Source: an uncultured Puniceicoccaceae bacterium
GTDB lineage: Bacteria > Verrucomicrobiota > Verrucomicrobiia > Opitutales > Coraliomargaritaceae
Length of the DNA stretch: 64,000 bases
Assembly: GCA_964616435.1 (NCBI GenBank)
Contig: CAZTSB010000072.1
Coordinates: forward strand, 18,393-82,392
Reading direction: 5' to 3'
In this document: positions 1 through 64,000 of the stretch, piece by piece
Position numbering within the stretch: position 1 is the first letter of the stretch
How the letters are laid out: every line of letters starts with the position of its first letter
The notes under the pieces: model-generated
Database searches by the model: none
What the model was told of the DNA's origin: nothing
The model's input: the letters and a program-made list of their open reading frames with translations, nothing else
Program-made: the position numbers and the translations under genes

Positions 1-658
1 ACCTTACCCGGAATCGTTTTTCGAGTGGCTCCATATGAATGTCAGATGCGCGACGCTTCAGCGCATCTCCAATCATCATCTGTACATAGCGAATAATCGG
101 AGCCTCTTCCTGTCCCTGTTCCGTATTTTCTTTATTCGAGGCGCCGAAACTGCTCGGCTCTTCAAGATTCAGATCAGAGAAAATATCATCTACCTCCTCT
201 TTGTTAGCGCCGCTGTAATTTTGCTCAATCGCCTTTTCAATTGCTTTCGAAGTAGCTATCTGAACAATAACCGAACGGTGGATCACGTGGCTTATATTGT
301 CAATCGCATCCATGTTCAACGGGTCGGCTACAGCCAGGACCATCTCGTTATTATCGGCTTCCAGCGGAAATACTTTGTAACGACTTGCCAGCTCGAAAGG
401 CAGAGCCTCCAGCGCTTTTTCAGAAACACGCACCTCTTCGAGACGCGCAACAGGCATATTAAACTCTTCGGCGAGTACTTCGGCAATATGCTGCTCAATT
501 AACGCATTATTTTTAATCAGATGCCTCAATGCATGGGCATCCGGATTTCCATCAATTTCCTCAGCTTCGACACTTGCACGGGCAGCCTCAACTGTGGTTG
601 TATCTACGATGCCTTTCTCGATCAATAATTGAAGGGCAAGTTCTTCGGTTGAGGTCAC
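1..658 (-). CDS. GspE/PilB family secretion/pilus assembly ATPase, N-terminal part (runs off window start)
   Basis: Manual translation from GTG at 658: MTSTEELALQLLIEKG...VFPL...LAVADPLNMDAID...EAPIIRYVQMMIGDALKRRASDIHMEP. The ASDIH motif and 'AVADPL' N-domain are typical of GspE/PilB. Not in the ORF track because it is truncated. Confidence 0.88.
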   Translation of the reverse strand, partial: MTSTEELALQLLIEKGIVDTTTVEAARASVEAEEIDGNPDAHALRHLIKNNALIEQHIAEVLAEEFNMPVARLEEVRVSEKALEALPFELASRYKVFPLEADNNEMVLAVADPLNMDAIDNISHVIHRSVIVQIATSKAIEKAIEQNYSGANKEEVDDIFSDLNLEEPSSFGASNKENTEQGQEEAPIIRYVQMMIGDALKRRASDIHMEPLEKRFRVR

Positions 659-685
659 AAGATTCGCCTAGTTAGAAACCATTAT

Positions 686-2461
686 TTAACGAGAGACACT
701 CATCAGGAATTCAGCATTGGTCTGAGTCTTTTTAATTCGCTGTATGAGCATTTCCATAGCATCCGTAGAAGGTACCCCCTTCATGGCCCTGCGCAATGAA
801 TAGATTTTTTGCATTTCATCGGGGTGATAAAGTAATTCCTCCTTACGTGTGCCGCTTTTTTCCATGCTAAGGGCAGGGAAAATACGTTTGTCGGAGAGGC
901 CCCGATCCAGATGCAGTTCCATGTTACCAGTACCTTTGAATTCTTCAAAGATCACCTCATCCATCTTGCTGCCGGTTTCCACCAGGGCCGTCGCAATAAT
1001 TGTCAGACTGCCGCCATCTTCAATATTACGGGCAGAGCCAAAAAAACGCTTCGGCTTTTGAAGTGCGTTTGCCTCAACACCTCCGGAAAGGATTTTGCCA
1101 CTGTTTGGCATCGTTGTGTTATAGGCGCGGGCAAGACGGGTAATCGAGTCGAGCAGAATCACTACATCGTCGCCCGTTTCGACCATGCGGCGTGCTTTTT
1201 CAATGACCATTTCCGCCGCATGCACATGGCTCTCCGCACTCTCGTCAAAGGTCGAACTGATCACCTCGCCGTCGATTTGGCGACGAAAATCAGTGACTTC
1301 CTCCGGGCGTTCATCAATCAAAAGAATAATCAGATGGGCGTCGGGATAATTCTTTTGGATCGAAGCTGCCAGACCCTGCATCAAAACCGTCTTTCCGGTG
1401 CGTGGCGGGGCGACAATCAATCCGCGCTGTCCAAAGCCAACCGGTGTCAGACAATCGACGACACGCATGGACAGATTGTTGGAGTGCGACTCTGGGTCCG
1501 ACTCCATCAAAATACGCTTCAACGGGTAATAGGGAACACCTTCGGTAAACGGTACGATTTCGCCAAGTGATTCAGGGTCGCGCCCCATTACCTTATGGAT
1601 GCGCACGGCAAATGGGCAGGACTCGTTTTCACGATGCGGATGCAACTGCGCTTCCACGATATGACCGCGCTGCAGCCCGTAACGCTCGACAAACAATTGC
1701 GGCACGTACGTACTGAGCGATTTTATCCGATAATTATCACACTCATATACCAGCAGACCTCCGGCATCGTCTTCCAGAAATTCAAATACGCCTACCACTG
1801 AAATGCCGCATTTGCTTTCGCCTGCCTGTGCTATAAGTGCGTTGACGAGTTGTTCGCGATTAGGCGCATTCGGAGTTTCCACTTTTGCAGTGGCAACTCG
1901 CTCGCGAAGTTCGGGCAGGGCCAGTTCATAAATCTGGTTAAACTCCAGTCCATCGCCTTTTCCGGAACACAAATCGTCTGAAAGCTGAGTCAATGCCTCA
2001 AAATCCCGAAACAATTCATACTCCGTCAAATCACCTAACTCAATTGGCCACTCTTCATCCTGAGGGCGTTTTTTCTTGGCTGGCCGACGCCCCTTACCTT
2101 TTTTCCCGGGAGCCGGACTTGCGCCTGGTTTGCCTTTGAATTTACCGCCGCGGCCCGAACGCTCGCGCCGTGGGTTACGATTTGAAGAAGTTTTTTCCGG
2201 TCTTGAAACAGACTCCTGCTTCTCATCACCCGATGGACGTTTTGAACCCTCTTCCGCACTGCTAATTTCACTGGAATCATTCGGCTCGGGATCATCTGAA
2301 GACCATACAACTTTTGATTCGGTCGTGCCTGCAGGAACTTCCGATGGCACAAACTCCTGGGATGGCGATGTTTGCTCGTTTGCTTTTTTTGCAACTGATG
2401 TTTCATCTGCTTCAGGAGCCGTGTCTGTTGCAGATGATTTGGTTTCACTTTTAACACTCAT
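686..2461 (-). CDS. rho: Transcription termination factor Rho with long low-complexity N-terminal extension
   Basis: [53 protein letters not shown] motifs. Confidence 0.98.
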
Positions 2462-2500
2462 GAATAAGCTCTATGTATAAAGTATTTTAGTCTCTGACAG

Positions 2501-3085
2501 TCAGACTAAATGTTTGATTTGGTTAGATAATTGTCGGGTTTGTAACTTTAGGAATTCCAAGCTTCCCGAATTGGAGATTACATGATCAGATCGACGAATT
2601 TTTTCTTCAAGAAGCATCTGTCGCTGGCGACGTTGTTCTATTTCAGTTAAAGAGTATCCTTTCAGCAATAAACGTTTCTCTGCAATTTGGGGGGAACTCT
2701 CTACACAAATCGTTAAATCAAACTTCGTTTCAAGCTTTTTTTCAAATAATAGTGGAATTTCAACCAGCCAGTACTCATTAGGGGCTTTCGCCAGGGCGAT
2801 CTCCCATGCATTTCGAACTTCAGGATGCAACAACGACTCTAGCCAGTCCAGTTCCGTTGTTTCCTTAAATACCCGTTCAGCAACTGCCTTGCGATCCACA
2901 GTGCCATCCGGTTTAAAGACAGCGTCCCCCCAGCGCTCACGCAAGGCAGACTGCACCGCGGCATTACTCTCCAGCAAATCGTGGACAATCGCATCTGCCT
3001 GCAATATCGACCAGCCATCCTCGGCAAACAATCCGGCTACCGTGGATTTACCGCATCCGATCCCACCTGTAAGTCCAATTTTCAA
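2501..3085 (-). CDS. coaE: Dephospho-CoA kinase
   Basis: IGLTGGIGCGKST P-loop, LHPEV, EIPLLFE. Confidence 0.96.
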   Translation of the reverse strand: MKIGLTGGIGCGKSTVAGLFAEDGWSILQADAIVHDLLESNAAVQSALRERWGDAVFKPDGTVDRKAVAERVFKETTELDWLESLLHPEVRNAWEIALAKAPNEYWLVEIPLLFEKKLETKFDLTICVESSPQIAEKRLLLKGYSLTEIEQRRQRQMLLEEKIRRSDHVISNSGSLEFLKLQTRQLSNQIKHLV

Positions 3086-3236
3086 TATTTTTCTGGCTGT
3101 GATAAAGATCCTCGAGGCAAGCCTTGAGGTATTTGAAGTTAGAAATCAAGAATTTGAAATTTATCAAACGAAGCAAGCTTCGAGGTATTCATATCCTGTA
3201 GCGAATAAAGGTATATGATAGTTTATTTGGTATGGA

Positions 3237-4451
3237 CTAATCCGTAAACCGTTCATGATTTCGCAGGCACTCAAACAGGACAACGGAGGTAATAATTAGC
3301 AGCATACTGGCCAGAGCAACCCCCTGGGGGTTTGACTTGCTTAGAACCCAATACCCGAGAAACGGCGCCAATGTGCCACGAATCCCTGTAAATGCCATAT
3401 GCACACTCATGTAGGCGGAGACTTTTTCCGGCGGCGCAATCTTGGTTACCCACAAATTCCATATTACCTTTCCACCCCCCATAGAGAGTCCGAAGAAGAT
3501 CATCGCCACTGTGAGAACGAAAATACTTTCAGCAAAAAAGAAAAGCGCTATCGCCGTGAGAGAAAAAACGCTCAGCAGGTTACGCATTGTGATCAGGTGA
3601 AATCGATCAAATATATGTCCCCAAACTTTTGTGCTGAGAATACGAACCGCTGAAGGAATTACGGTGAGCAGAAATGCGATTTCTACATTATTTGAATTAA
3701 TCCCGAAATCCGGGTTGGCTAAATACTCGACCCGGATAGGCACTATGATCAGATAGCCCAATCCAAGAAGCATCCAACTGCCCAGCAAATATCCGAAAAG
3801 ACGATCTTTCCAGATCAGGCTCAGATTCTGCCATGGATTGCCTACCGTTTCCGTAGAAAGTGGCACGCTGGGTATACGGTTTATCACCCAGCTGTAAGCA
3901 ACTGCGGACAACGCCATAATCCAAAACAGAAACCGGTAGTAATCCATCGATTGATCCAACAACAGGCCGCCTGCCAGTGAAAATAAAATTGCGCTCAATG
4001 AAGTCAGCATAAACGGCACGGCAATACGACTACCTCGCTGACTTGACGGATAGTTTTCTGCATAAATCTGAGTCATCAATGGCCCCTGCTGTACGGCTGC
4101 CATCTGGCTGATCATCATTAACACTGTAAACAGAAGAAGACTCTCGATCATCGTAGCGCCAACGATCAAGAAGGCAGTCAGAAAAAACACGTATGCAGCA
4201 ACCATGCTGGGCCGGAATCGCCACCTGGCGGCAAGATATACCGTGATCGGTGTCAGCAGAAACCCGATGGGGGATGCTCCGACAATAAACGCCTTATAAC
4301 TCTCTGGGGCATCAAACCGGCGAATTGCAGTGAGCAAAACAAAGGTGAGCCAACCCGCTTCGAGAATGCCATAGAAGGGCGCTTTTAAGACATCGTTGCG
4401 GTAAGTTGCATCCATGCGCTCTTCGGGCGACAGTTTCGTTGCCTCAGCCAT
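3237..4451 (-). CDS. MFS-type membrane transporter
   Basis: 404 aa, about 12 hydrophobic segments, WGHIFDR loop motif. Confidence 0.8.
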   Translation of the reverse strand: MAEATKLSPEERMDATYRNDVLKAPFYGILEAGWLTFVLLTAIRRFDAPESYKAFIVGASPIGFLLTPITVYLAARWRFRPSMVAAYVFFLTAFLIVGATMIESLLLFTVLMMISQMAAVQQGPLMTQIYAENYPSSQRGSRIAVPFMLTSLSAILFSLAGGLLLDQSMDYYRFLFWIMALSAVAYSWVINRIPSVPLSTETVGNPWQNLSLIWKDRLFGYLLGSWMLLGLGYLIIVPIRVEYLANPDFGINSNNVEIAFLLTVIPSAVRILSTKVWGHIFDRFHLITMRNLLSVFSLTAIALFFFAESIFVLTVAMIFFGLSMGGGKVIWNLWVTKIAPPEKVSAYMSVHMAFTGIRGTLAPFLGYWVLSKSNPQGVALASMLLIITSVVLFECLRNHERFTD

Positions 4452-4475
4452 AGAAAATGTGCTTGTTGCACTCGC

Positions 4476-5462
4476 TTACAGACTCCAGTCGAGCATGCGC
4501 TTGATCGGAACGTAAGCCCTTTTGCGGACAGTTTCATCCATCTTGATTTGCGGCGTCATATCACGCAGACAGTCACGCAATTTCGCAATCGTATTCATTT
4601 TCATAAACCGGCAGTTATTGCATGCGCAAGAATCAGTCGGGCCTGCTATAAAAGTTTTATCCGGCACTTCGCGCTGCAGACGATGGATCATGCCCATCTC
4701 AGTCACAATGATAAATTCCGCCGCAGCACTGTCTTTGCAGAAGCCAACCATTTTCTCCGTGCTGCAAACAATATCCGCATTGTCACGCACGGTCTCCACA
4801 CATTCGGGATGGGCAACAATAAGCGCATCGGGAAATTTGAGTTTAAGCGCTTCGATCGCTTGTTGGGTAAACAGCACATGCGCGTAGCAGGAACCAGGCC
4901 AAAGCTGCATTCTGCGCCCGGTCTGCTTGGACACCCATTGACCCAAATTCTGATCTGGGACAAACAGTATTTCACGATCTGCCGGTACTTGCTCAATGAT
5001 CCTTGTCGCATTGCCACTGGTGCAAATCACATCGCTCAATGCCTTCACGGCAGCTGAGCAGTTAATATAGGCAACAACATACACGTTCGGGTTAGCCTCT
5101 TTGTAAGCTGCCAATTTCTCGGCAGGACACGAATCGGACAGCGAGCAACCAGCCTCCATATCCGGCAGAAGCACAACTTTATCCGGATTCACGATCTTGG
5201 CAGTCTCTGCCATAAAGTGTACGCCACAAAAAACAATCACATCGGCATCCGCCTCCGCGGCGCGGTAGGAAAGGCCCAGTGAATCGCCGGTATAATCCGC
5301 CACACGTTGAATTTCATCTACCTGATAATTATGGGCGAGGATCACTGCATTGCGCTCCCGTTTCAAATCCAGCACCTCCTGTTGGATGGCAGACAAAGGC
5401 ACCTCCGCGCCATCGTGAGGAGCAAACACCATCGGTTCGTAGTTTAAGAGCGCAGTTGCCAT
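4476..5462 (-). CDS. nadA: Quinolinate synthase
   Basis: ILAHNYQ, GDSL, FCGVHFMAETAK, AGCSL, YINCSA, CTSGNA, AHPEC, C..MKM. Start placed at ATG 5462. Confidence 0.97.
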   Translation of the reverse strand: MATALLNYEPMVFAPHDGAEVPLSAIQQEVLDLKRERNAVILAHNYQVDEIQRVADYTGDSLGLSYRAAEADADVIVFCGVHFMAETAKIVNPDKVVLLPDMEAGCSLSDSCPAEKLAAYKEANPNVYVVAYINCSAAVKALSDVICTSGNATRIIEQVPADREILFVPDQNLGQWVSKQTGRRMQLWPGSCYAHVLFTQQAIEALKLKFPDALIVAHPECVETVRDNADIVCSTEKMVGFCKDSAAAEFIIVTEMGMIHRLQREVPDKTFIAGPTDSCACNNCRFMKMNTIAKLRDCLRDMTPQIKMDETVRKRAYVPIKRMLDWSL

Positions 5463-5691
5463 AATTTTTGAAAGAAGCACAAAGGTCAGGTGAAGATGCC
5501 TTTAAGTCAAGCAAGCTCAACAGTAATGATCTATGTATCACAGTACGCGTTTAATACATTCGGCAATTGCGGTTTCAAATATTGTCTCAAATGGCCACTA
5601 TGCATTGTGCCAGCATATAGTAACCTGGACTTGACCTAACAGACTTTGCCTTTAACTACTACAACTTAGTTTTTTTACTATCTAAATATTT

Positions 5692-6852
5692 ATGAAAAAA
5701 TGGCGAATCGCGATCCCCTGCTCGGGGCTTGGGCACATCACACGTGGCATTGAAACCTGGACAATGGACATGGGACATGCCCTACACGATCAAGCTGTAG
5801 AAGTCACTGTCTTTAAGGGGGCAGGAGAGTGTCAGCACAGCTGGGAACGTACGATTGGCTGTGTAAAACGTGATTCTAATTTTACAAAAAAGTTGATGGC
5901 GATTCGACCAGGCTTCACGTGGCGTCTCGGCTTGGCAACACCTTACACCTTTGAGCAACTTACGTTCAATTTACGCTTATGGCCTCATCTTTTAGGTGAT
6001 AAATTTGACATCATTCACACTCAGGATCCCCAAATTGCATTGTTTTGTCAAAGATTACGACGACTGGGCTTAACAAAAGCAAAGGTTCTTCTAGCCCATG
6101 GCACAGAAGAGCCGTTTTCGTTTTTAAACAAGTTTGACTATCTGCAACACCTGGCGCCATATCATCGGGATGAGATGCAATCTGCCGGTTGGAGTACACC
6201 TGAGATGTACGCGATTGGAAATTTCATAGATACTGAAAAGTTTCAACCAAGAGACGATAGATCTTTGCGGCATGAGCTTGGGATACCCGATGATGCCTTT
6301 GTCGCTTGTTCGGTGGCCGCAATCAAAAGACACCATAAGCGGATTGATCATCTTCTGAAAGAGTGTTCGCAGATTTCAGATCCCAATTTTCATCTTATCG
6401 TTGCCGGCTCACGCACGTCTGAAACCGATGATTTAATTAATATGGGTCGACAGCTTTTAGGGGAACGGGTACACTTTTTAGTGGATTTCCCTCACCAGCG
6501 TGTCCCGGATATCCACACAGCTGCAGACATCAATGTTCTGTGCTCGCTTAAGGATATGATGCCGATTGCGCTTATTGAAGCATTGAGTAGCGGCTTGCCA
6601 TCGATTACCCATACATATCCCGTAGAAGTCTGGATGATTGGCCAGGGTGGCGATGCCATCGATATGAGTCAGGAAGGCACGCTGGCACAGATGATTACAG
6701 AATATATCAATGATCCAGATAAACTAAAAAGCAAATCTACATTAGCAAGACAGGAAGCAGTACAGCGATTTGCAAGAGATATTATTGTTGAGCAAATTAT
6801 GTCAATGTATGAAGGCATCATGTCCCATCCAAAAAAAGTTGATCATGAATAA
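5692..6852 (+). CDS. Glycosyltransferase family 4 (GT-B)
   Basis: RGIET N-terminus, IIHTQ, GNFIDTEKF, KRID, MPIALIEALSSGLP. Confidence 0.9.
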   Translation: MKKWRIAIPCSGLGHITRGIETWTMDMGHALHDQAVEVTVFKGAGECQHSWERTIGCVKRDSNFTKKLMAIRPGFTWRLGLATPYTFEQLTFNLRLWPHLLGDKFDIIHTQDPQIALFCQRLRRLGLTKAKVLLAHGTEEPFSFLNKFDYLQHLAPYHRDEMQSAGWSTPEMYAIGNFIDTEKFQPRDDRSLRHELGIPDDAFVACSVAAIKRHHKRIDHLLKECSQISDPNFHLIVAGSRTSETDDLINMGRQLLGERVHFLVDFPHQRVPDIHTAADINVLCSLKDMMPIALIEALSSGLPSITHTYPVEVWMIGQGGDAIDMSQEGTLAQMITEYINDPDKLKSKSTLARQEAVQRFARDIIVEQIMSMYEGIMSHPKKVDHE

Positions 6853-7780
6853 CCCAAAAGTTGAAATTAGCGTCGTCATTCCGACATATAATGGCGAAAA
6901 ATACATCGAACAGACCGTGCAATCAGCTCTATCGATTACTAGTCATCCATTAGATATTTTAGTCGTTGATGATGGTTCTACCGACAACACTGCAGAGTTG
7001 ATGAAACCTTATCTTGATCGTGTTCGTTACATACAGAAGGAAAATGGTGGTCCTGCCAGTGCACGTAATCTTGGAGTTAAAGAAGCTTATGGCGAGTTTA
7101 TCGCTTTTCTCGATGGAGATGACTTATGGCAACCGGAAAAGTTTGAAAAGCAAATGCCTTTATTTGATGATCCGGAAGTAGCGCTTGTCTATGCTGAAGG
7201 CCCGGCAATTGATGAAAACAATAATCCCTTGGAGCATGATAGCGGGTTACCTAAGCCTAAAATTAAGGGACAGGTATTTGAACAACTCTTTGCAAATAAT
7301 GTGATACCAACATCGACTGTGATCGCACGGCGGCAAGCCATTCTGGATGCAGGTCTTTTTGATGAAGATCGCAGTCTAATTTCTGTCGAAGACTATGACT
7401 TATGGTTAAGAATCGCAGCCGCTTCCAAATTTGATTATGTTAGTGAACCATTGACACTGTATCGTGTTCACTCGGAAAGCATCAGCAAAAATCATGCAAG
7501 ATCGTACTTTGGTGAAAAAAAAGTTTTAGAAAAGAATAAAGAGCTTTTTGCAAATCGTTTCCCTCAAATTGCCACATCCTGGAATCAGCGTTTGGCAACG
7601 CTTTTTCAGGAATTGGCACAGGAGTATTATACTGGCAATAATCTATCTGAGGCCCGGAAATATTTCCGGGAAAGTCTCAAATACAATTTCTGGCAGCCTA
7701 AGCTATGGATATACATCCTAACCACACTCATGGGGCGTGGTTTTGTAAGTTCGGTACGTCGTCTTAAGGGTACTCATTAA
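6845..7780 (+). CDS. Glycosyltransferase family 2 (GT-A)
   Basis: ISVVIPTYN, VVDDGSTD, NGGPASARNLG, FLDGDD, EDYDLWLR. ATG at 6845 overlaps the end of the GT4 gene. Confidence 0.93.
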   Translation: MNNPKVEISVVIPTYNGEKYIEQTVQSALSITSHPLDILVVDDGSTDNTAELMKPYLDRVRYIQKENGGPASARNLGVKEAYGEFIAFLDGDDLWQPEKFEKQMPLFDDPEVALVYAEGPAIDENNNPLEHDSGLPKPKIKGQVFEQLFANNVIPTSTVIARRQAILDAGLFDEDRSLISVEDYDLWLRIAAASKFDYVSEPLTLYRVHSESISKNHARSYFGEKKVLEKNKELFANRFPQIATSWNQRLATLFQELAQEYYTGNNLSEARKYFRESLKYNFWQPKLWIYILTTLMGRGFVSSVRRLKGTH

Positions 7781-8021
7781 AATCTAATAGCGCGCACAAG
7801 GCGATAAAAGCAGAAGATCGTCTACGAAAGTTGGTGAATTGAAAGCAGTCGATACTTCTGAAGTCATTGCACGACTGGAAAAGAAAGATCCTCGGAGCGA
7901 GTCCCGAGATATTTGAATCTAGGTTGAAATTATAGCTAAGCCCAAAATCATTTATATGTTTAAATGATCTCTTCAATGGATTTTCGATGATTATATTCTC
8001 TGATTTTCTTGATTGCTCCAA

Positions 8022-8050
8022 CGACCTGCCCCCAAAATTAGTACGGACTG
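8022..8050 (+). mobile_element. Possible isolated IS3-family terminal inverted repeat (scar)
   Basis: CGACCTGCCCCCAAAATTAGTAC resembles TGACCTGC(C/T)CCC...TTAG IS3-family ends. Terminal TG is CG here and no transposase is adjacent. Confidence 0.3.
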
Positions 8051-8122
8051 AAATTAGATTACACCCTAATTTGTTGACAAAATACTTGTTGTTTTAAAAG
8101 CCCTGTGCTTAGTAAAACCACT

Positions 8123-8374
8123 ATGACAAAAGATGAAGTCTTTGCAGTTATAAAAAACAACATCCTTGAGATTCTTACTGGGTTGGATTCGGAGAAAGTC
8201 AAGTTTGAGGTCAGTATGAGTGATTTGGGAGCTAACTCGATTGATCGAATGGATGTAGTGATCAAATCCATGGAGGATTTGTCCTTGAAAATACCTCTGA
8301 TTGAATTTGCCAAAGTTGGCAATATTGGCGGACTGGTTGACTTGTTGTACAGTAAGTTGTCCGAAGGTAAGTAA
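8123..8374 (+). CDS. acpK: Stand-alone donor acyl carrier protein of a beta-branching cassette (AcpK-like)
   Basis: DLGANSIDR phosphopantetheine motif (GANS rather than GxDS), typical of AcpK-type donor ACPs; first gene of the cassette. Confidence 0.88.
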   Translation: MTKDEVFAVIKNNILEILTGLDSEKVKFEVSMSDLGANSIDRMDVVIKSMEDLSLKIPLIEFAKVGNIGGLVDLLYSKLSEGK

Positions 8375-8389
8375 GAATAGATTAATCGA

Positions 8390-9697
8390 ATGGTTCAGAC
8401 TGATATTCAGGATATTGAACGACCCTCCGTCAGACCAATTTCTATTACTGGTATGGGAATTCTTTGTGCTATCGGCCATGACCTTGCGTCAATGACTCAG
8501 GCGCTCCAAACGGGAAAGAGCGGTATTTGTGCGTTAGAAAATACGGATTTGCCGGTATCGGTGGCCGGATGGCTGAAGGATTTTGATGCTTTTTCTGCCT
8601 TTGAACGTTTGGATGACTTGCCCAAAGCCTTGCTTGAAAGAGCACGGACTGCTGTGAGGCGTGTTTCCGGAGCCGTGCAAACGGCTGCCGCCGCTGCCTT
8701 GCAAGCCTGGCAACAGGCCGGACTGTATGCTGCTGACCTGCAATCAGAACGTGTCGGTCTGGTCATCGGTGGAAGCAATCTCAGTAGTCGGCTCAGTTAC
8801 GATCAGCACCGCCGCTATCAGGATGACTTTACCTATATCTCGGCCAGTTACGGTTTGCAGTGCTTTGATACCGATCTGGTCGGCGTCCTCAGCGAGATCT
8901 TTCAAATCCAGGGGCCGGGTTTTACGGTAGGCGGCGCCTCGGCTAGCGGCAATATGGCGCTGATCCAGGGGCAAATGCTGATTCAAAGTGGCTGGGTGGA
9001 TCGTTGCCTGGTCGTTGGAGCAATGGCCGATGTCTCTCCGGCGCAGGTGCAAGCCTGGCAGAATATGGGCGCGATGGGTGGGCACAACTTTTCTGCCGAA
9101 CAGGCCTGCCGCCCTTTCGATGCAAAGCGCAACGGCTTTATCTATGGTCAGGGCTGCGGCGCTGTAATGCTGGAACACCCGGATCATGCTCGCAATCGCA
9201 ATGCGGAAATCCAGGCAACGTTCAAAGGTAGTGCTGTGGTGCTGGACGGTAACCGCTTGTCCGATCCCAGCGCCGAGGGCGAAGCGCGAGCCATGCAGCA
9301 GGCCCTGGATCGTTCGGGTCTGGTTGCTGCCGATATCGACTATATCAATACCCACGGTACCTCGTCTGTGCTGGGCGACGCCACGGAAGTGGAAGCGATC
9401 AAACAGGTTTTTCAATCCAGCCTGGATGGGCTGCAGATCAACGCTACCAAAGGCTTGACGGGCCATTGCCTCTATGCTGCCGGGATGGTCGAAGCGATTG
9501 CTACGATATTGCAGATGCAGCAAGGCTTTATACACCCGAACAAGAATCTCGAAACCCCGCTTGATAACGAGTTGCCCTTCGCAGGGGCCAGCGCCGAGCC
9601 GGTCAGGTTATCCGCGGCGGTGAGCAACTCTTTCGGCTTTGGCGGAATCAATACTTCCGTCGTTCTAACGAATAATTCTAACGAATCGAACGACTAA
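8390..9697 (+). CDS. pksF: Non-condensing, malonyl-decarboxylating ketosynthase KS0 (PksF-like)
   Basis: Active site GGASASG (Cys->Ser), INTHGT, GHCL, SNSFGFGG. Confidence 0.9.
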   Translation: MVQTDIQDIERPSVRPISITGMGILCAIGHDLASMTQALQTGKSGICALENTDLPVSVAGWLKDFDAFSAFERLDDLPKALLERARTAVRRVSGAVQTAAAAALQAWQQAGLYAADLQSERVGLVIGGSNLSSRLSYDQHRRYQDDFTYISASYGLQCFDTDLVGVLSEIFQIQGPGFTVGGASASGNMALIQGQMLIQSGWVDRCLVVGAMADVSPAQVQAWQNMGAMGGHNFSAEQACRPFDAKRNGFIYGQGCGAVMLEHPDHARNRNAEIQATFKGSAVVLDGNRLSDPSAEGEARAMQQALDRSGLVAADIDYINTHGTSSVLGDATEVEAIKQVFQSSLDGLQINATKGLTGHCLYAAGMVEAIATILQMQQGFIHPNKNLETPLDNELPFAGASAEPVRLSAAVSNSFGFGGINTSVVLTNNSNESND

Positions 9698-9717
9698 ACC
9701 AAACAAAGGCAAAAACG

Positions 9718-10989
9718 ATGGCAACCTATCTATTTCCCGGACAGGGATCACAGCGCAAAGGCATGGGCAAGGGCTTGTTCGAAGCCTTCCCTGAACTTAC
9801 TTCCGAAGCCGATGAAATCCTCGGCTACTCCATTCGTGATTTATGCCTGAAAGACCCGAAGCAGAAACTGGTTCAGACGCAGTATACGCAGCCGGCGCTG
9901 TATGTGGTCAATGCGCTATCGTATCAGCAAAAGCTGAAAGAAGTTGATCAGGCGCCCGATTTCGTTGCCGGTCACAGCCTGGGTGAGTACAATGCTTTGC
10001 AGGCCAGCGGCGCAATCAGTTTCGCCGATGGATTGAAACTGGTACAAAAGCGCGGCGAGTTGATGAGTCAGGCTCCCGAAGGCGCCATGGCAGCGATTGT
10101 GGGACTCAAGGCGGACGCGGTCAAAGAGGTGCTGCAAAACGAAGGTCTGGATGGCGTTGATATTGCCAATGACAACGCGCCGACCCAGATTGTGATTTCA
10201 GGGCCACCGGAAGACTTGTCCAAATCCCAGGTGGCCTTTGAAGCAAGCGGCGGCATGTTTATACCGCTGAACACCAGCGGCGCCTTTCACTCCCGCTACA
10301 TGGCGGACGCGAAAACTGAGTTTGGTGAATTCCTAAAAGACTTCAAGTTCGACAAGTTGAAGATTCCGGTGATTGCCAACCTGAGTGCCCAGCCCTATAA
10401 AAACATACAGATCAAAAAAAACTTAAGAGAGCAGATCACCGGCACAGTGCAATGGACTCGGAGCATACAGTATCTGCTGGAGCAGGGCGAAACCGAATTT
10501 GAAGAGTTGGGAGTCGGCGATGTACTGGCCAAGCTGGTGACCAAAATCCGCAAGGATAGCCCGGTCATAGTGGAAGCTGCTGTCGATCTTGCGAAAACAA
10601 AGGCCAATACTGAGCCTGCAAGGCCAGAGGCTGAAGTTGAACTCGCTAGCGTTGAAGCGGCAACCGAGGTAGCTGTCGAGCCGGAACCGATTGCCGTTGA
10701 ATCGAAACCGGCAACATCCAAACCCTCTTCGTCGGCGAACACCGCGGCAGCGGCTAAGGCCAGCCACGCGGAGCGAATGGCTGCGGATCGTAAACGGGTC
10801 GAAGAGTGGAATCAGACGTATCCAGTTGGCATGAAAGTTACCGTTGACGGCTACGAGGGTATGATGGAAACGCGTACCGAAGCCATGCTGATATTCGGTC
10901 ACCGCGCGGCGATATATCTGAAGGATTACAACGGTTACTTCCATTTGGTGGATGTAAGCCCAATCAAAGAAGGAGCTGCTGCCGTATGA
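9718..10989 (+). CDS. Trans-acting malonyl-CoA:ACP acyltransferase (PksC-like) with Ala/Glu/Pro-rich linker and extra C-terminal domain
   Basis: FPGQGSQ, TQYTQPALY, GHSLGE, AFHS (malonyl-specific); about 140 extra C-terminal residues. Confidence 0.92.
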   Translation: MATYLFPGQGSQRKGMGKGLFEAFPELTSEADEILGYSIRDLCLKDPKQKLVQTQYTQPALYVVNALSYQQKLKEVDQAPDFVAGHSLGEYNALQASGAISFADGLKLVQKRGELMSQAPEGAMAAIVGLKADAVKEVLQNEGLDGVDIANDNAPTQIVISGPPEDLSKSQVAFEASGGMFIPLNTSGAFHSRYMADAKTEFGEFLKDFKFDKLKIPVIANLSAQPYKNIQIKKNLREQITGTVQWTRSIQYLLEQGETEFEELGVGDVLAKLVTKIRKDSPVIVEAAVDLAKTKANTEPARPEAEVELASVEAATEVAVEPEPIAVESKPATSKPSSSANTAAAAKASHAERMAADRKRVEEWNQTYPVGMKVTVDGYEGMMETRTEAMLIFGHRAAIYLKDYNGYFHLVDVSPIKEGAAAV

Positions 10990-12239
10990 ATCCGGTTGGC
11001 ATCGAAGCCATGAACGCCTTCTGTGGCAGTGCACGTATGGATGTGCGTGCCTTGGCAGAGCATCGCAATCTGGATACGCAGCGCTTTGACAACTTGCTGA
11101 TGAGTGAGAAGACGGTGCCTTTGCCTTTTGAGGATCCGGTCAGCATGGGTGTCAACGCTGCCAAGCCAATTATTGACGCTCTGAGCCCGGAGGCAAAGAA
11201 TCGCATTGAGTTGATAATTACCTGCACCGAGTCGGCTTTTGACTTTGGCAAGTCAATGAGCACTTACTTTAACAAACTGCTGGGTCTGAGTCGTAACTGC
11301 CGCCTGTTCGAGCTGAAGAACGCCTGTTATTCGGGTACGGCTGGCTTGCAGATGGCGATCAACTTCATTCTGTCGCAGGCCGCGCCGGGTGCGAAAGCGC
11401 TGGTGATTGCGACTGATATTGCCCGCTTTATGATTGCCGAGGGAGGTGACGCGCTCACGGAGGACTGGTCCTTTGCCGAGCCCAGCAGTGGTGCAGGTGC
11501 CGTAGCAATGTTGGTCAGCGATCAGCCCTATGTGTTTCAGGCGGATGTCGGAGCCAACGGTTACTACGGCTACGAGGTGATGGATACCTGTCGCCCGATT
11601 CCGGACAGTGAGGCGGGCGATGCGGATTTGTCGCTATTGTCCTATCTTGACTGCTGTGAAAACAGCTACCGCGAGTACGAAAAGCGCATTGCCGATGTCG
11701 ATTACGCCACCAGCTTTGGCTACCTGGCCTTTCATACGCCTTTTGGCGGTATGATCCATGGAGCCCATCGCACAATGATGCGCAAATTTACCGAGATAAA
11801 GCAGGCGGATGCGATTCAGGCAGACTTTGATCGCCGAGTGCAGCCGGGACTGAGCTATTGCCAGCGTATCGGCAACATCATGGGCGCGACTACCGCGTTG
11901 TCGCTGCTGAGTACGATCGTCCATGGCGATTTTGGCAGTCCGCAGCGTATTGGCTGTTTTTCCTACGGCTCAGGTTGCTGCTCAGAATTTTACAGCGGCG
12001 TGGCTACTCAGGAAGGTCAGAAGCGTTTACGGGCCATGGATTTCGACGCTCAGCTGGATCGGCGATACTTGATGAGTATGGACGAGTACGATTCGCTCCT
12101 GACCAATAGCAGTGTTGTTCAATTCGGTACCCGCAACGTTGTTCTGGGCCGGGACTTCCTGCCGCAGGCGCGGCAGTCCGGCTATCTGTATCTCAAGGAA
12201 ATTAAGGAATATCACCGCGAGTATGAATGGGAGGCGTGA
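10986..12239 (+). CDS. pksG: HMG-CoA synthase-like beta-branching enzyme (HCS, PksG-like)
   Basis: TES..DFGKS, ELKNACYSGT (catalytic Cys), MDTCRP, FHTPF, FSYGSG. Confidence 0.94.
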   Translation: MNPVGIEAMNAFCGSARMDVRALAEHRNLDTQRFDNLLMSEKTVPLPFEDPVSMGVNAAKPIIDALSPEAKNRIELIITCTESAFDFGKSMSTYFNKLLGLSRNCRLFELKNACYSGTAGLQMAINFILSQAAPGAKALVIATDIARFMIAEGGDALTEDWSFAEPSSGAGAVAMLVSDQPYVFQADVGANGYYGYEVMDTCRPIPDSEAGDADLSLLSYLDCCENSYREYEKRIADVDYATSFGYLAFHTPFGGMIHGAHRTMMRKFTEIKQADAIQADFDRRVQPGLSYCQRIGNIMGATTALSLLSTIVHGDFGSPQRIGCFSYGSGCCSEFYSGVATQEGQKRLRAMDFDAQLDRRYLMSMDEYDSLLTNSSVVQFGTRNVVLGRDFLPQARQSGYLYLKEIKEYHREYEWEA

Positions 12240-12255
12240 ACATGTCTAAAAACCA

Positions 12256-13017
12256 ATGAACTACGACACGCTGAAAGTACGCTTTGAGGACGAGATTTGC
12301 CGACTGCAATTTCACCGTCCGGAGGCAAAAAATACCATCAACGACCAGTTGATCGATGAATGCCGTCAGGTTGTAGAAGTCTGTCACCGGCAGGCTAAAG
12401 TTCTGGTGCTCGAAGGGCTGCCCGAAGTCTTTTGCTTTGGTGCTGATTTTGACTCCATTGCTCAGCAGGTCTCCTCGAGAACTGCTTCAGTTTCGAGTCC
12501 GGAGCCCATGTACGACCTGTGGCTTGAACTGGCTAGCGGGCCCTTTGTCACTGTGGCCCATGTGCGCGGTCAGGCCAACGCGGGAGGAATCGGTTTTGTT
12601 GCCGCCTGTGATCTGGTTCTGGCGGATAAAAAGGCTCAGTTTAGTTTATCAGAGTTGCTGTTTGGGCTGATGCCTGCCTGTGTGCTGCCGTTTTTGGTCC
12701 GTCGCACGGGCTTTCAAAAAGCGCATGCAATGACTTTGATGACCAAGCCGGTGGCGGTTGAAGAGGCGCATCGCTGGGGGCTGGTCGACATGTTTTCCGA
12801 TGACAGCGAATCCTTGCTGCGGCAGCATTTGCTGCGACTTCGGTACCTGAACAAAACTGCGATCAAGCGCTATAAGAGTTACATGAACCAACTTGATGGC
12901 AGTCTTGATGAGGCCAAGCCGAAAGCGCTTGCTGCCAACCTTGAAGTGTTCAACGATAAAGACAATTTAACCAAAATCGCCCGTTATGTTGAGACCGGTC
13001 AATTCCCCTGGGAGTAG
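12256..13017 (+). CDS. pksH: Enoyl-CoA hydratase ECH1 (dehydratase, PksH-like)
   Basis: FCFGADF, NAGGIGFVAACD, FSLSELLFGLMPACV, C-terminal GQFPWE. Confidence 0.92.
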   Translation: MNYDTLKVRFEDEICRLQFHRPEAKNTINDQLIDECRQVVEVCHRQAKVLVLEGLPEVFCFGADFDSIAQQVSSRTASVSSPEPMYDLWLELASGPFVTVAHVRGQANAGGIGFVAACDLVLADKKAQFSLSELLFGLMPACVLPFLVRRTGFQKAHAMTLMTKPVAVEEAHRWGLVDMFSDDSESLLRQHLLRLRYLNKTAIKRYKSYMNQLDGSLDEAKPKALAANLEVFNDKDNLTKIARYVETGQFPWE

Positions 13018-13117
13018 GTAAAGATGCGGTCCAAAGGATGAACAAGATTGGAGATCGAATTTAATCAACCATCAAGCTACATCCTTAACCAATACAATTA
13101 ACTACTAAGAACCAAAA

Positions 13118-16100
13118 ATGATAAAACCATACTCCGAAGAATATCCAACAGGCATTTTCACCAGTACGTTTACCGGGAATGAAGCTTTTTTAGCCGACCA
13201 CGTTATTCAGGGGAGAAAAGTGCTTCCCGGAATGGCGTACCTGGAGATGGCACGCGCCGCGGTTGCCGCCTCTGTTTCCATGGACGACGAGTATCTGATC
13301 CGTTTAAGCGACAGCGTCTTTATTCAGCCATTGATAGTCGTGGATGAATGCTCCGTCGATGTGAAGATATATCCGGGCCGCAAGGGTGAATTCGGGATCG
13401 AAGTCATTACCGGGCAGGGCGTCCACTTTCAAAGCAAGGCGACGATTGAGGTCAGGCCGGAGCAAATGCCTGCGAGCCTAGACATCGCAGCTCTCACTGA
13501 GCAATGCATGGTCGCCGGACCCGACAAAACAGAGTTCTACGCCAGTTTCAAAAAGCTGGGTGTTGACTATGGCCCTAGCCATCAAGGTATCCGGGAAATC
13601 CGCATTGGCGAAACCTGTGTGCTCGCGAGTCTGTTCTTGCCTGGTTCCAGCAGACGCGGTATGGATCTGGATCCCGGCATGCTGGACAGTGTTATCCAAA
13701 GCGGCGCTGTTATGGCCAGCGATCAGGATAAGGTCAGCGTGCCCTTTGCGATTAAAAGCGTTACGATCTATGGTCCGTTAACAGATACCGCCTATGCTTG
13801 CCTTGTCCAATCCGAGCAGGGACAGGGATTTGATTATACGGTTGCCGATGAAGCCGGCGCAGTTAAGGTCATTATCAATGGATTTGTTGCTCGTGAGTTA
13901 AGCTTTGCCGGCAAGGATGATCTGGTCTTCTACCAGCCGCAGTGGCAGGACGATGCGCCGGCTGAAGGTGATGAAGATAGTGAAGCGGTCACCGTGATTG
14001 AGGAGCAGTCCAGCTATGAGAAGCTGGTGAAAGCGGTCTTCAAAACGGCGCAAAAATTGATCCAGGATAAGGTGGATAAGCACACGCTTGAAGTACATCT
14101 ACCGGTTGATAAGCCCGCGTGGCACGGCATCATCGGTCTGCTCAAAACAATCCGGATCGAGTATCCTAAGATCAGTTGCAAACTAAAGATCGGCGAGCGC
14201 TACCGGAAGTTAAGCTACAGCGCCGTTGACGTGTCAGTCACCGACGGAGTAGACGTCTGGGCTGACAACAAAACGATCCTGATCACCGGTGGTATGGGTG
14301 GCCTGGGCCGTTTGTTTACCGAAGATATCGTCCGAAAAAGCAAGGGTTGCACACTGATTCTGGTCGGTCGAAGCGAACTGGATGATTCGAAAAAAGAGAC
14401 GCTCAAGGATCTGGAAGCCGATGGCGCCACGGTTGTTTATGAGCCGTGCGATATCAGCAAAAAGTCAGCCGTGACGGCTCTGATTGAGAAGTATCCGCAG
14501 ATCAATGGCGTGATCCACGGTTCTGGTGTCATTCGGGATAACTATATTGCCAACAAAACGATGGGCGAAATCGATCAGGTGCTCGCTCCCAAAGTAAAGG
14601 GGCTCGACTATCTGGATCAAGCGACGGCTGAACTTAAGCTGGACTATTTCATGGTATTTTCTTCGATGGCTGGCACGCTGGGGAACGCGGGTCAAGCCGA
14701 CTATTCGGCCGCAAATGCCTACATGGATGCCTACATTCATCACCGCGCTGCACAGGTGGAGAAGAAAGAGCGTCACGGCAAAAGCATCAGCATCAACTGG
14801 CCGCTATGGGAAAGCGAAGGCATGCAGGTCGATGAAGCGATCCGGCAGAATATGCTGCAGGTCTTTAAAATAAAGCCACTGCCGGCTGAATACGGACTTC
14901 AGGTTTTGAGACAGATGCTTGCCTTCGATTATCCGCAGATGTTGGTTCTGTTTGGCAATCCCGGGGCCATTACCACGCTGTTTGAACGGATGAACTCAGA
15001 GCGTAAGCAGGCGCCCAGGAAAACAGTCGTGGTTGAATCCGATAAGCTGATTCGTGAAATCCTGCAGGAAATTAAGATCAAGGCAGGTGAGCAGCTTAAG
15101 ATGGAGCCGGACCAGTTCGACGAGGAAGCCGACTGGAGTGACTTTGGCTTTGATTCCATCCTGTTATCCAGCTTTGTGAATGAGTTTAATGCGGAATTCA
15201 ATTTGGAACTGATGCCAACAGCTTTGTTTGAAGCGACCAACATGCAGTTGTTAAGCGAGCATCTGGCTGAGAACTATGCGGACCAGATGGCGCAAAAGCT
15301 GGGCCTGGAAGGTACGCCTGCGGTCGAACTGTCCACCGGGGAGCCTGAAGTCCGGGAGCCTGATATGCAGAAGATCAGTGCCTTTGCCCAGAGCTTCAAA
15401 AAGGCCTACAAGTCCAGCGTTGCCTATCGGGATGAAGATGTGGCCATTGTCGGAATCAGCTGTCGAATCGCCGGTGCCCGCAATCCGGAGGAGTTCTGGC
15501 AAATGCTCATCGACGAACGTGATATGATCACTGAGATACCCAGTGATCGTTGGAACTGGCAGGCCTATCCCGAGAGCGCCAAATGGGGCTCGTTCATTGA
15601 CGGAGTTGCCGAATTTGACCCCTTGTTTTTTAGCATCTCGCCAGCAGAGGCGCGCTATATGGCCCCGGAACAGCGCCTGCTGATGCAATCGGTCTGGGAG
15701 TGCCTGGAACATGCGGGCTGTAGCGGGGATGCCACAAAGGGAACGGATACCGGTATCTTTGTCGGCATAGGGCCCAGCGGTTACTCTCAACTGCTCAGAG
15801 GTATGCCGGTCGAAGCCTATTCCTCAACCGGCATGGTGCCTTCGGTCGGGCCGAACCGTATCAGCTATCTGATGGACTGGAATGGACCAAGCGAGCCGAT
15901 TGAGACGGCCTGCAGCAGTTCACTGGTTGCTGTACACCGTGCCGTCGAAGCGATCCGGGCGGGGCACTGCAGTCAGGCGATTGCCGGAGGCGTGAACCTG
16001 TTGCTCACGTCGGAGAGTTATATCAGCTTCACCAAAGCAGGCATGCTCTGTGAGGACGGACGCTGCAAGACTTTTTCGGACAAGGCCAATGGCTATGTCC

Positions 16101-17167
16101 GGGGTGAAGGGATCGGTATTATTTTGCTCAAGCCCTTGAAGGCAGCTATCCGGGACGGGAACGTTATTCACGCTCTGGTTAAGGGCACTGCCGAGAACCA
16201 CGGCGGACGAACCAACTCACTGACGGCGCCCAACCCGAAATCGCAGTCGGCGGTCATTCGCAAGGCGCTTGCAGATGCGGACATGGACTTTGGCCGTGTC
16301 AGCTACATTGAATGCCACGGCACCGGCACTGAGTTGGGTGACCCGGTCGAAATCGAAGGCTTGAAAACCGTGGCTATGCAACTGGCAGACTCCGGCAGCA
16401 CGCAAGTGTGTAAACTGGGGAGCATCAAATCCAACATCGGTCACCTGGAAATGGCGGCAGGTGTTGTCGGATTGATCAAGGTCGTGCTACAGATGCAGCA
16501 TCAGAAGATAGTGAAAAGCCTGCATTGCGAACAGCTAAACCCTTACATTGATCTTAAAAATACGCCTTTTGAAGTCGCGCAGGCAGCCAGCGACTGGGAG
16601 GTCGAACCGGGGCAGACCCGAGTTGCCGGTGTTAGTAGCTTCGGTTTTGGCGGCGTCAATTCCCACGTTATTATCGAAGAGTTTAAAGCGCCGGTCCCGG
16701 CCGAGGACGAAGCAGAGGAGTCTGGACCGGATGGGCAGTCGCAACTACTGATTCTATCCGCCCGAACGGAGCAAAGTCTGATAGATTATGTTGCACAGTA
16801 CCCAAGCTTCATTAAAACCCTGCCCCGGCAGTCAAACACATTAAGACGCGTGGCCTACACCTTGCAAATGGGTCGCTCCGAGATGCAGGAACGCGTGGTC
16901 TTCATTGCCAAATCGCTGGATGAGTGGGGCAAACAGCTGGATGCCTTCCTGGAAGAAAAGGGTAAGGTGAAAAGCCGTAATGTCTACCGTGGCACCGTGA
17001 AATCAAGTGGATCGGATAACCTGGAAATCGGAGATACCGCGGCGGGCCGGGACTACATCCAACGGTTAATCGACACTCAGGAACATGGCAAGCTCGCTGA
17101 GCTGTGGGTAAAAGGTAGCAAGATCGACTGGCAGGCTTTGTATGCGTCATCGAACGTTCAACGTTGA
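13118..17167 (+). CDS. AT-less type I PKS protein with domain order DH-KR-ACP-KS(+flanking subdomain)
   Basis: DH: DHVIQGRKVLPG and MLDSVIQ. KR: ITGGMGGLG, GVIRD, FSSMAG..GQADYSAAN. ACP: FGFDSI. KS: ETACSSS, ECHGTGT, NIGHLE, SSFGFGG. Ends LAELWVKGSKIDWQALY. No AT or TE motif. Confidence 0.93.
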   Translation: MIKPYSEEYPTGIFTSTFTGNEAFLADHVIQGRKVLPGMAYLEMARAAVAASVSMDDEYLIRLSDSVFIQPLIVVDECSVDVKIYPGRKGEFGIEVITGQGVHFQSKATIEVRPEQMPASLDIAALTEQCMVAGPDKTEFYASFKKLGVDYGPSHQGIREIRIGETCVLASLFLPGSSRRGMDLDPGMLDSVIQSGAVMASDQDKVSVPFAIKSVTIYGPLTDTAYACLVQSEQGQGFDYTVADEAGAVKVIINGFVARELSFAGKDDLVFYQPQWQDDAPAEGDEDSEAVTVIEEQSSYEKLVKAVFKTAQKLIQDKVDKHTLEVHLPVDKPAWHGIIGLLKTIRIEYPKISCKLKIGERYRKLSYSAVDVSVTDGVDVWADNKTILITGGMGGLGRLFTEDIVRKSKGCTLILVGRSELDDSKKETLKDLEADGATVVYEPCDISKKSAVTALIEKYPQINGVIHGSGVIRDNYIANKTMGEIDQVLAPKVKGLDYLDQATAELKLDYFMVFSSMAGTLGNAGQADYSAANAYMDAYIHHRAAQVEKKERHGKSISINWPLWESEGMQVDEAIRQNMLQVFKIKPLPAEYGLQVLRQMLAFDYPQMLVLFGNPGAITTLFERMNSERKQAPRKTVVVESDKLIREILQEIKIKAGEQLKMEPDQFDEEADWSDFGFDSILLSSFVNEFNAEFNLELMPTALFEATNMQLLSEHLAENYADQMAQKLGLEGTPAVELSTGEPEVREPDMQKISAFAQSFKKAYKSSVAYRDEDVAIVGISCRIAGARNPEEFWQMLIDERDMITEIPSDRWNWQAYPESAKWGSFIDGVAEFDPLFFSISPAEARYMAPEQRLLMQSVWECLEHAGCSGDATKGTDTGIFVGIGPSGYSQLLRGMPVEAYSSTGMVPSVGPNRISYLMDWNGPSEPIETACSSSLVAVHRAVEAIRAGHCSQAIAGGVNLLLTSESYISFTKAGMLCEDGRCKTFSDKANGYVRGEGIGIILLKPLKAAIRDGNVIHALVKGTAENHGGRTNSLTAPNPKSQSAVIRKALADADMDFGRVSYIECHGTGTELGDPVEIEGLKTVAMQLADSGSTQVCKLGSIKSNIGHLEMAAGVVGLIKVVLQMQHQKIVKSLHCEQLNPYIDLKNTPFEVAQAASDWEVEPGQTRVAGVSSFGFGGVNSHVIIEEFKAPVPAEDEAEESGPDGQSQLLILSARTEQSLIDYVAQYPSFIKTLPRQSNTLRRVAYTLQMGRSEMQERVVFIAKSLDEWGKQLDAFLEEKGKVKSRNVYRGTVKSSGSDNLEIGDTAAGRDYIQRLIDTQEHGKLAELWVKGSKIDWQALYASSNVQR

Positions 17168-17201
17168 ACATCGCGATCTGTGGATAAAACTATCCGAATC
17201 T

Positions 17202-17942
17202 ATGCAAGACGTCATTAAAATCGAGTCCGTAACACCTGAGATCGTGCTGATCACGATGCAGGATGAAGCGCATAAAAACACCTTTTCCGAGGCTCTGATT
17301 CGCGGTCTGGTAAATGCCTTTGAAACGATCGGCGCCAATCCGAGTTATAAAGTCGTCATCCTCACCGGCTATGGCCCTTATTTTGCCAGTGGCGGTACCC
17401 AGGAAGGCTTGTTGGCTCTGGCTGGTGGTCAGGGGAAGTTTACCGATATCAACATTTACAGTCTGGCACTGGATTGTCCGATTCCAGTGATTTCGGCGAT
17501 GCAGGGTCATGGAATTGGCGGCGGCTTTGTCATGGGTCTGTTCGCTGACTTCGTCCTGCTGGGGCGGGAGAGTGTTTATACCACCAACTTCATGAAATAC
17601 GGTTTCACACCCGGGATGGGTGCGACCTACATCGTGCCGCAGAAGCTGGGCATCACTCTGGGCCATGAGATGCTTCTGAACGCTCAGACTTATCGTGGAG
17701 AAGTGCTCAAACAGCGCGGCGTCCCCTTTCCGGTCTATCCCAGAAATGAGGTGCTCTCACAGGCTCGTCAACTGGCCGAAGAACTGGCGGAAAAACCACG
17801 CATATCCCTGGTAACGCTAAAGACACATCTGGTGGCGCCGCTCAGGCAGGCGTTGCCTGCCTTCATTGAGCAGGAAGTCGCGATGCACGAGAAGACCTTC
17901 CACCAACCCGAAGTCAGGGAACGAATCAAAGACTTGTTTTGA
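17202..17942 (+). CDS. pksI: Enoyl-CoA hydratase ECH2 (decarboxylase, PksI-like)
   Basis: MQD..KNTFS, FASGGTQEGL, MQGHGIGGG, NFMKYGFTPGMGAT, EVAMHEKTF. Start at ATG 17202. Confidence 0.93.
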   Translation: MQDVIKIESVTPEIVLITMQDEAHKNTFSEALIRGLVNAFETIGANPSYKVVILTGYGPYFASGGTQEGLLALAGGQGKFTDINIYSLALDCPIPVISAMQGHGIGGGFVMGLFADFVLLGRESVYTTNFMKYGFTPGMGATYIVPQKLGITLGHEMLLNAQTYRGEVLKQRGVPFPVYPRNEVLSQARQLAEELAEKPRISLVTLKTHLVAPLRQALPAFIEQEVAMHEKTFHQPEVRERIKDLF

Positions 17943-18092
17943 CAGTATCTGACTAGCTTTTACCTGCCAGAAAAGTATTCTGCTAAAGTTGCGGTTTTAT
18001 TAGCTTCCATGCCGTCTTCAGTGCGTAATTAGAGACTTTAAACTCTTCTTATTTGCTTGAGACTATTTTCTGGAGTTTCACAGTTGTTTATC

Positions 18093-18326
18093 ATGATTGA
18101 GTTGAGTGTAGACATATTTTTTCTTTTGTATCTTGGATGTGGGTTTTCATTGATACTGTCACTGTGGTTTTACTACGACTGGAAACAGGGGCATCAATAC
18201 GAGGCACAGCGTTTCAGGGTGATTTATCATTGTATCAAATGCAGCCACATTTATACCGGACCCTATCGCAGTGAAGAATCCGATTGCCCTCAGTGTGGAT
18301 TTACAAATGGTCGACTGCGCTTCTGA
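18093..18326 (+). CDS. Small membrane-anchored zinc-ribbon protein
   Basis: N-terminal hydrophobic helix, then CIKC...CPQCG. Confidence 0.7.
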   Translation: MIELSVDIFFLLYLGCGFSLILSLWFYYDWKQGHQYEAQRFRVIYHCIKCSHIYTGPYRSEESDCPQCGFTNGRLRF

Positions 18327-18378
18327 ACGGAGCGATCTCATTGCATAGTACAATCTGGGTTAATACATTTCTAATTTT

Positions 18379-19926
18379 ATGGCAGATCATATCGCAGTAC
18401 TCGACTTTGGCTCCCAATACACGCAGGTGATTGCACGCCGCATCCGCGAGGCAAATGTGCTTTCTCGCATTTATCCTTATAATACACAGGCCGGCGTGCT
18501 CGAAGAGGCGGGCGCCAAAGGCATTATTTTATCCGGTGGTCCGGCCTCAGTCCTGGTTGAAGATGCGCCGCTGCCGGATAAGGGTGTATTTGAAATGGGT
18601 CTTCCGATGCTCGGTATTTGTTACGGCGAGCAATTGATGGCGCATCTGCTTGGTGGACGGGTAGGGAAGAGCACGGAACGTGAGTTTGGCCACGGCACCC
18701 TGGAGATTCGGACAAAGGGTAAGTTGTTCGATGGACTTCCCGATACTCTTAGTGTCTGGAACTCTCATGGTGACCGGCTGGAGCAACTTCCCGAAGGTTT
18801 CGAAGCGATTGCAGCTACGGAGAATTCGCCGTATGCGACCATCCAGGACTCGCAACGGCAGTTTTACGGGATGCAATTTCATCCGGAGGTCGCTCACTCG
18901 GAGATGGGCACTGAGATCATTGCGAACTTTCTGTTCAAGGTATGCGGCTGTGAAACCAATTGGTCGATGGCCGACTTTATTGAACAAAGTATTGAGAAGA
19001 TCAAGGATGCCGTTGGTGAGGAATGTGTGATTCTGGGGCTTTCCGGTGGGGTGGATTCATCAGTTGCCGCTGCGCTGATCCATAAAGCCATAGGTACACA
19101 GCTCACCTGCGTCTTTGTTGACAATGGGCTGCTGCGCCTGCACGAGCGCGAGCAGGTGGAGAAGCTCTACAGTGACCACTTCCATCTGGATGTGCGCGTT
19201 GCAGACAAAGGAAAGCTTTTTCTGGAGCGGCTTGATGGCGTTTCGGATCCTGAAACCAAACGTAAAATCATAGGCAACACCTTCGTCGAGGTCTTTGATG
19301 AGGCAGTCAGCCAGTTGAAGGAAAAGGGCAATTATACCTTTCTGGCGCAGGGAACTCTGTATTCGGACGTGATTGAATCCGTTGCGATTGATGGTAGTCC
19401 GGCGGCGCTGATCAAGAGCCATCACAATGTCGGAGGGCTTCCGGAAAAGATGGATCTAAAGCTTCTCGAACCGCTTCGCGAGTTATTCAAAGACGAAGTG
19501 CGGGAACTGGGCTCACAGCTAGGCCTGCCGAAAGAAGTTGTCTGGCGCCAGCCATTCCCCGGTCCCGGTCTGGGTGTGCGTGTTATGGGACCCATACGGG
19601 AGCCAGACCTTAAAGTGTTACGCAAGGCTGATGCGATTTTGCAGGAAGAGATGCTGGCCGCGGATCTGTACTACAAAGTGTGGCAATCCTTCTGTGTATT
19701 TTTACCTGTAAAGACAGTCGGCGTGATGGGTGACGAACGCACCTACGAAAACGTCATTGCATTGCGCATAGTCGAGAGTATCGATGCGATGACCGCCGAC
19801 TGGGCACGTGTCCCATACGATCTTTTGCGAAAGATATCCGGCAGGATTATTAATGAAGTTGCGGGGTGTAATCGTGTGGTGCTGGACATCAGTTCCAAAC
19901 CACCCAGCACGATTGAATGGGAATAG
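18379..19926 (+). CDS. guaA: GMP synthase (glutamine-hydrolysing)
   Basis: [44 protein letters not shown]. Confidence 0.99.
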
Positions 19927-19998
19927 CGAGATTAATCGAGTTTATGTGCATGTTTGCCCTGAACATTTTATATTCCTGCCAGTCTGAAGACGTTGACC

Positions 19999-20733
19999 AT
20001 GAAACTATTGTCCCTTTACAGTTTAATGCTCACGGCAGTCTCTTTGGCTGCTTCCGAACCTACGATTCAGGCAATTATCGAAAGTGCCCGTGCAACCGTC
20101 GGGACAGAAGTTGCTCTGGATGGCCTGGTCACCCTGAAAGTCAATGGCGCCATAAAGCCGGCTGACCCAAGGCTGCCAGGTGCACGGATTTTACGCATTG
20201 TCCGAAAGCCCTGTTCGCAGCGTCTGGAGGTGCATATCGACGATATTATCGAGACAACACTGTTAGAGGGGCAGTCAGGTTGTATTATTCGTTCAAATCC
20301 GTGCAGTCCTGATGGCCGTCCCGAGTTGCGCAAGATGACCCCTGAGGAAATCCGGCGTGTGGCCTTTAATACTCGGCAGCTTTTCAGCATGTACAGGGAA
20401 GACTCCGAAAATGGCGAGACCGTCGATTATGAAGGCATTGAGCAGCGACGAGGACTTCAATGCCACAAACTGATCTATTCCTATCCGAACGGAGTCTCGA
20501 CAACACGTTATTTTTCGGTCGAGGGCAAACAACTGGTTTCCACGATTACAGACAAAGGTGTTGAAATTGTCGAGATCGGCAGTCAGAAAATCAAAGGTAT
20601 TCGATTTCCCGAACGGATTGAGTACTATCAGGAGGACAAGCTTTTGCACACGCTGGTTCTGAAGAAAATTGAAGTGAACAAACCCCTTGAGTGCGGAATC
20701 TTCACCATCCCGGTCGTTCGGCAAACAAAGTAG
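19999..20733 (+). CDS. Exported hypothetical protein, possibly LolA/outer-membrane-sorting-like fold
   Basis: Signal-peptide-like N-terminus; C-terminal GIRFPERIEY...IEVNKPL...F pattern. Confidence 0.55.
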   Translation: MKLLSLYSLMLTAVSLAASEPTIQAIIESARATVGTEVALDGLVTLKVNGAIKPADPRLPGARILRIVRKPCSQRLEVHIDDIIETTLLEGQSGCIIRSNPCSPDGRPELRKMTPEEIRRVAFNTRQLFSMYREDSENGETVDYEGIEQRRGLQCHKLIYSYPNGVSTTRYFSVEGKQLVSTITDKGVEIVEIGSQKIKGIRFPERIEYYQEDKLLHTLVLKKIEVNKPLECGIFTIPVVRQTK

Positions 20734-20779
20734 ATGCTCAGCCTTGCGGATTGTGCCATTCATGGTTTTCTTACCAACT

Positions 20780-22096
20780 ATGCGAATCCTCAGCTTTTCA
20801 AACACACCGCAATTCTTCGCTTCGCTGGGCAAATACTGTGCTTCGGTTATCGACTCTGCGGATGTATCCGATAAGGTTGCCGACGTTCTCTCGAAGGTAA
20901 AGGCCGGCGGCGATAAGGCCGTACTTGAGTACACCCGCCAATTCGACGGCGCCCGGCTCACCGCAAAGAAAATGCGAGTGAGCGCTGAAGAGTTGAAATC
21001 GGCAGTAAAAACCCTTGCTCCCGAAGAGCGCAGCGCGATCCGTCAGTCCATCGCACAGGTGAAAAGCTTTCACAAAAAGACGTTACCCAGAAACTGGAAA
21101 GACAAGAATAGTCAGGGCGGTATTGTCGGTGAGCAATTTTATCCGATTCAGCGCGCCGGGCTTTACATTCCCGGAGGCAATGTGCCACTGGTTTCAACCG
21201 TGGTCATGACTGCGGTTTTGGCGAAGCTGGTAAAATGCCCGGAGATTTGTGTATGCACGCCACCCAAAGCCGACGGATCGGTCGAGCCGGGCATGCTTGC
21301 AGTACTTTCAATGATTGGTGTCGAGGAAGTCTATAAAATCGGGGGAGCACAGGCAATTGGCGCAATGGCATATGGGACGAAGACCATTCCTGCGGTAGAT
21401 AAGATTTTCGGCCCTGGAAATGCCTACGTCATGGAAGCAAAGCGTCAGGTGCTCGGTACGGTTGGTATCGACCTGTTGCCAGGGCCCAGTGAAGTGATGA
21501 TTATTGCCGATGCCGGAGCCAATCCTGCCCATGTTGCGGCTGACTTGCTGGCACAAGCTGAGCACGGCAGTGGCAAAGAGATTATTTACCTTGCCACTAC
21601 CAGCAAAGCGCTGCTGGGCAAAGTTGAGCAGTCGATTGCCAGACAACTCCCCGAATGTTCACATGCGGAAAGTTGTGACAAAGTCCTGAAATCGCGCTTT
21701 CTGACCGTACTCTGCAAGACTCTGGATCAGGCAGCTCAGGTAGCCAATTACATCGCTCCCGAACACCTGGAGCTACAGGTTGCCGATAAATCAATCAATG
21801 GACTGACCCGAAAAATAACAACCGCGGGCGCGATACTGCAAGGCTACATGACACCAACAGTACTGGGAGATTTTACCGCCGGACCCAGCCACACACTCCC
21901 GACCGGCCGCGCCGGCCGTTTTTACAGCGGATTACAGGCTACCGATTTCATGCGCCGCTCCAGCATCGTACGCTACGATGCGAAGAGTCTCGCCAATGCC
22001 GCCCCGGTGGTAGTAACCTTCGCACGTCTGGAAAAGCTGGACGCCCACGGCAAATCGCTGACGGCACGATTAAACCTAAACCGGCAAGCCAAATAA
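20780..22096 (+). CDS. hisD: Histidinol dehydrogenase
   Basis: GLYIPGG, GGAQAIGAMAYG, GPGNAYV, GPSE, AQAEH, APEHL, GPSHTLPT. Confidence 0.97.
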   Translation: MRILSFSNTPQFFASLGKYCASVIDSADVSDKVADVLSKVKAGGDKAVLEYTRQFDGARLTAKKMRVSAEELKSAVKTLAPEERSAIRQSIAQVKSFHKKTLPRNWKDKNSQGGIVGEQFYPIQRAGLYIPGGNVPLVSTVVMTAVLAKLVKCPEICVCTPPKADGSVEPGMLAVLSMIGVEEVYKIGGAQAIGAMAYGTKTIPAVDKIFGPGNAYVMEAKRQVLGTVGIDLLPGPSEVMIIADAGANPAHVAADLLAQAEHGSGKEIIYLATTSKALLGKVEQSIARQLPECSHAESCDKVLKSRFLTVLCKTLDQAAQVANYIAPEHLELQVADKSINGLTRKITTAGAILQGYMTPTVLGDFTAGPSHTLPTGRAGRFYSGLQATDFMRRSSIVRYDAKSLANAAPVVVTFARLEKLDAHGKSLTARLNLNRQAK

Positions 22097-22157
22097 AGTT
22101 ACCTTGGTAAAACCAAGGATTGAACTTTGCCAAACGTGGCGCACTAATGGACTTCTT

Positions 22158-22532
22158 ATGGAGATCGAGACTTTTCCCAATCCAAATCAGGGCCGCGATT
22201 ATACAATTCAGCATATTCAGGAGGAATTTACGTCCACCTGTCCGATGACCGGACATCCGGATTATGCAACGGTTGTCTTTAGCTATGTGCCGGACAAGGT
22301 GTGCATCGAGTTGAAAGCGATGAAGCTCTACCTGCATACGTATCGGAACAAAGGTATTTTCTTTGAAGCGGCGACCAACGCCATTTTCGAGGATTTATAC
22401 GCTGTGACTCAGCCGCGTTGGGCGCGTCTGGAAACGATCTGGCGTGGGCGTGGCGGAATTCGTTCCAACGTGGTTGTTGAAGATCAGCAGGATGGCTACG
22501 CTGGCCCGAAAACGTCGTTGTACGAACGTTGA
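22158..22532 (+). CDS. queF: NADPH-dependent preQ0 reductase
   Basis: EFTSTCPMTGHPD, ELKAMKLY, RGGI. Confidence 0.93.
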   Translation: MEIETFPNPNQGRDYTIQHIQEEFTSTCPMTGHPDYATVVFSYVPDKVCIELKAMKLYLHTYRNKGIFFEAATNAIFEDLYAVTQPRWARLETIWRGRGGIRSNVVVEDQQDGYAGPKTSLYER

Positions 22533-22616
22533 ACTCTTTGAATTTTGAAACTCTCTTTGACCGTCGAACTTTGAACGCTGAATGTTGGTTTTTGAGGGGC
22601 GGGGGACTATTTTGAA

Positions 22617-23885
22617 TTGCATGTGAGAGAACCGTTTAAAGTTGCATTTCAGGTAACGCGTTGGTTGATGCTGATTTTGCCTGTTTCGATCGTGACGGGT
22701 TGTCTGGTTGCTCTGTTTTTGTGGCTGCTAGAGTGGGCAACGCAGGTTCGAAAGGCGAATTTATGGATTGTTGGTTTCTTGCCAGTTGCCGGGGTTTTTA
22801 TTTACTGGCTTTATGCCAGATACGGTAAAAATACAGAGAGGGGCAATGATCTGATCCTGGATACAATTCACCGGGAGGCGAAGGGCGAGATTCCGCTGCG
22901 TATGGCTCCTTTGGTGCTGGCAACGACTGTGATTACTCATTTGTTTGGCGGTTCTGCCGGGAGGGAAGGTACGGCAATCCAGATGGGGGGCAGTGTGGCT
23001 GATTTTTGTGCCATGAGGTATCGGCTTCGATCGGAGGATCGACGTATTTTGTTGATGGCGGGTATTGCGGCCGGATTTGGTGCCGTGTTTGGCACGCCGG
23101 TTGCCGGAGCTGTGTTTGCGCTGGAGGTTCTGGCAATTGGCCGTATCCAGTACGATGCATTGTTGCCCTGCCTGATTGCCAGTCTGGTGGGTGATATGGT
23201 CTGCACCTCGTTTCCGATTCATCATCCGGACTTTTCGATTGTGTATACGTTCGATGGAATGATAACGGCAGGGAGGTTCGAATTTTTGTTGTTGCTGGCA
23301 AATGTGTTTCTTGCCGGCGCCTGTTTCGGGCTGGTCGGTCGTTGTTTTGCCGGACTTTCACATATTGTAAAACAGTTGAGTCGTCGTTTCATTTCACGAT
23401 CGTGGCAAATTCCGATCCTGGGCGGTCTGTTGGTTTTGGGCATTAGCTATTTGCTGGGCACGACTGATTATCTTGGGCTGGGAGTCTATGCTTCAAGTGA
23501 AGGAGGTGTTAGCATTCTTTCTGCGTTTTCTGCCGGGGGGGTGGATACGCTTAGCTGGTTTTGGAAGTTGTTGCTGACTGCAATTACTCTGGGGATGGGG
23601 TTTAAGGGTGGTGAGGTAACACCTTTGTTTTTCATCGGCGCTACTCTGGGCCATACGCTGGCGATACTTTCAGGAGCACCTGTTGATTTGTTTGCGGGGC
23701 TTGGCTTTATTGCAGTGTTTGCCGGTGCGACTAATACTCCGTTGGCCTGCATATTTATGGGTATCGAGTTGTTCGGCGCCGAGAATTTGCTTCTGTATGC
23801 GGTTGCCTGCTTTACAGCTTACTATTTCAGTGGCCATAAGGGGATTTATGCGTCACAGCAACTGGCTACGCCTAAGTTTCGCTGA
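22617..23885 (+). CDS. CLC family anion transporter, CLC-F (fluoride/proton antiporter) type
   Basis: GNDLI, GREGT and GGEVTP motifs; multi-TM; start codon uncertain. Confidence 0.85.
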
Positions 23886-23915
23886 AGTTAATAAAAACCA
23901 AGCTTTTAAACCTGA

Positions 23916-24827
23916 ATGCACACAAATGACCAACTGAATGCGCCGATCGAGTTTTACAACCGTTACAAGGGTGAGATCGAAACGGAGTCCATCTATGGCG
24001 AGACACTTTTGCGCTGGTCTTATGGGAATCCTCTGGGACAAGTGATGGTTGCATTGGCAGTTAAGCGACTCTGGTTTTCGCGTTGGTACGGTTGGCGAAT
24101 GGATAGACCTGCAAGTCGCAAAAAAATAGTGCCGTTTATTCGAGAGTATGGTGTCAATGTAGACGAATTTGCTGCGAAAGTGGATGATTACAGCTCGTTC
24201 AATGAGTTTTTCTACCGCAGGCTCAGGCCGGAGGCACGGCCGATTGTAAGTGGTGAAACTGTTGCCGCCTTTCCTGCAGACGGACGTCATCTTGGAATCC
24301 AAAATGTTAGCGTCGCCGATACTTTTTACATCAAAGGCCAATCGTTTAATTTGGAGGCTTTTCTAGGAGATCGGGATCTTGCGGATGAATTTGAGGGTGG
24401 AGCACTGTTGATTTCCCGTCTTTGTCCGGTGGACTATCATCGGTTCCACTTTCCAGTCGGAGGAACCCCCGGAATGGCGCATACACTGAGCGGGAGCTTG
24501 CGTTCAGTAAGTCCACTGGCCCTGCGGCGGAAACTCTCCATTCTCTGGGAAAATCGTCGCGTGCTCACAGAGATCGCTTCTGAAGCTTTCGGGAAAGTAC
24601 TTGTGGTCGAGATCGGCGCTACCTGCGTAGGTGGTATTCATCAGACCTACGATCCTGAAAGTCCGGTACAAAAAGGTGATGAAAAAGGCTACTTTTCATT
24701 TGGCGGTTCCTGTGTTGCCACCCTCTACAAAAAAGGTGCAATTCGCTTTGACGATGATTTACTGGAACACACGGCAGAGGGCCGCGAAGTGTATGCCAGG
24801 ATGGGTGATCAGTGCGGTGGGATTTGA
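23916..24827 (+). CDS. psd: Phosphatidylserine decarboxylase proenzyme
   Basis: [29 protein letters not shown] cleavage motif. Confidence 0.93.
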
Positions 24828-24869
24828 AATTTGAGATTTGGAATTTGTTTGCAGCAGAGCCGCACCTCT

Positions 24870-25352
24870 TCAAAAGCTCCAGAGGTAGCTCTGTTTCTGA
24901 GCCAGGATTTGTTCCTGACTGTTTTTGATAGTGAATCGCCAGGCCGCGGGTACGGCGCCTTCCTGTGGCCAGTCGTCACCGGTCAGTCCAATGAAAATCT
25001 CTCGCGTGCTTGGCAAAATTGAGGGAAATTCGAATCGGTGTGTCTGTAAATCGATTGATTTCGAAGTGTAAAATTCACCTTGAATGTAAGCATCGGGAGG
25101 AAGCTTTCGAACGTTCCGATCAATAAACAGTACAAAATAGTAGCCATCGCGCTGTTGTGGATTTGTGCGAATGATAACGCGCTTACCAGAGTTTTCCTTG
25201 CCGGTCATGTACTCTGATATGCGCTTGAATGTCTCTGCTTCAATGTAACGTGGAATGACGTCTACTATTTTTATAGCAGATTCTGACGATTCTTTAGTCG
25301 TGCTGCACGCAACGCTCAAAAGACAGATTAGAGTCAGTAAAAAGATACGCAT
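24870..25352 (-). CDS. Hypothetical lipoprotein
   Basis: Signal peptide with lipobox-like SVAC; ends SYLWSF. Confidence 0.7.
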   Translation of the reverse strand: MRIFLLTLICLLSVACSTTKESSESAIKIVDVIPRYIEAETFKRISEYMTGKENSGKRVIIRTNPQQRDGYYFVLFIDRNVRKLPPDAYIQGEFYTSKSIDLQTHRFEFPSILPSTREIFIGLTGDDWPQEGAVPAAWRFTIKNSQEQILAQKQSYLWSF

Positions 25353-25394
25353 GGAATTGTTGATGATTAAGCGCGGAAACTTGTCAATAGCTGC

Positions 25395-25859
25395 CTATTT
25401 TTTCCTGAGCCAGTGTTCGATTGTAAACTCGGGTTGTTCGAGAATCCTGGCTTTTATGTAAAACTGTGTTTCGAATTCCGGGAAAAATGTATCGCCTTCG
25501 ACAGTTCGGTGGACGCGAGTTAGATAGAGTTCGCTGCATTGGGGTAGCATTTGCCGGTAAATCTCGCTGCCTCCGGCTATCCAGATGGTTTTGTCAGTTT
25601 CCAGAGTTTCCAAATCAGAAAGATTGGTAAAGGTTTCAACGTCGGGGATTTTGCGTGGGCTGCGACTGAGCACAAAGGTTTTTCGGCCGGGAAGTGGCCG
25701 GCCGATTGATTCGTACGTTTTTCGTCCCATCACGAGGATGTGGTCCATAGTTGTGCGTTTAAACCATTTGAAATCTTCCGGTAAATGCCAGGGGATTGCG
25801 CCTTTGTTGCCGATGCATCGATTGTCTGCCATGGCGGCGATCGCTTTGAAGGTGTTCAT
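25395..25859 (-). CDS. folA: Dihydrofolate reductase
   Basis: IG..G.IPWHLPED, MGRKTYESIGRPLPGR, GDTFFP. Confidence 0.97.
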   Translation of the reverse strand: MNTFKAIAAMADNRCIGNKGAIPWHLPEDFKWFKRTTMDHILVMGRKTYESIGRPLPGRKTFVLSRSPRKIPDVETFTNLSDLETLETDKTIWIAGGSEIYRQMLPQCSELYLTRVHRTVEGDTFFPEFETQFYIKARILEQPEFTIEHWLRKK

Positions 25860-25888
25860 TGAAGTGATGTACTGGCTCGGTCCGTTTC

Positions 25889-26716
25889 TTAGATTGCGAT
25901 CGGCGCTTTGATGGTTGGATGTGGGTCGTAATTCACAAGGTCGAAGTCGTCGAATTTGAAACCGTTAATCGTTGTCACATCGGGATTGATTTTCATCTGT
26001 GGTTGAGCGCGTGGCTCACGCGTTAGTTGTAACTTTGCCTGTTCAACATGATTTGCGTACAGGTGCAAATCACCGAAAGTGTGGACAAATTCTTTTGCTT
26101 TAAGCCCACATACCTGAGCTACCATCAGGGTCAGAAGTGCGTAGGAGGCTATGTTAAAGGGTACACCGAGAAAAATGTCGGCGCTGCGCTGGTAGAGCTG
26201 GCAACTCAACTCGCCATCAGCCACATAAAACTGGAAAAGGGCATGGCAGGGAGGCAGCGCCATTTGTCTGAGTTCTCCCGGGTTCCATGCACAGACTATG
26301 TGTCGACGGCTGTCCGGATTGTTTTTGAGCGAGTGAATCACGTCTTCGATTTGATTGATGCGGCTTCCGTCGTTTGCGTGCCAGTCAGTCCATTGCGCTC
26401 CATAAATACGACCCAGATCACCGTTTTCATCGGCCCACTCGTCCCAGATTGTGACTTTGTTGTCTTTCAGATACCGAGTGTTGGTATCGCCTTTTAGAAA
26501 CCAAAGTAACTCGTGTATGATGGATCGCAGGTGGAGCTTCTTGGTGGTTAGCAGTGGGAAATGGGAATGCAGCGAAAAGCGTGTCTGAGCGCCAAATACG
26601 GAATAAGTGCCGGTGCCGGTGCGGTCATCACGATAGGCGCCGTCCTCAAGCACCCTGTGTAGAAGGTCCAGGTAGCGTTCTTCTTCGTGTCTTTCGTGTT
26701 TGTTTGGTTGTGCCAT
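25889..26716 (-). CDS. thyA: Thymidylate synthase
   Basis: [34 protein letters not shown]. Confidence 0.98.
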
Positions 26717-26754
26717 TTCTTTTTGAAGATTTTAGGGTAAGGTTAAAGTGTCAA

Positions 26755-27117
26755 TTACGCTCTGAACAGAATCTCGGAAATGGCTTCACAAAAGGGTAAT
26801 GCCTGGATTTTTTTTAACAGTGTGCGTTTTCGAAACTGTAATTCCGAGCGAAGTGTTTGATTGGTGACAGAGATAACAAGCGTTTTTCCATCTTTCAGGG
26901 ATAAGGGATTACAGCGTCCTGCAAGATTGCCGAAAATCTCATTCCAGTTTTCAACGATCGTTCGTTCCGGACTGGGGCTTTCGAGCTTATATTTTTCTTT
27001 GATTTGTTCTAAAACCGTATCGAGCGGAATCGGGGCATGCTTTGAAGATTCCGTTACCGTCCTAGGCAATCCGCGGAAGTCTGCTATAATATCTTCAACT
27101 TTTTTGGAGAAATTCAT
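26755..27117 (-). CDS. DciA/DUF721 family protein
   Basis: W.EIFG, LVISV.N..LRSELQF...LLKKI pattern. Confidence 0.75.
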   Translation of the reverse strand: MNFSKKVEDIIADFRGLPRTVTESSKHAPIPLDTVLEQIKEKYKLESPSPERTIVENWNEIFGNLAGRCNPLSLKDGKTLVISVTNQTLRSELQFRKRTLLKKIQALPFCEAISEILFRA

Positions 27118-27279
27118 TGAGTCGGTTGAGCCGAGGTGTGAGTCATTGATTGATTTTAACTATAAATGATGCTTATGTTAGTTTGTTCTGGTATCAGCCA
27201 TGGCGAAAAGTGCAGGAGTACTGATTTTTTTTGATTAAAACACTTGCAAGTATCCAAAAAAATTTGTTGCATCGACTCC

Positions 27280-27399
27280 AGTTCAAAATTTCTCCCGAAA
27301 GGGAGGTTGGGGTAACAAAACAAACCCTGTCCTTGTGACAGGTATAAAGTAGACAATGGTTGGCGCACTTCTTAGGGGTAGGGAGTGCGCCATTTTTTT
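27280..27399 (+). ncRNA. Candidate structured small RNA (unassigned)
   Basis: Hairpins CTCCC-GAAA-GGGAG (27292-27305) and CCTGTC-CTTGT-GACAGG (27326-27342), then a terminator with T-tract on the + strand, where no credible gene lies. 5' end approximate. Confidence 0.45.
27361..27399 (+). terminator. Intrinsic terminator
   Basis: TGGCGCACTTCTT...AGGGAGTGCGCCA stem followed by T7. Confidence 0.8.
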
Positions 27400-28447
27400 A
27401 AAGGCTAAGTTCGAGTTGTTCCGGCTGATCGCCTATATCTGCAAAACGTACTCCCAGCCCGAGCAAACGTACCGGTTTGCCGCTGCGGCCCCAGGCTTCG
27501 TGCAAAAGCTGGAGATAGCTGTTGAGTTCAGGTTGCCGGCTTGTGATCTCGGCAGTGGTGCGGCGAAAATCGCTGAATTTTAATTTTACCAGAATTTTTG
27601 CAATCTGGCGGTCAACGGCTGCTTTTTGCAGGGTTTCTACCAACTCTCTGTACTGGATTTTCAAAGCATCTTCACAGGCTTCCAGAGTTTCGATATTTTT
27701 GTCGAAGGTATGCTCGTTACTCATGCTCTTGCGAACGCGGTTGGGTTGAACCGGGCGTTCGTCGATCCCACGACACAAATAGTAAAGTTCGGGGCCGAAA
27801 CTGCCAAACTCACGGGCGAGTGCGGTTTGACTGTAGTTTTGAAGATCACCACAGGTTTGAACATCCATCTCAGATAATCGTGCGGCACTTTTGGGGCCGA
27901 CACCCCATAGGCAACGGACTGGCAAGTCCTGCATAAAAGCGCTCACTTTTGAAGGAGAAACGACGCACTGTCCATTGGGTTTATTCCAGTCGCTAGCGAT
28001 TTTGGCAATTAGTTTGTTGGGTCCAACACCGGCAGAAGCTGTCAGTTTTGTTTCATTGTAAATCGTAGCGCGTATTTCCTTTGCGATTTCTGCACCACGG
28101 CGTTTTTGCCGGGTGACATCCAGGTAGGCTTCGTCGAGTGAGAGTGGTTCAACCAATTCGGTGTAGCGTTTGAAAATGGATCGAATCCGGTGTGAAGCTT
28201 GTCGATAGAGATCAAAACGCACTGGTAGTACAATAAGATGCGGGCAGAGTTTTTTTGCTTTAAAAACCGGCATTGCCGAGTGAATCCCGTACTTGCGAGC
28301 GACGTAGTTACAAGTGGTCAACACGCCACGACCTGAAGAACCACCAACTGCGATGGGTTTGTCAACGAGTGCGGGGCGCTCACGCATTTCTACGGATGCA
28401 TAGAAGCAGTCCATATCAATATGTATGATGCGGCGAGCTGTTCGCAT
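27398..28447 (-). CDS. dinB: DNA polymerase IV
   Basis: IIHIDMDCFYASVE, SLDEAYLD, AKIASDWNKPNG, VRLLG. Confidence 0.97.
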   Translation of the reverse strand: MRTARRIIHIDMDCFYASVEMRERPALVDKPIAVGGSSGRGVLTTCNYVARKYGIHSAMPVFKAKKLCPHLIVLPVRFDLYRQASHRIRSIFKRYTELVEPLSLDEAYLDVTRQKRRGAEIAKEIRATIYNETKLTASAGVGPNKLIAKIASDWNKPNGQCVVSPSKVSAFMQDLPVRCLWGVGPKSAARLSEMDVQTCGDLQNYSQTALAREFGSFGPELYYLCRGIDERPVQPNRVRKSMSNEHTFDKNIETLEACEDALKIQYRELVETLQKAAVDRQIAKILVKLKFSDFRRTTAEITSRQPELNSYLQLLHEAWGRSGKPVRLLGLGVRFADIGDQPEQLELSL

Positions 28448-28530
28448 GATGGGTTTTGTTAAAAAAGAAGATTTGACACTCGCCAAGCTAACAGGGACTT
28501 CAAGTATAGACAAAATTTACAAACAGAATT

Positions 28531-30078
28531 ATGCAAAAAACAGCACTTATTTCCGTCAGTGACAAATCTGCCCTTGTGCCCTTTGCCAAAGCTTTGGTCG
28601 AGCAGCATGATTACCGGTTGCTCTCGACCGGTGGCACGGCAAAACTTCTTGAAAAAGAAGGTATACCGGTCGTCGAAGTTAGCGATTATACCGGTTTTCC
28701 CGAGATGATGGAGGGGCGCGTCAAAACGCTGCATCCAAAGATTCACGGAGGACTGCTCGCACGTCGTGACAAGGCTGAGCATATGGCTGCTGCGGATGAG
28801 CACGGTATCGATATGATCGATCTTGTTGTCGTCAATCTGTATCCTTTTGAAGAAACAGTGGCTAAGCCGGATGTTACTTTTGATCTGGCAATCGAAAATA
28901 TAGATATTGGCGGTCCGTCGATGTTGCGCAGTGCGGCAAAAAACCATGCTTCGGTTACTGTGGTAGTCGACAGTTCTGACTACGATCGTGTTCTGGCTGC
29001 GATGGATGATGAATCTGCGCTTAAAGCACTTCGCCGCGAACTGGCGCTCAAGGTATTCCAGCGCACAGCAAGTTACGACAAGGCGATTGCAGCGTATCTC
29101 GAAAGTCAGGTAAGTGAGCCGAGTATGGATGCCATCTCGGATATTCCGGCAGAACTGAGCATTCAGTTTCCCCGGATAAAGAGTCTACGCTACGGCGAGA
29201 ATCCACATCAGAAGGCCGCATTATACGGCAGCTTTTTTGACTGTTTTGAGCAACTTCAGGGGAAGGAGTTGAGTTTTAACAACATTATAGATATAACGGC
29301 TGCGGCCTATTTGATCGGTGAGTTTCAAAAGCCAACTGTAGCGATCCTGAAACACACGAATCCCTGTGGAGTCGCCAGTGCAGATTCGTTGGTTGAAGCC
29401 TGGGAGCAAGCTTTTGCTACCGATAGGCAAGCGCCTTTCGGTGGCATCATTGTTGTCAATCAGACCATGGATGCAGACCTCGCCGAAATCATTAGCAAGA
29501 TTTTCTGCGAAGTCATCATCGCGCCGGACTTTACGCCAGCAGCACTTAAATTTTTTGCCAAAAAGAAAAACCTGCGATTGATGAAGGTAAAAGGCGCCTT
29601 GCCTGCTGATTCATTGCGAGAAGTCCGTTCAGTCATCGGTGGCGTCTTGTTGCAGGATCGAGATACGATGCCGGATCGGCCAAGTGACTGGAAAGTTGTC
29701 TCCAAACGCCAGCCTACGGACGAAGAAATGCGTGCGATGATATTTGGCTGGAACGTCGTCAAACATGTAAAATCCAACGCGATTGTTTACGCTGGCTGCG
29801 AACGTACGCTCGGAGTCGGAGCCGGTCAGATGTCTCGGGTGGACAGCTCGCAAATTGCTGTCTGGAAGGCTGGTGAAGCCGGCTTGTCGCTGAAAGGTTC
29901 AATTATTGCCTCCGACGCGTTCTTCCCATTTGCCGATGGACTGATTGCTGCCGCCAAGGCCGGGGCCAAAGCAGCCATTCAGCCTGGTGGATCCATACGT
30001 GACGAAGAAGTAATCGCCGCCGCAGATGAGCGCGATATAGTGATGGTCTTTACCGGCAAGCGACACTTCAGGCATTAA
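28531..30078 (+). CDS. purH: Bifunctional AICAR transformylase/IMP cyclohydrolase
   Basis: [50 protein letters not shown]. Confidence 0.99.
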
Positions 30079-30524
30079 GAGAACCTTTAAACTTTACAGT
30101 CGCAGTGCACGTGGATGGTTTTGAGAAGGGGGATGTGCAATCAATTCGCTTTTCCAAGGTGCAACGTGGAATATATAGAACAGGAAGAGTCTCTGGTATC
30201 GTCGAATGGACTTACGGGAGAGAAGCTGCCAATTGGTATATTACTGGTGATGGTAAAATTAGGGAGTATTGGTATTCTTGGTAGATTAATAGACTCCAGC
30301 AATTTAACTTCCTTTGCATAACAAGCGGAAGTAGATCAATCATATACCCGTGGCGCTTTCTGGCTTCGATAAGGTCGCTATTATGAGACTGTTTTCTTGA
30401 GTAGTGTGGTCAAACAGGGGTATATGATGACTATTCCTGAACGTTCTGGAAAAGAAAACAGGGCAACATATGCGGTCGCTATCGTGCTTTTGCCTCAGGG
30501 TTTGAAGAAGATATAAAGACTCCA

Positions 30525-30607
30525 AAATCTTATGCGCATAAAATTAAATTCTATAAGCATAAAATAAATTTTTGTAGGCATAAAAATAAATCCTATGCGC
30601 ACAAAAT
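30525..30607. repeat. Four degenerate 20-22 bp tandem repeats
   Basis: AAATCTTATGCGCATAAAATT / AAATTCTATAAGCATAAAAT / AAATTTTTGTAGGCATAAAAAT / AAATCCTATGCGCACAAAAT. Confidence 0.7.
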
Positions 30608-30810
30608 AGAGACTTTATAATCATAGGCAAAAAAGCCAAATCTACTGAAATAGAATCCGCAAACATTTGAGACTGAGCAGACAGTTCCACGACTTTTAAG
30701 AAAAGCGATTCGACACTATGACACCCCTACACCAAAAAGGAAAAATGAATACCAATCAGACGAAGAGCATTTGCAGAATTCGATAAGATTGGGAACATTT
30801 GAAACTCAAC

Positions 30811-30915
30811 CCAGAACCAGACGAGCTAGTCAATGCGAGATATCGCGCCAGAACTTCTGAAAAGCATTTGCACCTTGCAGCCCACAGGCTCGCATGACTA
30901 CTCTCTACTTTCGGC
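30811..30915 (+). mobile_element. attC-like integron cassette recombination site
   Basis: R'' CCAGAAC, 5 nt, L'' GAGCTAGT ... L' ACTACTC, 5 nt, R' TTTCGGC. Stem GAG(C)TAGTCA(A)TGCGAG/CTCGCATGACTACTC has two extrahelical bases. Confidence 0.75.
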
Positions 30916-30924
30916 AAAAATAAA

Positions 30925-31317
30925 ATGGAAAATTTAGTTACGAATGAAGGAGATTTTTCACTTGAGGAAACGGTTCTCGAAGATTTAAGAAAGCTTAACC
31001 ACTCTGCTCGAGGTTTTCATTTGTTAGCAGTATTTTTTTTACTTCTAGGGCCATTCTCTCCATTGGGGATTATTATGGGAGTTGCATACATATTTAAAGC
31101 ACGAGCGTTAACAAAAAGAAAAGGTATGGCAGAGGGTTTAGAATTTGTTGAAAAGTTAGGTAAAGATGAATTAAAAGTTTTAGCTAAGAGTCATAGCGAC
31201 CTAGGAGCAGTTGCTTATTTCAAAATTAAGAGAAGAGTGTTTTGGTATCCGATCGTTCTTCCTCCTATCGTATTTGGTGGTTTACTTGTAGTACTTTTCA
31301 CTATCATAACATTCTAA
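30925..31317 (+). CDS. Small AT-rich membrane protein (gene cassette)
   Basis: 130 aa with 2-3 hydrophobic segments; starts 9 bp after one attC-like site and ends just before the next. Confidence 0.7.
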   Translation: MENLVTNEGDFSLEETVLEDLRKLNHSARGFHLLAVFFLLLGPFSPLGIIMGVAYIFKARALTKRKGMAEGLEFVEKLGKDELKVLAKSHSDLGAVAYFKIKRRVFWYPIVLPPIVFGGLLVVLFTIITF

Positions 31318-31324
31318 AATGGAA

Positions 31325-31395
31325 GCAGTACCAGTCGGAGTGATTCAACTCCGTTACGCTGCGCTCCACTACGTGATCATCCTCTAACGGTCTAC
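31325..31395 (+). mobile_element. Degenerate attC-like site
   Basis: R'' GCAGTAC, 5 nt, L'' GGAGTGAT ... L' ATCATCC, 6 nt, R' GGTCTAC; next ATG 10 bp downstream. Confidence 0.6.
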
Positions 31396-31405
31396 AGAAA
31401 TAATT

Positions 31406-31741
31406 ATGACAGAAAGTAATCAACTGATTTTTGGAATATTGTGTCTTATAATATTTTTTGCCTTTTGGATGACAATATTTGCTAGGGCAGGATACTCTCA
31501 ATGGCTAAGCTTACTGGTACTTATTCCTCTAGCAGGGCTACCTATAGTTTTATTTATTCTGGCAGTCAGGAAATGGCCAATTCAACGTGAGGTTAGTGAA
31601 CTTAGAATTCGTTGTGGTAGTGGGAATAAAGAAGACGCTTATTTTTTGCTTAGTGAGGGGATACGTTTTGAAGTTAAAGGAAAGTACGAAGAAGCACAAG
31701 CCCTCTGGTTTGACCCAGATAGCAAAGGGTTTTGTCGCTAA
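31406..31741 (+). CDS. Membrane-protein cassette ORF, 3'-truncated and fused to the brnT remnant
   Basis: FWMTIFARAGYSQWLSLLVLIP...WP membrane N-terminus; final residues EEAQALWFDPD are BrnT-like. Confidence 0.55.
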   Translation: MTESNQLIFGILCLIIFFAFWMTIFARAGYSQWLSLLVLIPLAGLPIVLFILAVRKWPIQREVSELRIRCGSGNKEDAYFLLSEGIRFEVKGKYEEAQALWFDPDSKGFCR

Positions 31742-31938
31742 ATCGGATGATGAAGACCGCTTTGCGATTATTGCTGCTTTCAAAAAGAAGTTATGGGTTG
31801 GTTTCTTATACTCCAAGAGAAACTCAACCACTATGCACTGAAAGTGCATAGTTTTTACTAACGGATTGAGAAAATAAAATCCGACTCATTTCAGTGAGAC
31901 GGGCTCGAACTAACGAAAGAATACTCTATGAAAGCTAA
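31688..31938 (+). pseudogene. brnT: BrnT-family toxin pseudogene
   Basis: Reconstructs across frameshifts and an insertion as EEAQALWFDPD / VAKSDDEDRFAIIAAFKKKLWVGF / ENKIRLISVRRARTNERILYES*. The 3' end overlaps the antitoxin ATG. Confidence 0.8.
31823..31870. mobile_element. About 45-bp hairpin insertion (MITE-like) inside brnT
   Basis: ACTATGCAC-TGAAA-GTGCATAGT hairpin; flanked by direct repeat GAGAAA (31817-31822, 31868-31873); ends CTCAACC/GGATTGAG are near-inverted. Confidence 0.55.
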
Positions 31939-32188
31939 AGATCTAGATAAAATTTTTGATGATGGAGAAGTTGATATTAATGACTATTTGGATTTGTCCT
32001 CTGTATTCAGACCTGGCCAAGAACAAAAGCGTGTGAATGTGGACTTTCCCGTTTGGATGATTGAACGCTTAGATAGTGAAGCGAATCGTCTTGGTGTACC
32101 TAGACAGTCGTTGATTAAAGTATGGATTGGTGAGCATCTTAGGGCACCTAAAACCAAAAGACTGCCTAGGGCCAACAAGGCAGGATAG
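31928..32188 (+). CDS. brnA: BrnA/CopG-type antitoxin
   Basis: MKAKDLDKIFDDG.....YLDL...R....KRVNVDFP.WMI..LD.EA.RLGV.RQSLIKVW ribbon-helix-helix pattern. Confidence 0.88.
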   Translation: MKAKDLDKIFDDGEVDINDYLDLSSVFRPGQEQKRVNVDFPVWMIERLDSEANRLGVPRQSLIKVWIGEHLRAPKTKRLPRANKAG

Positions 32189-32224
32189 ACAACGCCTTTG
32201 GCGCGCCTACCTTTGACGTACTGA
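32170..32224 (+). mobile_element. Short degenerate attC-like site
   Basis: R'' GGCCAAC, 5 nt, L'' AGGATAGA, CGCC-TTT-GGCG apex, L' CCTACCT, 5 nt, R' GTACTGA; the brnA stop lies inside it. Confidence 0.6.
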
Positions 32225-32536
32225 AAAGCTGAACAATAAAGGTTCTTGCCGATCCCAGTATTCGCGCATCCAGAAGTGTTTCCCGGGAACGCCGAGCCCC
32301 AGCTCGGCCTCTTCCATCTCCTTCAACTCTTCTTTCATCTGTTGCAATTTCTTCTGTGGCAAACTGTCCGCCAGGCGAAAAGTGATAAATTGCAGTAGTC
32401 CCATCTGATCACAATGTAGCAGGTACCCACGGAAATACTATACTTTGGCGAGGTACGCTGTGCCGCCGGATGGAGCTGTGCCGCGCGGGGCAGCTGTGCC
32501 GCGCTGGGGCTCGGCTTTCCCGGGGATGGGTTTCAT
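32207..32536 (-). pseudogene. REP-associated tyrosine transposase (RAYT/Y1) remnant, internally deleted
   Basis: From ATG 32536: ...KV*YFRGYLLHCD..LLQFITFRLADSLP...FWMREYWDR. In-frame TAG at 32440-32438; central HUH region missing. Confidence 0.75.
32282..32524. repeat. Inverted pair of REP-like palindromes
   Basis: CCCGGGAACGCCGAGCCCCAGCTCGGC (32282-32308) and, on the - strand, CCCGGGAAAGCCGAGCCCCAGCGCGGC (about 32498-32524). Confidence 0.65.
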
Positions 32537-32697
32537 GCAGCTAACTCAGGTTCTGGGAAACTGAATAGGAAGTCCCGGTAATACTCGTATTGCTTCTGGC
32601 GTAACTCAATCTCGCGTGGTAGGCATTCGCTGATGGAACTGGGTAACGCATAGAACTTATCGAGAATGACTACGATGCGGGATTGGTCTGCAGACAT
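32533..32697 (-). pseudogene. hsdS: Type I restriction-modification specificity subunit (HsdS), C-terminal fragment
   Basis: Manual translation: [54 protein letters not shown], matching the conserved HsdS coiled-coil C-terminus. Below the ORF-track length cutoff. Confidence 0.8.
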
Positions 32698-32966
32698 GAC
32701 CGAATTACTTAAGCAAAACTTAACTTTTGCCCGGTAGTGTGATTTGGTATAAGATTAAAAAGGCTCTATGTCTTTGCCGATAAAGCTTACGATGACAGAC
32801 TACATCCGCCAATATATCCAGAGTAATGAAGGCATTGCAGTCATATCATCGAAGAAAAAGCGCAAGAAGCCGATTCATGATGACAAACTATCAAAAACAT
32901 AAATCGAGTTTGTAACGCTCTCAGCAATAGCTGATTGGATCAATTTATGATTTGTGCGTGTACGGT

Positions 32967-34463
32967 TTAGTAAACGTGAGTCGACTCTTCTTCCGGAACC
33001 GGAACCTTTAGAAGGTCGGAACTGACTCGCGCTTTAAAGCGTAAATCACCAGTATCAACTGCTTTTGCAACAACACGGAACTGAATGATTTCTTTTGCTC
33101 GCAATATCGGATAAGGATCGAAGGAAATCTTATTTTTAGAAATCGTACCTTTGGTATCACCTGCAATGGACATAATCGAAAGGCCTTTCGGAATTTGTAT
33201 GTCCAGTTTCACATTCCTGTCGGCAGCAGTACCTTGGTTGGCGATTTGAACAATGTAAGTGGTTTCTTCTCCAGCAATAAGTGGATCTTTTGTATCAAGC
33301 ACTTCGATTAGAAGCGCAGGATAGCCTCCCCATTCGGTGCAGGCATTATCAGTTTTTACCAAACTGGAGTCTACTGTTGAAACGCTTGCCTGATTACAGA
33401 AAGAGCCTTCTTTGGTTACAAGCAGTTCAACTTCGAAGCTTTTTTCATCACCGAGACCCAAGTCGGCTGTCCATGTGGCTGTATTTCCTTCAATCACAGC
33501 ACCTTCTGCACTTATCAGTTCGCTTTCCGGTGGGGCGATATTAGTTATAATAACATCTTCGAAAGCAATGTCACCTGTGTTGGCTACATCAACTGTGTAA
33601 ATTGCTGTTTTGCCAACAAACTGTTTTTCCGGGCCTTCTGTGTATACCTCAAGGCCTGATTCCAGAACATTGATGCACGCTTCATCCTCAACCGATTCTG
33701 CATTAGATGCAGTTACGACTGTCAGATTACAAAGCTTGCCGGCTTTGATCGCCGTGGTGTCTAAAATGATTTCACGGCTGTCACCGGGAATCAGTTGACC
33801 AATTTCAATTATCTGGTTGCTTTCACCACTGGAATGCGCGAGTCCATCCGGCAAAGTATTTGTTATCACAACGTTGTCAGCAAAGAAAGTGCCGGTATTT
33901 GCTATTGTTATGTTCCATGGGACATTTGTGTTTAGTAAAACACTTTCCAATATTGTTGTTGTCTGTATCGTAAGTTCCGGTACGCCAACAGACGTGGTTG
34001 TCGATGCTCCAGCGTAGGCTTCAACTGTGGCCTGATTACTAAAATCCGAAATTGTGGAAGCGTTAACTACGAGTTCGAGGGGAACAATTTCGCCCCTCTC
34101 AAGATTATATAAGGTCCAGACAACAGTATCTTCAATGATCTGTGCCGTTGGGCTGCTGGATACATACGTGGAGCCAACGGGTACTTGATCTTTCACAATC
34201 ACTTTCTTCAATTTATCTTTGGCAGTAACTACATAGTTGTAGCTGAAGTCCTGATTGAGGGCGACTAAAGATGGCACTGTTTTTTCGAGACGCACCGATT
34301 GTTTATCAACATAATCGGCTGCTACATCTATGGAATAACCGTCTGGTACTATAGCTTTTGGCTCTTCAACTGCCAAATCCGGTTCAACTGAAGGTTTAGA
34401 AGCAATAAGAATTGTTGTTCCCATGAGCAAAAATGCTCCAAAAAGTTTTTTTGTTTTATTCAT
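32967..34463 (-). CDS. Secreted DUF11-repeat protein, chlamydial OmcB-like
   Basis: Signal peptide; repeated TY.I.V.N.G / D.LP.GL Ig-like units; C-terminus DTKDP..AGEETTY...GDLRF.A.VSSD.L..PV..EESTHVY. Confidence 0.8.
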   Translation of the reverse strand: MNKTKKLFGAFLLMGTTILIASKPSVEPDLAVEEPKAIVPDGYSIDVAADYVDKQSVRLEKTVPSLVALNQDFSYNYVVTAKDKLKKVIVKDQVPVGSTYVSSSPTAQIIEDTVVWTLYNLERGEIVPLELVVNASTISDFSNQATVEAYAGASTTTSVGVPELTIQTTTILESVLLNTNVPWNITIANTGTFFADNVVITNTLPDGLAHSSGESNQIIEIGQLIPGDSREIILDTTAIKAGKLCNLTVVTASNAESVEDEACINVLESGLEVYTEGPEKQFVGKTAIYTVDVANTGDIAFEDVIITNIAPPESELISAEGAVIEGNTATWTADLGLGDEKSFEVELLVTKEGSFCNQASVSTVDSSLVKTDNACTEWGGYPALLIEVLDTKDPLIAGEETTYIVQIANQGTAADRNVKLDIQIPKGLSIMSIAGDTKGTISKNKISFDPYPILRAKEIIQFRVVAKAVDTGDLRFKARVSSDLLKVPVPEEESTHVY

Positions 34464-34692
34464 ATATCTTTGTTATGCATTAAGCCGTCTGCAATTTAGA
34501 TTAAATTTTTAGCCATTGTCACGTTTAGATTTATCTTCAGAAAGTTGCTTCAGTTTACGCCAATCTGAAACTTCTATATCCATAGACGCATTTTAGCTTC
34601 CAAACTCAAGACTAAATTTGGGATAATGAAAATATGTTTGCCCACAAAGATTGTGATCTTCGCTTGATGGGCAAATATCCTGGTTAGCGGGA

Positions 34693-35454
34693 CTAGGATG
34701 CGGCCGAGAAGAATTCTTTTACTTTAGCCGTTGAATAATCGCGGTTGAGTTGAGCAATCATATCCAGGGGTATACTTTTCGGGCAAACGGCTTCACACTC
34801 TCCGACATTTGTGCAGCCCCCAAATCCTTCACCATCCATGGTGCTAACCATGGCCAGTACACGGCGATCCTTTTCAGGTTTACCTTGTGGCAAACTGTTC
34901 ATGTGAGAAACTTTTGCAGATGTGAAAAGCATTGCAGATGCATTAGGACATGCTGCGACACAAGCGCCACAACCAATACAGGCAGCAGCATCCATTGCAT
35001 AATCAGCGTCTACCTTGGGCACCGGATTTGCATTTGCATCAACGGCGCTTCCGGCACGTGCAGTAATGAACCCGCCCGACTGGATAATGCGGTCAAATGC
35101 GCTTCGATCTGTTACCAGGTCTTTAACCACCGGAAAAGGCTTTGCCCGCCATGGTTCGATGGTGATTGTTTCACCATCTTCGAAATGACGCATGTGGAGT
35201 TGACAGGCCGTAGTTGCTTTTTCAGGGCCGTGAGGAATCCCGTTGATCGTCATTGAACACATACCACAAATGCCTTCGCGACAGTCGTGATCGAATGCGA
35301 TGGGCTCTTCACCTTTTTCAACCAATTCTTCGGAAAGAATATCGAGCATTTCAAGAAATGAAGAATCTTCAGAAACATCTTCGAGCTGATATTCTTCGAA
35401 TTTACCGTTGCTTTGGCTGTTCTTCTGCCGCCAGACTTTTAGTTTTAACTTCAT
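34693..35454 (-). CDS. sdhB: Succinate dehydrogenase/fumarate reductase Fe-S subunit
   Basis: [34 protein letters not shown]. Confidence 0.96.
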
Positions 35455-35481
35455 GATTATCAGATACGTTTAAGGTTCAGG

Positions 35482-37425
35482 CTATTTGTAGCTGCGGGTT
35501 GCAAGTTTTACCTCTTCATAGACAAGAGATTCTTTGTGTAGTTCGGGTTCTTTGTCATCGCCTTTATATTCCCAGACACTGACAAAGCTGTAATTTTTGT
35601 CATCTCGAGTAGCTTCACCGTCTTCGGTCTGATACTCTGTGCGAAAGTGACCGCCACAGGATTCTTCGCGAGTCAGCGCATCGCGACAAAGCAACTCGCC
35701 GAATTCCATAAAATCAGCTACGCGACCGGCACGCTCCAGTTCCTGATTGAGTCCTTTTTCATCACCAACTACCCGCAGGTTATCCCAAAATTCACTACGC
35801 AACTCTTGAATCTCTTTAATCGCGTCGGTGAGTCCTTCTTTATCACGAGCCATTCCACACTTATCCCAAACAATTTGGCCAAGACGCTTGTGGAAAGAAC
35901 GCGGTGATTCCTTCCCTTTAACGGAAATGAGTTTTTTAATGCGTTCTTTCACATCAGACTCAACTTCATCAAATGAAGCATTATTGGTTGTTACGGTGCC
36001 AGCCGCAGCAATGCCTTGCTCTGCAAGGTAGTTTCCAACGGTATATGGTAAAACAAAATATCCATCGGCCAAACCTTGCATCAATGCAGATGCACCGAGC
36101 CGGTTCGCACCGTGGTCTGAAAAGTTTGCCTCACCGCCGACAAACAACCCTGGTATGGTGCTCTCAAGATGATAATCGACCCATAGCCCTCCCATAGTAT
36201 AATGTACTGCCGGGAAGATCATCATGGGTGTCTTGTAAGGATCTTCACCTGTTATACGGTTATACATGTCGAAAAGATTTCCGTAGCGCTCGGCAATGGT
36301 TGACTGTCCATCACGAGCGATTGAATCACGAAAATCAAGAAATACGCCAAGCCCGGTCGAAGCAACGCCACGACCTTCATCACAAGCTTCTTTTGCCGCA
36401 CGTGATGAAATGTCACGTGGAGCAAGATTGCCAAAACTTGGGTATTTCCGCTCCAGGTAGTAGTCACGTTCTTCTTCCGCGACTGTATTCGGATCCAATT
36501 TACCTTCACGGATTTTTTGCGCAGTCTCTTTGGATTTTGGAACCCAGACGCGACCATCGTTGCGGAGCGATTCAGACATCAAAGTCAGCTTGGACTGCTG
36601 GTCGCCATGAACGGGAATGCAGGTCGGATGGATCTGAGTATAACAAGGGTTGGCAAATCCGGCACCACGCTTGTAAGCACGGTAAGCCGCAGTTACATTG
36701 CAGCCTTGAGCATTTGTGGAGAGGAAAAAGACATTACCATAGCCGCCAGTAGCCAGGACGACGGCATCTGCAGCGTGTCGAGAAATTTCACCGGTCATCA
36801 GATTACGTACAATTATGCCCTTGGCATGTCCATCGACCTTGACCAGATCGAGCATCTCGTGGCGACTATACATTTTTATCTTTCCAAGACCAATTTGACG
36901 GCTCAATGCTGAGTATGCTCCGAGGAGGAGTTGCTGTCCGGTTTGCCCGCGAGCGTAAAAAGTTCTGGACACTTGTGCGCCACCAAAGGAACGGTTGGAC
37001 AGTAAGCCTCCATATTCGCGTGCAAAAGGTACTCCTTGAGCAACACACTGATCGATGATGTCATTACTGACTTCCGCAAGCCGATATACGTTTGCTTCAC
37101 GGGAACGATAGTCTCCACCCTTTACGGTGTCGTAAAAGAGGCGCCGCACGTTGTCACCGTCGTTCTGGTAATTTTTTGCTGCATTGATTCCACCCTGAGC
37201 AGCAATACTATGTGCTCTTCGCGGACTATCCTGATAGCAGAAGCAGGATACATTATACCCTTGCTCGGCAAGACTGGCTGAAGCAGCACTGCCGGCAAGG
37301 CCTGAGCCGACAACAATAACGTGGTATTTCCGACGATTCGCCGGATTGACCAACTTCATGTTAAATTTGTGGTTCGACCATTTGTCGGAGAGTGGCCCTT
37401 CAGGAACTTTTGAATCAAGATTCAT
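35482..37425 (-). CDS. sdhA: Succinate dehydrogenase/fumarate reductase flavoprotein
   Basis: [44 protein letters not shown]. Confidence 0.97.
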
Positions 37426-37440
37426 TACAATTTAATCTTA

Positions 37441-38232
37441 TTAGTACAATTTCTTGTTGTTTATTTCTATGGTCTCGACAGCGGGAATTTCGGAAGTCTT
37501 CTTAATTACACCCGTCAGGACTGCGACAGGCGTTGAAGCAAAGCCAAGGAAAATAATTAACCCATAAGCAAGTGCGGAACGATCTAAAAACGGCCGCCAA
37601 TTTTTATTCCGAAGACCCACAGTCTGAAACATGCTGCTAAAGCCATGAGCCAGATGCATGCACAGAAGGCCTGTGGCCAGGATATAAAAAGCTGAAACCC
37701 ACCAGACCTGAAAACCTTCGATCATCATGTCGTATACATTGAATGTCATAACCGGCTTCCCGTTTTCAATAACCGGCTTCCCGTTTTTCATAAGTACAAC
37801 ATCGGCAATCGTTTCATTGTACTCTTTGCCGGGGATTACGCGTGCCGTGTAATGGGCAATGTGAAAAAGAATAAATGCAAGCAGGATGACACCACTCATG
37901 CGCATCGTTTTTGCCGCGTAGGTCGCTTGTACAGACTTTTTGACATCGTAGCTTTCAGGGCGTGCTTTGCGATTGTCCAGAGTCAGCGTAATTGCAGCCC
38001 ACAAGTGTATAGACACAGAGGTAAGTAAGAACAGACGCACTGCCCACAAAAGCGCAGGAGGCATCACGTGATGCAATTTGTACGCATAAGCATTAATTGC
38101 ATCAGGCCCCATGAAAACCTGCAGGTTGCCTAGCATATGACCTAGCACAAAGAGCACCAAAACCAGTCCGGTTAGAGCCATTAGAATTTTCCGACCAATA
38201 GTCGATTGAACAAAATCACATAATGCGTGCAT
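37441..38232 (-). CDS. sdhC: Succinate dehydrogenase cytochrome b subunit
   Basis: IGRKILMALTG, GHMLGNL, HLAHG..S.FQT.G; first gene of sdhCAB. Confidence 0.93.
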   Translation of the reverse strand: MHALCDFVQSTIGRKILMALTGLVLVLFVLGHMLGNLQVFMGPDAINAYAYKLHHVMPPALLWAVRLFLLTSVSIHLWAAITLTLDNRKARPESYDVKKSVQATYAAKTMRMSGVILLAFILFHIAHYTARVIPGKEYNETIADVVLMKNGKPVIENGKPVMTFNVYDMMIEGFQVWWVSAFYILATGLLCMHLAHGFSSMFQTVGLRNKNWRPFLDRSALAYGLIIFLGFASTPVAVLTGVIKKTSEIPAVETIEINNKKLY

Positions 38233-38428
38233 AATTTATGGTGTGTAAGGGATTTACGTGGAGAACGTAAAATCGTATTTAAAATAAGTTCAACCTGAAA
38301 ACGTCTAATATAAGGGCGTTTAATGAAATTAATAACGCCTGAATGTCAACAGCTTGGCAGTCTGCCGGACATAGATAAAACTTAGAATATAAGATTGTGG
38401 TATGCGTAGTCTCTATTTCATTGGTTAC

Positions 38429-41011
38429 ATGAACGATTCTGTTGATCATACCTCAGCGTCATTTATTAAGGGAATTACCGAGCAGTTGTTTCGGCTTCGG
38501 TTTGAACGACGTGTTCTGGACAATGGGCTAACTCTGGTACATCTGCCGGACTTTTCCAGCAAACTGGTTTCTGCACAGGTTTGGGTAAAAACGGGAAGTA
38601 TCCATGAAGGCGCGTTGGCAGGCTCTGGGTTGTCACATTTTCTGGAGCATTTGCTTTTCAAGGGTACTGATCGTCGCGACGGAAAGCAGATCAGTCGTGA
38701 GGTACACGCGCTGGGTGCGGAAATGAACGCTTACACTACTTTTGATCGCACAGTTTACTACATGGACACACTTTCTACGGATTTTGCAGAAGCGGTTGAT
38801 TTGCTTGCTGACATTGTGCTGCATTCAACTCTGCCAACCGATGAGCTCGAGTGTGAGCGCGATGTGATTTTGCGCGAGATTGATATGGATCAGGACGATC
38901 CGGATCGTCAGTTGAGTCAGGCCTTATTTCAAACGGCATTTCGGATGCATCCATGTCGCGAGCCGGTTATCGGACACCGTGCACTGTTTGAACAAATCAA
39001 CCGCGATGAACTGTGGGAGTACTACACGACTCGTTATGTGCCCAATAATATGGTCGTTGCCGTAGCAGGCGCTGTGAGCTTGAAAGATTGCTTGATTGAG
39101 ATTGAAGCTACTTTTGGGAAGGTTCGGCGTGGACGATTGGCAACAATTACGGTGCCCGAAGAGCCTATACAGTTATCGTCACGCAAAGGAGTGATTACCG
39201 GGGACTACGCAGTTTCTCGCGGTGCCCTTGGGTTTAAAGTGCCCCATTTGAGCAATCCTGACTCGCCGGCCCTGGATTTACTGGCTTATGTATTGGGAGA
39301 AGGCGAAAGTTCTCTACTTTGGGAGCGATTGCGTAATCAGCAGAGGCTCTTGCACTACATCGATTGCCGCAACTGGAATTCTGCTGATTGCGGTCTGCTG
39401 GAAATCACTTATGTTTGCGATCACGAAAAACAGCCCGAGGTGGAACCGGCAATTCTTGAAGTGATCCGTGAACTTTGCGAGTCAGAGATTAGCGAGCAGG
39501 TCTTGCAAAAAGTACATCGCCAGATCTTGAATGATGAGATTAACCGACAAAAAACGGTAAGCGGCAAGGCGTCTCGAATAGGATTTGCCGAAGCGGTGAT
39601 TGGCGATATTCACTATGGATATAGTTATTTCAAGCAATTGCAGTCCGTAGGGTTACGAGATTTACAGTCGGTTGCAAAGCGTTACCTGGTTGAGGAACAT
39701 ATGTCTACTGCCGTTGTAAGGCCGGAAAGAGCAACCGCGGATGCAGTATCTGCTGCGAAAGTAAACACAGATTCGGAAGTGAAAGCGTATGAGCAAATCC
39801 AGTTTGCCAGTGGGGCACGCCTGCTGCTGCAAAACGACACGCATTTGCCAAAAGTGCATATTCGCTGTGTGATGCTCGGAGGTCCCTTCTACGAACCAGC
39901 GGACCAGCGCGGTATTTCCGAACTTTTGGCCGAGCTTCTTACCAAGGATACTGCCAATCGAAGTGCCTCTGAAATTTCAACCCTCGTGGACCAGATCGGT
40001 GGTAGTTTTTCAGCGGATGGCGGAAACAACACAATTAATCTGGCGATTGAAGTTTTGCCTTCGGATATCGATACCGCACTTGAGCTATTAAGTGACGCTT
40101 TGACCTGTCCTGCCTTTGAAGCAAGTACATTGCAGACTGAAAAGGAAGCCCAGATTTCCAGGTTGAAAGAAGAAGATGATGAAATTTTTGACTACGGATT
40201 TCGCAAACTGCGTAAATACTTTTTCGGAGAACACCCTTTTGCGATCGGTTCCAGTGGTCAGATTGAAGATCTGGAGAAACTGACCCGCAACGATCTGGTT
40301 GCACATTTCAAGCATTTGGCAACCGCATCGAATATGGTGGTTGCAATTGTTGGTGATTTCGAACGCGAAAAACTGCTTGAGCGTTTGCAGCCTCTGTTTG
40401 AATCAAAGGTGCGTTCAGCGCCCTTTGAGCTTGCGCAAACGTCTGCCAACGGCAATCCGAAAGAAGCTATGGAATTGACGGAACCCTTGGATCGTGAGCA
40501 AGCAGTCCTTTTTCAGGCATACCCGGATGCAGGTGTGTGCGACGAAAACTACATTACAGGTGAATTGTTGAATGAACTGTTTAACGGCATGTCGAGTCGT
40601 TTGTTCGAACGTGTGCGCGAGGACAAAGGCATGGCTTACTACGTGGGTAGCAGTCGTATGCTTGGTTTGCAAGCGGGTCTGTTCACTTTTTATGCAGGCA
40701 CACATCCGGAACAAGTTGCCGAAGTTGCTGCTGAGATAAATATGGAGATCGCACGCGTTAAGGCCGGTCAGGTTACTCAGGAAGAATTACAACGTTGCCG
40801 GACACGTTTGAAAGCTGTCCGTTTGATGAATCGTCAAACAATCGGCGCTCGGGCATTGCACGCAGCGATCAATGTGGCTTATGGTCTGCCTATTGAAACA
40901 GACACTGAATATGCGGAGAAACTGGATAAAGTGAGCCCTGAATCCATAGCAGAATTCGCTAAAACGTTTTTCGACAAAGAACACAGTTTGCAGCTTGTTG
41001 TCGGATCGTAG
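38429..41011 (+). CDS. M16 family (pitrilysin-like) zinc peptidase
   Basis: HFLEHLLFKGT inverted zinc motif, NAYT, SSRLFERVRE..GMAY; start approximate. Confidence 0.92.
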   Translation: MNDSVDHTSASFIKGITEQLFRLRFERRVLDNGLTLVHLPDFSSKLVSAQVWVKTGSIHEGALAGSGLSHFLEHLLFKGTDRRDGKQISREVHALGAEMNAYTTFDRTVYYMDTLSTDFAEAVDLLADIVLHSTLPTDELECERDVILREIDMDQDDPDRQLSQALFQTAFRMHPCREPVIGHRALFEQINRDELWEYYTTRYVPNNMVVAVAGAVSLKDCLIEIEATFGKVRRGRLATITVPEEPIQLSSRKGVITGDYAVSRGALGFKVPHLSNPDSPALDLLAYVLGEGESSLLWERLRNQQRLLHYIDCRNWNSADCGLLEITYVCDHEKQPEVEPAILEVIRELCESEISEQVLQKVHRQILNDEINRQKTVSGKASRIGFAEAVIGDIHYGYSYFKQLQSVGLRDLQSVAKRYLVEEHMSTAVVRPERATADAVSAAKVNTDSEVKAYEQIQFASGARLLLQNDTHLPKVHIRCVMLGGPFYEPADQRGISELLAELLTKDTANRSASEISTLVDQIGGSFSADGGNNTINLAIEVLPSDIDTALELLSDALTCPAFEASTLQTEKEAQISRLKEEDDEIFDYGFRKLRKYFFGEHPFAIGSSGQIEDLEKLTRNDLVAHFKHLATASNMVVAIVGDFEREKLLERLQPLFESKVRSAPFELAQTSANGNPKEAMELTEPLDREQAVLFQAYPDAGVCDENYITGELLNELFNGMSSRLFERVREDKGMAYYVGSSRMLGLQAGLFTFYAGTHPEQVAEVAAEINMEIARVKAGQVTQEELQRCRTRLKAVRLMNRQTIGARALHAAINVAYGLPIETDTEYAEKLDKVSPESIAEFAKTFFDKEHSLQLVVGS

Positions 41012-41214
41012 TACTAGAGGTTTTCTCTGTTTATGATTCGGTTCCGAACTGCTCGCACAAAAACCCTTGAGTCGTTCTTTTTTGCCGCCTTTGCAGCGAC
41101 GTTCGTGTCAGCGCGTGGTTCTCGCAAAGCATGTGTGCATCACTAGCTCTCGGGAGTATTTACTTTTCGTTACTTGCAGTTGCTTTGGTAGTATCTTTTC
41201 ACATTATCCTACTT

Positions 41215-42183
41215 ATGCATGAAGATACTTTGATTCCTACCCCGCGTGCTTTAAAGGCTATCGATGGGTTGCGCAGTAATGTGGAAAAAACGATCCGAGG
41301 AAAGACGGATGAGGTGAATAACGTGATTATCTGCCTGCTGGCAGGTGGGCATGTGTTGATCGAAGATCTGCCGGGTCTTGGCAAAACGACACTGGCATAT
41401 TGTCTGGCCCGTTCGATTGATTGTTCATTTTCACGAATACAGTTTACCAGCGATATGTTGCCATCCGATATTATTGGAGTGCCTATTTATGATGAGAAGG
41501 AGCGTGAGTTTGTCTTTAAACGTGGGCCGATTTTCGCCAATATTGTGCTTGCTGACGAGATCAATCGGACAACTCCGAAGACTCAGTCCAGTTTACTTGA
41601 GGTGATGGGGCGTGGTAAGCTTTCTGTAGATGGGCAAACTTATACGGTGCCACCGCCATTTATGGTAATCGCGACACAGAATCCGGTGGATTATGAAGCT
41701 GCCTTTACTCTGCCAGAAAGTCAGATGGATCGTTTTTTGATGCGTATCAGCATGGGTTATCCGGAGCGTGATTTTGAATTTGAGATACTCAAGCGAGGAC
41801 ATTTGCACTATGATCATCTTAAGGCAGAAACGGTTATTTCCCATAATGAAGTCATCGAACTCCAGTCATTCGTGCGAAAGGTCTTTATCGAAGATACTGT
41901 CTATGACTATATGCTGCGAATTGTTCATGCCACGCGTCAAAGTGAAGCCTTTCGCTCAGGAGTCAGTCCTCGGGGGACACTTTCGTTAAAAGTTGCTGCG
42001 CAAGCACGGGCCTTATCGCAAGGGCGTGCCTATGTCGTGCCTGAAGACGTTGCAGCGCTTGTCGTGCCCGTGTTTAGTCATCGACTGGCGCTTAATAAGC
42101 CGATGCTCAAGCCACTTGAAGAGCAGCAAGCGATCGAAGCATTGCTAAGTGAGATTCTGGAAAAAACAGCTTCACCGATCTGA
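41215..42183 (+). CDS. MoxR family AAA+ ATPase
   Basis: [46 protein letters not shown]. Confidence 0.95.
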
Positions 42184-42204
42184 ATGATGTTTCTATTTTG
42201 AACG

Positions 42205-43359
42205 ATGTCGCACGCAGACGCAGATCTGAAAAACTGGCACGACTGGACTGACCCGGATTTTTTTGCAACCAACCGGCAGCAGGAATCGAACGTGATTCGC
42301 TTATTCCTGAGACAGATTCTGCCAGCTCGACTACTGCGTACAAGGATGACATTGACTGGCTGGTGTCTGATCGTCGTTTCTCTTTGCCTGGGTGTTGCTG
42401 CATATAACACTGCAAGCAATATTCTTTTTCTGGCACTTTCATTGCTGCTAAGCAGTTTGATCCTAAGCGGCATTCTGTCGCTTATAAATTTTAAAAAGCT
42501 GGATTGGAATCTGAGAGCGCCTGCAAGCCTAAGGGCTAGTGAGATTGGTGTAGCTGAGATTGACCTGATAAATAAAAAAGCGGTGTTTCCGTCAATGAGT
42601 CTCTGTTTCCGGTTACAGTCCGAGATGGTAGCTCAGGAGGAAACGGTTTACCTTAAAAATGCTCTCAATCCGGGCGAATCCTGCAAATTAAAGTGGTCCA
42701 TAACTCCTCAAAGACGAGGGCAGTTCGAACTGCGACTTTCCGGGGTCCAGTCGCAATTTCCCTTTGGTTTTTTGCAGAAAACCAAAGGGAGCAATTTGCA
42801 TACAACAGTGATTGTATGGCCAGCGCGTGTGGAGTATACACTTACAACATCCAGCAGTGGTCAGCGGATGTCGACTGGCGCGACAAAAAATCAACCGGGG
42901 CAAGGGAGTGACTTGTTAAACATACGATCTTATGCACATGGTGATGTGCCACGCTTTATACATTGGAAGGCTACAGCTCGTACGGGATATTTGATGGTAC
43001 GACAGCTTGTCCAGGAAGGAGAAAGTGGCTATCATTTATATGTCGATTCAGATGCTGCCAAATGGAATGAAACTCAATTTGAGCGGCTCTGTTCGTTGGT
43101 TTGTTCGCTGGCGGAAGATTTGTTTCATTGTGGACGGCTGGAAACGGTCAGGCTAAACGATTCTGCGATATTGCCAATCAGGACGAAACGCGATTTATAC
43201 ACGCTGTTTGATCAGTTGTCTGTGTTAGAGCGCCGAGAGAAATTAGTAGATTCATTTGCCAATCAACAGTCAAATTGGCTGACCTTTAGTCCTTTAGCTG
43301 AGGATGGAGTAGCCATTTATTTAGAAGGAAATCATGCAGGCCAGACTGACATTAGATGA
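42205..43359 (+). CDS. DUF58 domain membrane protein
   Basis: RRG, FPFG, IRSYAHGD, IHWKATAR; follows MoxR. Confidence 0.88.
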   Translation: MSHADADLKNWHDWTDPDFFATNRQQESNVIRLFLRQILPARLLRTRMTLTGWCLIVVSLCLGVAAYNTASNILFLALSLLLSSLILSGILSLINFKKLDWNLRAPASLRASEIGVAEIDLINKKAVFPSMSLCFRLQSEMVAQEETVYLKNALNPGESCKLKWSITPQRRGQFELRLSGVQSQFPFGFLQKTKGSNLHTTVIVWPARVEYTLTTSSSGQRMSTGATKNQPGQGSDLLNIRSYAHGDVPRFIHWKATARTGYLMVRQLVQEGESGYHLYVDSDAAKWNETQFERLCSLVCSLAEDLFHCGRLETVRLNDSAILPIRTKRDLYTLFDQLSVLERREKLVDSFANQQSNWLTFSPLAEDGVAIYLEGNHAGQTDIR

Positions 43360-45547
43360 GTTGCACCAGCTCAAGTGGCTGATTGGAGGTTTGCTGACTC
43401 TACTTTCGATTTGGGCATTAAGTGGATTGGATTTAATTGGCTTCGGTCTGAATTCAATCATGATAATAGTTATTTGTTTTGCTCTTTTGAAGCCAGACTT
43501 GGTACATGCGATTCCTGAGGTGTTCTGGAGCCGATTTGTTGTTCCTTTGATTTTGATTTTGATGCTGGTGGATTTTGGCCTGGGATTTACCAGCCTGATT
43601 GCGCCATTGATGCGAATGGTTATTTTGCTGCTGGTTTATCGTACACTGGCGCCACGCAATCGACGTGAAGATTTGCAGATGTTGCTGTTGAGCCTGTTCA
43701 GCATCATAGTCTCAGGAGCGATTACGGTTTCGTTGCTGTTTGCAGTGCAGATTCTCTTGTTTACGCCCCTTGCAATGGCTTTTCTACTGATTGTCTGTCT
43801 GTTAGATAGAGGAACTGAATCTGCGACTTACCGTCCCAGTTGGGAGCAGTTCAGCTTGAGAAGACTTATCCGGCGTATCCGGCGTGCAATTGAGATACGT
43901 GTGCTTATCTTGTGCAGCCTGCTGTTTGTTTTCGTAGTGACCCTCTCCACTGGTTTTTTTATCCTGATCCCACGGTTTGATATAGGGCAGACCATTCCTT
44001 TCATGCAGATGGAGACAAAGCCAAGATCTGGATTCAGCGATACCGTGAGTTTGAATTCCGTTTCTGAAATTATCGAAGACCAAAGTATTGCGCTTCGCAT
44101 TGACGTGCCGGATCTGGAGTCCATCAGTTCCTTGCCTTATTGGCGTATCCTTGTGCTGGATCGTTATCAGAGTGGCGAGTTCAGCCTCTCAGATAGAGGG
44201 ATCAATTTCCGCAATTATGCAAAGCTGAGAGAATTGTCAAGGTGGACCAAGCGGCAGGTGCCTTTGAATCTTCGCAAAAGAGAACAATGGACGTTTTACT
44301 TCGAAGGTGGTGTGAGTCAGTATCTGCCGCTACCGACGATGTTCCAAACATTACGGTTTACAAAAGAGCATTCAGTCAAGCTGTTGCCGGATTTACATGT
44401 GATTGGTCTGGATGTGGTGCAAAAAAGCACATTTTACTATCAGATTGAAGATTTGGCCTGGGATGTGCGGGCGCCAGCATCTGATTTAGAAAATGAGGTA
44501 TTTGATCAACATGCAGTTCATGACAATTCTGAAAATGGAGCCGTATCTGACTATCCTCTGACGACTTTGGATCTGCCTCTGAATGAGGATGATCAATCAC
44601 TGCTTTCAAAGCTAAATAATGAATTGATCGGTAATGCAGGCAATTTATCAACGGCAGAGTATAGTGAGCGAGTTACTTTGTACCTTAGAGAAAACTATCG
44701 CTATTCTCTCAATCCTGATAGTGTTGGAGGTTTGGATGATCCGATTGTAAGTTGGCTCAATGCCGGCAGTGCAGGTCATTGTGAACTGTTCGCGGGCGCA
44801 TTTATTTTACTGGCACGTCAGGCGGGTTATCCGGCACGGATGGTTGTCGGATTTGTTGGCGGCAGTTGGAATGCGGTCGAAGATTTCTTTGTGGTGCGTA
44901 ACCGTGACGCGCACGCATGGGTTGAAATTTATGATGCAGAGACGGAGGAATGGTTGCGCGTTGATCCAACACCGGGAGGAAGTGCTGTTAACCCGGAAAT
45001 TGCTGTTCCGATTGATTTTGAGATTGAAACCGGCATGTGGGCATGGGTCGACAGTCTGCGCATGCAGTGGTATCGTCGTATTGTCAGCTTCGATCAGGAC
45101 GAGCAGTTGGAAATGGCAACGTCTCTAATTGATTTGGGAGATTCGTTATTGAAGGAATTTTCGTCAAGTTTCAAAGAATTGCTTGCATCGTTGAAAGACT
45201 GGTTTTCGCGGCCATTTAGCCGGGAGAGCTTACTGCGTGCAGGAGTGATCCTGGGAGTATGCTTTGTGTTTTATTACTTGTGGCGTACTTTTTTCAGCTG
45301 GTCTGAGTTATTTCTGCGATTGTTCAGAAGGGGTAGTGCTTTGAGTCCTGTCCGTAAACAAGCTTCCCGGTATATGGTCAAAGTACGTATAAAAATGAGT
45401 GATTCGGGCACTGACGAGGTTCATGCTGAAGTATTGCGAAAGCTATATTTTCAGCTGGAAGCTTTGCGTTTTGGACCCGGTGCATCTCTGCAGGTAGCTA
45501 CGCCCATATTTAGAAAAACACGAAGTGCTCTCCGGGGGAGCAGATGA
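43334..45547 (+). CDS. Transglutaminase-like membrane protein (TgpA/DUF3488 type)
   Basis: N-terminal TMs, SGFSD, GHCELFA, HAWVE, RVDPT catalytic triad. Confidence 0.9.
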   Translation: MQARLTLDELHQLKWLIGGLLTLLSIWALSGLDLIGFGLNSIMIIVICFALLKPDLVHAIPEVFWSRFVVPLILILMLVDFGLGFTSLIAPLMRMVILLLVYRTLAPRNRREDLQMLLLSLFSIIVSGAITVSLLFAVQILLFTPLAMAFLLIVCLLDRGTESATYRPSWEQFSLRRLIRRIRRAIEIRVLILCSLLFVFVVTLSTGFFILIPRFDIGQTIPFMQMETKPRSGFSDTVSLNSVSEIIEDQSIALRIDVPDLESISSLPYWRILVLDRYQSGEFSLSDRGINFRNYAKLRELSRWTKRQVPLNLRKREQWTFYFEGGVSQYLPLPTMFQTLRFTKEHSVKLLPDLHVIGLDVVQKSTFYYQIEDLAWDVRAPASDLENEVFDQHAVHDNSENGAVSDYPLTTLDLPLNEDDQSLLSKLNNELIGNAGNLSTAEYSERVTLYLRENYRYSLNPDSVGGLDDPIVSWLNAGSAGHCELFAGAFILLARQAGYPARMVVGFVGGSWNAVEDFFVVRNRDAHAWVEIYDAETEEWLRVDPTPGGSAVNPEIAVPIDFEIETGMWAWVDSLRMQWYRRIVSFDQDEQLEMATSLIDLGDSLLKEFSSSFKELLASLKDWFSRPFSRESLLRAGVILGVCFVFYYLWRTFFSWSELFLRLFRRGSALSPVRKQASRYMVKVRIKMSDSGTDEVHAEVLRKLYFQLEALRFGPGASLQVATPIFRKTRSALRGSR

Positions 45548-45548
45548 A

Positions 45549-45998
45549 TCAGGCTTTGAGACGAATACAGTGGTTTTTATCCGGATCGATACTCAGATAA
45601 AGATGCCACGCATTTTCAGGTAATTCTCCAGTGATGCGGTCCGGCCATTCGACAGCCAGACACCAGGGAGGTGAAAGAAAGTCTTCGATCATTAATGCAT
45701 CTATATCTGCCCCCGAACTAAGGCGATAGGCATCCAGATGTACGAGTTGTCGGGTCCCTTGATATAAAGTGTATACATTGAATGTCGGACTGGTGATGGA
45801 TTCGGGGATTTTCCATGCCTGGGCCAATCCTCGAATGAAAGTGGTCTTGCCGACTCCTAAATCGCCATGGAGCGCGAGTGCTTGGTTTTCAGGTATGAAT
45901 GAAGCAAAGTTTTTGCCCGTTTGTATCGTTTCATCTGCAGTTTTTGTCGTGATTCCCCGATAAAGGTCCTGAACCAGCCTGTCATTTGTGTTTTTCAT
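45549..45998 (-). CDS. tsaE: tRNA t6A biosynthesis ATPase
   Basis: [26 protein letters not shown]. Confidence 0.95.
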
Positions 45999-46970
45999 CT
46001 ATGCTTTCAGGTGCTCAAACCCGTAAGTCCAAGGCAGCACAGCCTCTGTCTTGGCATCCAGATAGGGTTCTTTCGTCGAAGCAGGCTTAATGTTGCCAAT
46101 GTAGGCTAACGTTGTATTCGGAAAGCGTTGTTGCCATTTTTTTTTAAATTCCGATCGGTTAGTGTTGGCATCCAATGTAAACAAAAGTTCGTAGTCTTCG
46201 CCGTCACAAAAGGCATGTTCCAGTTCCTCAAGTCCTGAAGTCTGTGCTAGTTCACGTGCAGCATGTGATAGTGGGATTTGATCCAAGAACAGGTGCGCTG
46301 AAGTATTTGCAGGCAGTAGGGCTTGCAGGTCTTTACCAAGGCCGTCACTCAGATCCATCATCGCATGGCACTCTGGCTGCTCGCAAAGCCATTGTCCTTC
46401 TGCCAGTCGTGGTTCAAACTGATAATGTTTGCCAAGTATGCTGCCTCCCAGAGTGCCGGTAACATAAATAGTATCACCCAGTTGGCTCGAAGTGCGCAAT
46501 TTTGGTTTTGCCACGTGACCGTTGAGTGTGAGCACAGCAGAGAAGGCCGTTTCTTTGAGCGTACTGATGTCACCGCCAACGAGTGAAACAGAGTAGCGTG
46601 TGCAGGTCTCACGTATTCCGGTAAAAAAACCTTTCAGCCAATCGATTGACACATCCGGACTGCAAAGCAGGGCCAGTACCGCCGATCCGGGAATTCCACC
46701 CATTGCTGCAATATCACTCAGGTTTCGTTTGATCAATTTGGCACCCACATTTTCGGGTGCGATGATGTTATCAAAATGATGACCGTAGCTGATTGAGTCG
46801 GTGGTAAGCAATTGCTGGCCTTCTCGAATAGGATTGAGCACGGCACAATCGTCGCCAATACCGTTTGGAGCTATTGGATTTACAGCGTCCAGCCAAGAAA
46901 CAATTTGCTGGATTAGTTGTGTTTCACCTAAGTGAGCAATGCTGTCAGCACGCGTTTGAGCCTGGAGCAT
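45999..46970 (-). CDS. thiL: Thiamine-monophosphate kinase
   Basis: GE..LI, GIGDDCA, NLSDIAAMGG, VGGD, MDLSDGL, GEDYELLF, GFEH; start approximate. Confidence 0.94.
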   Translation of the reverse strand: MLQAQTRADSIAHLGETQLIQQIVSWLDAVNPIAPNGIGDDCAVLNPIREGQQLLTTDSISYGHHFDNIIAPENVGAKLIKRNLSDIAAMGGIPGSAVLALLCSPDVSIDWLKGFFTGIRETCTRYSVSLVGGDISTLKETAFSAVLTLNGHVAKPKLRTSSQLGDTIYVTGTLGGSILGKHYQFEPRLAEGQWLCEQPECHAMMDLSDGLGKDLQALLPANTSAHLFLDQIPLSHAARELAQTSGLEELEHAFCDGEDYELLFTLDANTNRSEFKKKWQQRFPNTTLAYIGNIKPASTKEPYLDAKTEAVLPWTYGFEHLKA

Positions 46971-47052
46971 TTTGCTGTGTGTTTTCAATACGCCTTTTCC
47001 GACCAATCAACTTACTTTGCATAGAGCTTTACAGGCACCTGGAAGTAGTTGC

Positions 47053-49239
47053 CTATTGAAAATAGTCTTTTATACGCTCAACATGTTCCGCATATTCATT
47101 TTCACTCAGTAATTGAAAGTCTCTGCCTCGATAACTGCGTATGTATGGAGTGCCCGGGGGCAGATAGCCTTCAGCAAATTTTTGATTAAATCCCCATTTG
47201 CGGTTTGGCGCTGAATAAACGTCACTCTTACCCCAGGGCTCTGTTGCAACTTCACTTTCAAATAGAGCGACTATGGAACCACGTACCATGAAATCTACAT
47301 CCTTCCATTTTTCCAGAAAGCGCGGAAAGTTTTCAACTCCGCCACTGTAGCTGTTACTGCCTGTTTCTCCTGAGGGTACAAGTCCTGTCAATATGGCCGC
47401 AGAAACTTCAGTCGGCTGTGCGATTCTTGTGTCAAGACTGTCACTATCACTGTTGGAATCATTCCAACCTTCACTTAGGAAAGTAATTGCATCGGCAATA
47501 AGAGCTGCTGGAGCCTCTTGGTCTGTACTTGCAAAAGTTTCAGAGTTATCAGGCTCCGTAGGTGATCCAGTACTCATGTAACCATCTGCATTGTAATGAC
47601 CCTGTACATACATCATCTGGTTGGTGGCGACTGTAGTTCCATAAATATCAATTTCTTGTTTAACTGTCGGATTTGGAATCGTCTTTCCGTTAATCAGCTT
47701 TAGTCCCCACCCCTGATTGGCCGGATTGACACCATCTTCCCGAGTGGAAGTGTTATTTTGTTGTGGAAACTCGACATAAACGACTCCATTCCACCATCCT
47801 TTATAAGGATCTGTTGCATCCCAAGGAGGGTCTCCATTCCAATCATCTACTTCATTCTCGTGAATGCTCTCTTTCAGTTTTCCAATATCCAGTTCGATGA
47901 TGTTAATACCTTGATCTTGTCGCTTATCGTACAACCCACTGGTGATAACGCCATTTGTCCTTTCGAAAGGCTTGTATTCAACAATATCTGTTGCTTTGGG
48001 CGTAACTTCTAGACTTACAGGGTTCCCAGAACTATCATAATTCAAACTATCATCTGCGTTTTTGTCATAACGGGTGTATGTTAGCGATCCATCTGGTGCG
48101 ACCTTTATGGTCAAGCCGGCCTTGTAGGCAAACTTTTGCTTTTCTGCTTCTAATCTTTGCTCTTCTGCTTCTAAGAGATCAGGATCATAGCTGCTTCCCG
48201 GAACACTGAGTTGATTTTCGTTTAAGGCCGGTTGTATGATTGGGTAAGCGCTGTTGAAGGATTCTTTAGCAGTTGTACTGCCGTTTGTGTCTTCAATATA
48301 CTCATTCATCCCCGGTATTTTTCGATCAACGACTCCATGCACTTCAGTTTGCAGATTGCTGCCCCATAATTGCTCTGATTTTTCTCTGAAGTCGGCGATA
48401 AGACTATCAACCCATTTTCCGTCTTGTTGCATGTTAACAAGATCGTCGCTAATACCTAAAAAATTTACGGCGCCTTCTTTTTTGTCCTTACCGGAATCAG
48501 GGTGACGGCCATGCTTAAGATCTCCGGCAATTGTTACGCGTGAATGGAAATTCAAGCCTTTACTTGATTGAATCCAGGCATCTCCATTTACATGGACGTT
48601 GCCATGGATATCCATCGGTTTGCCCGGTGCAATTTCCATGGGGAGGTTATAGTAAATTGCATAGCTAAATAGTGGCACATCACGCACTTCCAGAAATTGT
48701 CGGGCATAAGCTGTCGAGATACCAATGCCAGGTCGGTCTACAGTTGCTTTGCTAAGCAGTTCAACACGTCTTTGTAGAACGGTCATGTATGCAAGTTCGT
48801 CTTTTTCGTACCCAGCCTCTTTAGGATTAATATATTTTGCTTCGGCACCAGGAACTTGACCACCGATGATTTCAGTCGATCGAGTATTGAATAAATCTGA
48901 CGAGGTGTACGCTGAAGTATCATCTAAAACCAGATAACTTTCAGGGACAGACGTATTGTGTCTGCTAACAAATTCATCAGTAATATATAGCGGATTTTTA
49001 GAGGGAGAAAGTGCATCAACCGGAAAAGACGGACTGTTATCAAAGCGATATTTCAGGTCTGCCATGGCAGATTGAATTAGACTTTCTGCGACTTGTTTGG
49101 CGTCGTGGAAGACGCTGGCTTTTTTATTTAGGCGCAACTCCCCGTTAATCAGGTCTGAAACAGAGTAGACGCCGATAGCAAGTGTCGTTACTATGATGAG
49201 AACGACTATTAGCCCATTACCTTGTTTTTTTGTATTCAT
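47053..49239 (-). CDS. Large PilX/GspK-like minor pilin
   Basis: KKQG-NGLIVVLII prepilin-like N-terminus lacking Glu5; C-terminal YSGGVENFPRFLEKW...GSIVALFES...YSAPNR.WGF...LPPGTP. Confidence 0.7.
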   Translation of the reverse strand: MNTKKQGNGLIVVLIIVTTLAIGVYSVSDLINGELRLNKKASVFHDAKQVAESLIQSAMADLKYRFDNSPSFPVDALSPSKNPLYITDEFVSRHNTSVPESYLVLDDTSAYTSSDLFNTRSTEIIGGQVPGAEAKYINPKEAGYEKDELAYMTVLQRRVELLSKATVDRPGIGISTAYARQFLEVRDVPLFSYAIYYNLPMEIAPGKPMDIHGNVHVNGDAWIQSSKGLNFHSRVTIAGDLKHGRHPDSGKDKKEGAVNFLGISDDLVNMQQDGKWVDSLIADFREKSEQLWGSNLQTEVHGVVDRKIPGMNEYIEDTNGSTTAKESFNSAYPIIQPALNENQLSVPGSSYDPDLLEAEEQRLEAEKQKFAYKAGLTIKVAPDGSLTYTRYDKNADDSLNYDSSGNPVSLEVTPKATDIVEYKPFERTNGVITSGLYDKRQDQGINIIELDIGKLKESIHENEVDDWNGDPPWDATDPYKGWWNGVVYVEFPQQNNTSTREDGVNPANQGWGLKLINGKTIPNPTVKQEIDIYGTTVATNQMMYVQGHYNADGYMSTGSPTEPDNSETFASTDQEAPAALIADAITFLSEGWNDSNSDSDSLDTRIAQPTEVSAAILTGLVPSGETGSNSYSGGVENFPRFLEKWKDVDFMVRGSIVALFESEVATEPWGKSDVYSAPNRKWGFNQKFAEGYLPPGTPYIRSYRGRDFQLLSENEYAEHVERIKDYFQ

Positions 49240-49241
49240 GA

Positions 49242-49931
49242 TTATCCTCGGGTTGAGATTGTTAGATTAAAAGTGTTTGTGATTTGTTGTACGTTTCTTC
49301 CGTGAATAATTTCACCATTGATTACAATCGTGTGATCGCCGATCACACGAAACAACTGATTATTGGTAAGCCCTTTTGAAAGCTGAAGTATTTCTTCTTC
49401 ATCTTCAAATGAACTAAATTGTTCTTTAAGAAAAGAGTCGAAACCATCCTCGCCATTCTCGCCATATGCACTTGTTAGAAATGCGTTCTCAGGAAATACA
49501 GCTTCCCTTCTGAAGACCGGGCTATATCCTTCTGTATCGGCAGATCTATAGTAGGCTACAATACGCTCATAGTAAGGCGGCAGAGAATTACCGTCCTCAT
49601 CAGGTAACGGGAATTCTACGTGGACGAGCATCAAGCAGTCACCTGAAAATCCAATGCTTTTTTGGTCGCTCCCTTCATCAAAGCTTGAATACAGATATGC
49701 ATAGTTTGCATTTACAGCCTCATTATTAATTTTGAGTGTGAAAAGACGAACGTCATTGGTGATTTTCGATTTGTTAACGGTCCACAGCATGCTTTTGGAA
49801 GCATCTATGATGAGCGATGTGAGTCCAGCTCCTACTATGCCAAAAATGGTTACGACAAACATTATTTCGACCAAGGTAAACGCATGAATCCCGTGCTTTT
49901 GTTTCTGTGTTTTAAGATTGTATGTATTCAT
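49242..49931 (-). CDS. Prepilin-type N-terminal cleavage/methylation protein (PilW/PulJ-like)
   Basis: AFTLVEIM followed by a hydrophobic helix. Confidence 0.8.
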   Translation of the reverse strand: MNTYNLKTQKQKHGIHAFTLVEIMFVVTIFGIVGAGLTSLIIDASKSMLWTVNKSKITNDVRLFTLKINNEAVNANYAYLYSSFDEGSDQKSIGFSGDCLMLVHVEFPLPDEDGNSLPPYYERIVAYYRSADTEGYSPVFRREAVFPENAFLTSAYGENGEDGFDSFLKEQFSSFEDEEEILQLSKGLTNNQLFRVIGDHTIVINGEIIHGRNVQQITNTFNLTISTRG

Positions 49932-49952
49932 GAGTATGTAGCGTTTGGGATT

Positions 49953-50453
49953 TTAAAAAGTTTGAACATTACTTCGTATGTTCCTAACTATTTCAGTGCG
50001 AGTACGGCCATTACGCGGATGGTCGTAAGAGTATTTAACTTCAAGCCAAAATCCGGTATTGGTGGTTGTTGGTTGAATAGAAGGCTCCAATGTTAGTGGC
50101 AGGTTTTTAATCACAGAATTGTCGGGAGAAGTTTCATCGGTGATTATAGGAATTTCAATATCGTTTGGCTCGTTCAATTTCAAGGACTGGACTTCGCCGT
50201 TGCCTGAAATCAGATCGAAGGTGGAACTGTTTTGGCTATTGCTCAATTCTCCAAATTTTTTGCTCTTCATTTGTTCAAGTGTACTTAGAGCAACCGTTAA
50301 AGCGGTTGACTCGTAAAGATTGTCTTCAGCAGCATATTTTATTGAGATTAAAAAACTCATGAGTCCTAGAGCGACGAAAGTTAGAATGACCAGACTAATG
50401 ATAACCTCTATAAGGGTAAATCCGGAGGTCTTATTTTTTGCATCAAATGGCAT
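49953..50453 (-). CDS. Prepilin-type N-terminal cleavage/methylation protein (PilV/PulI-like)
   Basis: GFTLIEVI followed by a hydrophobic helix. Confidence 0.82.
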   Translation of the reverse strand: MPFDAKNKTSGFTLIEVIISLVILTFVALGLMSFLISIKYAAEDNLYESTALTVALSTLEQMKSKKFGELSNSQNSSTFDLISGNGEVQSLKLNEPNDIEIPIITDETSPDNSVIKNLPLTLEPSIQPTTTNTGFWLEVKYSYDHPRNGRTRTEIVRNIRSNVQTF

Positions 50454-50693
50454 AACGATAAAGTAGGAATAATATAATCTTATGGTATTTACGAAGTTGA
50501 ATTCAATAAAGCTATTTAATTTTTGAGATTAAGTAAACTCATAGAGTAGTGTTTCAACGAAGTCTAGAAAAAAATGGTCAGAAAGTGATTTTTTTTGTTT
50601 TTCGCTATTTTTCAGTAACTCGTTTTAAATTCTCGCTTTATGGAATCAAATGACTGCTATCATTGCATGAATGCACAGAATAGTTAAGATATT

Positions 50694-51503
50694 TCATGAA
50701 CTTTTGAGCTTGTAAGACGATTTGATTATCAAGGCGACTGGACAATGATCCGAGCCCTCAATCTGATCAAGGATCAGTGCATCTTCAATATGTTTGCTTA
50801 TAGGTTGCGAAACACAGAAGTAATCAAGGCGCCATCCAATATTTCTGACGCGTGCGTTGCTGCGGTAGGACCACCAGCTGTATCGCTCGGTGGCATTCGG
50901 GTAAAGCCAGCGAAAGCTATCTACAAAGCCGGCTTCCAGGATGGCATCAAAACGTGCACGCTCTTCATCTGTAAAACCGGCATTTTTACGGTTTTGCTTT
51001 GGATTACTGAGATCTACTTCCCGATGAGCTACATTCAGATCACCGCAAAAAATGACCGGTTTTTTCGTTTCGAGTGATTTTACGTGGTTCAGGAAATCGA
51101 CATCCCATTCCCGGGTTCGATAGTCTAGCCGCCTGGGGCGTTTGTTTTCATCGTGTCCCTGTGAGTTGGGTGTGTAAACGGTGACGATAAAATAGTCTTT
51201 AAATTCTGCAGTTATAACACGGCCTTCCCTATCATGTTTCTCAATGCCGAGTCCGTATTGAACTGTAAGCGGTTCAGACTTGCTGAAAATCGCGGTGCCG
51301 GAATAGCCTTTTTTATCTGCGCAGTTCCAATATAAGTAAGGATAGCCAGCAAAAGTGAATTGTTCGATTATATCTGTCGAAATCTTGGTTTCCTGCAGGC
51401 AGAGAACATCCGGTTGTTCCTGCTCCAGAAAGGTTTCGAAACCTTTTTTCATTACTGCACGCAGGCCATTGACATTCCATGAGATCAGTTTTTGGGGAGT
51501 CAT
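50694..51503 (-). CDS. xth: Exodeoxyribonuclease III
   Basis: [36 protein letters not shown]. Confidence 0.97.
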
Positions 51504-51524
51504 TGTGAATTTATTATGTCAGGT

Positions 51525-52595
51525 CTATTTGTAAAAGCCACCTCCAATAAGTGTTTCGTCCTTGTAAAGTGCAATTACCTGGCCGGAGGCAAGCGCACGT
51601 TGCGGCTGATCAAAGATAACTTTGGCTGTGTTAAGGCCAGTAGGATGATATGTGATTGATTGTGAGGGATCGCGGTAGCGTGGTTTGGCAAGGATTTTAC
51701 AGGATTCCTGAATGGTTCGATTGATGAAGCTGAGGCCTTGTATCTCGAATTCACTGCCAAATAAACCGGGTGATTCCGGATTATCAAATCCAACAATGAG
51801 TTCATTTAGTTCATGATTAAAGCCGATCACAACATAAAATTCATTATCTGTGTTTGAGGGCACTCCAATCCAGCGTCGCTGTCCAAGTGTGTAGCGGTGG
51901 AGTCCCTTGTGTTGTCCTAAGACTTTACCTTCACTGTTTACAATGTTTCCGGGTACATCTTCAATGTAGTGTTCCAGAAACCGGTTGATCGGCACATCTC
52001 CCAGGAAGCAAATACCCTGGCTGTCTTTTTTGTCGGCATTTGGAAGTTTGTGCTGTATTGCGAGTTCGCGGACGTTCGCTTTTTCATACGCTCCCAGTGG
52101 AAAGAGCACATGCTGAATTTGTTCCTGTTGCAGCAATGCCAGAAAATAGCTTTGGTCTTTATTTGGGTCGACTCCCTGGAGCAGGTCGAATCGGCCTTCT
52201 GCATTCTGGTGCTTGCGTACATAATGACCGGTTGCCAGTGCATCAAATCCCTGTGAACGGGCATAGTCTTGAAAGATTCCGAACTTCATCTCGCGGTTGC
52301 ACATGATGTCCGGATTTGGTGTGATGCCATTTTTGTAGCCTTCTACAAGGTAATGGACGACGTGCTCGCGGTATTCGTTAACTAGATTTACAATTTCAAA
52401 ATCGATCTCCAGATGTCTGGTTACGGCACGGGCATCCTCAATATCCTGCTGCGCAGGACAATCACCAAACGGTACTTCCTCGTTCATCCACGTGCGTATG
52501 TACGCACCTGATACCTCGTAGCCTTGTTTTTTGAGTAACAGAGCTGCGATGGAGCTATCAACGCCTCCAGATAAAGCTACCAGAATTTTGTTCAC
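51525..52595 (-). CDS. mnmA: tRNA 2-thiouridine(34) synthase
   Basis: [43 protein letters not shown] start. Confidence 0.97.
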
Positions 52596-52770
52596 ATTAT
52601 GACTTAAATTCCGTTACCTGAAAGCGTCAACACAGAGCTGAAAGTTACCTGTTGAACTTTACATTCCGAATACTTCGGGGGTTGTCCCAAAGATCATTAT
52701 TGAAATAAATTCTTTATCGAAACGAATTTGACAAAACAGGATTTATTCTGAACTTGTGAGAACGATTTAA

Positions 52771-53367
52771 ATGAGTTCTACGCATAAAATTCTGGTTCTG
52801 AATCGACTGTGGCAGGCAGTAAACATAATCGGAATTCAACGTGCTTTTAGTCTCCTGTTGCAAAATCACGCGCAAGTTATTAACACTGGTGACGGTAGTT
52901 TTCAGGTTATGGATTCATCTGCCTGGCTGGATCATTCAGTTCAGCAAATACCCAGAGAAAACGAGGCCTATGTTCAGACCGTTCATCTGCGAATACGTGT
53001 TCCGAAAGTTCTTTTGCTGCGAAAGTACGATCGGTTGCCCATGCAGGAGGTTCGTTTTACAAGAGACAATCTTTTTGAACGTGATCAGTATCGTTGCCAA
53101 TACTGCGGGAACAGTTTCCCTGTTGATCGGTTAAATATGGATCATGTGATACCGAAGGCAAATGGCGGACGTACCTCATGGGAAAACATAGTTACTGCAT
53201 GCATTCCCTGTAATACTCAGAAAGCAAATCGTTTACCACATCAGGCTAACATGCACTTGATCAAGAAACCTTCACGTCCCCGCTGGCGTCCCTTTGTGAG
53301 TTCGTTGGTTGATCAGCAGTACGATTCAGACTGGGATTATTTCTTGAATTTAAAGCAAAAAAAATGA
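52771..53367 (+). CDS. HNH endonuclease family protein
   Basis: LVLN, RDQYRCQYCG, DHVIP..GG..SWENIVTAC..CN..K. Confidence 0.92.
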   Translation: MSSTHKILVLNRLWQAVNIIGIQRAFSLLLQNHAQVINTGDGSFQVMDSSAWLDHSVQQIPRENEAYVQTVHLRIRVPKVLLLRKYDRLPMQEVRFTRDNLFERDQYRCQYCGNSFPVDRLNMDHVIPKANGGRTSWENIVTACIPCNTQKANRLPHQANMHLIKKPSRPRWRPFVSSLVDQQYDSDWDYFLNLKQKK

Positions 53368-53418
53368 GTTGACTGAGATTCTGCTTCATAAACGACGAAC
53401 CATTGAATAAATTAAAAA

Positions 53419-53988
53419 CTACTGACGGATTGCTTCAATATTGATGACTACATCAACCTCGTCGCCAACAGCCGGCTGACCAGCGGAAATGCCCCATTCA
53501 GTACGGTCAAGCAGAGTCGTTGCTTCCCAACCGGATAAATATGAATCTTTCATGCCTGGGCCAAAGCGAAGAAGATTAACACTGAGCACAACTTCTTTGG
53601 TTTTGCCCAACATTGTCAGGTTGCCGGTCACTTTAAACGCTTTTTCCTTATCGGTCGTTTCCCATTTTGTCGATTCGAAGGTGATCAGCGGGTGTTCGGT
53701 AGAATTGAAGTAATCGTCTTCCTGCAGGTGTGAATCGCGTTTTTTGTTTGCAGTATCAACCGAAGCGACCTGGATCGTAGCGTTTACCTTGCTGTTACTC
53801 AAATCATTGCGATCTACTGTGATTGTGCCCTCAAACTGATTGAACCTTCCGGTTGTTTTGGCAACAAAGTGGCGAATACTGAATGCTACCGATGAATGTG
53901 TTGGATCAATCTTGTATGTTTCGACTTCTGCTGAAGCGAACAGAGTGCTTGAGATTAAAGCCAGGGTTATTTGGATTAGTTGTTTCAT
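53419..53988 (-). CDS. YceI family periplasmic lipid-binding protein
   Basis: Signal peptide, IDPTHS...F, RDSHL..DYF, GNLT..G, LDR..WG. Confidence 0.92.
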
Positions 53989-54009
53989 GGTGTTTTGTGT
54001 GTTTTGTTT

Positions 54010-54915
54010 TTAGATGAATTCAGGTAAATCTTTCTCGGTTCCTTGAACACTTAGGATATAAATCTGGTCGCCCTTCGACCAGACCTTGAAAGCTTGTTTT
54101 TTATGTTCGAAGACTTCTGGTTTTGAAGGAAAATAGTTCGGAAGACTATCTTTATTCAGATCAGCTTTGTTCATCGTGAATAAATGATAGACTTGTCCGT
54201 TTTTGAAACAAATCATACTTAATTGTGTGCCGCCGTAATCAAACGCAACACAGCCTATTGTAGGAGCCGCTTCAAAATGTTTTGGTATTTCTGCCGGACT
54301 CGGCATTCCGGTAAGTTTCAGATAACTCTGAAGCTCGTTGATTTGTTCACTGCGTTTTTCGAGTTTCGAGCCGTCAAAATCGGCCAGTTGCTGACTAAGG
54401 AATTGTACAATATCGGGAATCCCTGCAACAGCTGGAGATGAACTCAATGCCAATTCATTAGCAGGCAGGCTTTTGTCAGCAACTTTTTGTAGCGTAGGCT
54501 CTTTGCGTGAAAGGATCAAAAGTACACTGGCAAACAGTAAAGCTGCCGCAATTCCAATCACAGGGCGGAACCACACGATTTTTGAATCGCTATTTGCGGG
54601 AGCATAATTGGGCGCAACAGCTTTATCAGAATGATCCTCTACTCTTGAAGTATTTTCCTGATTTCTGTTAGAAGTTGCAGCTCTTTCCTGCATGCCGCTA
54701 AGGATCGACGCTTTGAGATTTGGTGAAGGTAAGATACTTTTCAGCTCTTCGCAGATGGCCGCATCTACCATTTGCTGTTCTTCAAACCAGGCACAAAGCT
54801 CCGAATCCTGCTCAAGCTTCTCAAACGCCTCTCTGACAAGCGGATCTTCGAGGTCTTCTTCGGCATGGCCCGGGCGGCAAAGTTGGAGAATATCTTTGGC
54901 TTCTTCGCTATTCAT
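54010..54915 (-). CDS. Putative membrane anti-sigma factor
   Basis: Directly downstream of the ECF sigma; N-terminal cytoplasmic domain, one TM, extracytoplasmic domain. Confidence 0.7.
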   Translation of the reverse strand: MNSEEAKDILQLCRPGHAEEDLEDPLVREAFEKLEQDSELCAWFEEQQMVDAAICEELKSILPSPNLKASILSGMQERAATSNRNQENTSRVEDHSDKAVAPNYAPANSDSKIVWFRPVIGIAAALLFASVLLILSRKEPTLQKVADKSLPANELALSSSPAVAGIPDIVQFLSQQLADFDGSKLEKRSEQINELQSYLKLTGMPSPAEIPKHFEAAPTIGCVAFDYGGTQLSMICFKNGQVYHLFTMNKADLNKDSLPNYFPSKPEVFEHKKQAFKVWSKGDQIYILSVQGTEKDLPEFI

Positions 54916-54930
54916 GATTTTGAAAAGGGG

Positions 54931-55443
54931 TTAAGTGCGCTCAGTTTCTTTACGTTTGAACAGTTCGCGCAGTTGTGTTTTACCACGTGAGAGGCGTGAC
55001 ATGACGGTGCCAATCGGCACCTCCAGAACTTCGGCAATTTCCTTGTAGGAAAGATCTTTGAGGTAAAAGAGGGTTAGCGGTTCTCGGTATACGGCGTCCA
55101 CTTCTTCCAGTGCCTCAAGTGCGAGATTGCCATCGGTAGTACTTTGTACGTGTGATTCTACGGAACCGCCTGCATTTTCCAGCAACTCCGGCTCGTAGTG
55201 GGTCACTCTTGCATCTTTTTTACGTCGACGTAAGAATTCACGGTAGAGCGTTGTAAAAAGCCAGGATTTAACCTTGCTTGAATCACGCAGGGAATGTCCT
55301 TTTTCTGCATAGATGAAAAAGGTCTGCTGGGTTAAATCACCCGCCTCATGTTCGTTTTTGGCAAGGCTGTATCCAAAACGATAGAGCGATTGATAGTAGG
55401 CACTCACGATTGCTTCAAAGTTGTTGTTTGATTCTTGCCCCAT
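54931..55443 (-). CDS. ECF RNA polymerase sigma factor
   Basis: AGDLTQQTF, KSWLF, LSYKEIAEVLEVPIGTVMSRLSRG. Confidence 0.95.
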   Translation of the reverse strand: MGQESNNNFEAIVSAYYQSLYRFGYSLAKNEHEAGDLTQQTFFIYAEKGHSLRDSSKVKSWLFTTLYREFLRRRKKDARVTHYEPELLENAGGSVESHVQSTTDGNLALEALEEVDAVYREPLTLFYLKDLSYKEIAEVLEVPIGTVMSRLSRGKTQLRELFKRKETERT

Positions 55444-55480
55444 TGGAGTGATTGTCTCAGTAGTTTATTCCAAATAAATT

Positions 55481-56563
<1,083 letters not shown>

Positions 56564-56661
56564 TGAAAATGATCTTAAAATCTATGTATGTAAAAGGCAG
56601 AGCAAATAAAATTGACGATTCCTTTGAGTCATATGTTAGCTATATAGTCTATTTAAAACTC

Positions 56662-57333
56662 ATGCAGCACTCACATAAAACTATTCTGGCGCCGTCCCTT
56701 CTGGCCGGAGATCACGCGGATTTGAAAAGCAGCCTGAATTCGGTCGAAAAGCTTGGTCTGGAATGGGTGCATCTCGATATTATGGATGGTCATTTCGTGC
56801 CCAACCTGACGTTTGGCCCTCAAACTGTAAAAGCGCTTCGACCGCTATCCAAGCTGTTTTTTGACGTGCATCTGATGCTCGATAATCCGGATCAATTCAT
56901 CGATGCATTTGTCGATGCGGGGGCTGACCAGATCACCATACATGTCGAGCCGGATTATCCAATCACAGAAACTCTAAAGCATATTGCTGAGCGCGGTTGT
57001 AAACGCGGTGTCGTTCTCAATCCGGATACGTCGGCGGATGAGGCCAAACCTTTTTTAGCTGATTGTGACATTGTTTTATTGATGACGGTTCAACCGGGTT
57101 TTGGTGGACAAAGCTTTCGCAAAGACGTCTTGCCAAAAATCGAAACACTGGCGAATTGGCGCGATGAACACGGTCTCGACTATCGCCTAGAGGTCGATGG
57201 CGGTGTTGATCTGCGCACGGCCCCTGATTGTGTTTCCCGGGGAGTGGACACACTGGTCGCCGGAACTGCATTTTTCAAAGCCGCAGATCCTGCTGCATTC
57301 GGTGCAGCCATCACTCATGTAAAGGAGCCGTAA
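56662..57333 (+). CDS. rpe: Ribulose-phosphate 3-epimerase
   Basis: APSLL, HLDIMDGHFVPNLTFG, DVHLM, MTVQPGFGGQ, VDGG; start at ATG 56662. Confidence 0.96.
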   Translation: MQHSHKTILAPSLLAGDHADLKSSLNSVEKLGLEWVHLDIMDGHFVPNLTFGPQTVKALRPLSKLFFDVHLMLDNPDQFIDAFVDAGADQITIHVEPDYPITETLKHIAERGCKRGVVLNPDTSADEAKPFLADCDIVLLMTVQPGFGGQSFRKDVLPKIETLANWRDEHGLDYRLEVDGGVDLRTAPDCVSRGVDTLVAGTAFFKAADPAAFGAAITHVKEP

Positions 57334-58118
57334 AGATCAGAACGCCGGTCTTTGAGCACAGGCATGTGTGCACGGATTTCGGCAACTTTTCCAACGTCAA
57401 TGTCGACGGTATACACTCCGGTAGACTCATCGGCTTCCAGAAGAGTTTCACCCCAGGGGTCAACGACCATAGAGTGTCCGAAGTAATCAATTTCACCGGC
57501 ATCTGAGCCATGGTTTTCGACGCCGCACTGGTTGACCGCGATGAAATAGATTTGATTTTCGATTGCCCGGGCCTGAATTAAGGTTCGCCAATGTGCCAGA
57601 CGCGGATGTGGAAAGGCAGAAGGTAACACCTGAATGACGGCACCTTGCAAAGCACACTTCCGAAATAGCTCAGGAAAGCGAAGATCATAACAAATGCTGC
57701 AGCCGATGTGCCCCAGTTCCGTATCTCCGGTCACGATAGCATCTCCGGCTTCCATGTGTTTCTCTTCCTGGAAAAGAGTGAACAGGTGCGCTTTCCGATA
57801 CTGCACTGCGATTTTGCCGGAGCGTTCAAAGTAGCAAAAAGTATTCGCCGGACGACCTGAAGGTGTTGCCTCCATAAATGAACCGCAAATAGCGATGCCA
57901 AATGTTTTAGCCAGTTCCGCAACCGTATCCCGATGGCTGTCGGCCTGATCCAGAAGAGATAGGTTTCTTTGCCAGTCGAACCCGGTTGTACACATCTCCG
58001 GAAGAAAAAGTGTATTTGCTTCCCGAGCCTTAGATTCTACAACGAGTTCGCGAATTTTCGCTAGATTTGCTGTGGGATCACCACGAACGACTTCAAACTG
58101 AGCAAGTGCAATTTTCAT
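57315..58118 (-). CDS. Carbon-nitrogen hydrolase (nitrilase superfamily)
   Basis: Glu-Lys-Cys triad: LPEM, YRKAHL, ICYDLRFPE; RAIENQ; GHSMVVDPWG. Confidence 0.93.
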   Translation of the reverse strand: MKIALAQFEVVRGDPTANLAKIRELVVESKAREANTLFLPEMCTTGFDWQRNLSLLDQADSHRDTVAELAKTFGIAICGSFMEATPSGRPANTFCYFERSGKIAVQYRKAHLFTLFQEEKHMEAGDAIVTGDTELGHIGCSICYDLRFPELFRKCALQGAVIQVLPSAFPHPRLAHWRTLIQARAIENQIYFIAVNQCGVENHGSDAGEIDYFGHSMVVDPWGETLLEADESTGVYTVDIDVGKVAEIRAHMPVLKDRRSDLYGSFT

Positions 58119-58207
58119 ACCTTGATGAAAACAATAAATCCAAATTTGAAAAAATAAAACTTGATTCAATTACCTTCAAAGACATTTTCCATACTTTGCA
58201 AGCTTGA

Positions 58208-58284
58208 GGACGGCTAGCTCAGTTGGTTAGAGCACCTCGTTTACACCGAGGGGGTCGTGGGTTCGAATCCCTCGCCGTCTACCA
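58208..58284 (+). tRNA. tRNA-Val(TAC)
   Basis: Acceptor GGACGGC/GCCGTCT, D-arm, anticodon arm CCTCG-TTTACAC-CGAGG, TTCGAAT T-loop, encoded ACCA. Confidence 0.97.
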
Positions 58285-58316
58285 CTTTCAAGTTTTAGCA
58301 ATACAGCTTTTCAATT

Positions 58317-58790
58317 ATGCGTCACATCATCTCAATCCTCGTTGAAAATAAGTTCGGAGTGCTTGCTCGTATCGCTGGTATGTTCAGTGGACGTGGATTC
58401 AATATCGAAACTTTAAACGTAGGTCCGATGATAGACGAGCGTTTCTCACGTATCACTGCGACGATTATTGGCGACGAAAATGCTCTTGATCAGGTGATCA
58501 AGCAGGTAAACAAGTTTGTAAACGTACTGGACGTTACTGAGTTTTCAAGTGGTCAGGCAACCGAGCGTGAACTACTGATTCTGAAAGTTAAGTCCTCTGC
58601 TTCAAAGCGCGCTGAGATCATGCAGATTTGTGACATTTTTCGAGCCAAGATTATTGATGTTGCGTCCGATTCGTTGAATATTGAAATGACGGGAAACAAT
58701 AATAAAGTTAAAGCTTTCCTAAATCTGATCGATCCTTATGGGATCATTGAGATGGCTCGCTCTGGTAATATTGCGCTGAAGCGTGGATAA
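58317..58790 (+). CDS. ilvN: Acetolactate synthase regulatory subunit
   Basis: LVENKFGVLARIAGMFSGRGFNI ACT domain, EREL, EMARSG. Confidence 0.96.
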   Translation: MRHIISILVENKFGVLARIAGMFSGRGFNIETLNVGPMIDERFSRITATIIGDENALDQVIKQVNKFVNVLDVTEFSSGQATERELLILKVKSSASKRAEIMQICDIFRAKIIDVASDSLNIEMTGNNNKVKAFLNLIDPYGIIEMARSGNIALKRG

Positions 58791-58871
58791 AGCCTCACTC
58801 TTAATCCTAATTTTAATAACTATTTCAAATATAACCCGGGGGTTATTCAATTCCCACAATCACAGATACCT

Positions 58872-59900
58872 ATGCCTGCAAAAGTCTATACCGATAAAGA
58901 TGCTGATCTGAAGCTTATCAAAAAGAAAACCCTCGCCATCATTGGCTACGGTTCACAGGGCCATGCCCACGCGCAAAATCTAAAGGACAGCAAATTGAAC
59001 GTGATCATCGGCCTCTATAAAAAGAGCAAGTCGGTCAAGGTCGCTAAAAGTCACGGTTTTGAAGTGTACGAGACTTCTGAGGCTGTGAAAAAAGCAGATG
59101 TTATCATGCTGGCGGTGCCAGACATGCTACAACCGGAGGTTTATGAAAACGACATTCTTCCAAACCTGACTAAGGGCAAGACACTTGCGTTTACTCACGG
59201 ACTAGCCATTCACTTTGGCCTGATCGAACCGCCTAAAGGCATCGACGTTATTATGATTGCTCCAAAGGGTCCCGGTCATGTCGTTCGCAGCCAGTATGTG
59301 GAAGGAAAGGGAGTTCCTTCACTTATTGCAGTCAACAAAGGTTCTTCGAAAGGCGCCAAGGGTATTGCGCTTGCATGGGCAAAAGGCATCGGTGGCACAC
59401 GCGCCGGAGTTATTCAGACAACATTCAAGGAAGAGTGTGAAACAGATCTCTTTGGTGAGCAGGCAGTGCTTTGCGGTGGTGCATCTGCGTTGGTACAGGC
59501 TGGATTTGAGACACTGGTTGAAGCTGGCTATCAGCCGGAAATGGCTTATTTTGAATGCCTGCATGAGCTTAAGCTGATTGTCGATCTCATGGTTGAGTCC
59601 GGTATATCCGGTATGCGTTTCTCGATTTCGGAAACTGCGGAGTGGGGCGATTACATCAGTGGTCCCCGAGTGATCAATGCATCTTCCAGAAAAGCGATGA
59701 AAGCTATCCTCAATGACATTCAATCTGGCAAATTCACCAAAAACTGGGTCAAAGAGTACAAGGCAGGCAGCCCGAAGTACAAAAAATACAGAGAAGAAGG
59801 CGAAGCACATCCGATCGAGAAAACGGGCAAACGCTTACGTTCACTGATGCCCTGGGTCAAGAAACGCAACATCAAAGGCGCCCAGGCTTCTTATAATTGA
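58872..59900 (+). CDS. ilvC: Ketol-acid reductoisomerase
   Basis: [50 protein letters not shown]. Confidence 0.98.
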
Positions 59901-59932
59901 GTCTAGGCTTTGGGGGTCTCAGTCGGAGACAT

Positions 59933-60787
59933 ATGTCTAAGCCAACGTATATTGCGACCCGCAAAAGTCCTCTGGCGCTGATTCAGACTCAAGCCGTGCG
60001 CGAGCATCTCCAGTCGGCATTTCCTGAAGAGCCGTTTGAAGAATTGAGGTTGAGCACAAAAGTCGATGAACGTTTAAACTGGTCTCTGGAGAAACGCGGT
60101 GGAATCGGTCTTTTTACCAAAGAACTGGAGGAAGCCCTGCTTGATGGACGTGCCTCTCTGGCAGTGCATAGCGCCAAAGATTTGCCGACTCAGTTTCAGG
60201 CGGATTTGTGTATCGCCGGATACTTAACGCGTGCACGGGCAAATGATGTACTCGTCCGGCGTAAAGACTGTGTCGTTCCGAAAACAATTGCTACCGGCAG
60301 CCCACGCCGACGCGCGCAGGTCAGTCTTCTGGAGAAACAAGCTGAATGGACAATCATCCGTGGCAACGTGGAGACACGTCTGCGGAAAATCGTGGACGGA
60401 GACGCTGATGCGACGCTACTTGCAGCCGCTGGGCTGGAGCGATTGGGTATCACCGAATTTGAAGGGCTCGAACTTACCGCACTATCGATTGATCAGGTAG
60501 TGCCGGCTCCGGGGCAGGCCGCGATTGCCATTCAGTGCCGACTTGCCGATCTGCCGCGTTACGAAAACTTGTTTTGTGAGACGACGAAGCTGGCAGTATC
60601 TCTGGAACGGGCTTTTCTGAGTCGCCTTGGTAGTGGTTGCCAGACACCGGTTGGAGCGCACTATGCAGAAGGCGTGTTTCATATATTTCATCCGGAAACA
60701 GGTTATTCGACTTTCAAGACGAACATAGGTTCTTTGGAAGCGATTGATACCATTCTCGATACAGTCTTTAAGAAACTGAAACTCTGA
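59933..60787 (+). CDS. hemC: Hydroxymethylbilane synthase
   Basis: ATRKSPLAL.Q, GLFTKELE, VHSAKD, TGSPRR, RGNV.TRL, PAPGQ, GCQTP. Confidence 0.94.
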   Translation: MSKPTYIATRKSPLALIQTQAVREHLQSAFPEEPFEELRLSTKVDERLNWSLEKRGGIGLFTKELEEALLDGRASLAVHSAKDLPTQFQADLCIAGYLTRARANDVLVRRKDCVVPKTIATGSPRRRAQVSLLEKQAEWTIIRGNVETRLRKIVDGDADATLLAAAGLERLGITEFEGLELTALSIDQVVPAPGQAAIAIQCRLADLPRYENLFCETTKLAVSLERAFLSRLGSGCQTPVGAHYAEGVFHIFHPETGYSTFKTNIGSLEAIDTILDTVFKKLKL

Positions 60788-60856
60788 GAATCTCGAACTT
60801 TCAAAATCCAAAATTCAAAGTTCGACGTTCAAAGTTTGATGTACAAAGTTCAGGGT

Positions 60857-62395
60857 ATGACTTCTCAAACCAAAACAGGCACCGTTTATCTCGTTGGCGC
60901 CGGACCCGGTGATCTGGGGCTGGTCACTATGCGTGCCCGCGAACTGATCGAGTCTGCCGATGTGCTCGTTTATGATTATCTGGCAAATCCCAAGCTACTG
61001 GATTGGACGCGCGAAGAGTGTGAAAAAGTTTATGTCGGTAAACAATCGGGGCGTCATTCCATTCCACAGGATGAAATCGAGACAATACTGATCGACCGTG
61101 CCCGAAAAGGTCTTTCGGTTGTGCGTCTGAAAGGCGGCGATCCCTTTGTTTTCGGCCGGGGAGGCGAGGAAGTCGAGCAATTGGAGCAGGATCGGATCTC
61201 ATTCGAAATTGTGCCGGGAGTGACGGCCGCTCTTGCCGCAGCAGCATATGTGGGCATCCCGTTGACCCATCGCGATTACAGTTCCTCGATCATGTTTCTT
61301 ACGGGTCATGAAAATCCGGAAAAGCATACGCTCAGCATTGATTTTCACGCACATGGAAATGCCGAAGGCACACTCTGCATTTACATGGGGATTGGTCAGC
61401 TACCACGAATTATTGAAGAGTTAAAAGCAGGCGGGATGCCGGGGGACAAGCCGGTGGCTATCGTCGAGTGGGCAACCTTGAATTCCCAGCGCTCACTTTT
61501 TTCAACCGTCGACTCTATTGTTGCTGATCTGGAAGCGTCGGATCTGGGAGCGCCTGCAGTGATTATCATTGGCGAAGTCGTGGCTAGACGTTCGGAAACC
61601 AAGTGGTTTGAAGACAGACCGCTGATGGGCAAACGAATTGTTGTGACGCGAGCGCGTGAGCAGGCAGGCAAACTATCCGAATTGCTTGAGCTTGAGGGCG
61701 CTGAGGTGCTGGAATTGCCTTTCATTAAAGTGGAGCGTGATTTCGACAGGCAGCAGCTTGGTGAAATCCTGGCTGGAATCGCCACTTATGACTGGATTTT
61801 GTTTACCAGCACAAACGGCGTTCGTTTCTTCTTCGAGTTATTTTACAAAGCATTCGACGACATCCGTTGTCTTGGTCCTATGCGCATTGCTGCGGTGGGT
61901 GCGGCAACTGCGCGCGAGATCGAAAAGCACAGACTCAAGGTCGATCTGGTTCCGGAACAAGCCAATGGTAACGCTCTGGCAGATGCGCTGATCAAAAACG
62001 AAAGTATCGATAACATCCAGATGCTTGTCATCACCGGGAATCAAAATCGTGAGACGCTGGTTCAACGTCTTGAAACTGAAGGCAAGGCCATCGTCGATAC
62101 GCTGCCGCTGTACAAAACAACGCAGGCCGATCTGGGTGAGCATCCTGCCGCCGCCCGATTTCGACGAGAGGGTGCGGATGCGGTTTTGTTTACCAGCTCT
62201 TCGACCGTTCGATCCTTTGTGGACCAGTCTGAAGCGCTTGAGCTTGAGCCAAGCGCTACCAAACCGGTGCTTGGCAGTATCGGTCCGCTGACGACAAGTA
62301 CCCTTGAGGAATATAAGTTGCCAGTTGGTTTTGAAGCAGAAAAGGCCAATTTGATTCGTTTTGTACAGGCCACGATACAGTCTCTTGATGAGTAG
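60857..62395 (+). CDS. cobA: Fused uroporphyrinogen-III C-methyltransferase / uroporphyrinogen-III synthase
   Basis: LVGAGPGD, RLKGGDPFVFGRGGEE, then a HemD domain (VVTRAREQA, FTSTNGV, FTSSSTV). Confidence 0.95.
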   Translation: MTSQTKTGTVYLVGAGPGDLGLVTMRARELIESADVLVYDYLANPKLLDWTREECEKVYVGKQSGRHSIPQDEIETILIDRARKGLSVVRLKGGDPFVFGRGGEEVEQLEQDRISFEIVPGVTAALAAAAYVGIPLTHRDYSSSIMFLTGHENPEKHTLSIDFHAHGNAEGTLCIYMGIGQLPRIIEELKAGGMPGDKPVAIVEWATLNSQRSLFSTVDSIVADLEASDLGAPAVIIIGEVVARRSETKWFEDRPLMGKRIVVTRAREQAGKLSELLELEGAEVLELPFIKVERDFDRQQLGEILAGIATYDWILFTSTNGVRFFFELFYKAFDDIRCLGPMRIAAVGAATAREIEKHRLKVDLVPEQANGNALADALIKNESIDNIQMLVITGNQNRETLVQRLETEGKAIVDTLPLYKTTQADLGEHPAAARFRREGADAVLFTSSSTVRSFVDQSEALELEPSATKPVLGSIGPLTTSTLEEYKLPVGFEAEKANLIRFVQATIQSLDE

Positions 62396-63410
62396 CTCAG
62401 GGGCACAGATACGAAAGCGATTGGAGGACGAGGCCAGAGAACTCGGTTTTCATGGGCTGGGCGTCGTTGCAGTGCCTTTGGAACTCAGACGTGATTATTA
62501 CTCAAAATGGATTGCCGAGGGCAAACACGGCACTATGTCCTGGATGGAGCGCAACAATGATCGTCGTATGCATCCTGAGCAATTACTGCCCGAGGCGCGG
62601 AGTATTGTTGTTCTGGCATTGAATTATTATCAACCCGACCCGGAGCGTCTTTACCGAATTGCCAAATATGCGCTGGGTGATGACTATCATGGCTTTATGC
62701 TACGGCGTTTGAAGCGATTGTGTCGTATCCTGCGTGAAGAGTTTGGTGGCAGTCAACGGCCATACGTAGATACCGGTCCTTTGCTTGAGAAACCGATTGC
62801 AGAAGCTGCGGGTCTTGGTTGGCAGGGCAAAAGCACCATTCTGATCGAGCCAAAGCGTGGAACTTGGTCATTTCTGGCAAACATTGTAACGACGCTTGAA
62901 CTGCCGACGGATAGGCCGGGTAAAGATCGTTGCGGGAGCTGTACACGCTGTCTCGATGTTTGCCCGACTCGTGCGATCACCGCGCCTTACCAGTTGGACG
63001 CAAGCAGGTGTATTTCATACCTGACCATTGAGCACGATGGCTCTATTCCGAATGAATTTCGTAAGGCGATTGGTGATCGCATTTACGGTTGTGACGAGTG
63101 CCTGGACGTTTGCCCGTGGAACAAGTGGGCGACACCGACGCAGGAGGCGAAATTCAGTCCGCGCAAATTGCCTGTGCTTAGAGAGATGCTATTATGGAAC
63201 GAGGCAACCTTTGCCAGTCAGATGTTGGGTTCACCGATGCGCCGACTCAAGCTGCCGCGCTTCCGGCGCAATATTTGCGTTGCTTTGGGCAATGTTGGAA
63301 CGGCTGAGGATTTGCCTGCACTGGAAAAAGTAAAATCGGACGAAGATTCAATGGTTGCCGAACACGCGTTTTGGGCTATAAGAGAAATAAAAAATCGCAG
63401 TTTACAATAA
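62388..63410 (+). CDS. queG: Epoxyqueuosine reductase
   Basis: YALGDDYH, VDTGP, AGLGWQGK, CGSCTRCLDVCPT, CISYLTIE, GCDECLDVCPWN. Confidence 0.95.
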   Translation: MSSSGAQIRKRLEDEARELGFHGLGVVAVPLELRRDYYSKWIAEGKHGTMSWMERNNDRRMHPEQLLPEARSIVVLALNYYQPDPERLYRIAKYALGDDYHGFMLRRLKRLCRILREEFGGSQRPYVDTGPLLEKPIAEAAGLGWQGKSTILIEPKRGTWSFLANIVTTLELPTDRPGKDRCGSCTRCLDVCPTRAITAPYQLDASRCISYLTIEHDGSIPNEFRKAIGDRIYGCDECLDVCPWNKWATPTQEAKFSPRKLPVLREMLLWNEATFASQMLGSPMRRLKLPRFRRNICVALGNVGTAEDLPALEKVKSDEDSMVAEHAFWAIREIKNRSLQ

Positions 63411-63448
63411 ACTACTGGATTGCTTAACTATCGGCTTTAGAAAAATGT

Positions 63449-64000
63449 ATGATGAATGAACAAACAGTAGAATCTAAGATGAATGCGCTGGCAGCTTATG
63501 GCCTGAAAGTAATTGCAGCTATTTTGATTTTGATCATTGGCCTGTGGCTGGCCAAAAAAGCGAGAGCATTGTTCGTTAAGGTGCTGACCGACCGGGAGGT
63601 GGATGTTACCTTGGTTAAATTCTTTGCCAATATCCTGCACGGTGCAGTTGTTGTGTTTGTTGCCATCGCGGCCATTGGCAAACTGGGTATCGAAACGACA
63701 TCGTTGGCAGCAGTAGTTGCCTCTGCTGGCCTCGCAATCGGTCTTGCGCTGCAAGGTTCGCTTTCCAACTTTGCATCCGGCGTACTCCTTATTTTGTTTA
63801 AGCCGTTCAAGGTGGGAGATACAGTGAAAGCAGGCAGTGAAATGGGCGTTGTTGTTGAAGTCGGTCTGTTGGCAACAGAATTGAAAACGCTTGATAACAT
63901 AAAAATGATCTTGCCAAACTCCACGATTCTCAATGGGCCGATTGCAAATTTTTCGGCAAACTCGACCCGACGCATAGACATGACAATCGGTGTTGGCTAT
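63449..64000 (+). CDS. mscS: Small-conductance mechanosensitive channel (runs off window end)
   Basis: Manual translation: ...KLGIETTSLAAVVASAGLAIGLALQGSLSNFASGVLLILFKPFKVGD...T.LKTLDN...LPNS. Confidence 0.92.
   Translation, partial: MMNEQTVESKMNALAAYGLKVIAAILILIIGLWLAKKARALFVKVLTDREVDVTLVKFFANILHGAVVVFVAIAAIGKLGIETTSLAAVVASAGLAIGLALQGSLSNFASGVLLILFKPFKVGDTVKAGSEMGVVVEVGLLATELKTLDNIKMILPNSTILNGPIANFSANSTRRIDMTIGVGY

Follow-up and report, generated by a model that had tools for sequence, protein, structure and literature searches.

Within a 64,000-nucleotide stretch of contig C72 from an uncultured Puniceicoccaceae bacterium (genome G000), hereafter the window, a β-branching gene set surrounds a single polyketide synthase (PKS) gene. 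The locus raises the question of whether these seven genes form a pathway of their own or serve an assembly line encoded elsewhere. Judged from the genome as a whole, the seven genes are likely an accessory piece of a split trans-AT PKS that lies apart from the main cluster.

The β-branching cassette in the window

The seven cassette genes and two candidate members upstream are as follows.

5692..6852, + strand: GT4 glycosyltransferase, co-oriented candidate member (Pfam PF00534; GC3 0.42)
6848..7780, + strand: GT2 glycosyltransferase, co-oriented candidate member (Pfam PF00535; GC3 0.34)
8123..8374, + strand: donor ACP, AcpK type, GANS, Ser39 (NCBIfam PRK07117, 89.4 bits, cut-off 79)
8390..9697, + strand: decarboxylating KS0, PksF type (PRK07103, 498.9, cut-off 445)
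9718..10989, + strand: free-standing malonyl transferase, trans-AT (TIGR00128, 339, cut-off 261)
10986..12239, + strand: HMG-ACP synthase (HCS), PksG/CurD type (PDB PksG E=1.8e-189, CurD 3e-188)
12256..13017, + strand: ECH1 dehydratase (PRK07112, 410.5, cut-off 250)
13118..17167, + strand: PKS subunit DH-KR-ACP-KS, 1349 aa (Pfam, full-length homologues, KS tree)
17202..17942, + strand: ECH2 decarboxylase (PRK07110, 376.9, cut-off 215)

An earlier note on this DNA had described seven co-oriented genes with intact catalytic motifs. All seven ORFs were found on the + strand, separated by -4 to 100 bp. The likely start of ECH2, judged from the sequence, is the ATG at 17202; the longest ORF begins at 17142. 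The ACP, KS0, AT, ECH1 and ECH2 passed curated NCBIfam cut-offs, each with its own model. The HCS fell under the curated cut-off of every NCBIfam model tried (best TIGR01835, 219 < 360) and was 68-77% identical to the best 80 of 432 related loci. The catalytic residues are present across the cassette and the window PKS. In a motif check KS0 has Ser184 replacing Cys and retains His322 and His359. The trans-AT contains GHSLG with Ser87 and GAFHS, and the HCS contains Glu82, Cys114 and His250. The PKS subunit retains DH His28/Asp190, KR Tyr529, ACP Ser680 and KS Cys932/His1067/His1109. The HCS cassette is complete in the window, with donor ACP, KS0 (Cys to Ser), HCS, ECH1 and ECH2 and their catalytic residues. 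The donor ACP is 65% identical to the ACP of locus L006. The trans-AT has an extra C-terminal domain of ~75 aa, which is present in many of the best 80 of the 432 related loci and matches an Atlas cluster (TM 0.85).

The cassette had been placed between nadA and guaA, as an insertion among housekeeping genes. It does lie near guaA, but the two glycosyltransferase genes (5692-7780) separate it from nadA. Nor is the site a clean insertion: synteny breaks there, since both of the closest relatives (2 of the 6 loci fetched) have groEL immediately before a zinc-ribbon gene and guaA. The GT2 gene ends 342 bp ahead of the cassette and had no match at E<=1e-40 in 22/22 genus genomes. Because contigs of sequencing run X1 bridge the region at even depth (7857-13508 and 14756-19502), the junction to guaA is not an assembly artefact, although X1 is possibly the source sample, all reads coming from one sample, so that this bridging is not independent.

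A probable split assembly line in one genome

The earlier note had offered two readings, a self-contained minimal pathway or the accessory part of a split cluster, and had named large AT-less PKS genes with Trp-flagged ACPs elsewhere in the genome as the finding that would speak against the former. Such genes lie on contig C115, where an AT-less PKS of 28 kb has six KS domains and a Trp-flagged ACP that is unique in the genome; the split-cluster reading is supported. No modular KS was found elsewhere in the genome outside the window and C115. PKS1 is KS1-DH-KR-cMT-ACP, KS2-ACP[W], KS3-DH. PKS2 is KR-ACP-KS4, in which KS4 has Gln for His and is predicted to be unable to elongate. PKS3 is KS6-DH-KR-cMT-ACP-ER, KS7, ACP-C, with a likely non-elongating KS7 and a terminal condensation (C) domain, a rare type. 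C115 has no AT, HCS or ECH of its own, and PF00698 (AT) is absent from all four PKS proteins of G000. With a free AT in the window and a hydrolase-type AT on C91, the system is a trans-AT PKS. Contig C91 encodes acyl hydrolase, metallo-β-lactamase-fold and trans-ER helper genes, and a PPTase is located on C97. The main cluster on C115 also encodes a DUF1365 protein, a degenerate cyclopropane-synthase-like (CMAS-like) protein, a free ACP and a second CdsA.

C72 and C115 belong to the same genome, as the flanking genes rsmH (C115) and guaA (C72) share their closest relatives, G015 and G017, and the depths of the two contigs in X1 are about 9.6 and 9.8. The system is split, with the cassette and AT on C72, the megasynthase on C115 and helpers on C91. 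Host genes flank all three loci on both sides inside their contigs. The whole system comprises about 45 kb (2% of the genome) and seven KS.

Ten ACP matches were found genome-wide. One of them, ACP2 of PKS1 (GLDSILGIEW), has Trp at Ser+6; it lies outside the window, inside a KS-ACP module without KR. An ACP profile without the flag column was built from 38 ACPs that carry the Trp flag and 418 that do not. In leave-one-out scoring 38/38 flagged ACPs and 4 of the first 250 unflagged ACPs were above zero. PKS1 ACP2 scored +25.9, the seven other ACPs of the system scored -9 to -96, and the window module ACP, which lies behind an intact KR, scored -62.4. KS3, which follows the flagged ACP, groups (SH-aLRT 99) with three KSs of relatives that follow Trp-flag ACPs and one that follows an unflagged ACP. 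By sequence the window ACP does not belong to the branching type. The Trp flag predicts branching but does not decide it, because virginiamycin branching-module ACPs carry Phe there, as passages of PMC10006238 state. The window ACP and the free ACP have Phe at this position.

The window PKS protein covers the second half of one module and the first half of its successor. About 100 full-length homologues were found (47-68% identity), and it is, on sequence, the orthologue of subunit 'D' of large DUF-SH clusters. Members of this conserved family form one subunit of the ~75-kb clusters found in Kordia, Lysobacter and others, and in G000 as in these clusters the subunit adjoins the HCS cassette. 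Orthologues occur in 23 of the best 80 of the 432 HCS loci; 22/23 of these have another modular KS in the fetched stretch, and the remaining one ends at a contig edge. Neither end of the window protein has a docking helix. The PKS1 C-tail resembles the docking end of the relatives' subunit A (z 3.0-14.5) and the PKS2 N-end that of subunit B (z 5.0-8.0).

Among the sequences compared, several genes match genome G431 best: AcpK (65%), KS0 (57%), AT (66%), HCS (77%), ECH1 (70%), acyl hydrolase (53%) and a 1131-aa gene (45%). The trans-ER also has its highest identity to G431 (76% over the 243 aa on its contig). These matches point to a single putative donor lineage for C72 and C91. GC3 is near 0.6 in the cassette and 0.35-0.37 in the block with the flagged ACP, so the two may stem from different donors. 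Strain variants are mostly synonymous at the C72 and C115 loci (20/31 and 16/25; 22.5% expected). The whole-line mosaic was not found in 22 genus relatives, and the searches made returned no second genome with this gene combination. G000, from a run labelled as a biofilm metagenome, has a coding density of about 0.88, like its relatives.

Proposed line and its alternatives

Because the same genome contains a six-KS AT-less PKS, its only Trp-flagged carrier and helpers on C91, we consider it highly probable that the window block serves the C115 line and does not work alone. The three loci together likely make one methyl-branched molecule. The AT would load malonyl onto all ACPs, and KS0 would decarboxylate malonyl-AcpK to acetyl-AcpK. 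The HCS would add acetyl from AcpK to the β-keto chain on PKS1 ACP2 (Ser2655), and ECH1 and ECH2 would leave a methyl (or exomethylene) branch. Some double bonds would be reduced by the trans-ER of C91, and the acyl hydrolase would have a proofreading role. The most likely order, close to an even call, is PKS1, PKS2 (KS4 non-elongating), the window protein (DH-KR-ACP-KS5), the free ACP and PKS3. With this order the starter would be extended five times and the chain would carry three methyl branches. The product of modules 1-2 would be R-CH=C(Me)-C(Me)=CH-, a vicinal dimethyl diene with the skeleton of a dimethylfuran, and release by the terminal C domain would yield an ester.

Could the seven genes instead cooperate with fatty-acid synthase and introduce a methyl branch into a fatty acyl chain? 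They are tightly co-oriented, and their order, with the PKS gene between ECH1 and ECH2, is absent from the best 80 of the 432 related loci. Still, we regard this as very improbable: the AT-less line with six KS in this genome calls for precisely the AT and cassette of the window, the window ACP lies behind an intact KR with a branching score of -62, and orthologues of the window PKS are subunits of large lines. The window locus has no branching acceptor ACP, no carrier or release domain past the last KS, and no TE or C domain. It is also improbable, if less so, that the line is larger, with further PKS genes on a contig not assembled or not binned. At 97.2% completeness in 120 contigs, the short-read assembly may lack some genes, and large PKS genes with duplications break short-read assemblies according to passages of PMC7157528. 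Relatives that encode the window subunit show 16-26 matches to it in each genome, and their clusters span ~75 kb. Against this, host genes lie on both sides of all three loci, searches with the relatives' PKS proteins and a KS profile detected no piece of a PKS on the remaining contigs or at contig ends, and the available parts join into a full line. Two contig-end fragments that resemble cluster genes are native. One is an AMP ligase (74-82%). The other is a C-terminal piece of a UfaD-like gene where C74 begins; it is 27-29% identical to the relatives' DUF1365-linked genes and 78% identical to a different gene of G017.

A further alternative concerns the window PKS. C115 alone can also be read as a closed line, PKS1-PKS2-free ACP-PKS3, with four extensions, in which KS4 hands the chain to the free ACP for tailoring by the DUF1365 and CMAS-like proteins; the cassette would serve it, with the window PKS a passenger or at another position. 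This line follows the C115 gene order, and low GC3 (0.35-0.40) is common to ACP2-KS3-DH, PKS2, DUF1365, the free ACP and KS6 (CMAS-like, 0.45). In relatives the window-type subunit is preceded by one that ends KS-DH without a docking helix, which is missing in G000, and the window ACP is somewhat more diverged from its three closest orthologues (0.64-0.70) than they are from each other (0.74-0.86). On the other side, the window PKS gene is whole with all catalytic residues, its KS branch is not long (0.23 versus 0.14-0.26), and 6/9 variants are synonymous. In the usual two-module dehydration pattern a non-elongating KS is followed by a DH-bearing subunit, and such a subunit fits after KS4 because KS4 is predicted to be unable to elongate. 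We judge this closed-line reading rather unlikely and tentatively prefer the order that includes the window protein.

Possible end product, known systems and meaning

The end we prefer, tentatively, is one in which the extra CdsA activates a glycerolipid backbone and the chain is transferred to it. The earlier guess of a methyl-branched lipid may survive on the DUF1365, CMAS-like and CdsA-like genes and the terminal C domain of C115; this gene neighbourhood suggests a lipid end, perhaps a membrane lipid of a new kind. A furan or branched glycerolipid of PKS origin is conceivable, if improbable. In such a line a 3,4-dimethyl diene (one SAM methyl, one HCS methyl) would be converted by DUF1365 and O2 to a dimethylfuran on the free ACP, the C domain would esterify it to glycerol-phosphate, and the second CdsA and two glycosyltransferases would build a furan glycerolipid, replacing the cfa/ufaO kept by relatives and apparently lost here.

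A free released polyketide (ester or lactone; defence or signalling), with the lipid-enzyme genes as passengers or minor tailoring, is a real possibility without being the expected outcome. Terminal C domains are proposed in passages of PMC9600693 to cyclise and release lasonolide, and the CMAS-like protein lacks canonical SAM motifs (DFNGLCG for ELGCGWG; AIDILDC for SIEMFEH). The pairing of an α-methyl module with a β-branch module after it also occurs in DUF-SH clusters that contain no DUF1365, and C31 has a candidate exporter set (TetR, MMPL, LolA-like) not found in 5/5 relatives tested. However, the DUF1365, CMAS-like and free ACP genes are wedged among the C115 PKS genes with overlapping stop and start codons, and the CdsA-like gene starts 27 bp downstream of PKS3 with intact CdsA motifs, while C110 has a native CdsA. 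If every DH is active, the predicted chain would lack an obvious hydroxyl through which a ring could close, and the listed DUF1365 variants are 4/4 synonymous.

The DUF1365 protein belongs to the UfaO family (PF07103, E=1.5e-62). It retains the 18 invariant columns of 11 sequences and has Phe where the others have His (9/10) or Tyr (1/10). In the UfaM/UfaD/UfaO/FufM pathway, passages of PMC7380195 describe UfaO as turning a methyl-branched conjugated diene into a furan with O2. C115 likewise pairs DUF1365 with a CMAS-fold gene, and modules 1-2 would make such a diene. In contrast, the Ufa pathway acts on phospholipid-bound 18:1 with SAM methylases and a desaturase (same passages), whereas the C115 candidate genes sit inside a PKS cluster and the CMAS-fold protein has degenerate SAM motifs. 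No active SAM methylase of UfaM/FufM type was found in G000, where the only PF02353 match is the degenerate C115 protein (E 3e-11); 21/22 relatives have a PF02353 match.

The cassette has the five functions of bacillaene and curacin (AcpK, PksF, PksG, PksH, PksI; CurD) with catalytic residues kept, and its HCS matches the PksG and CurD structures at E~1e-189. Unlike those systems, G000 has only one predicted acceptor ACP, in another locus, and has its PksB/PksD/ER-like helpers in a third locus (C91). Orphan DUF-SH clusters (Kordia algicida, Lysobacter, Aliikangiella, marine Gammaproteobacteria G041, G043, G045) share the orthologous subunit (KS 69-76%), the cassette (HCS about 70%), A/B-type docking ends, and a cMT module followed by a branching module. 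G000 has 7 KS rather than about 13-15, ends ER-KS-ACP-C with DUF1365, CMAS-like and CdsA-like genes, and lacks their aminotransferase partner, in-cis ECH domains, DUF-SH didomain (described in passages of PMC8479088 and PMC3870968) and ACP-KS-ACP-TE protein. Neither didomain family (PF09924, PF01212) occurs in the G000 PKS proteins, and both occur in G041/G045; the only PF00975 match over the cut-off is a 271-aa esterase on C75.

According to passages of PMC7157528, the producers of pateamine and mycalamide also have HCS/ECH cassette loci and trans-AT detached from the megasynthase, in mycalamide together with a PKS module. Compared with these, G000 is far smaller (7 KS), has no NRPS adenylation module or thioesterase, and has a split DH-KR-ACP-KS subunit instead of a loading module as its detached PKS piece. 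The lasonolide PKS of a verrucomicrobial sponge symbiont shares the trans-AT line, HCS cassette, trans-ER, acyl hydrolase and terminal C domain; it is one large repeated cluster making a macrolide, and the passages of PMC9600693 describe no DUF1365 or CdsA.

A detached β-branching cassette taken alone is ordinary; the unusual part is the whole line, which is compact, lineage-specific, mosaic, and small enough for rebuilding in a heterologous host. If the lipid reading is true, furan or methyl-branched glycerolipids would be made by way of a PKS, a C domain would act as a lipid acyltransferase and, as far as our searches reach, this would be the first assembly line to employ a DUF1365 enzyme and a CdsA. 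Failing that, the three loci remain a clear example of a dispersed pathway in a genome whose coding density shows no marked loss, and a caution that calling clusters from a single window misleads.

Cassette genes and their genomic setting

The earlier note had placed seven cassette genes at window 8123-17942, encoding an ACP (AcpK), KS0, trans-AT, HCS, ECH1, a DH-KR-ACP-KS PKS protein and ECH2. Examination of the window sequence confirmed their positions, all on the + strand, and intact catalytic motifs. The chemistry of such a cassette is that of the established PksF/G/H/I-type enzymes. 5/7 proteins scored above the NCBIfam cut-offs of the corresponding cassette models. The HCS fell below the cut-offs of the generic HMG-CoA synthase models, and structure searches matched it to PksG and CurD at E about 1e-189.

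Contig C72, which carries the window, belongs to G000, an assembly of 2.2 Mb in 120 contigs (97.2% complete, 0.03% contamination). The reads, four runs of one sample labeled biofilm metagenome, may be the source of the assembly. Contigs from read run X1 spanned the junction between the cassette and guaA with even depth. A promoter and terminator scan of window 5400-8500 stayed at chance level (8 vs 7.5 and 2 vs 2.4). Loose contig ends and one 237-bp skip were seen in the intergenic stretch 5' of the cassette (window 7830-8070), where matches of short length to five further contigs hint at a small repeat dispersed in the genome. The trans-AT ends in a domain of ~75 aa (window 10750-10989) that is conserved across the PKS family concerned; its look-alikes in the Atlas are small unnamed proteins, many of them phage-derived. 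Elsewhere in the window, a low-GC stretch (39-42%) after purH (30100-33000) holds short membrane ORFs with GC3 of 0.24-0.28 and long non-coding gaps, and three low-GC3 genes with prepilin-type N-termini occupy 47053-50453 (- strand). At the contig start, outside the window (G000:C72:69-4525), stand what we take to be a 1073-aa Cas9-like gene and then Cas1- and Cas2-like genes.

A tblastn search of G000 with the window proteins identified six more modular KS domains, every one on contig C115. Together with a third locus on C91, the genes are as follows.

C115:6963-35290 (L001, L002), 28 kb: main trans-AT cluster, upstream of mraZ
C115: PKS1, 3634 aa, KS-DH-KR-cMT-ACP-KS-ACP-KS-DH (KS1-KS3)
C115: PKS2, 1200 aa, KR-ACP-KS (KS4)
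C115, between PKS2 and PKS3: CMAS-fold gene, DUF1365 gene, free 79-aa ACP
C115: PKS3, 3640 aa, KS-DH-KR-cMT-ACP-ER-KS-ACP-C (KS6-KS7)
C115, after PKS3: CdsA-like gene
C91:1851-8358 (L144): third locus, with an acyl hydrolase-type AT, a metallo-beta-lactamase-fold gene, a PfaD-like trans-ER and a 1131-aa CHAT/NTPase gene

None of the C115 cluster proteins contains an AT, HCS or ECH domain. C115 and C72 share a common lineage and equal read depth. A PPTase gene was located on C97. Relatives' PKS proteins and a KS profile revealed no further PKS fragments on any other contig of G000. Two contig-end fragments, an AMP ligase on C47 and a UfaD-like gene on C74, were considered as traces of a missing locus but turned out to be native. 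Homologues of the CHAT/NTPase gene adjoin cassettes in three other loci (L048, L062, L064) and the hydrolase in genome G431. In PKS3, a segment of ~70 aa is present in about three tandem copies, 83% alike, in the KS-DH linker ahead of the DH (L002:9147-9720, C115:25378-25952). The TetR, MMPL, LolA-like and outer-membrane genes at C31:806-5884 (L147) distantly resemble export genes of the Kordia and Lysobacter clusters. This gene set is a possible exporter; its MMPL gene was not found in 5/5 relatives checked.

Ten ACPs were found in G000 by PF00550 search. Only 1/10, ACP2 of PKS1, in a KS-ACP module without KR, has the Trp at Ser+6 by which branching modules were assigned in work on lasonolide (PMC9600693). 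Phe occupies the flag position in virginiamycin ACP5a/5b (PMC10006238), and likewise in the window ACP and in the free ACP. The ACPs were therefore also scored with a profile of 38 flagged and 418 unflagged ACPs from which the flag column was excluded. In leave-one-out scoring, 38/38 flagged ACPs came out above zero, against 4 of the first 250 unflagged ones. ACP2 of PKS1 scored +25.9, the free ACP -9.4, the window ACP -62.4 and the remaining four in-line ACPs -31 to -96. The presence of an AT-less PKS with a Trp-flag ACP in the same genome, a finding that the earlier note had itself named as a refutation, refutes the self-contained minimal pathway that the note had considered. Its other option, the accessory part of a split cluster, is supported. 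We are confident that the window genes form the accessory portion of a trans-AT PKS spread over three loci.

The window PKS protein and the order of the line

About 100 of the best 120 matches to the window PKS protein have equal size and domain order (47-68% identity), and derive from Kordia, Lysobacter, Aliikangiella, Pseudoalteromonas and others. An orthologue was present in 23 of the best 80 of 432 HCS loci. In 22/23 a further modular KS lies inside the fetched stretch, and the remaining locus stops at a contig edge. The window PKS gene encodes a subunit rather than a mini-PKS. In G045, Kordia algicida (G041) and Lysobacter (G043), the orthologue is one subunit of a cluster of ~75 kb with a TE protein and the DUF-SH didomain (PF09924 + PF01212), for which there is some literature (PMC8479088, PMC3870968). 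G000, in contrast, lacks both the DUF-SH and TE parts and is therefore not a member of this family. The DUF-SH clusters (G041:C1:2398705-2482200, G045:C28:122493-196378, G043:C14:36934-107938) form a widespread orphan family in which in-cis ECH triplets recur and Trp-flag ACPs occur in tandem. Multiply methyl-branched, sulfur-bearing polyenes are predicted as the product, and no product was found in the literature searched. The Kordia cluster may be linked to cuniculene; no cluster map for this compound came from the papers on it (PMC9323603, PMC10734526). A metagenome contig scan returned 4 loci, of which one, L108 (D, metallo-beta-lactamase, HCS, ECH1), is a true orthologue; the G000 gene arrangement was not among them.

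A tree of 45 KS domains was built by a quick method only. The window KS (KS5) grouped with the DUF-SH-cluster orthologues (69-76%, SH-aLRT 100), and KS2 with KSs that follow cMT modules. KS3 fell mostly with KSs that follow flagged ACPs, and KS6, less tightly (91), with those that follow branching modules. KS4 and KS7 sit on long branches, and their placement is not trusted. In KS4 a Gln replaces the first His and in KS7 the HGTGT motif is altered, so both are likely non-elongating.

Transfer from PKS1 to PKS2 is supported by the order of the genes and by protein termini that correspond to the A/B docking pair in relatives. Such pairs belong to the four-helix docking concept. Beyond PKS2 we infer the steps. 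Since PKS3 starts with a KS and none of the other proteins has an ACP at its end, the chain must reach PKS3 through the free ACP. The free ACP may well, although we hold this short of probable, take the chain from KS5, which would include the window protein in the line. A rather unlikely alternative is that the free ACP takes the chain from KS4, with the window protein acting elsewhere or idle; genes missing from the assembly account for most of the remaining probability. The free ACP is closest to acyl-loading ACPs (Asl1650 and the N-terminal ACP of Pks13), and this likeness makes it a possible starter carrier. The terminal C domain keeps HHxxxD (HHIIFDA). Among 1.84 billion representatives just two close homologues were found, each of them C-terminal too and 34-35% identical.

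A possible furan or branched glycerolipid product

Modules 1-2 would yield R-CH=C(Me)-C(Me)=CH-. The DUF1365 protein UfaO is described as converting a methyl-branched conjugated diene with O2 to a furan (PMC7380195). DUF1365 genes are present in 18/22 genus genomes and CMAS-family genes in 21/22, and the sole copies found in G000 are those inside the PKS cluster. The G000 DUF1365 protein is 31-36% identical to the native genus copies, versus 57-84% among the latter. The CMAS-fold protein no longer has the canonical SAM motifs. The CdsA-like gene, its motifs intact, adds a second copy to the native one on C110. Taken together, these observations agree with a glycerolipid that carries a furan or branched acyl chain made by the PKS, but we consider a furan glycerolipid improbable. 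Several points speak against such a product: the identical module pair is present in DUF-SH clusters that contain no DUF1365 gene, the G000 DUF1365 carries Phe where most others have His, and the native-type UfaD-like fragment persists on C74. Native DUF1365 and CMAS genes may also fall in the missing 3% of the genome. DUF1365, CMAS-like and CdsA-like genes within 10 kb occurred in 0/80 HCS loci, and the searches turned up no other genome with this combination.

Plasmid matches were distant, at most 46% for the CdsA-like protein and at most 34% for DUF1365 (among 20 listed each); the 6 DUF1365 neighborhoods inspected were ordinary ufa/cfa-type operons with PKS absent. In 5 genomes with related cassettes, the CdsA-like protein had one ordinary match per genome, none on the PKS or cassette contigs examined. 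No system linking CdsA, DUF1365 or a furan to a trans-AT PKS was found in searches of the open-licence literature, where matches for DUF1365 and furan were judged by title or abstract; the supplements of PMC7930024 and PMC8479088 may list related clusters. Relatives in the genus (L130-L136) have native ufaD-like, DUF1365, cfa, DUF1295 and desaturase genes, so bacteria of the genus may make furan fatty acids.

Origin and maintenance of the loci

HCS was not found in 22/22 genus genomes or in 400 genomes of the order. In the 22 genus genomes, KS matches were FabF-type only and trans-ER was absent. With 4 candidates scored per genome, a search of 400 genomes of the phylum gave a modular KS match in 16 (best 60%) and no KS orthologue at the 69-76% level. 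Among the genomes compared, seven accessory genes of C72 and C91 have their best match in the gammaproteobacterial genome G431, where the trans-ER also finds its highest identity. This common best match makes it likely, judging from similarity searches, that the two loci derive from one cluster. The G431 PKS genes were rejected as a C115 counterpart as their architecture differs, and G433, a candidate second 'small' system, was rejected as cis-AT/NRPS.

By its sequence, C115 is a mosaic. None of the proteins compared matches a segment above about 67%, best matches shift along the length, GC3 drops from about 0.55 to 0.36 before climbing back, and a DH-KR-cMT stretch of 3.4 kb is duplicated (81% alike). 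Trans-AT systems are known to evolve by exchange of module blocks (PMC7930024). Synteny breaks mark the C72 locus as well as the C115 locus. Upstream of the guaA group, relatives have groEL in 2/6 loci and other genes elsewhere. An M16 peptidase gene precedes mraZ in 4/7 relatives' loci (the other 3 stop at a contig edge), and its G000 counterpart is at window 38402-41011.

Detached cassettes are known from pateamine and mycalamide (PMC7157528), and cluster fragmentation is reported as common among symbionts (PMC5698493). The split arrangement is already known, and within the reach of the searches this combination of parts is new. Coding density in G000 (0.88, crude ORF count) is within the range of relatives' loci (0.82-0.92) and thus gives no indication of a degraded symbiont genome. 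For the C72 and C115 loci, the 40 variant rows with the best support were taken out of 145 and 142, and 31 and 25 of these lie inside genes. Most of the variants inside genes are synonymous (20/31 and 16/25; pN/pS about 0.16), pointing to purifying selection at the two loci.
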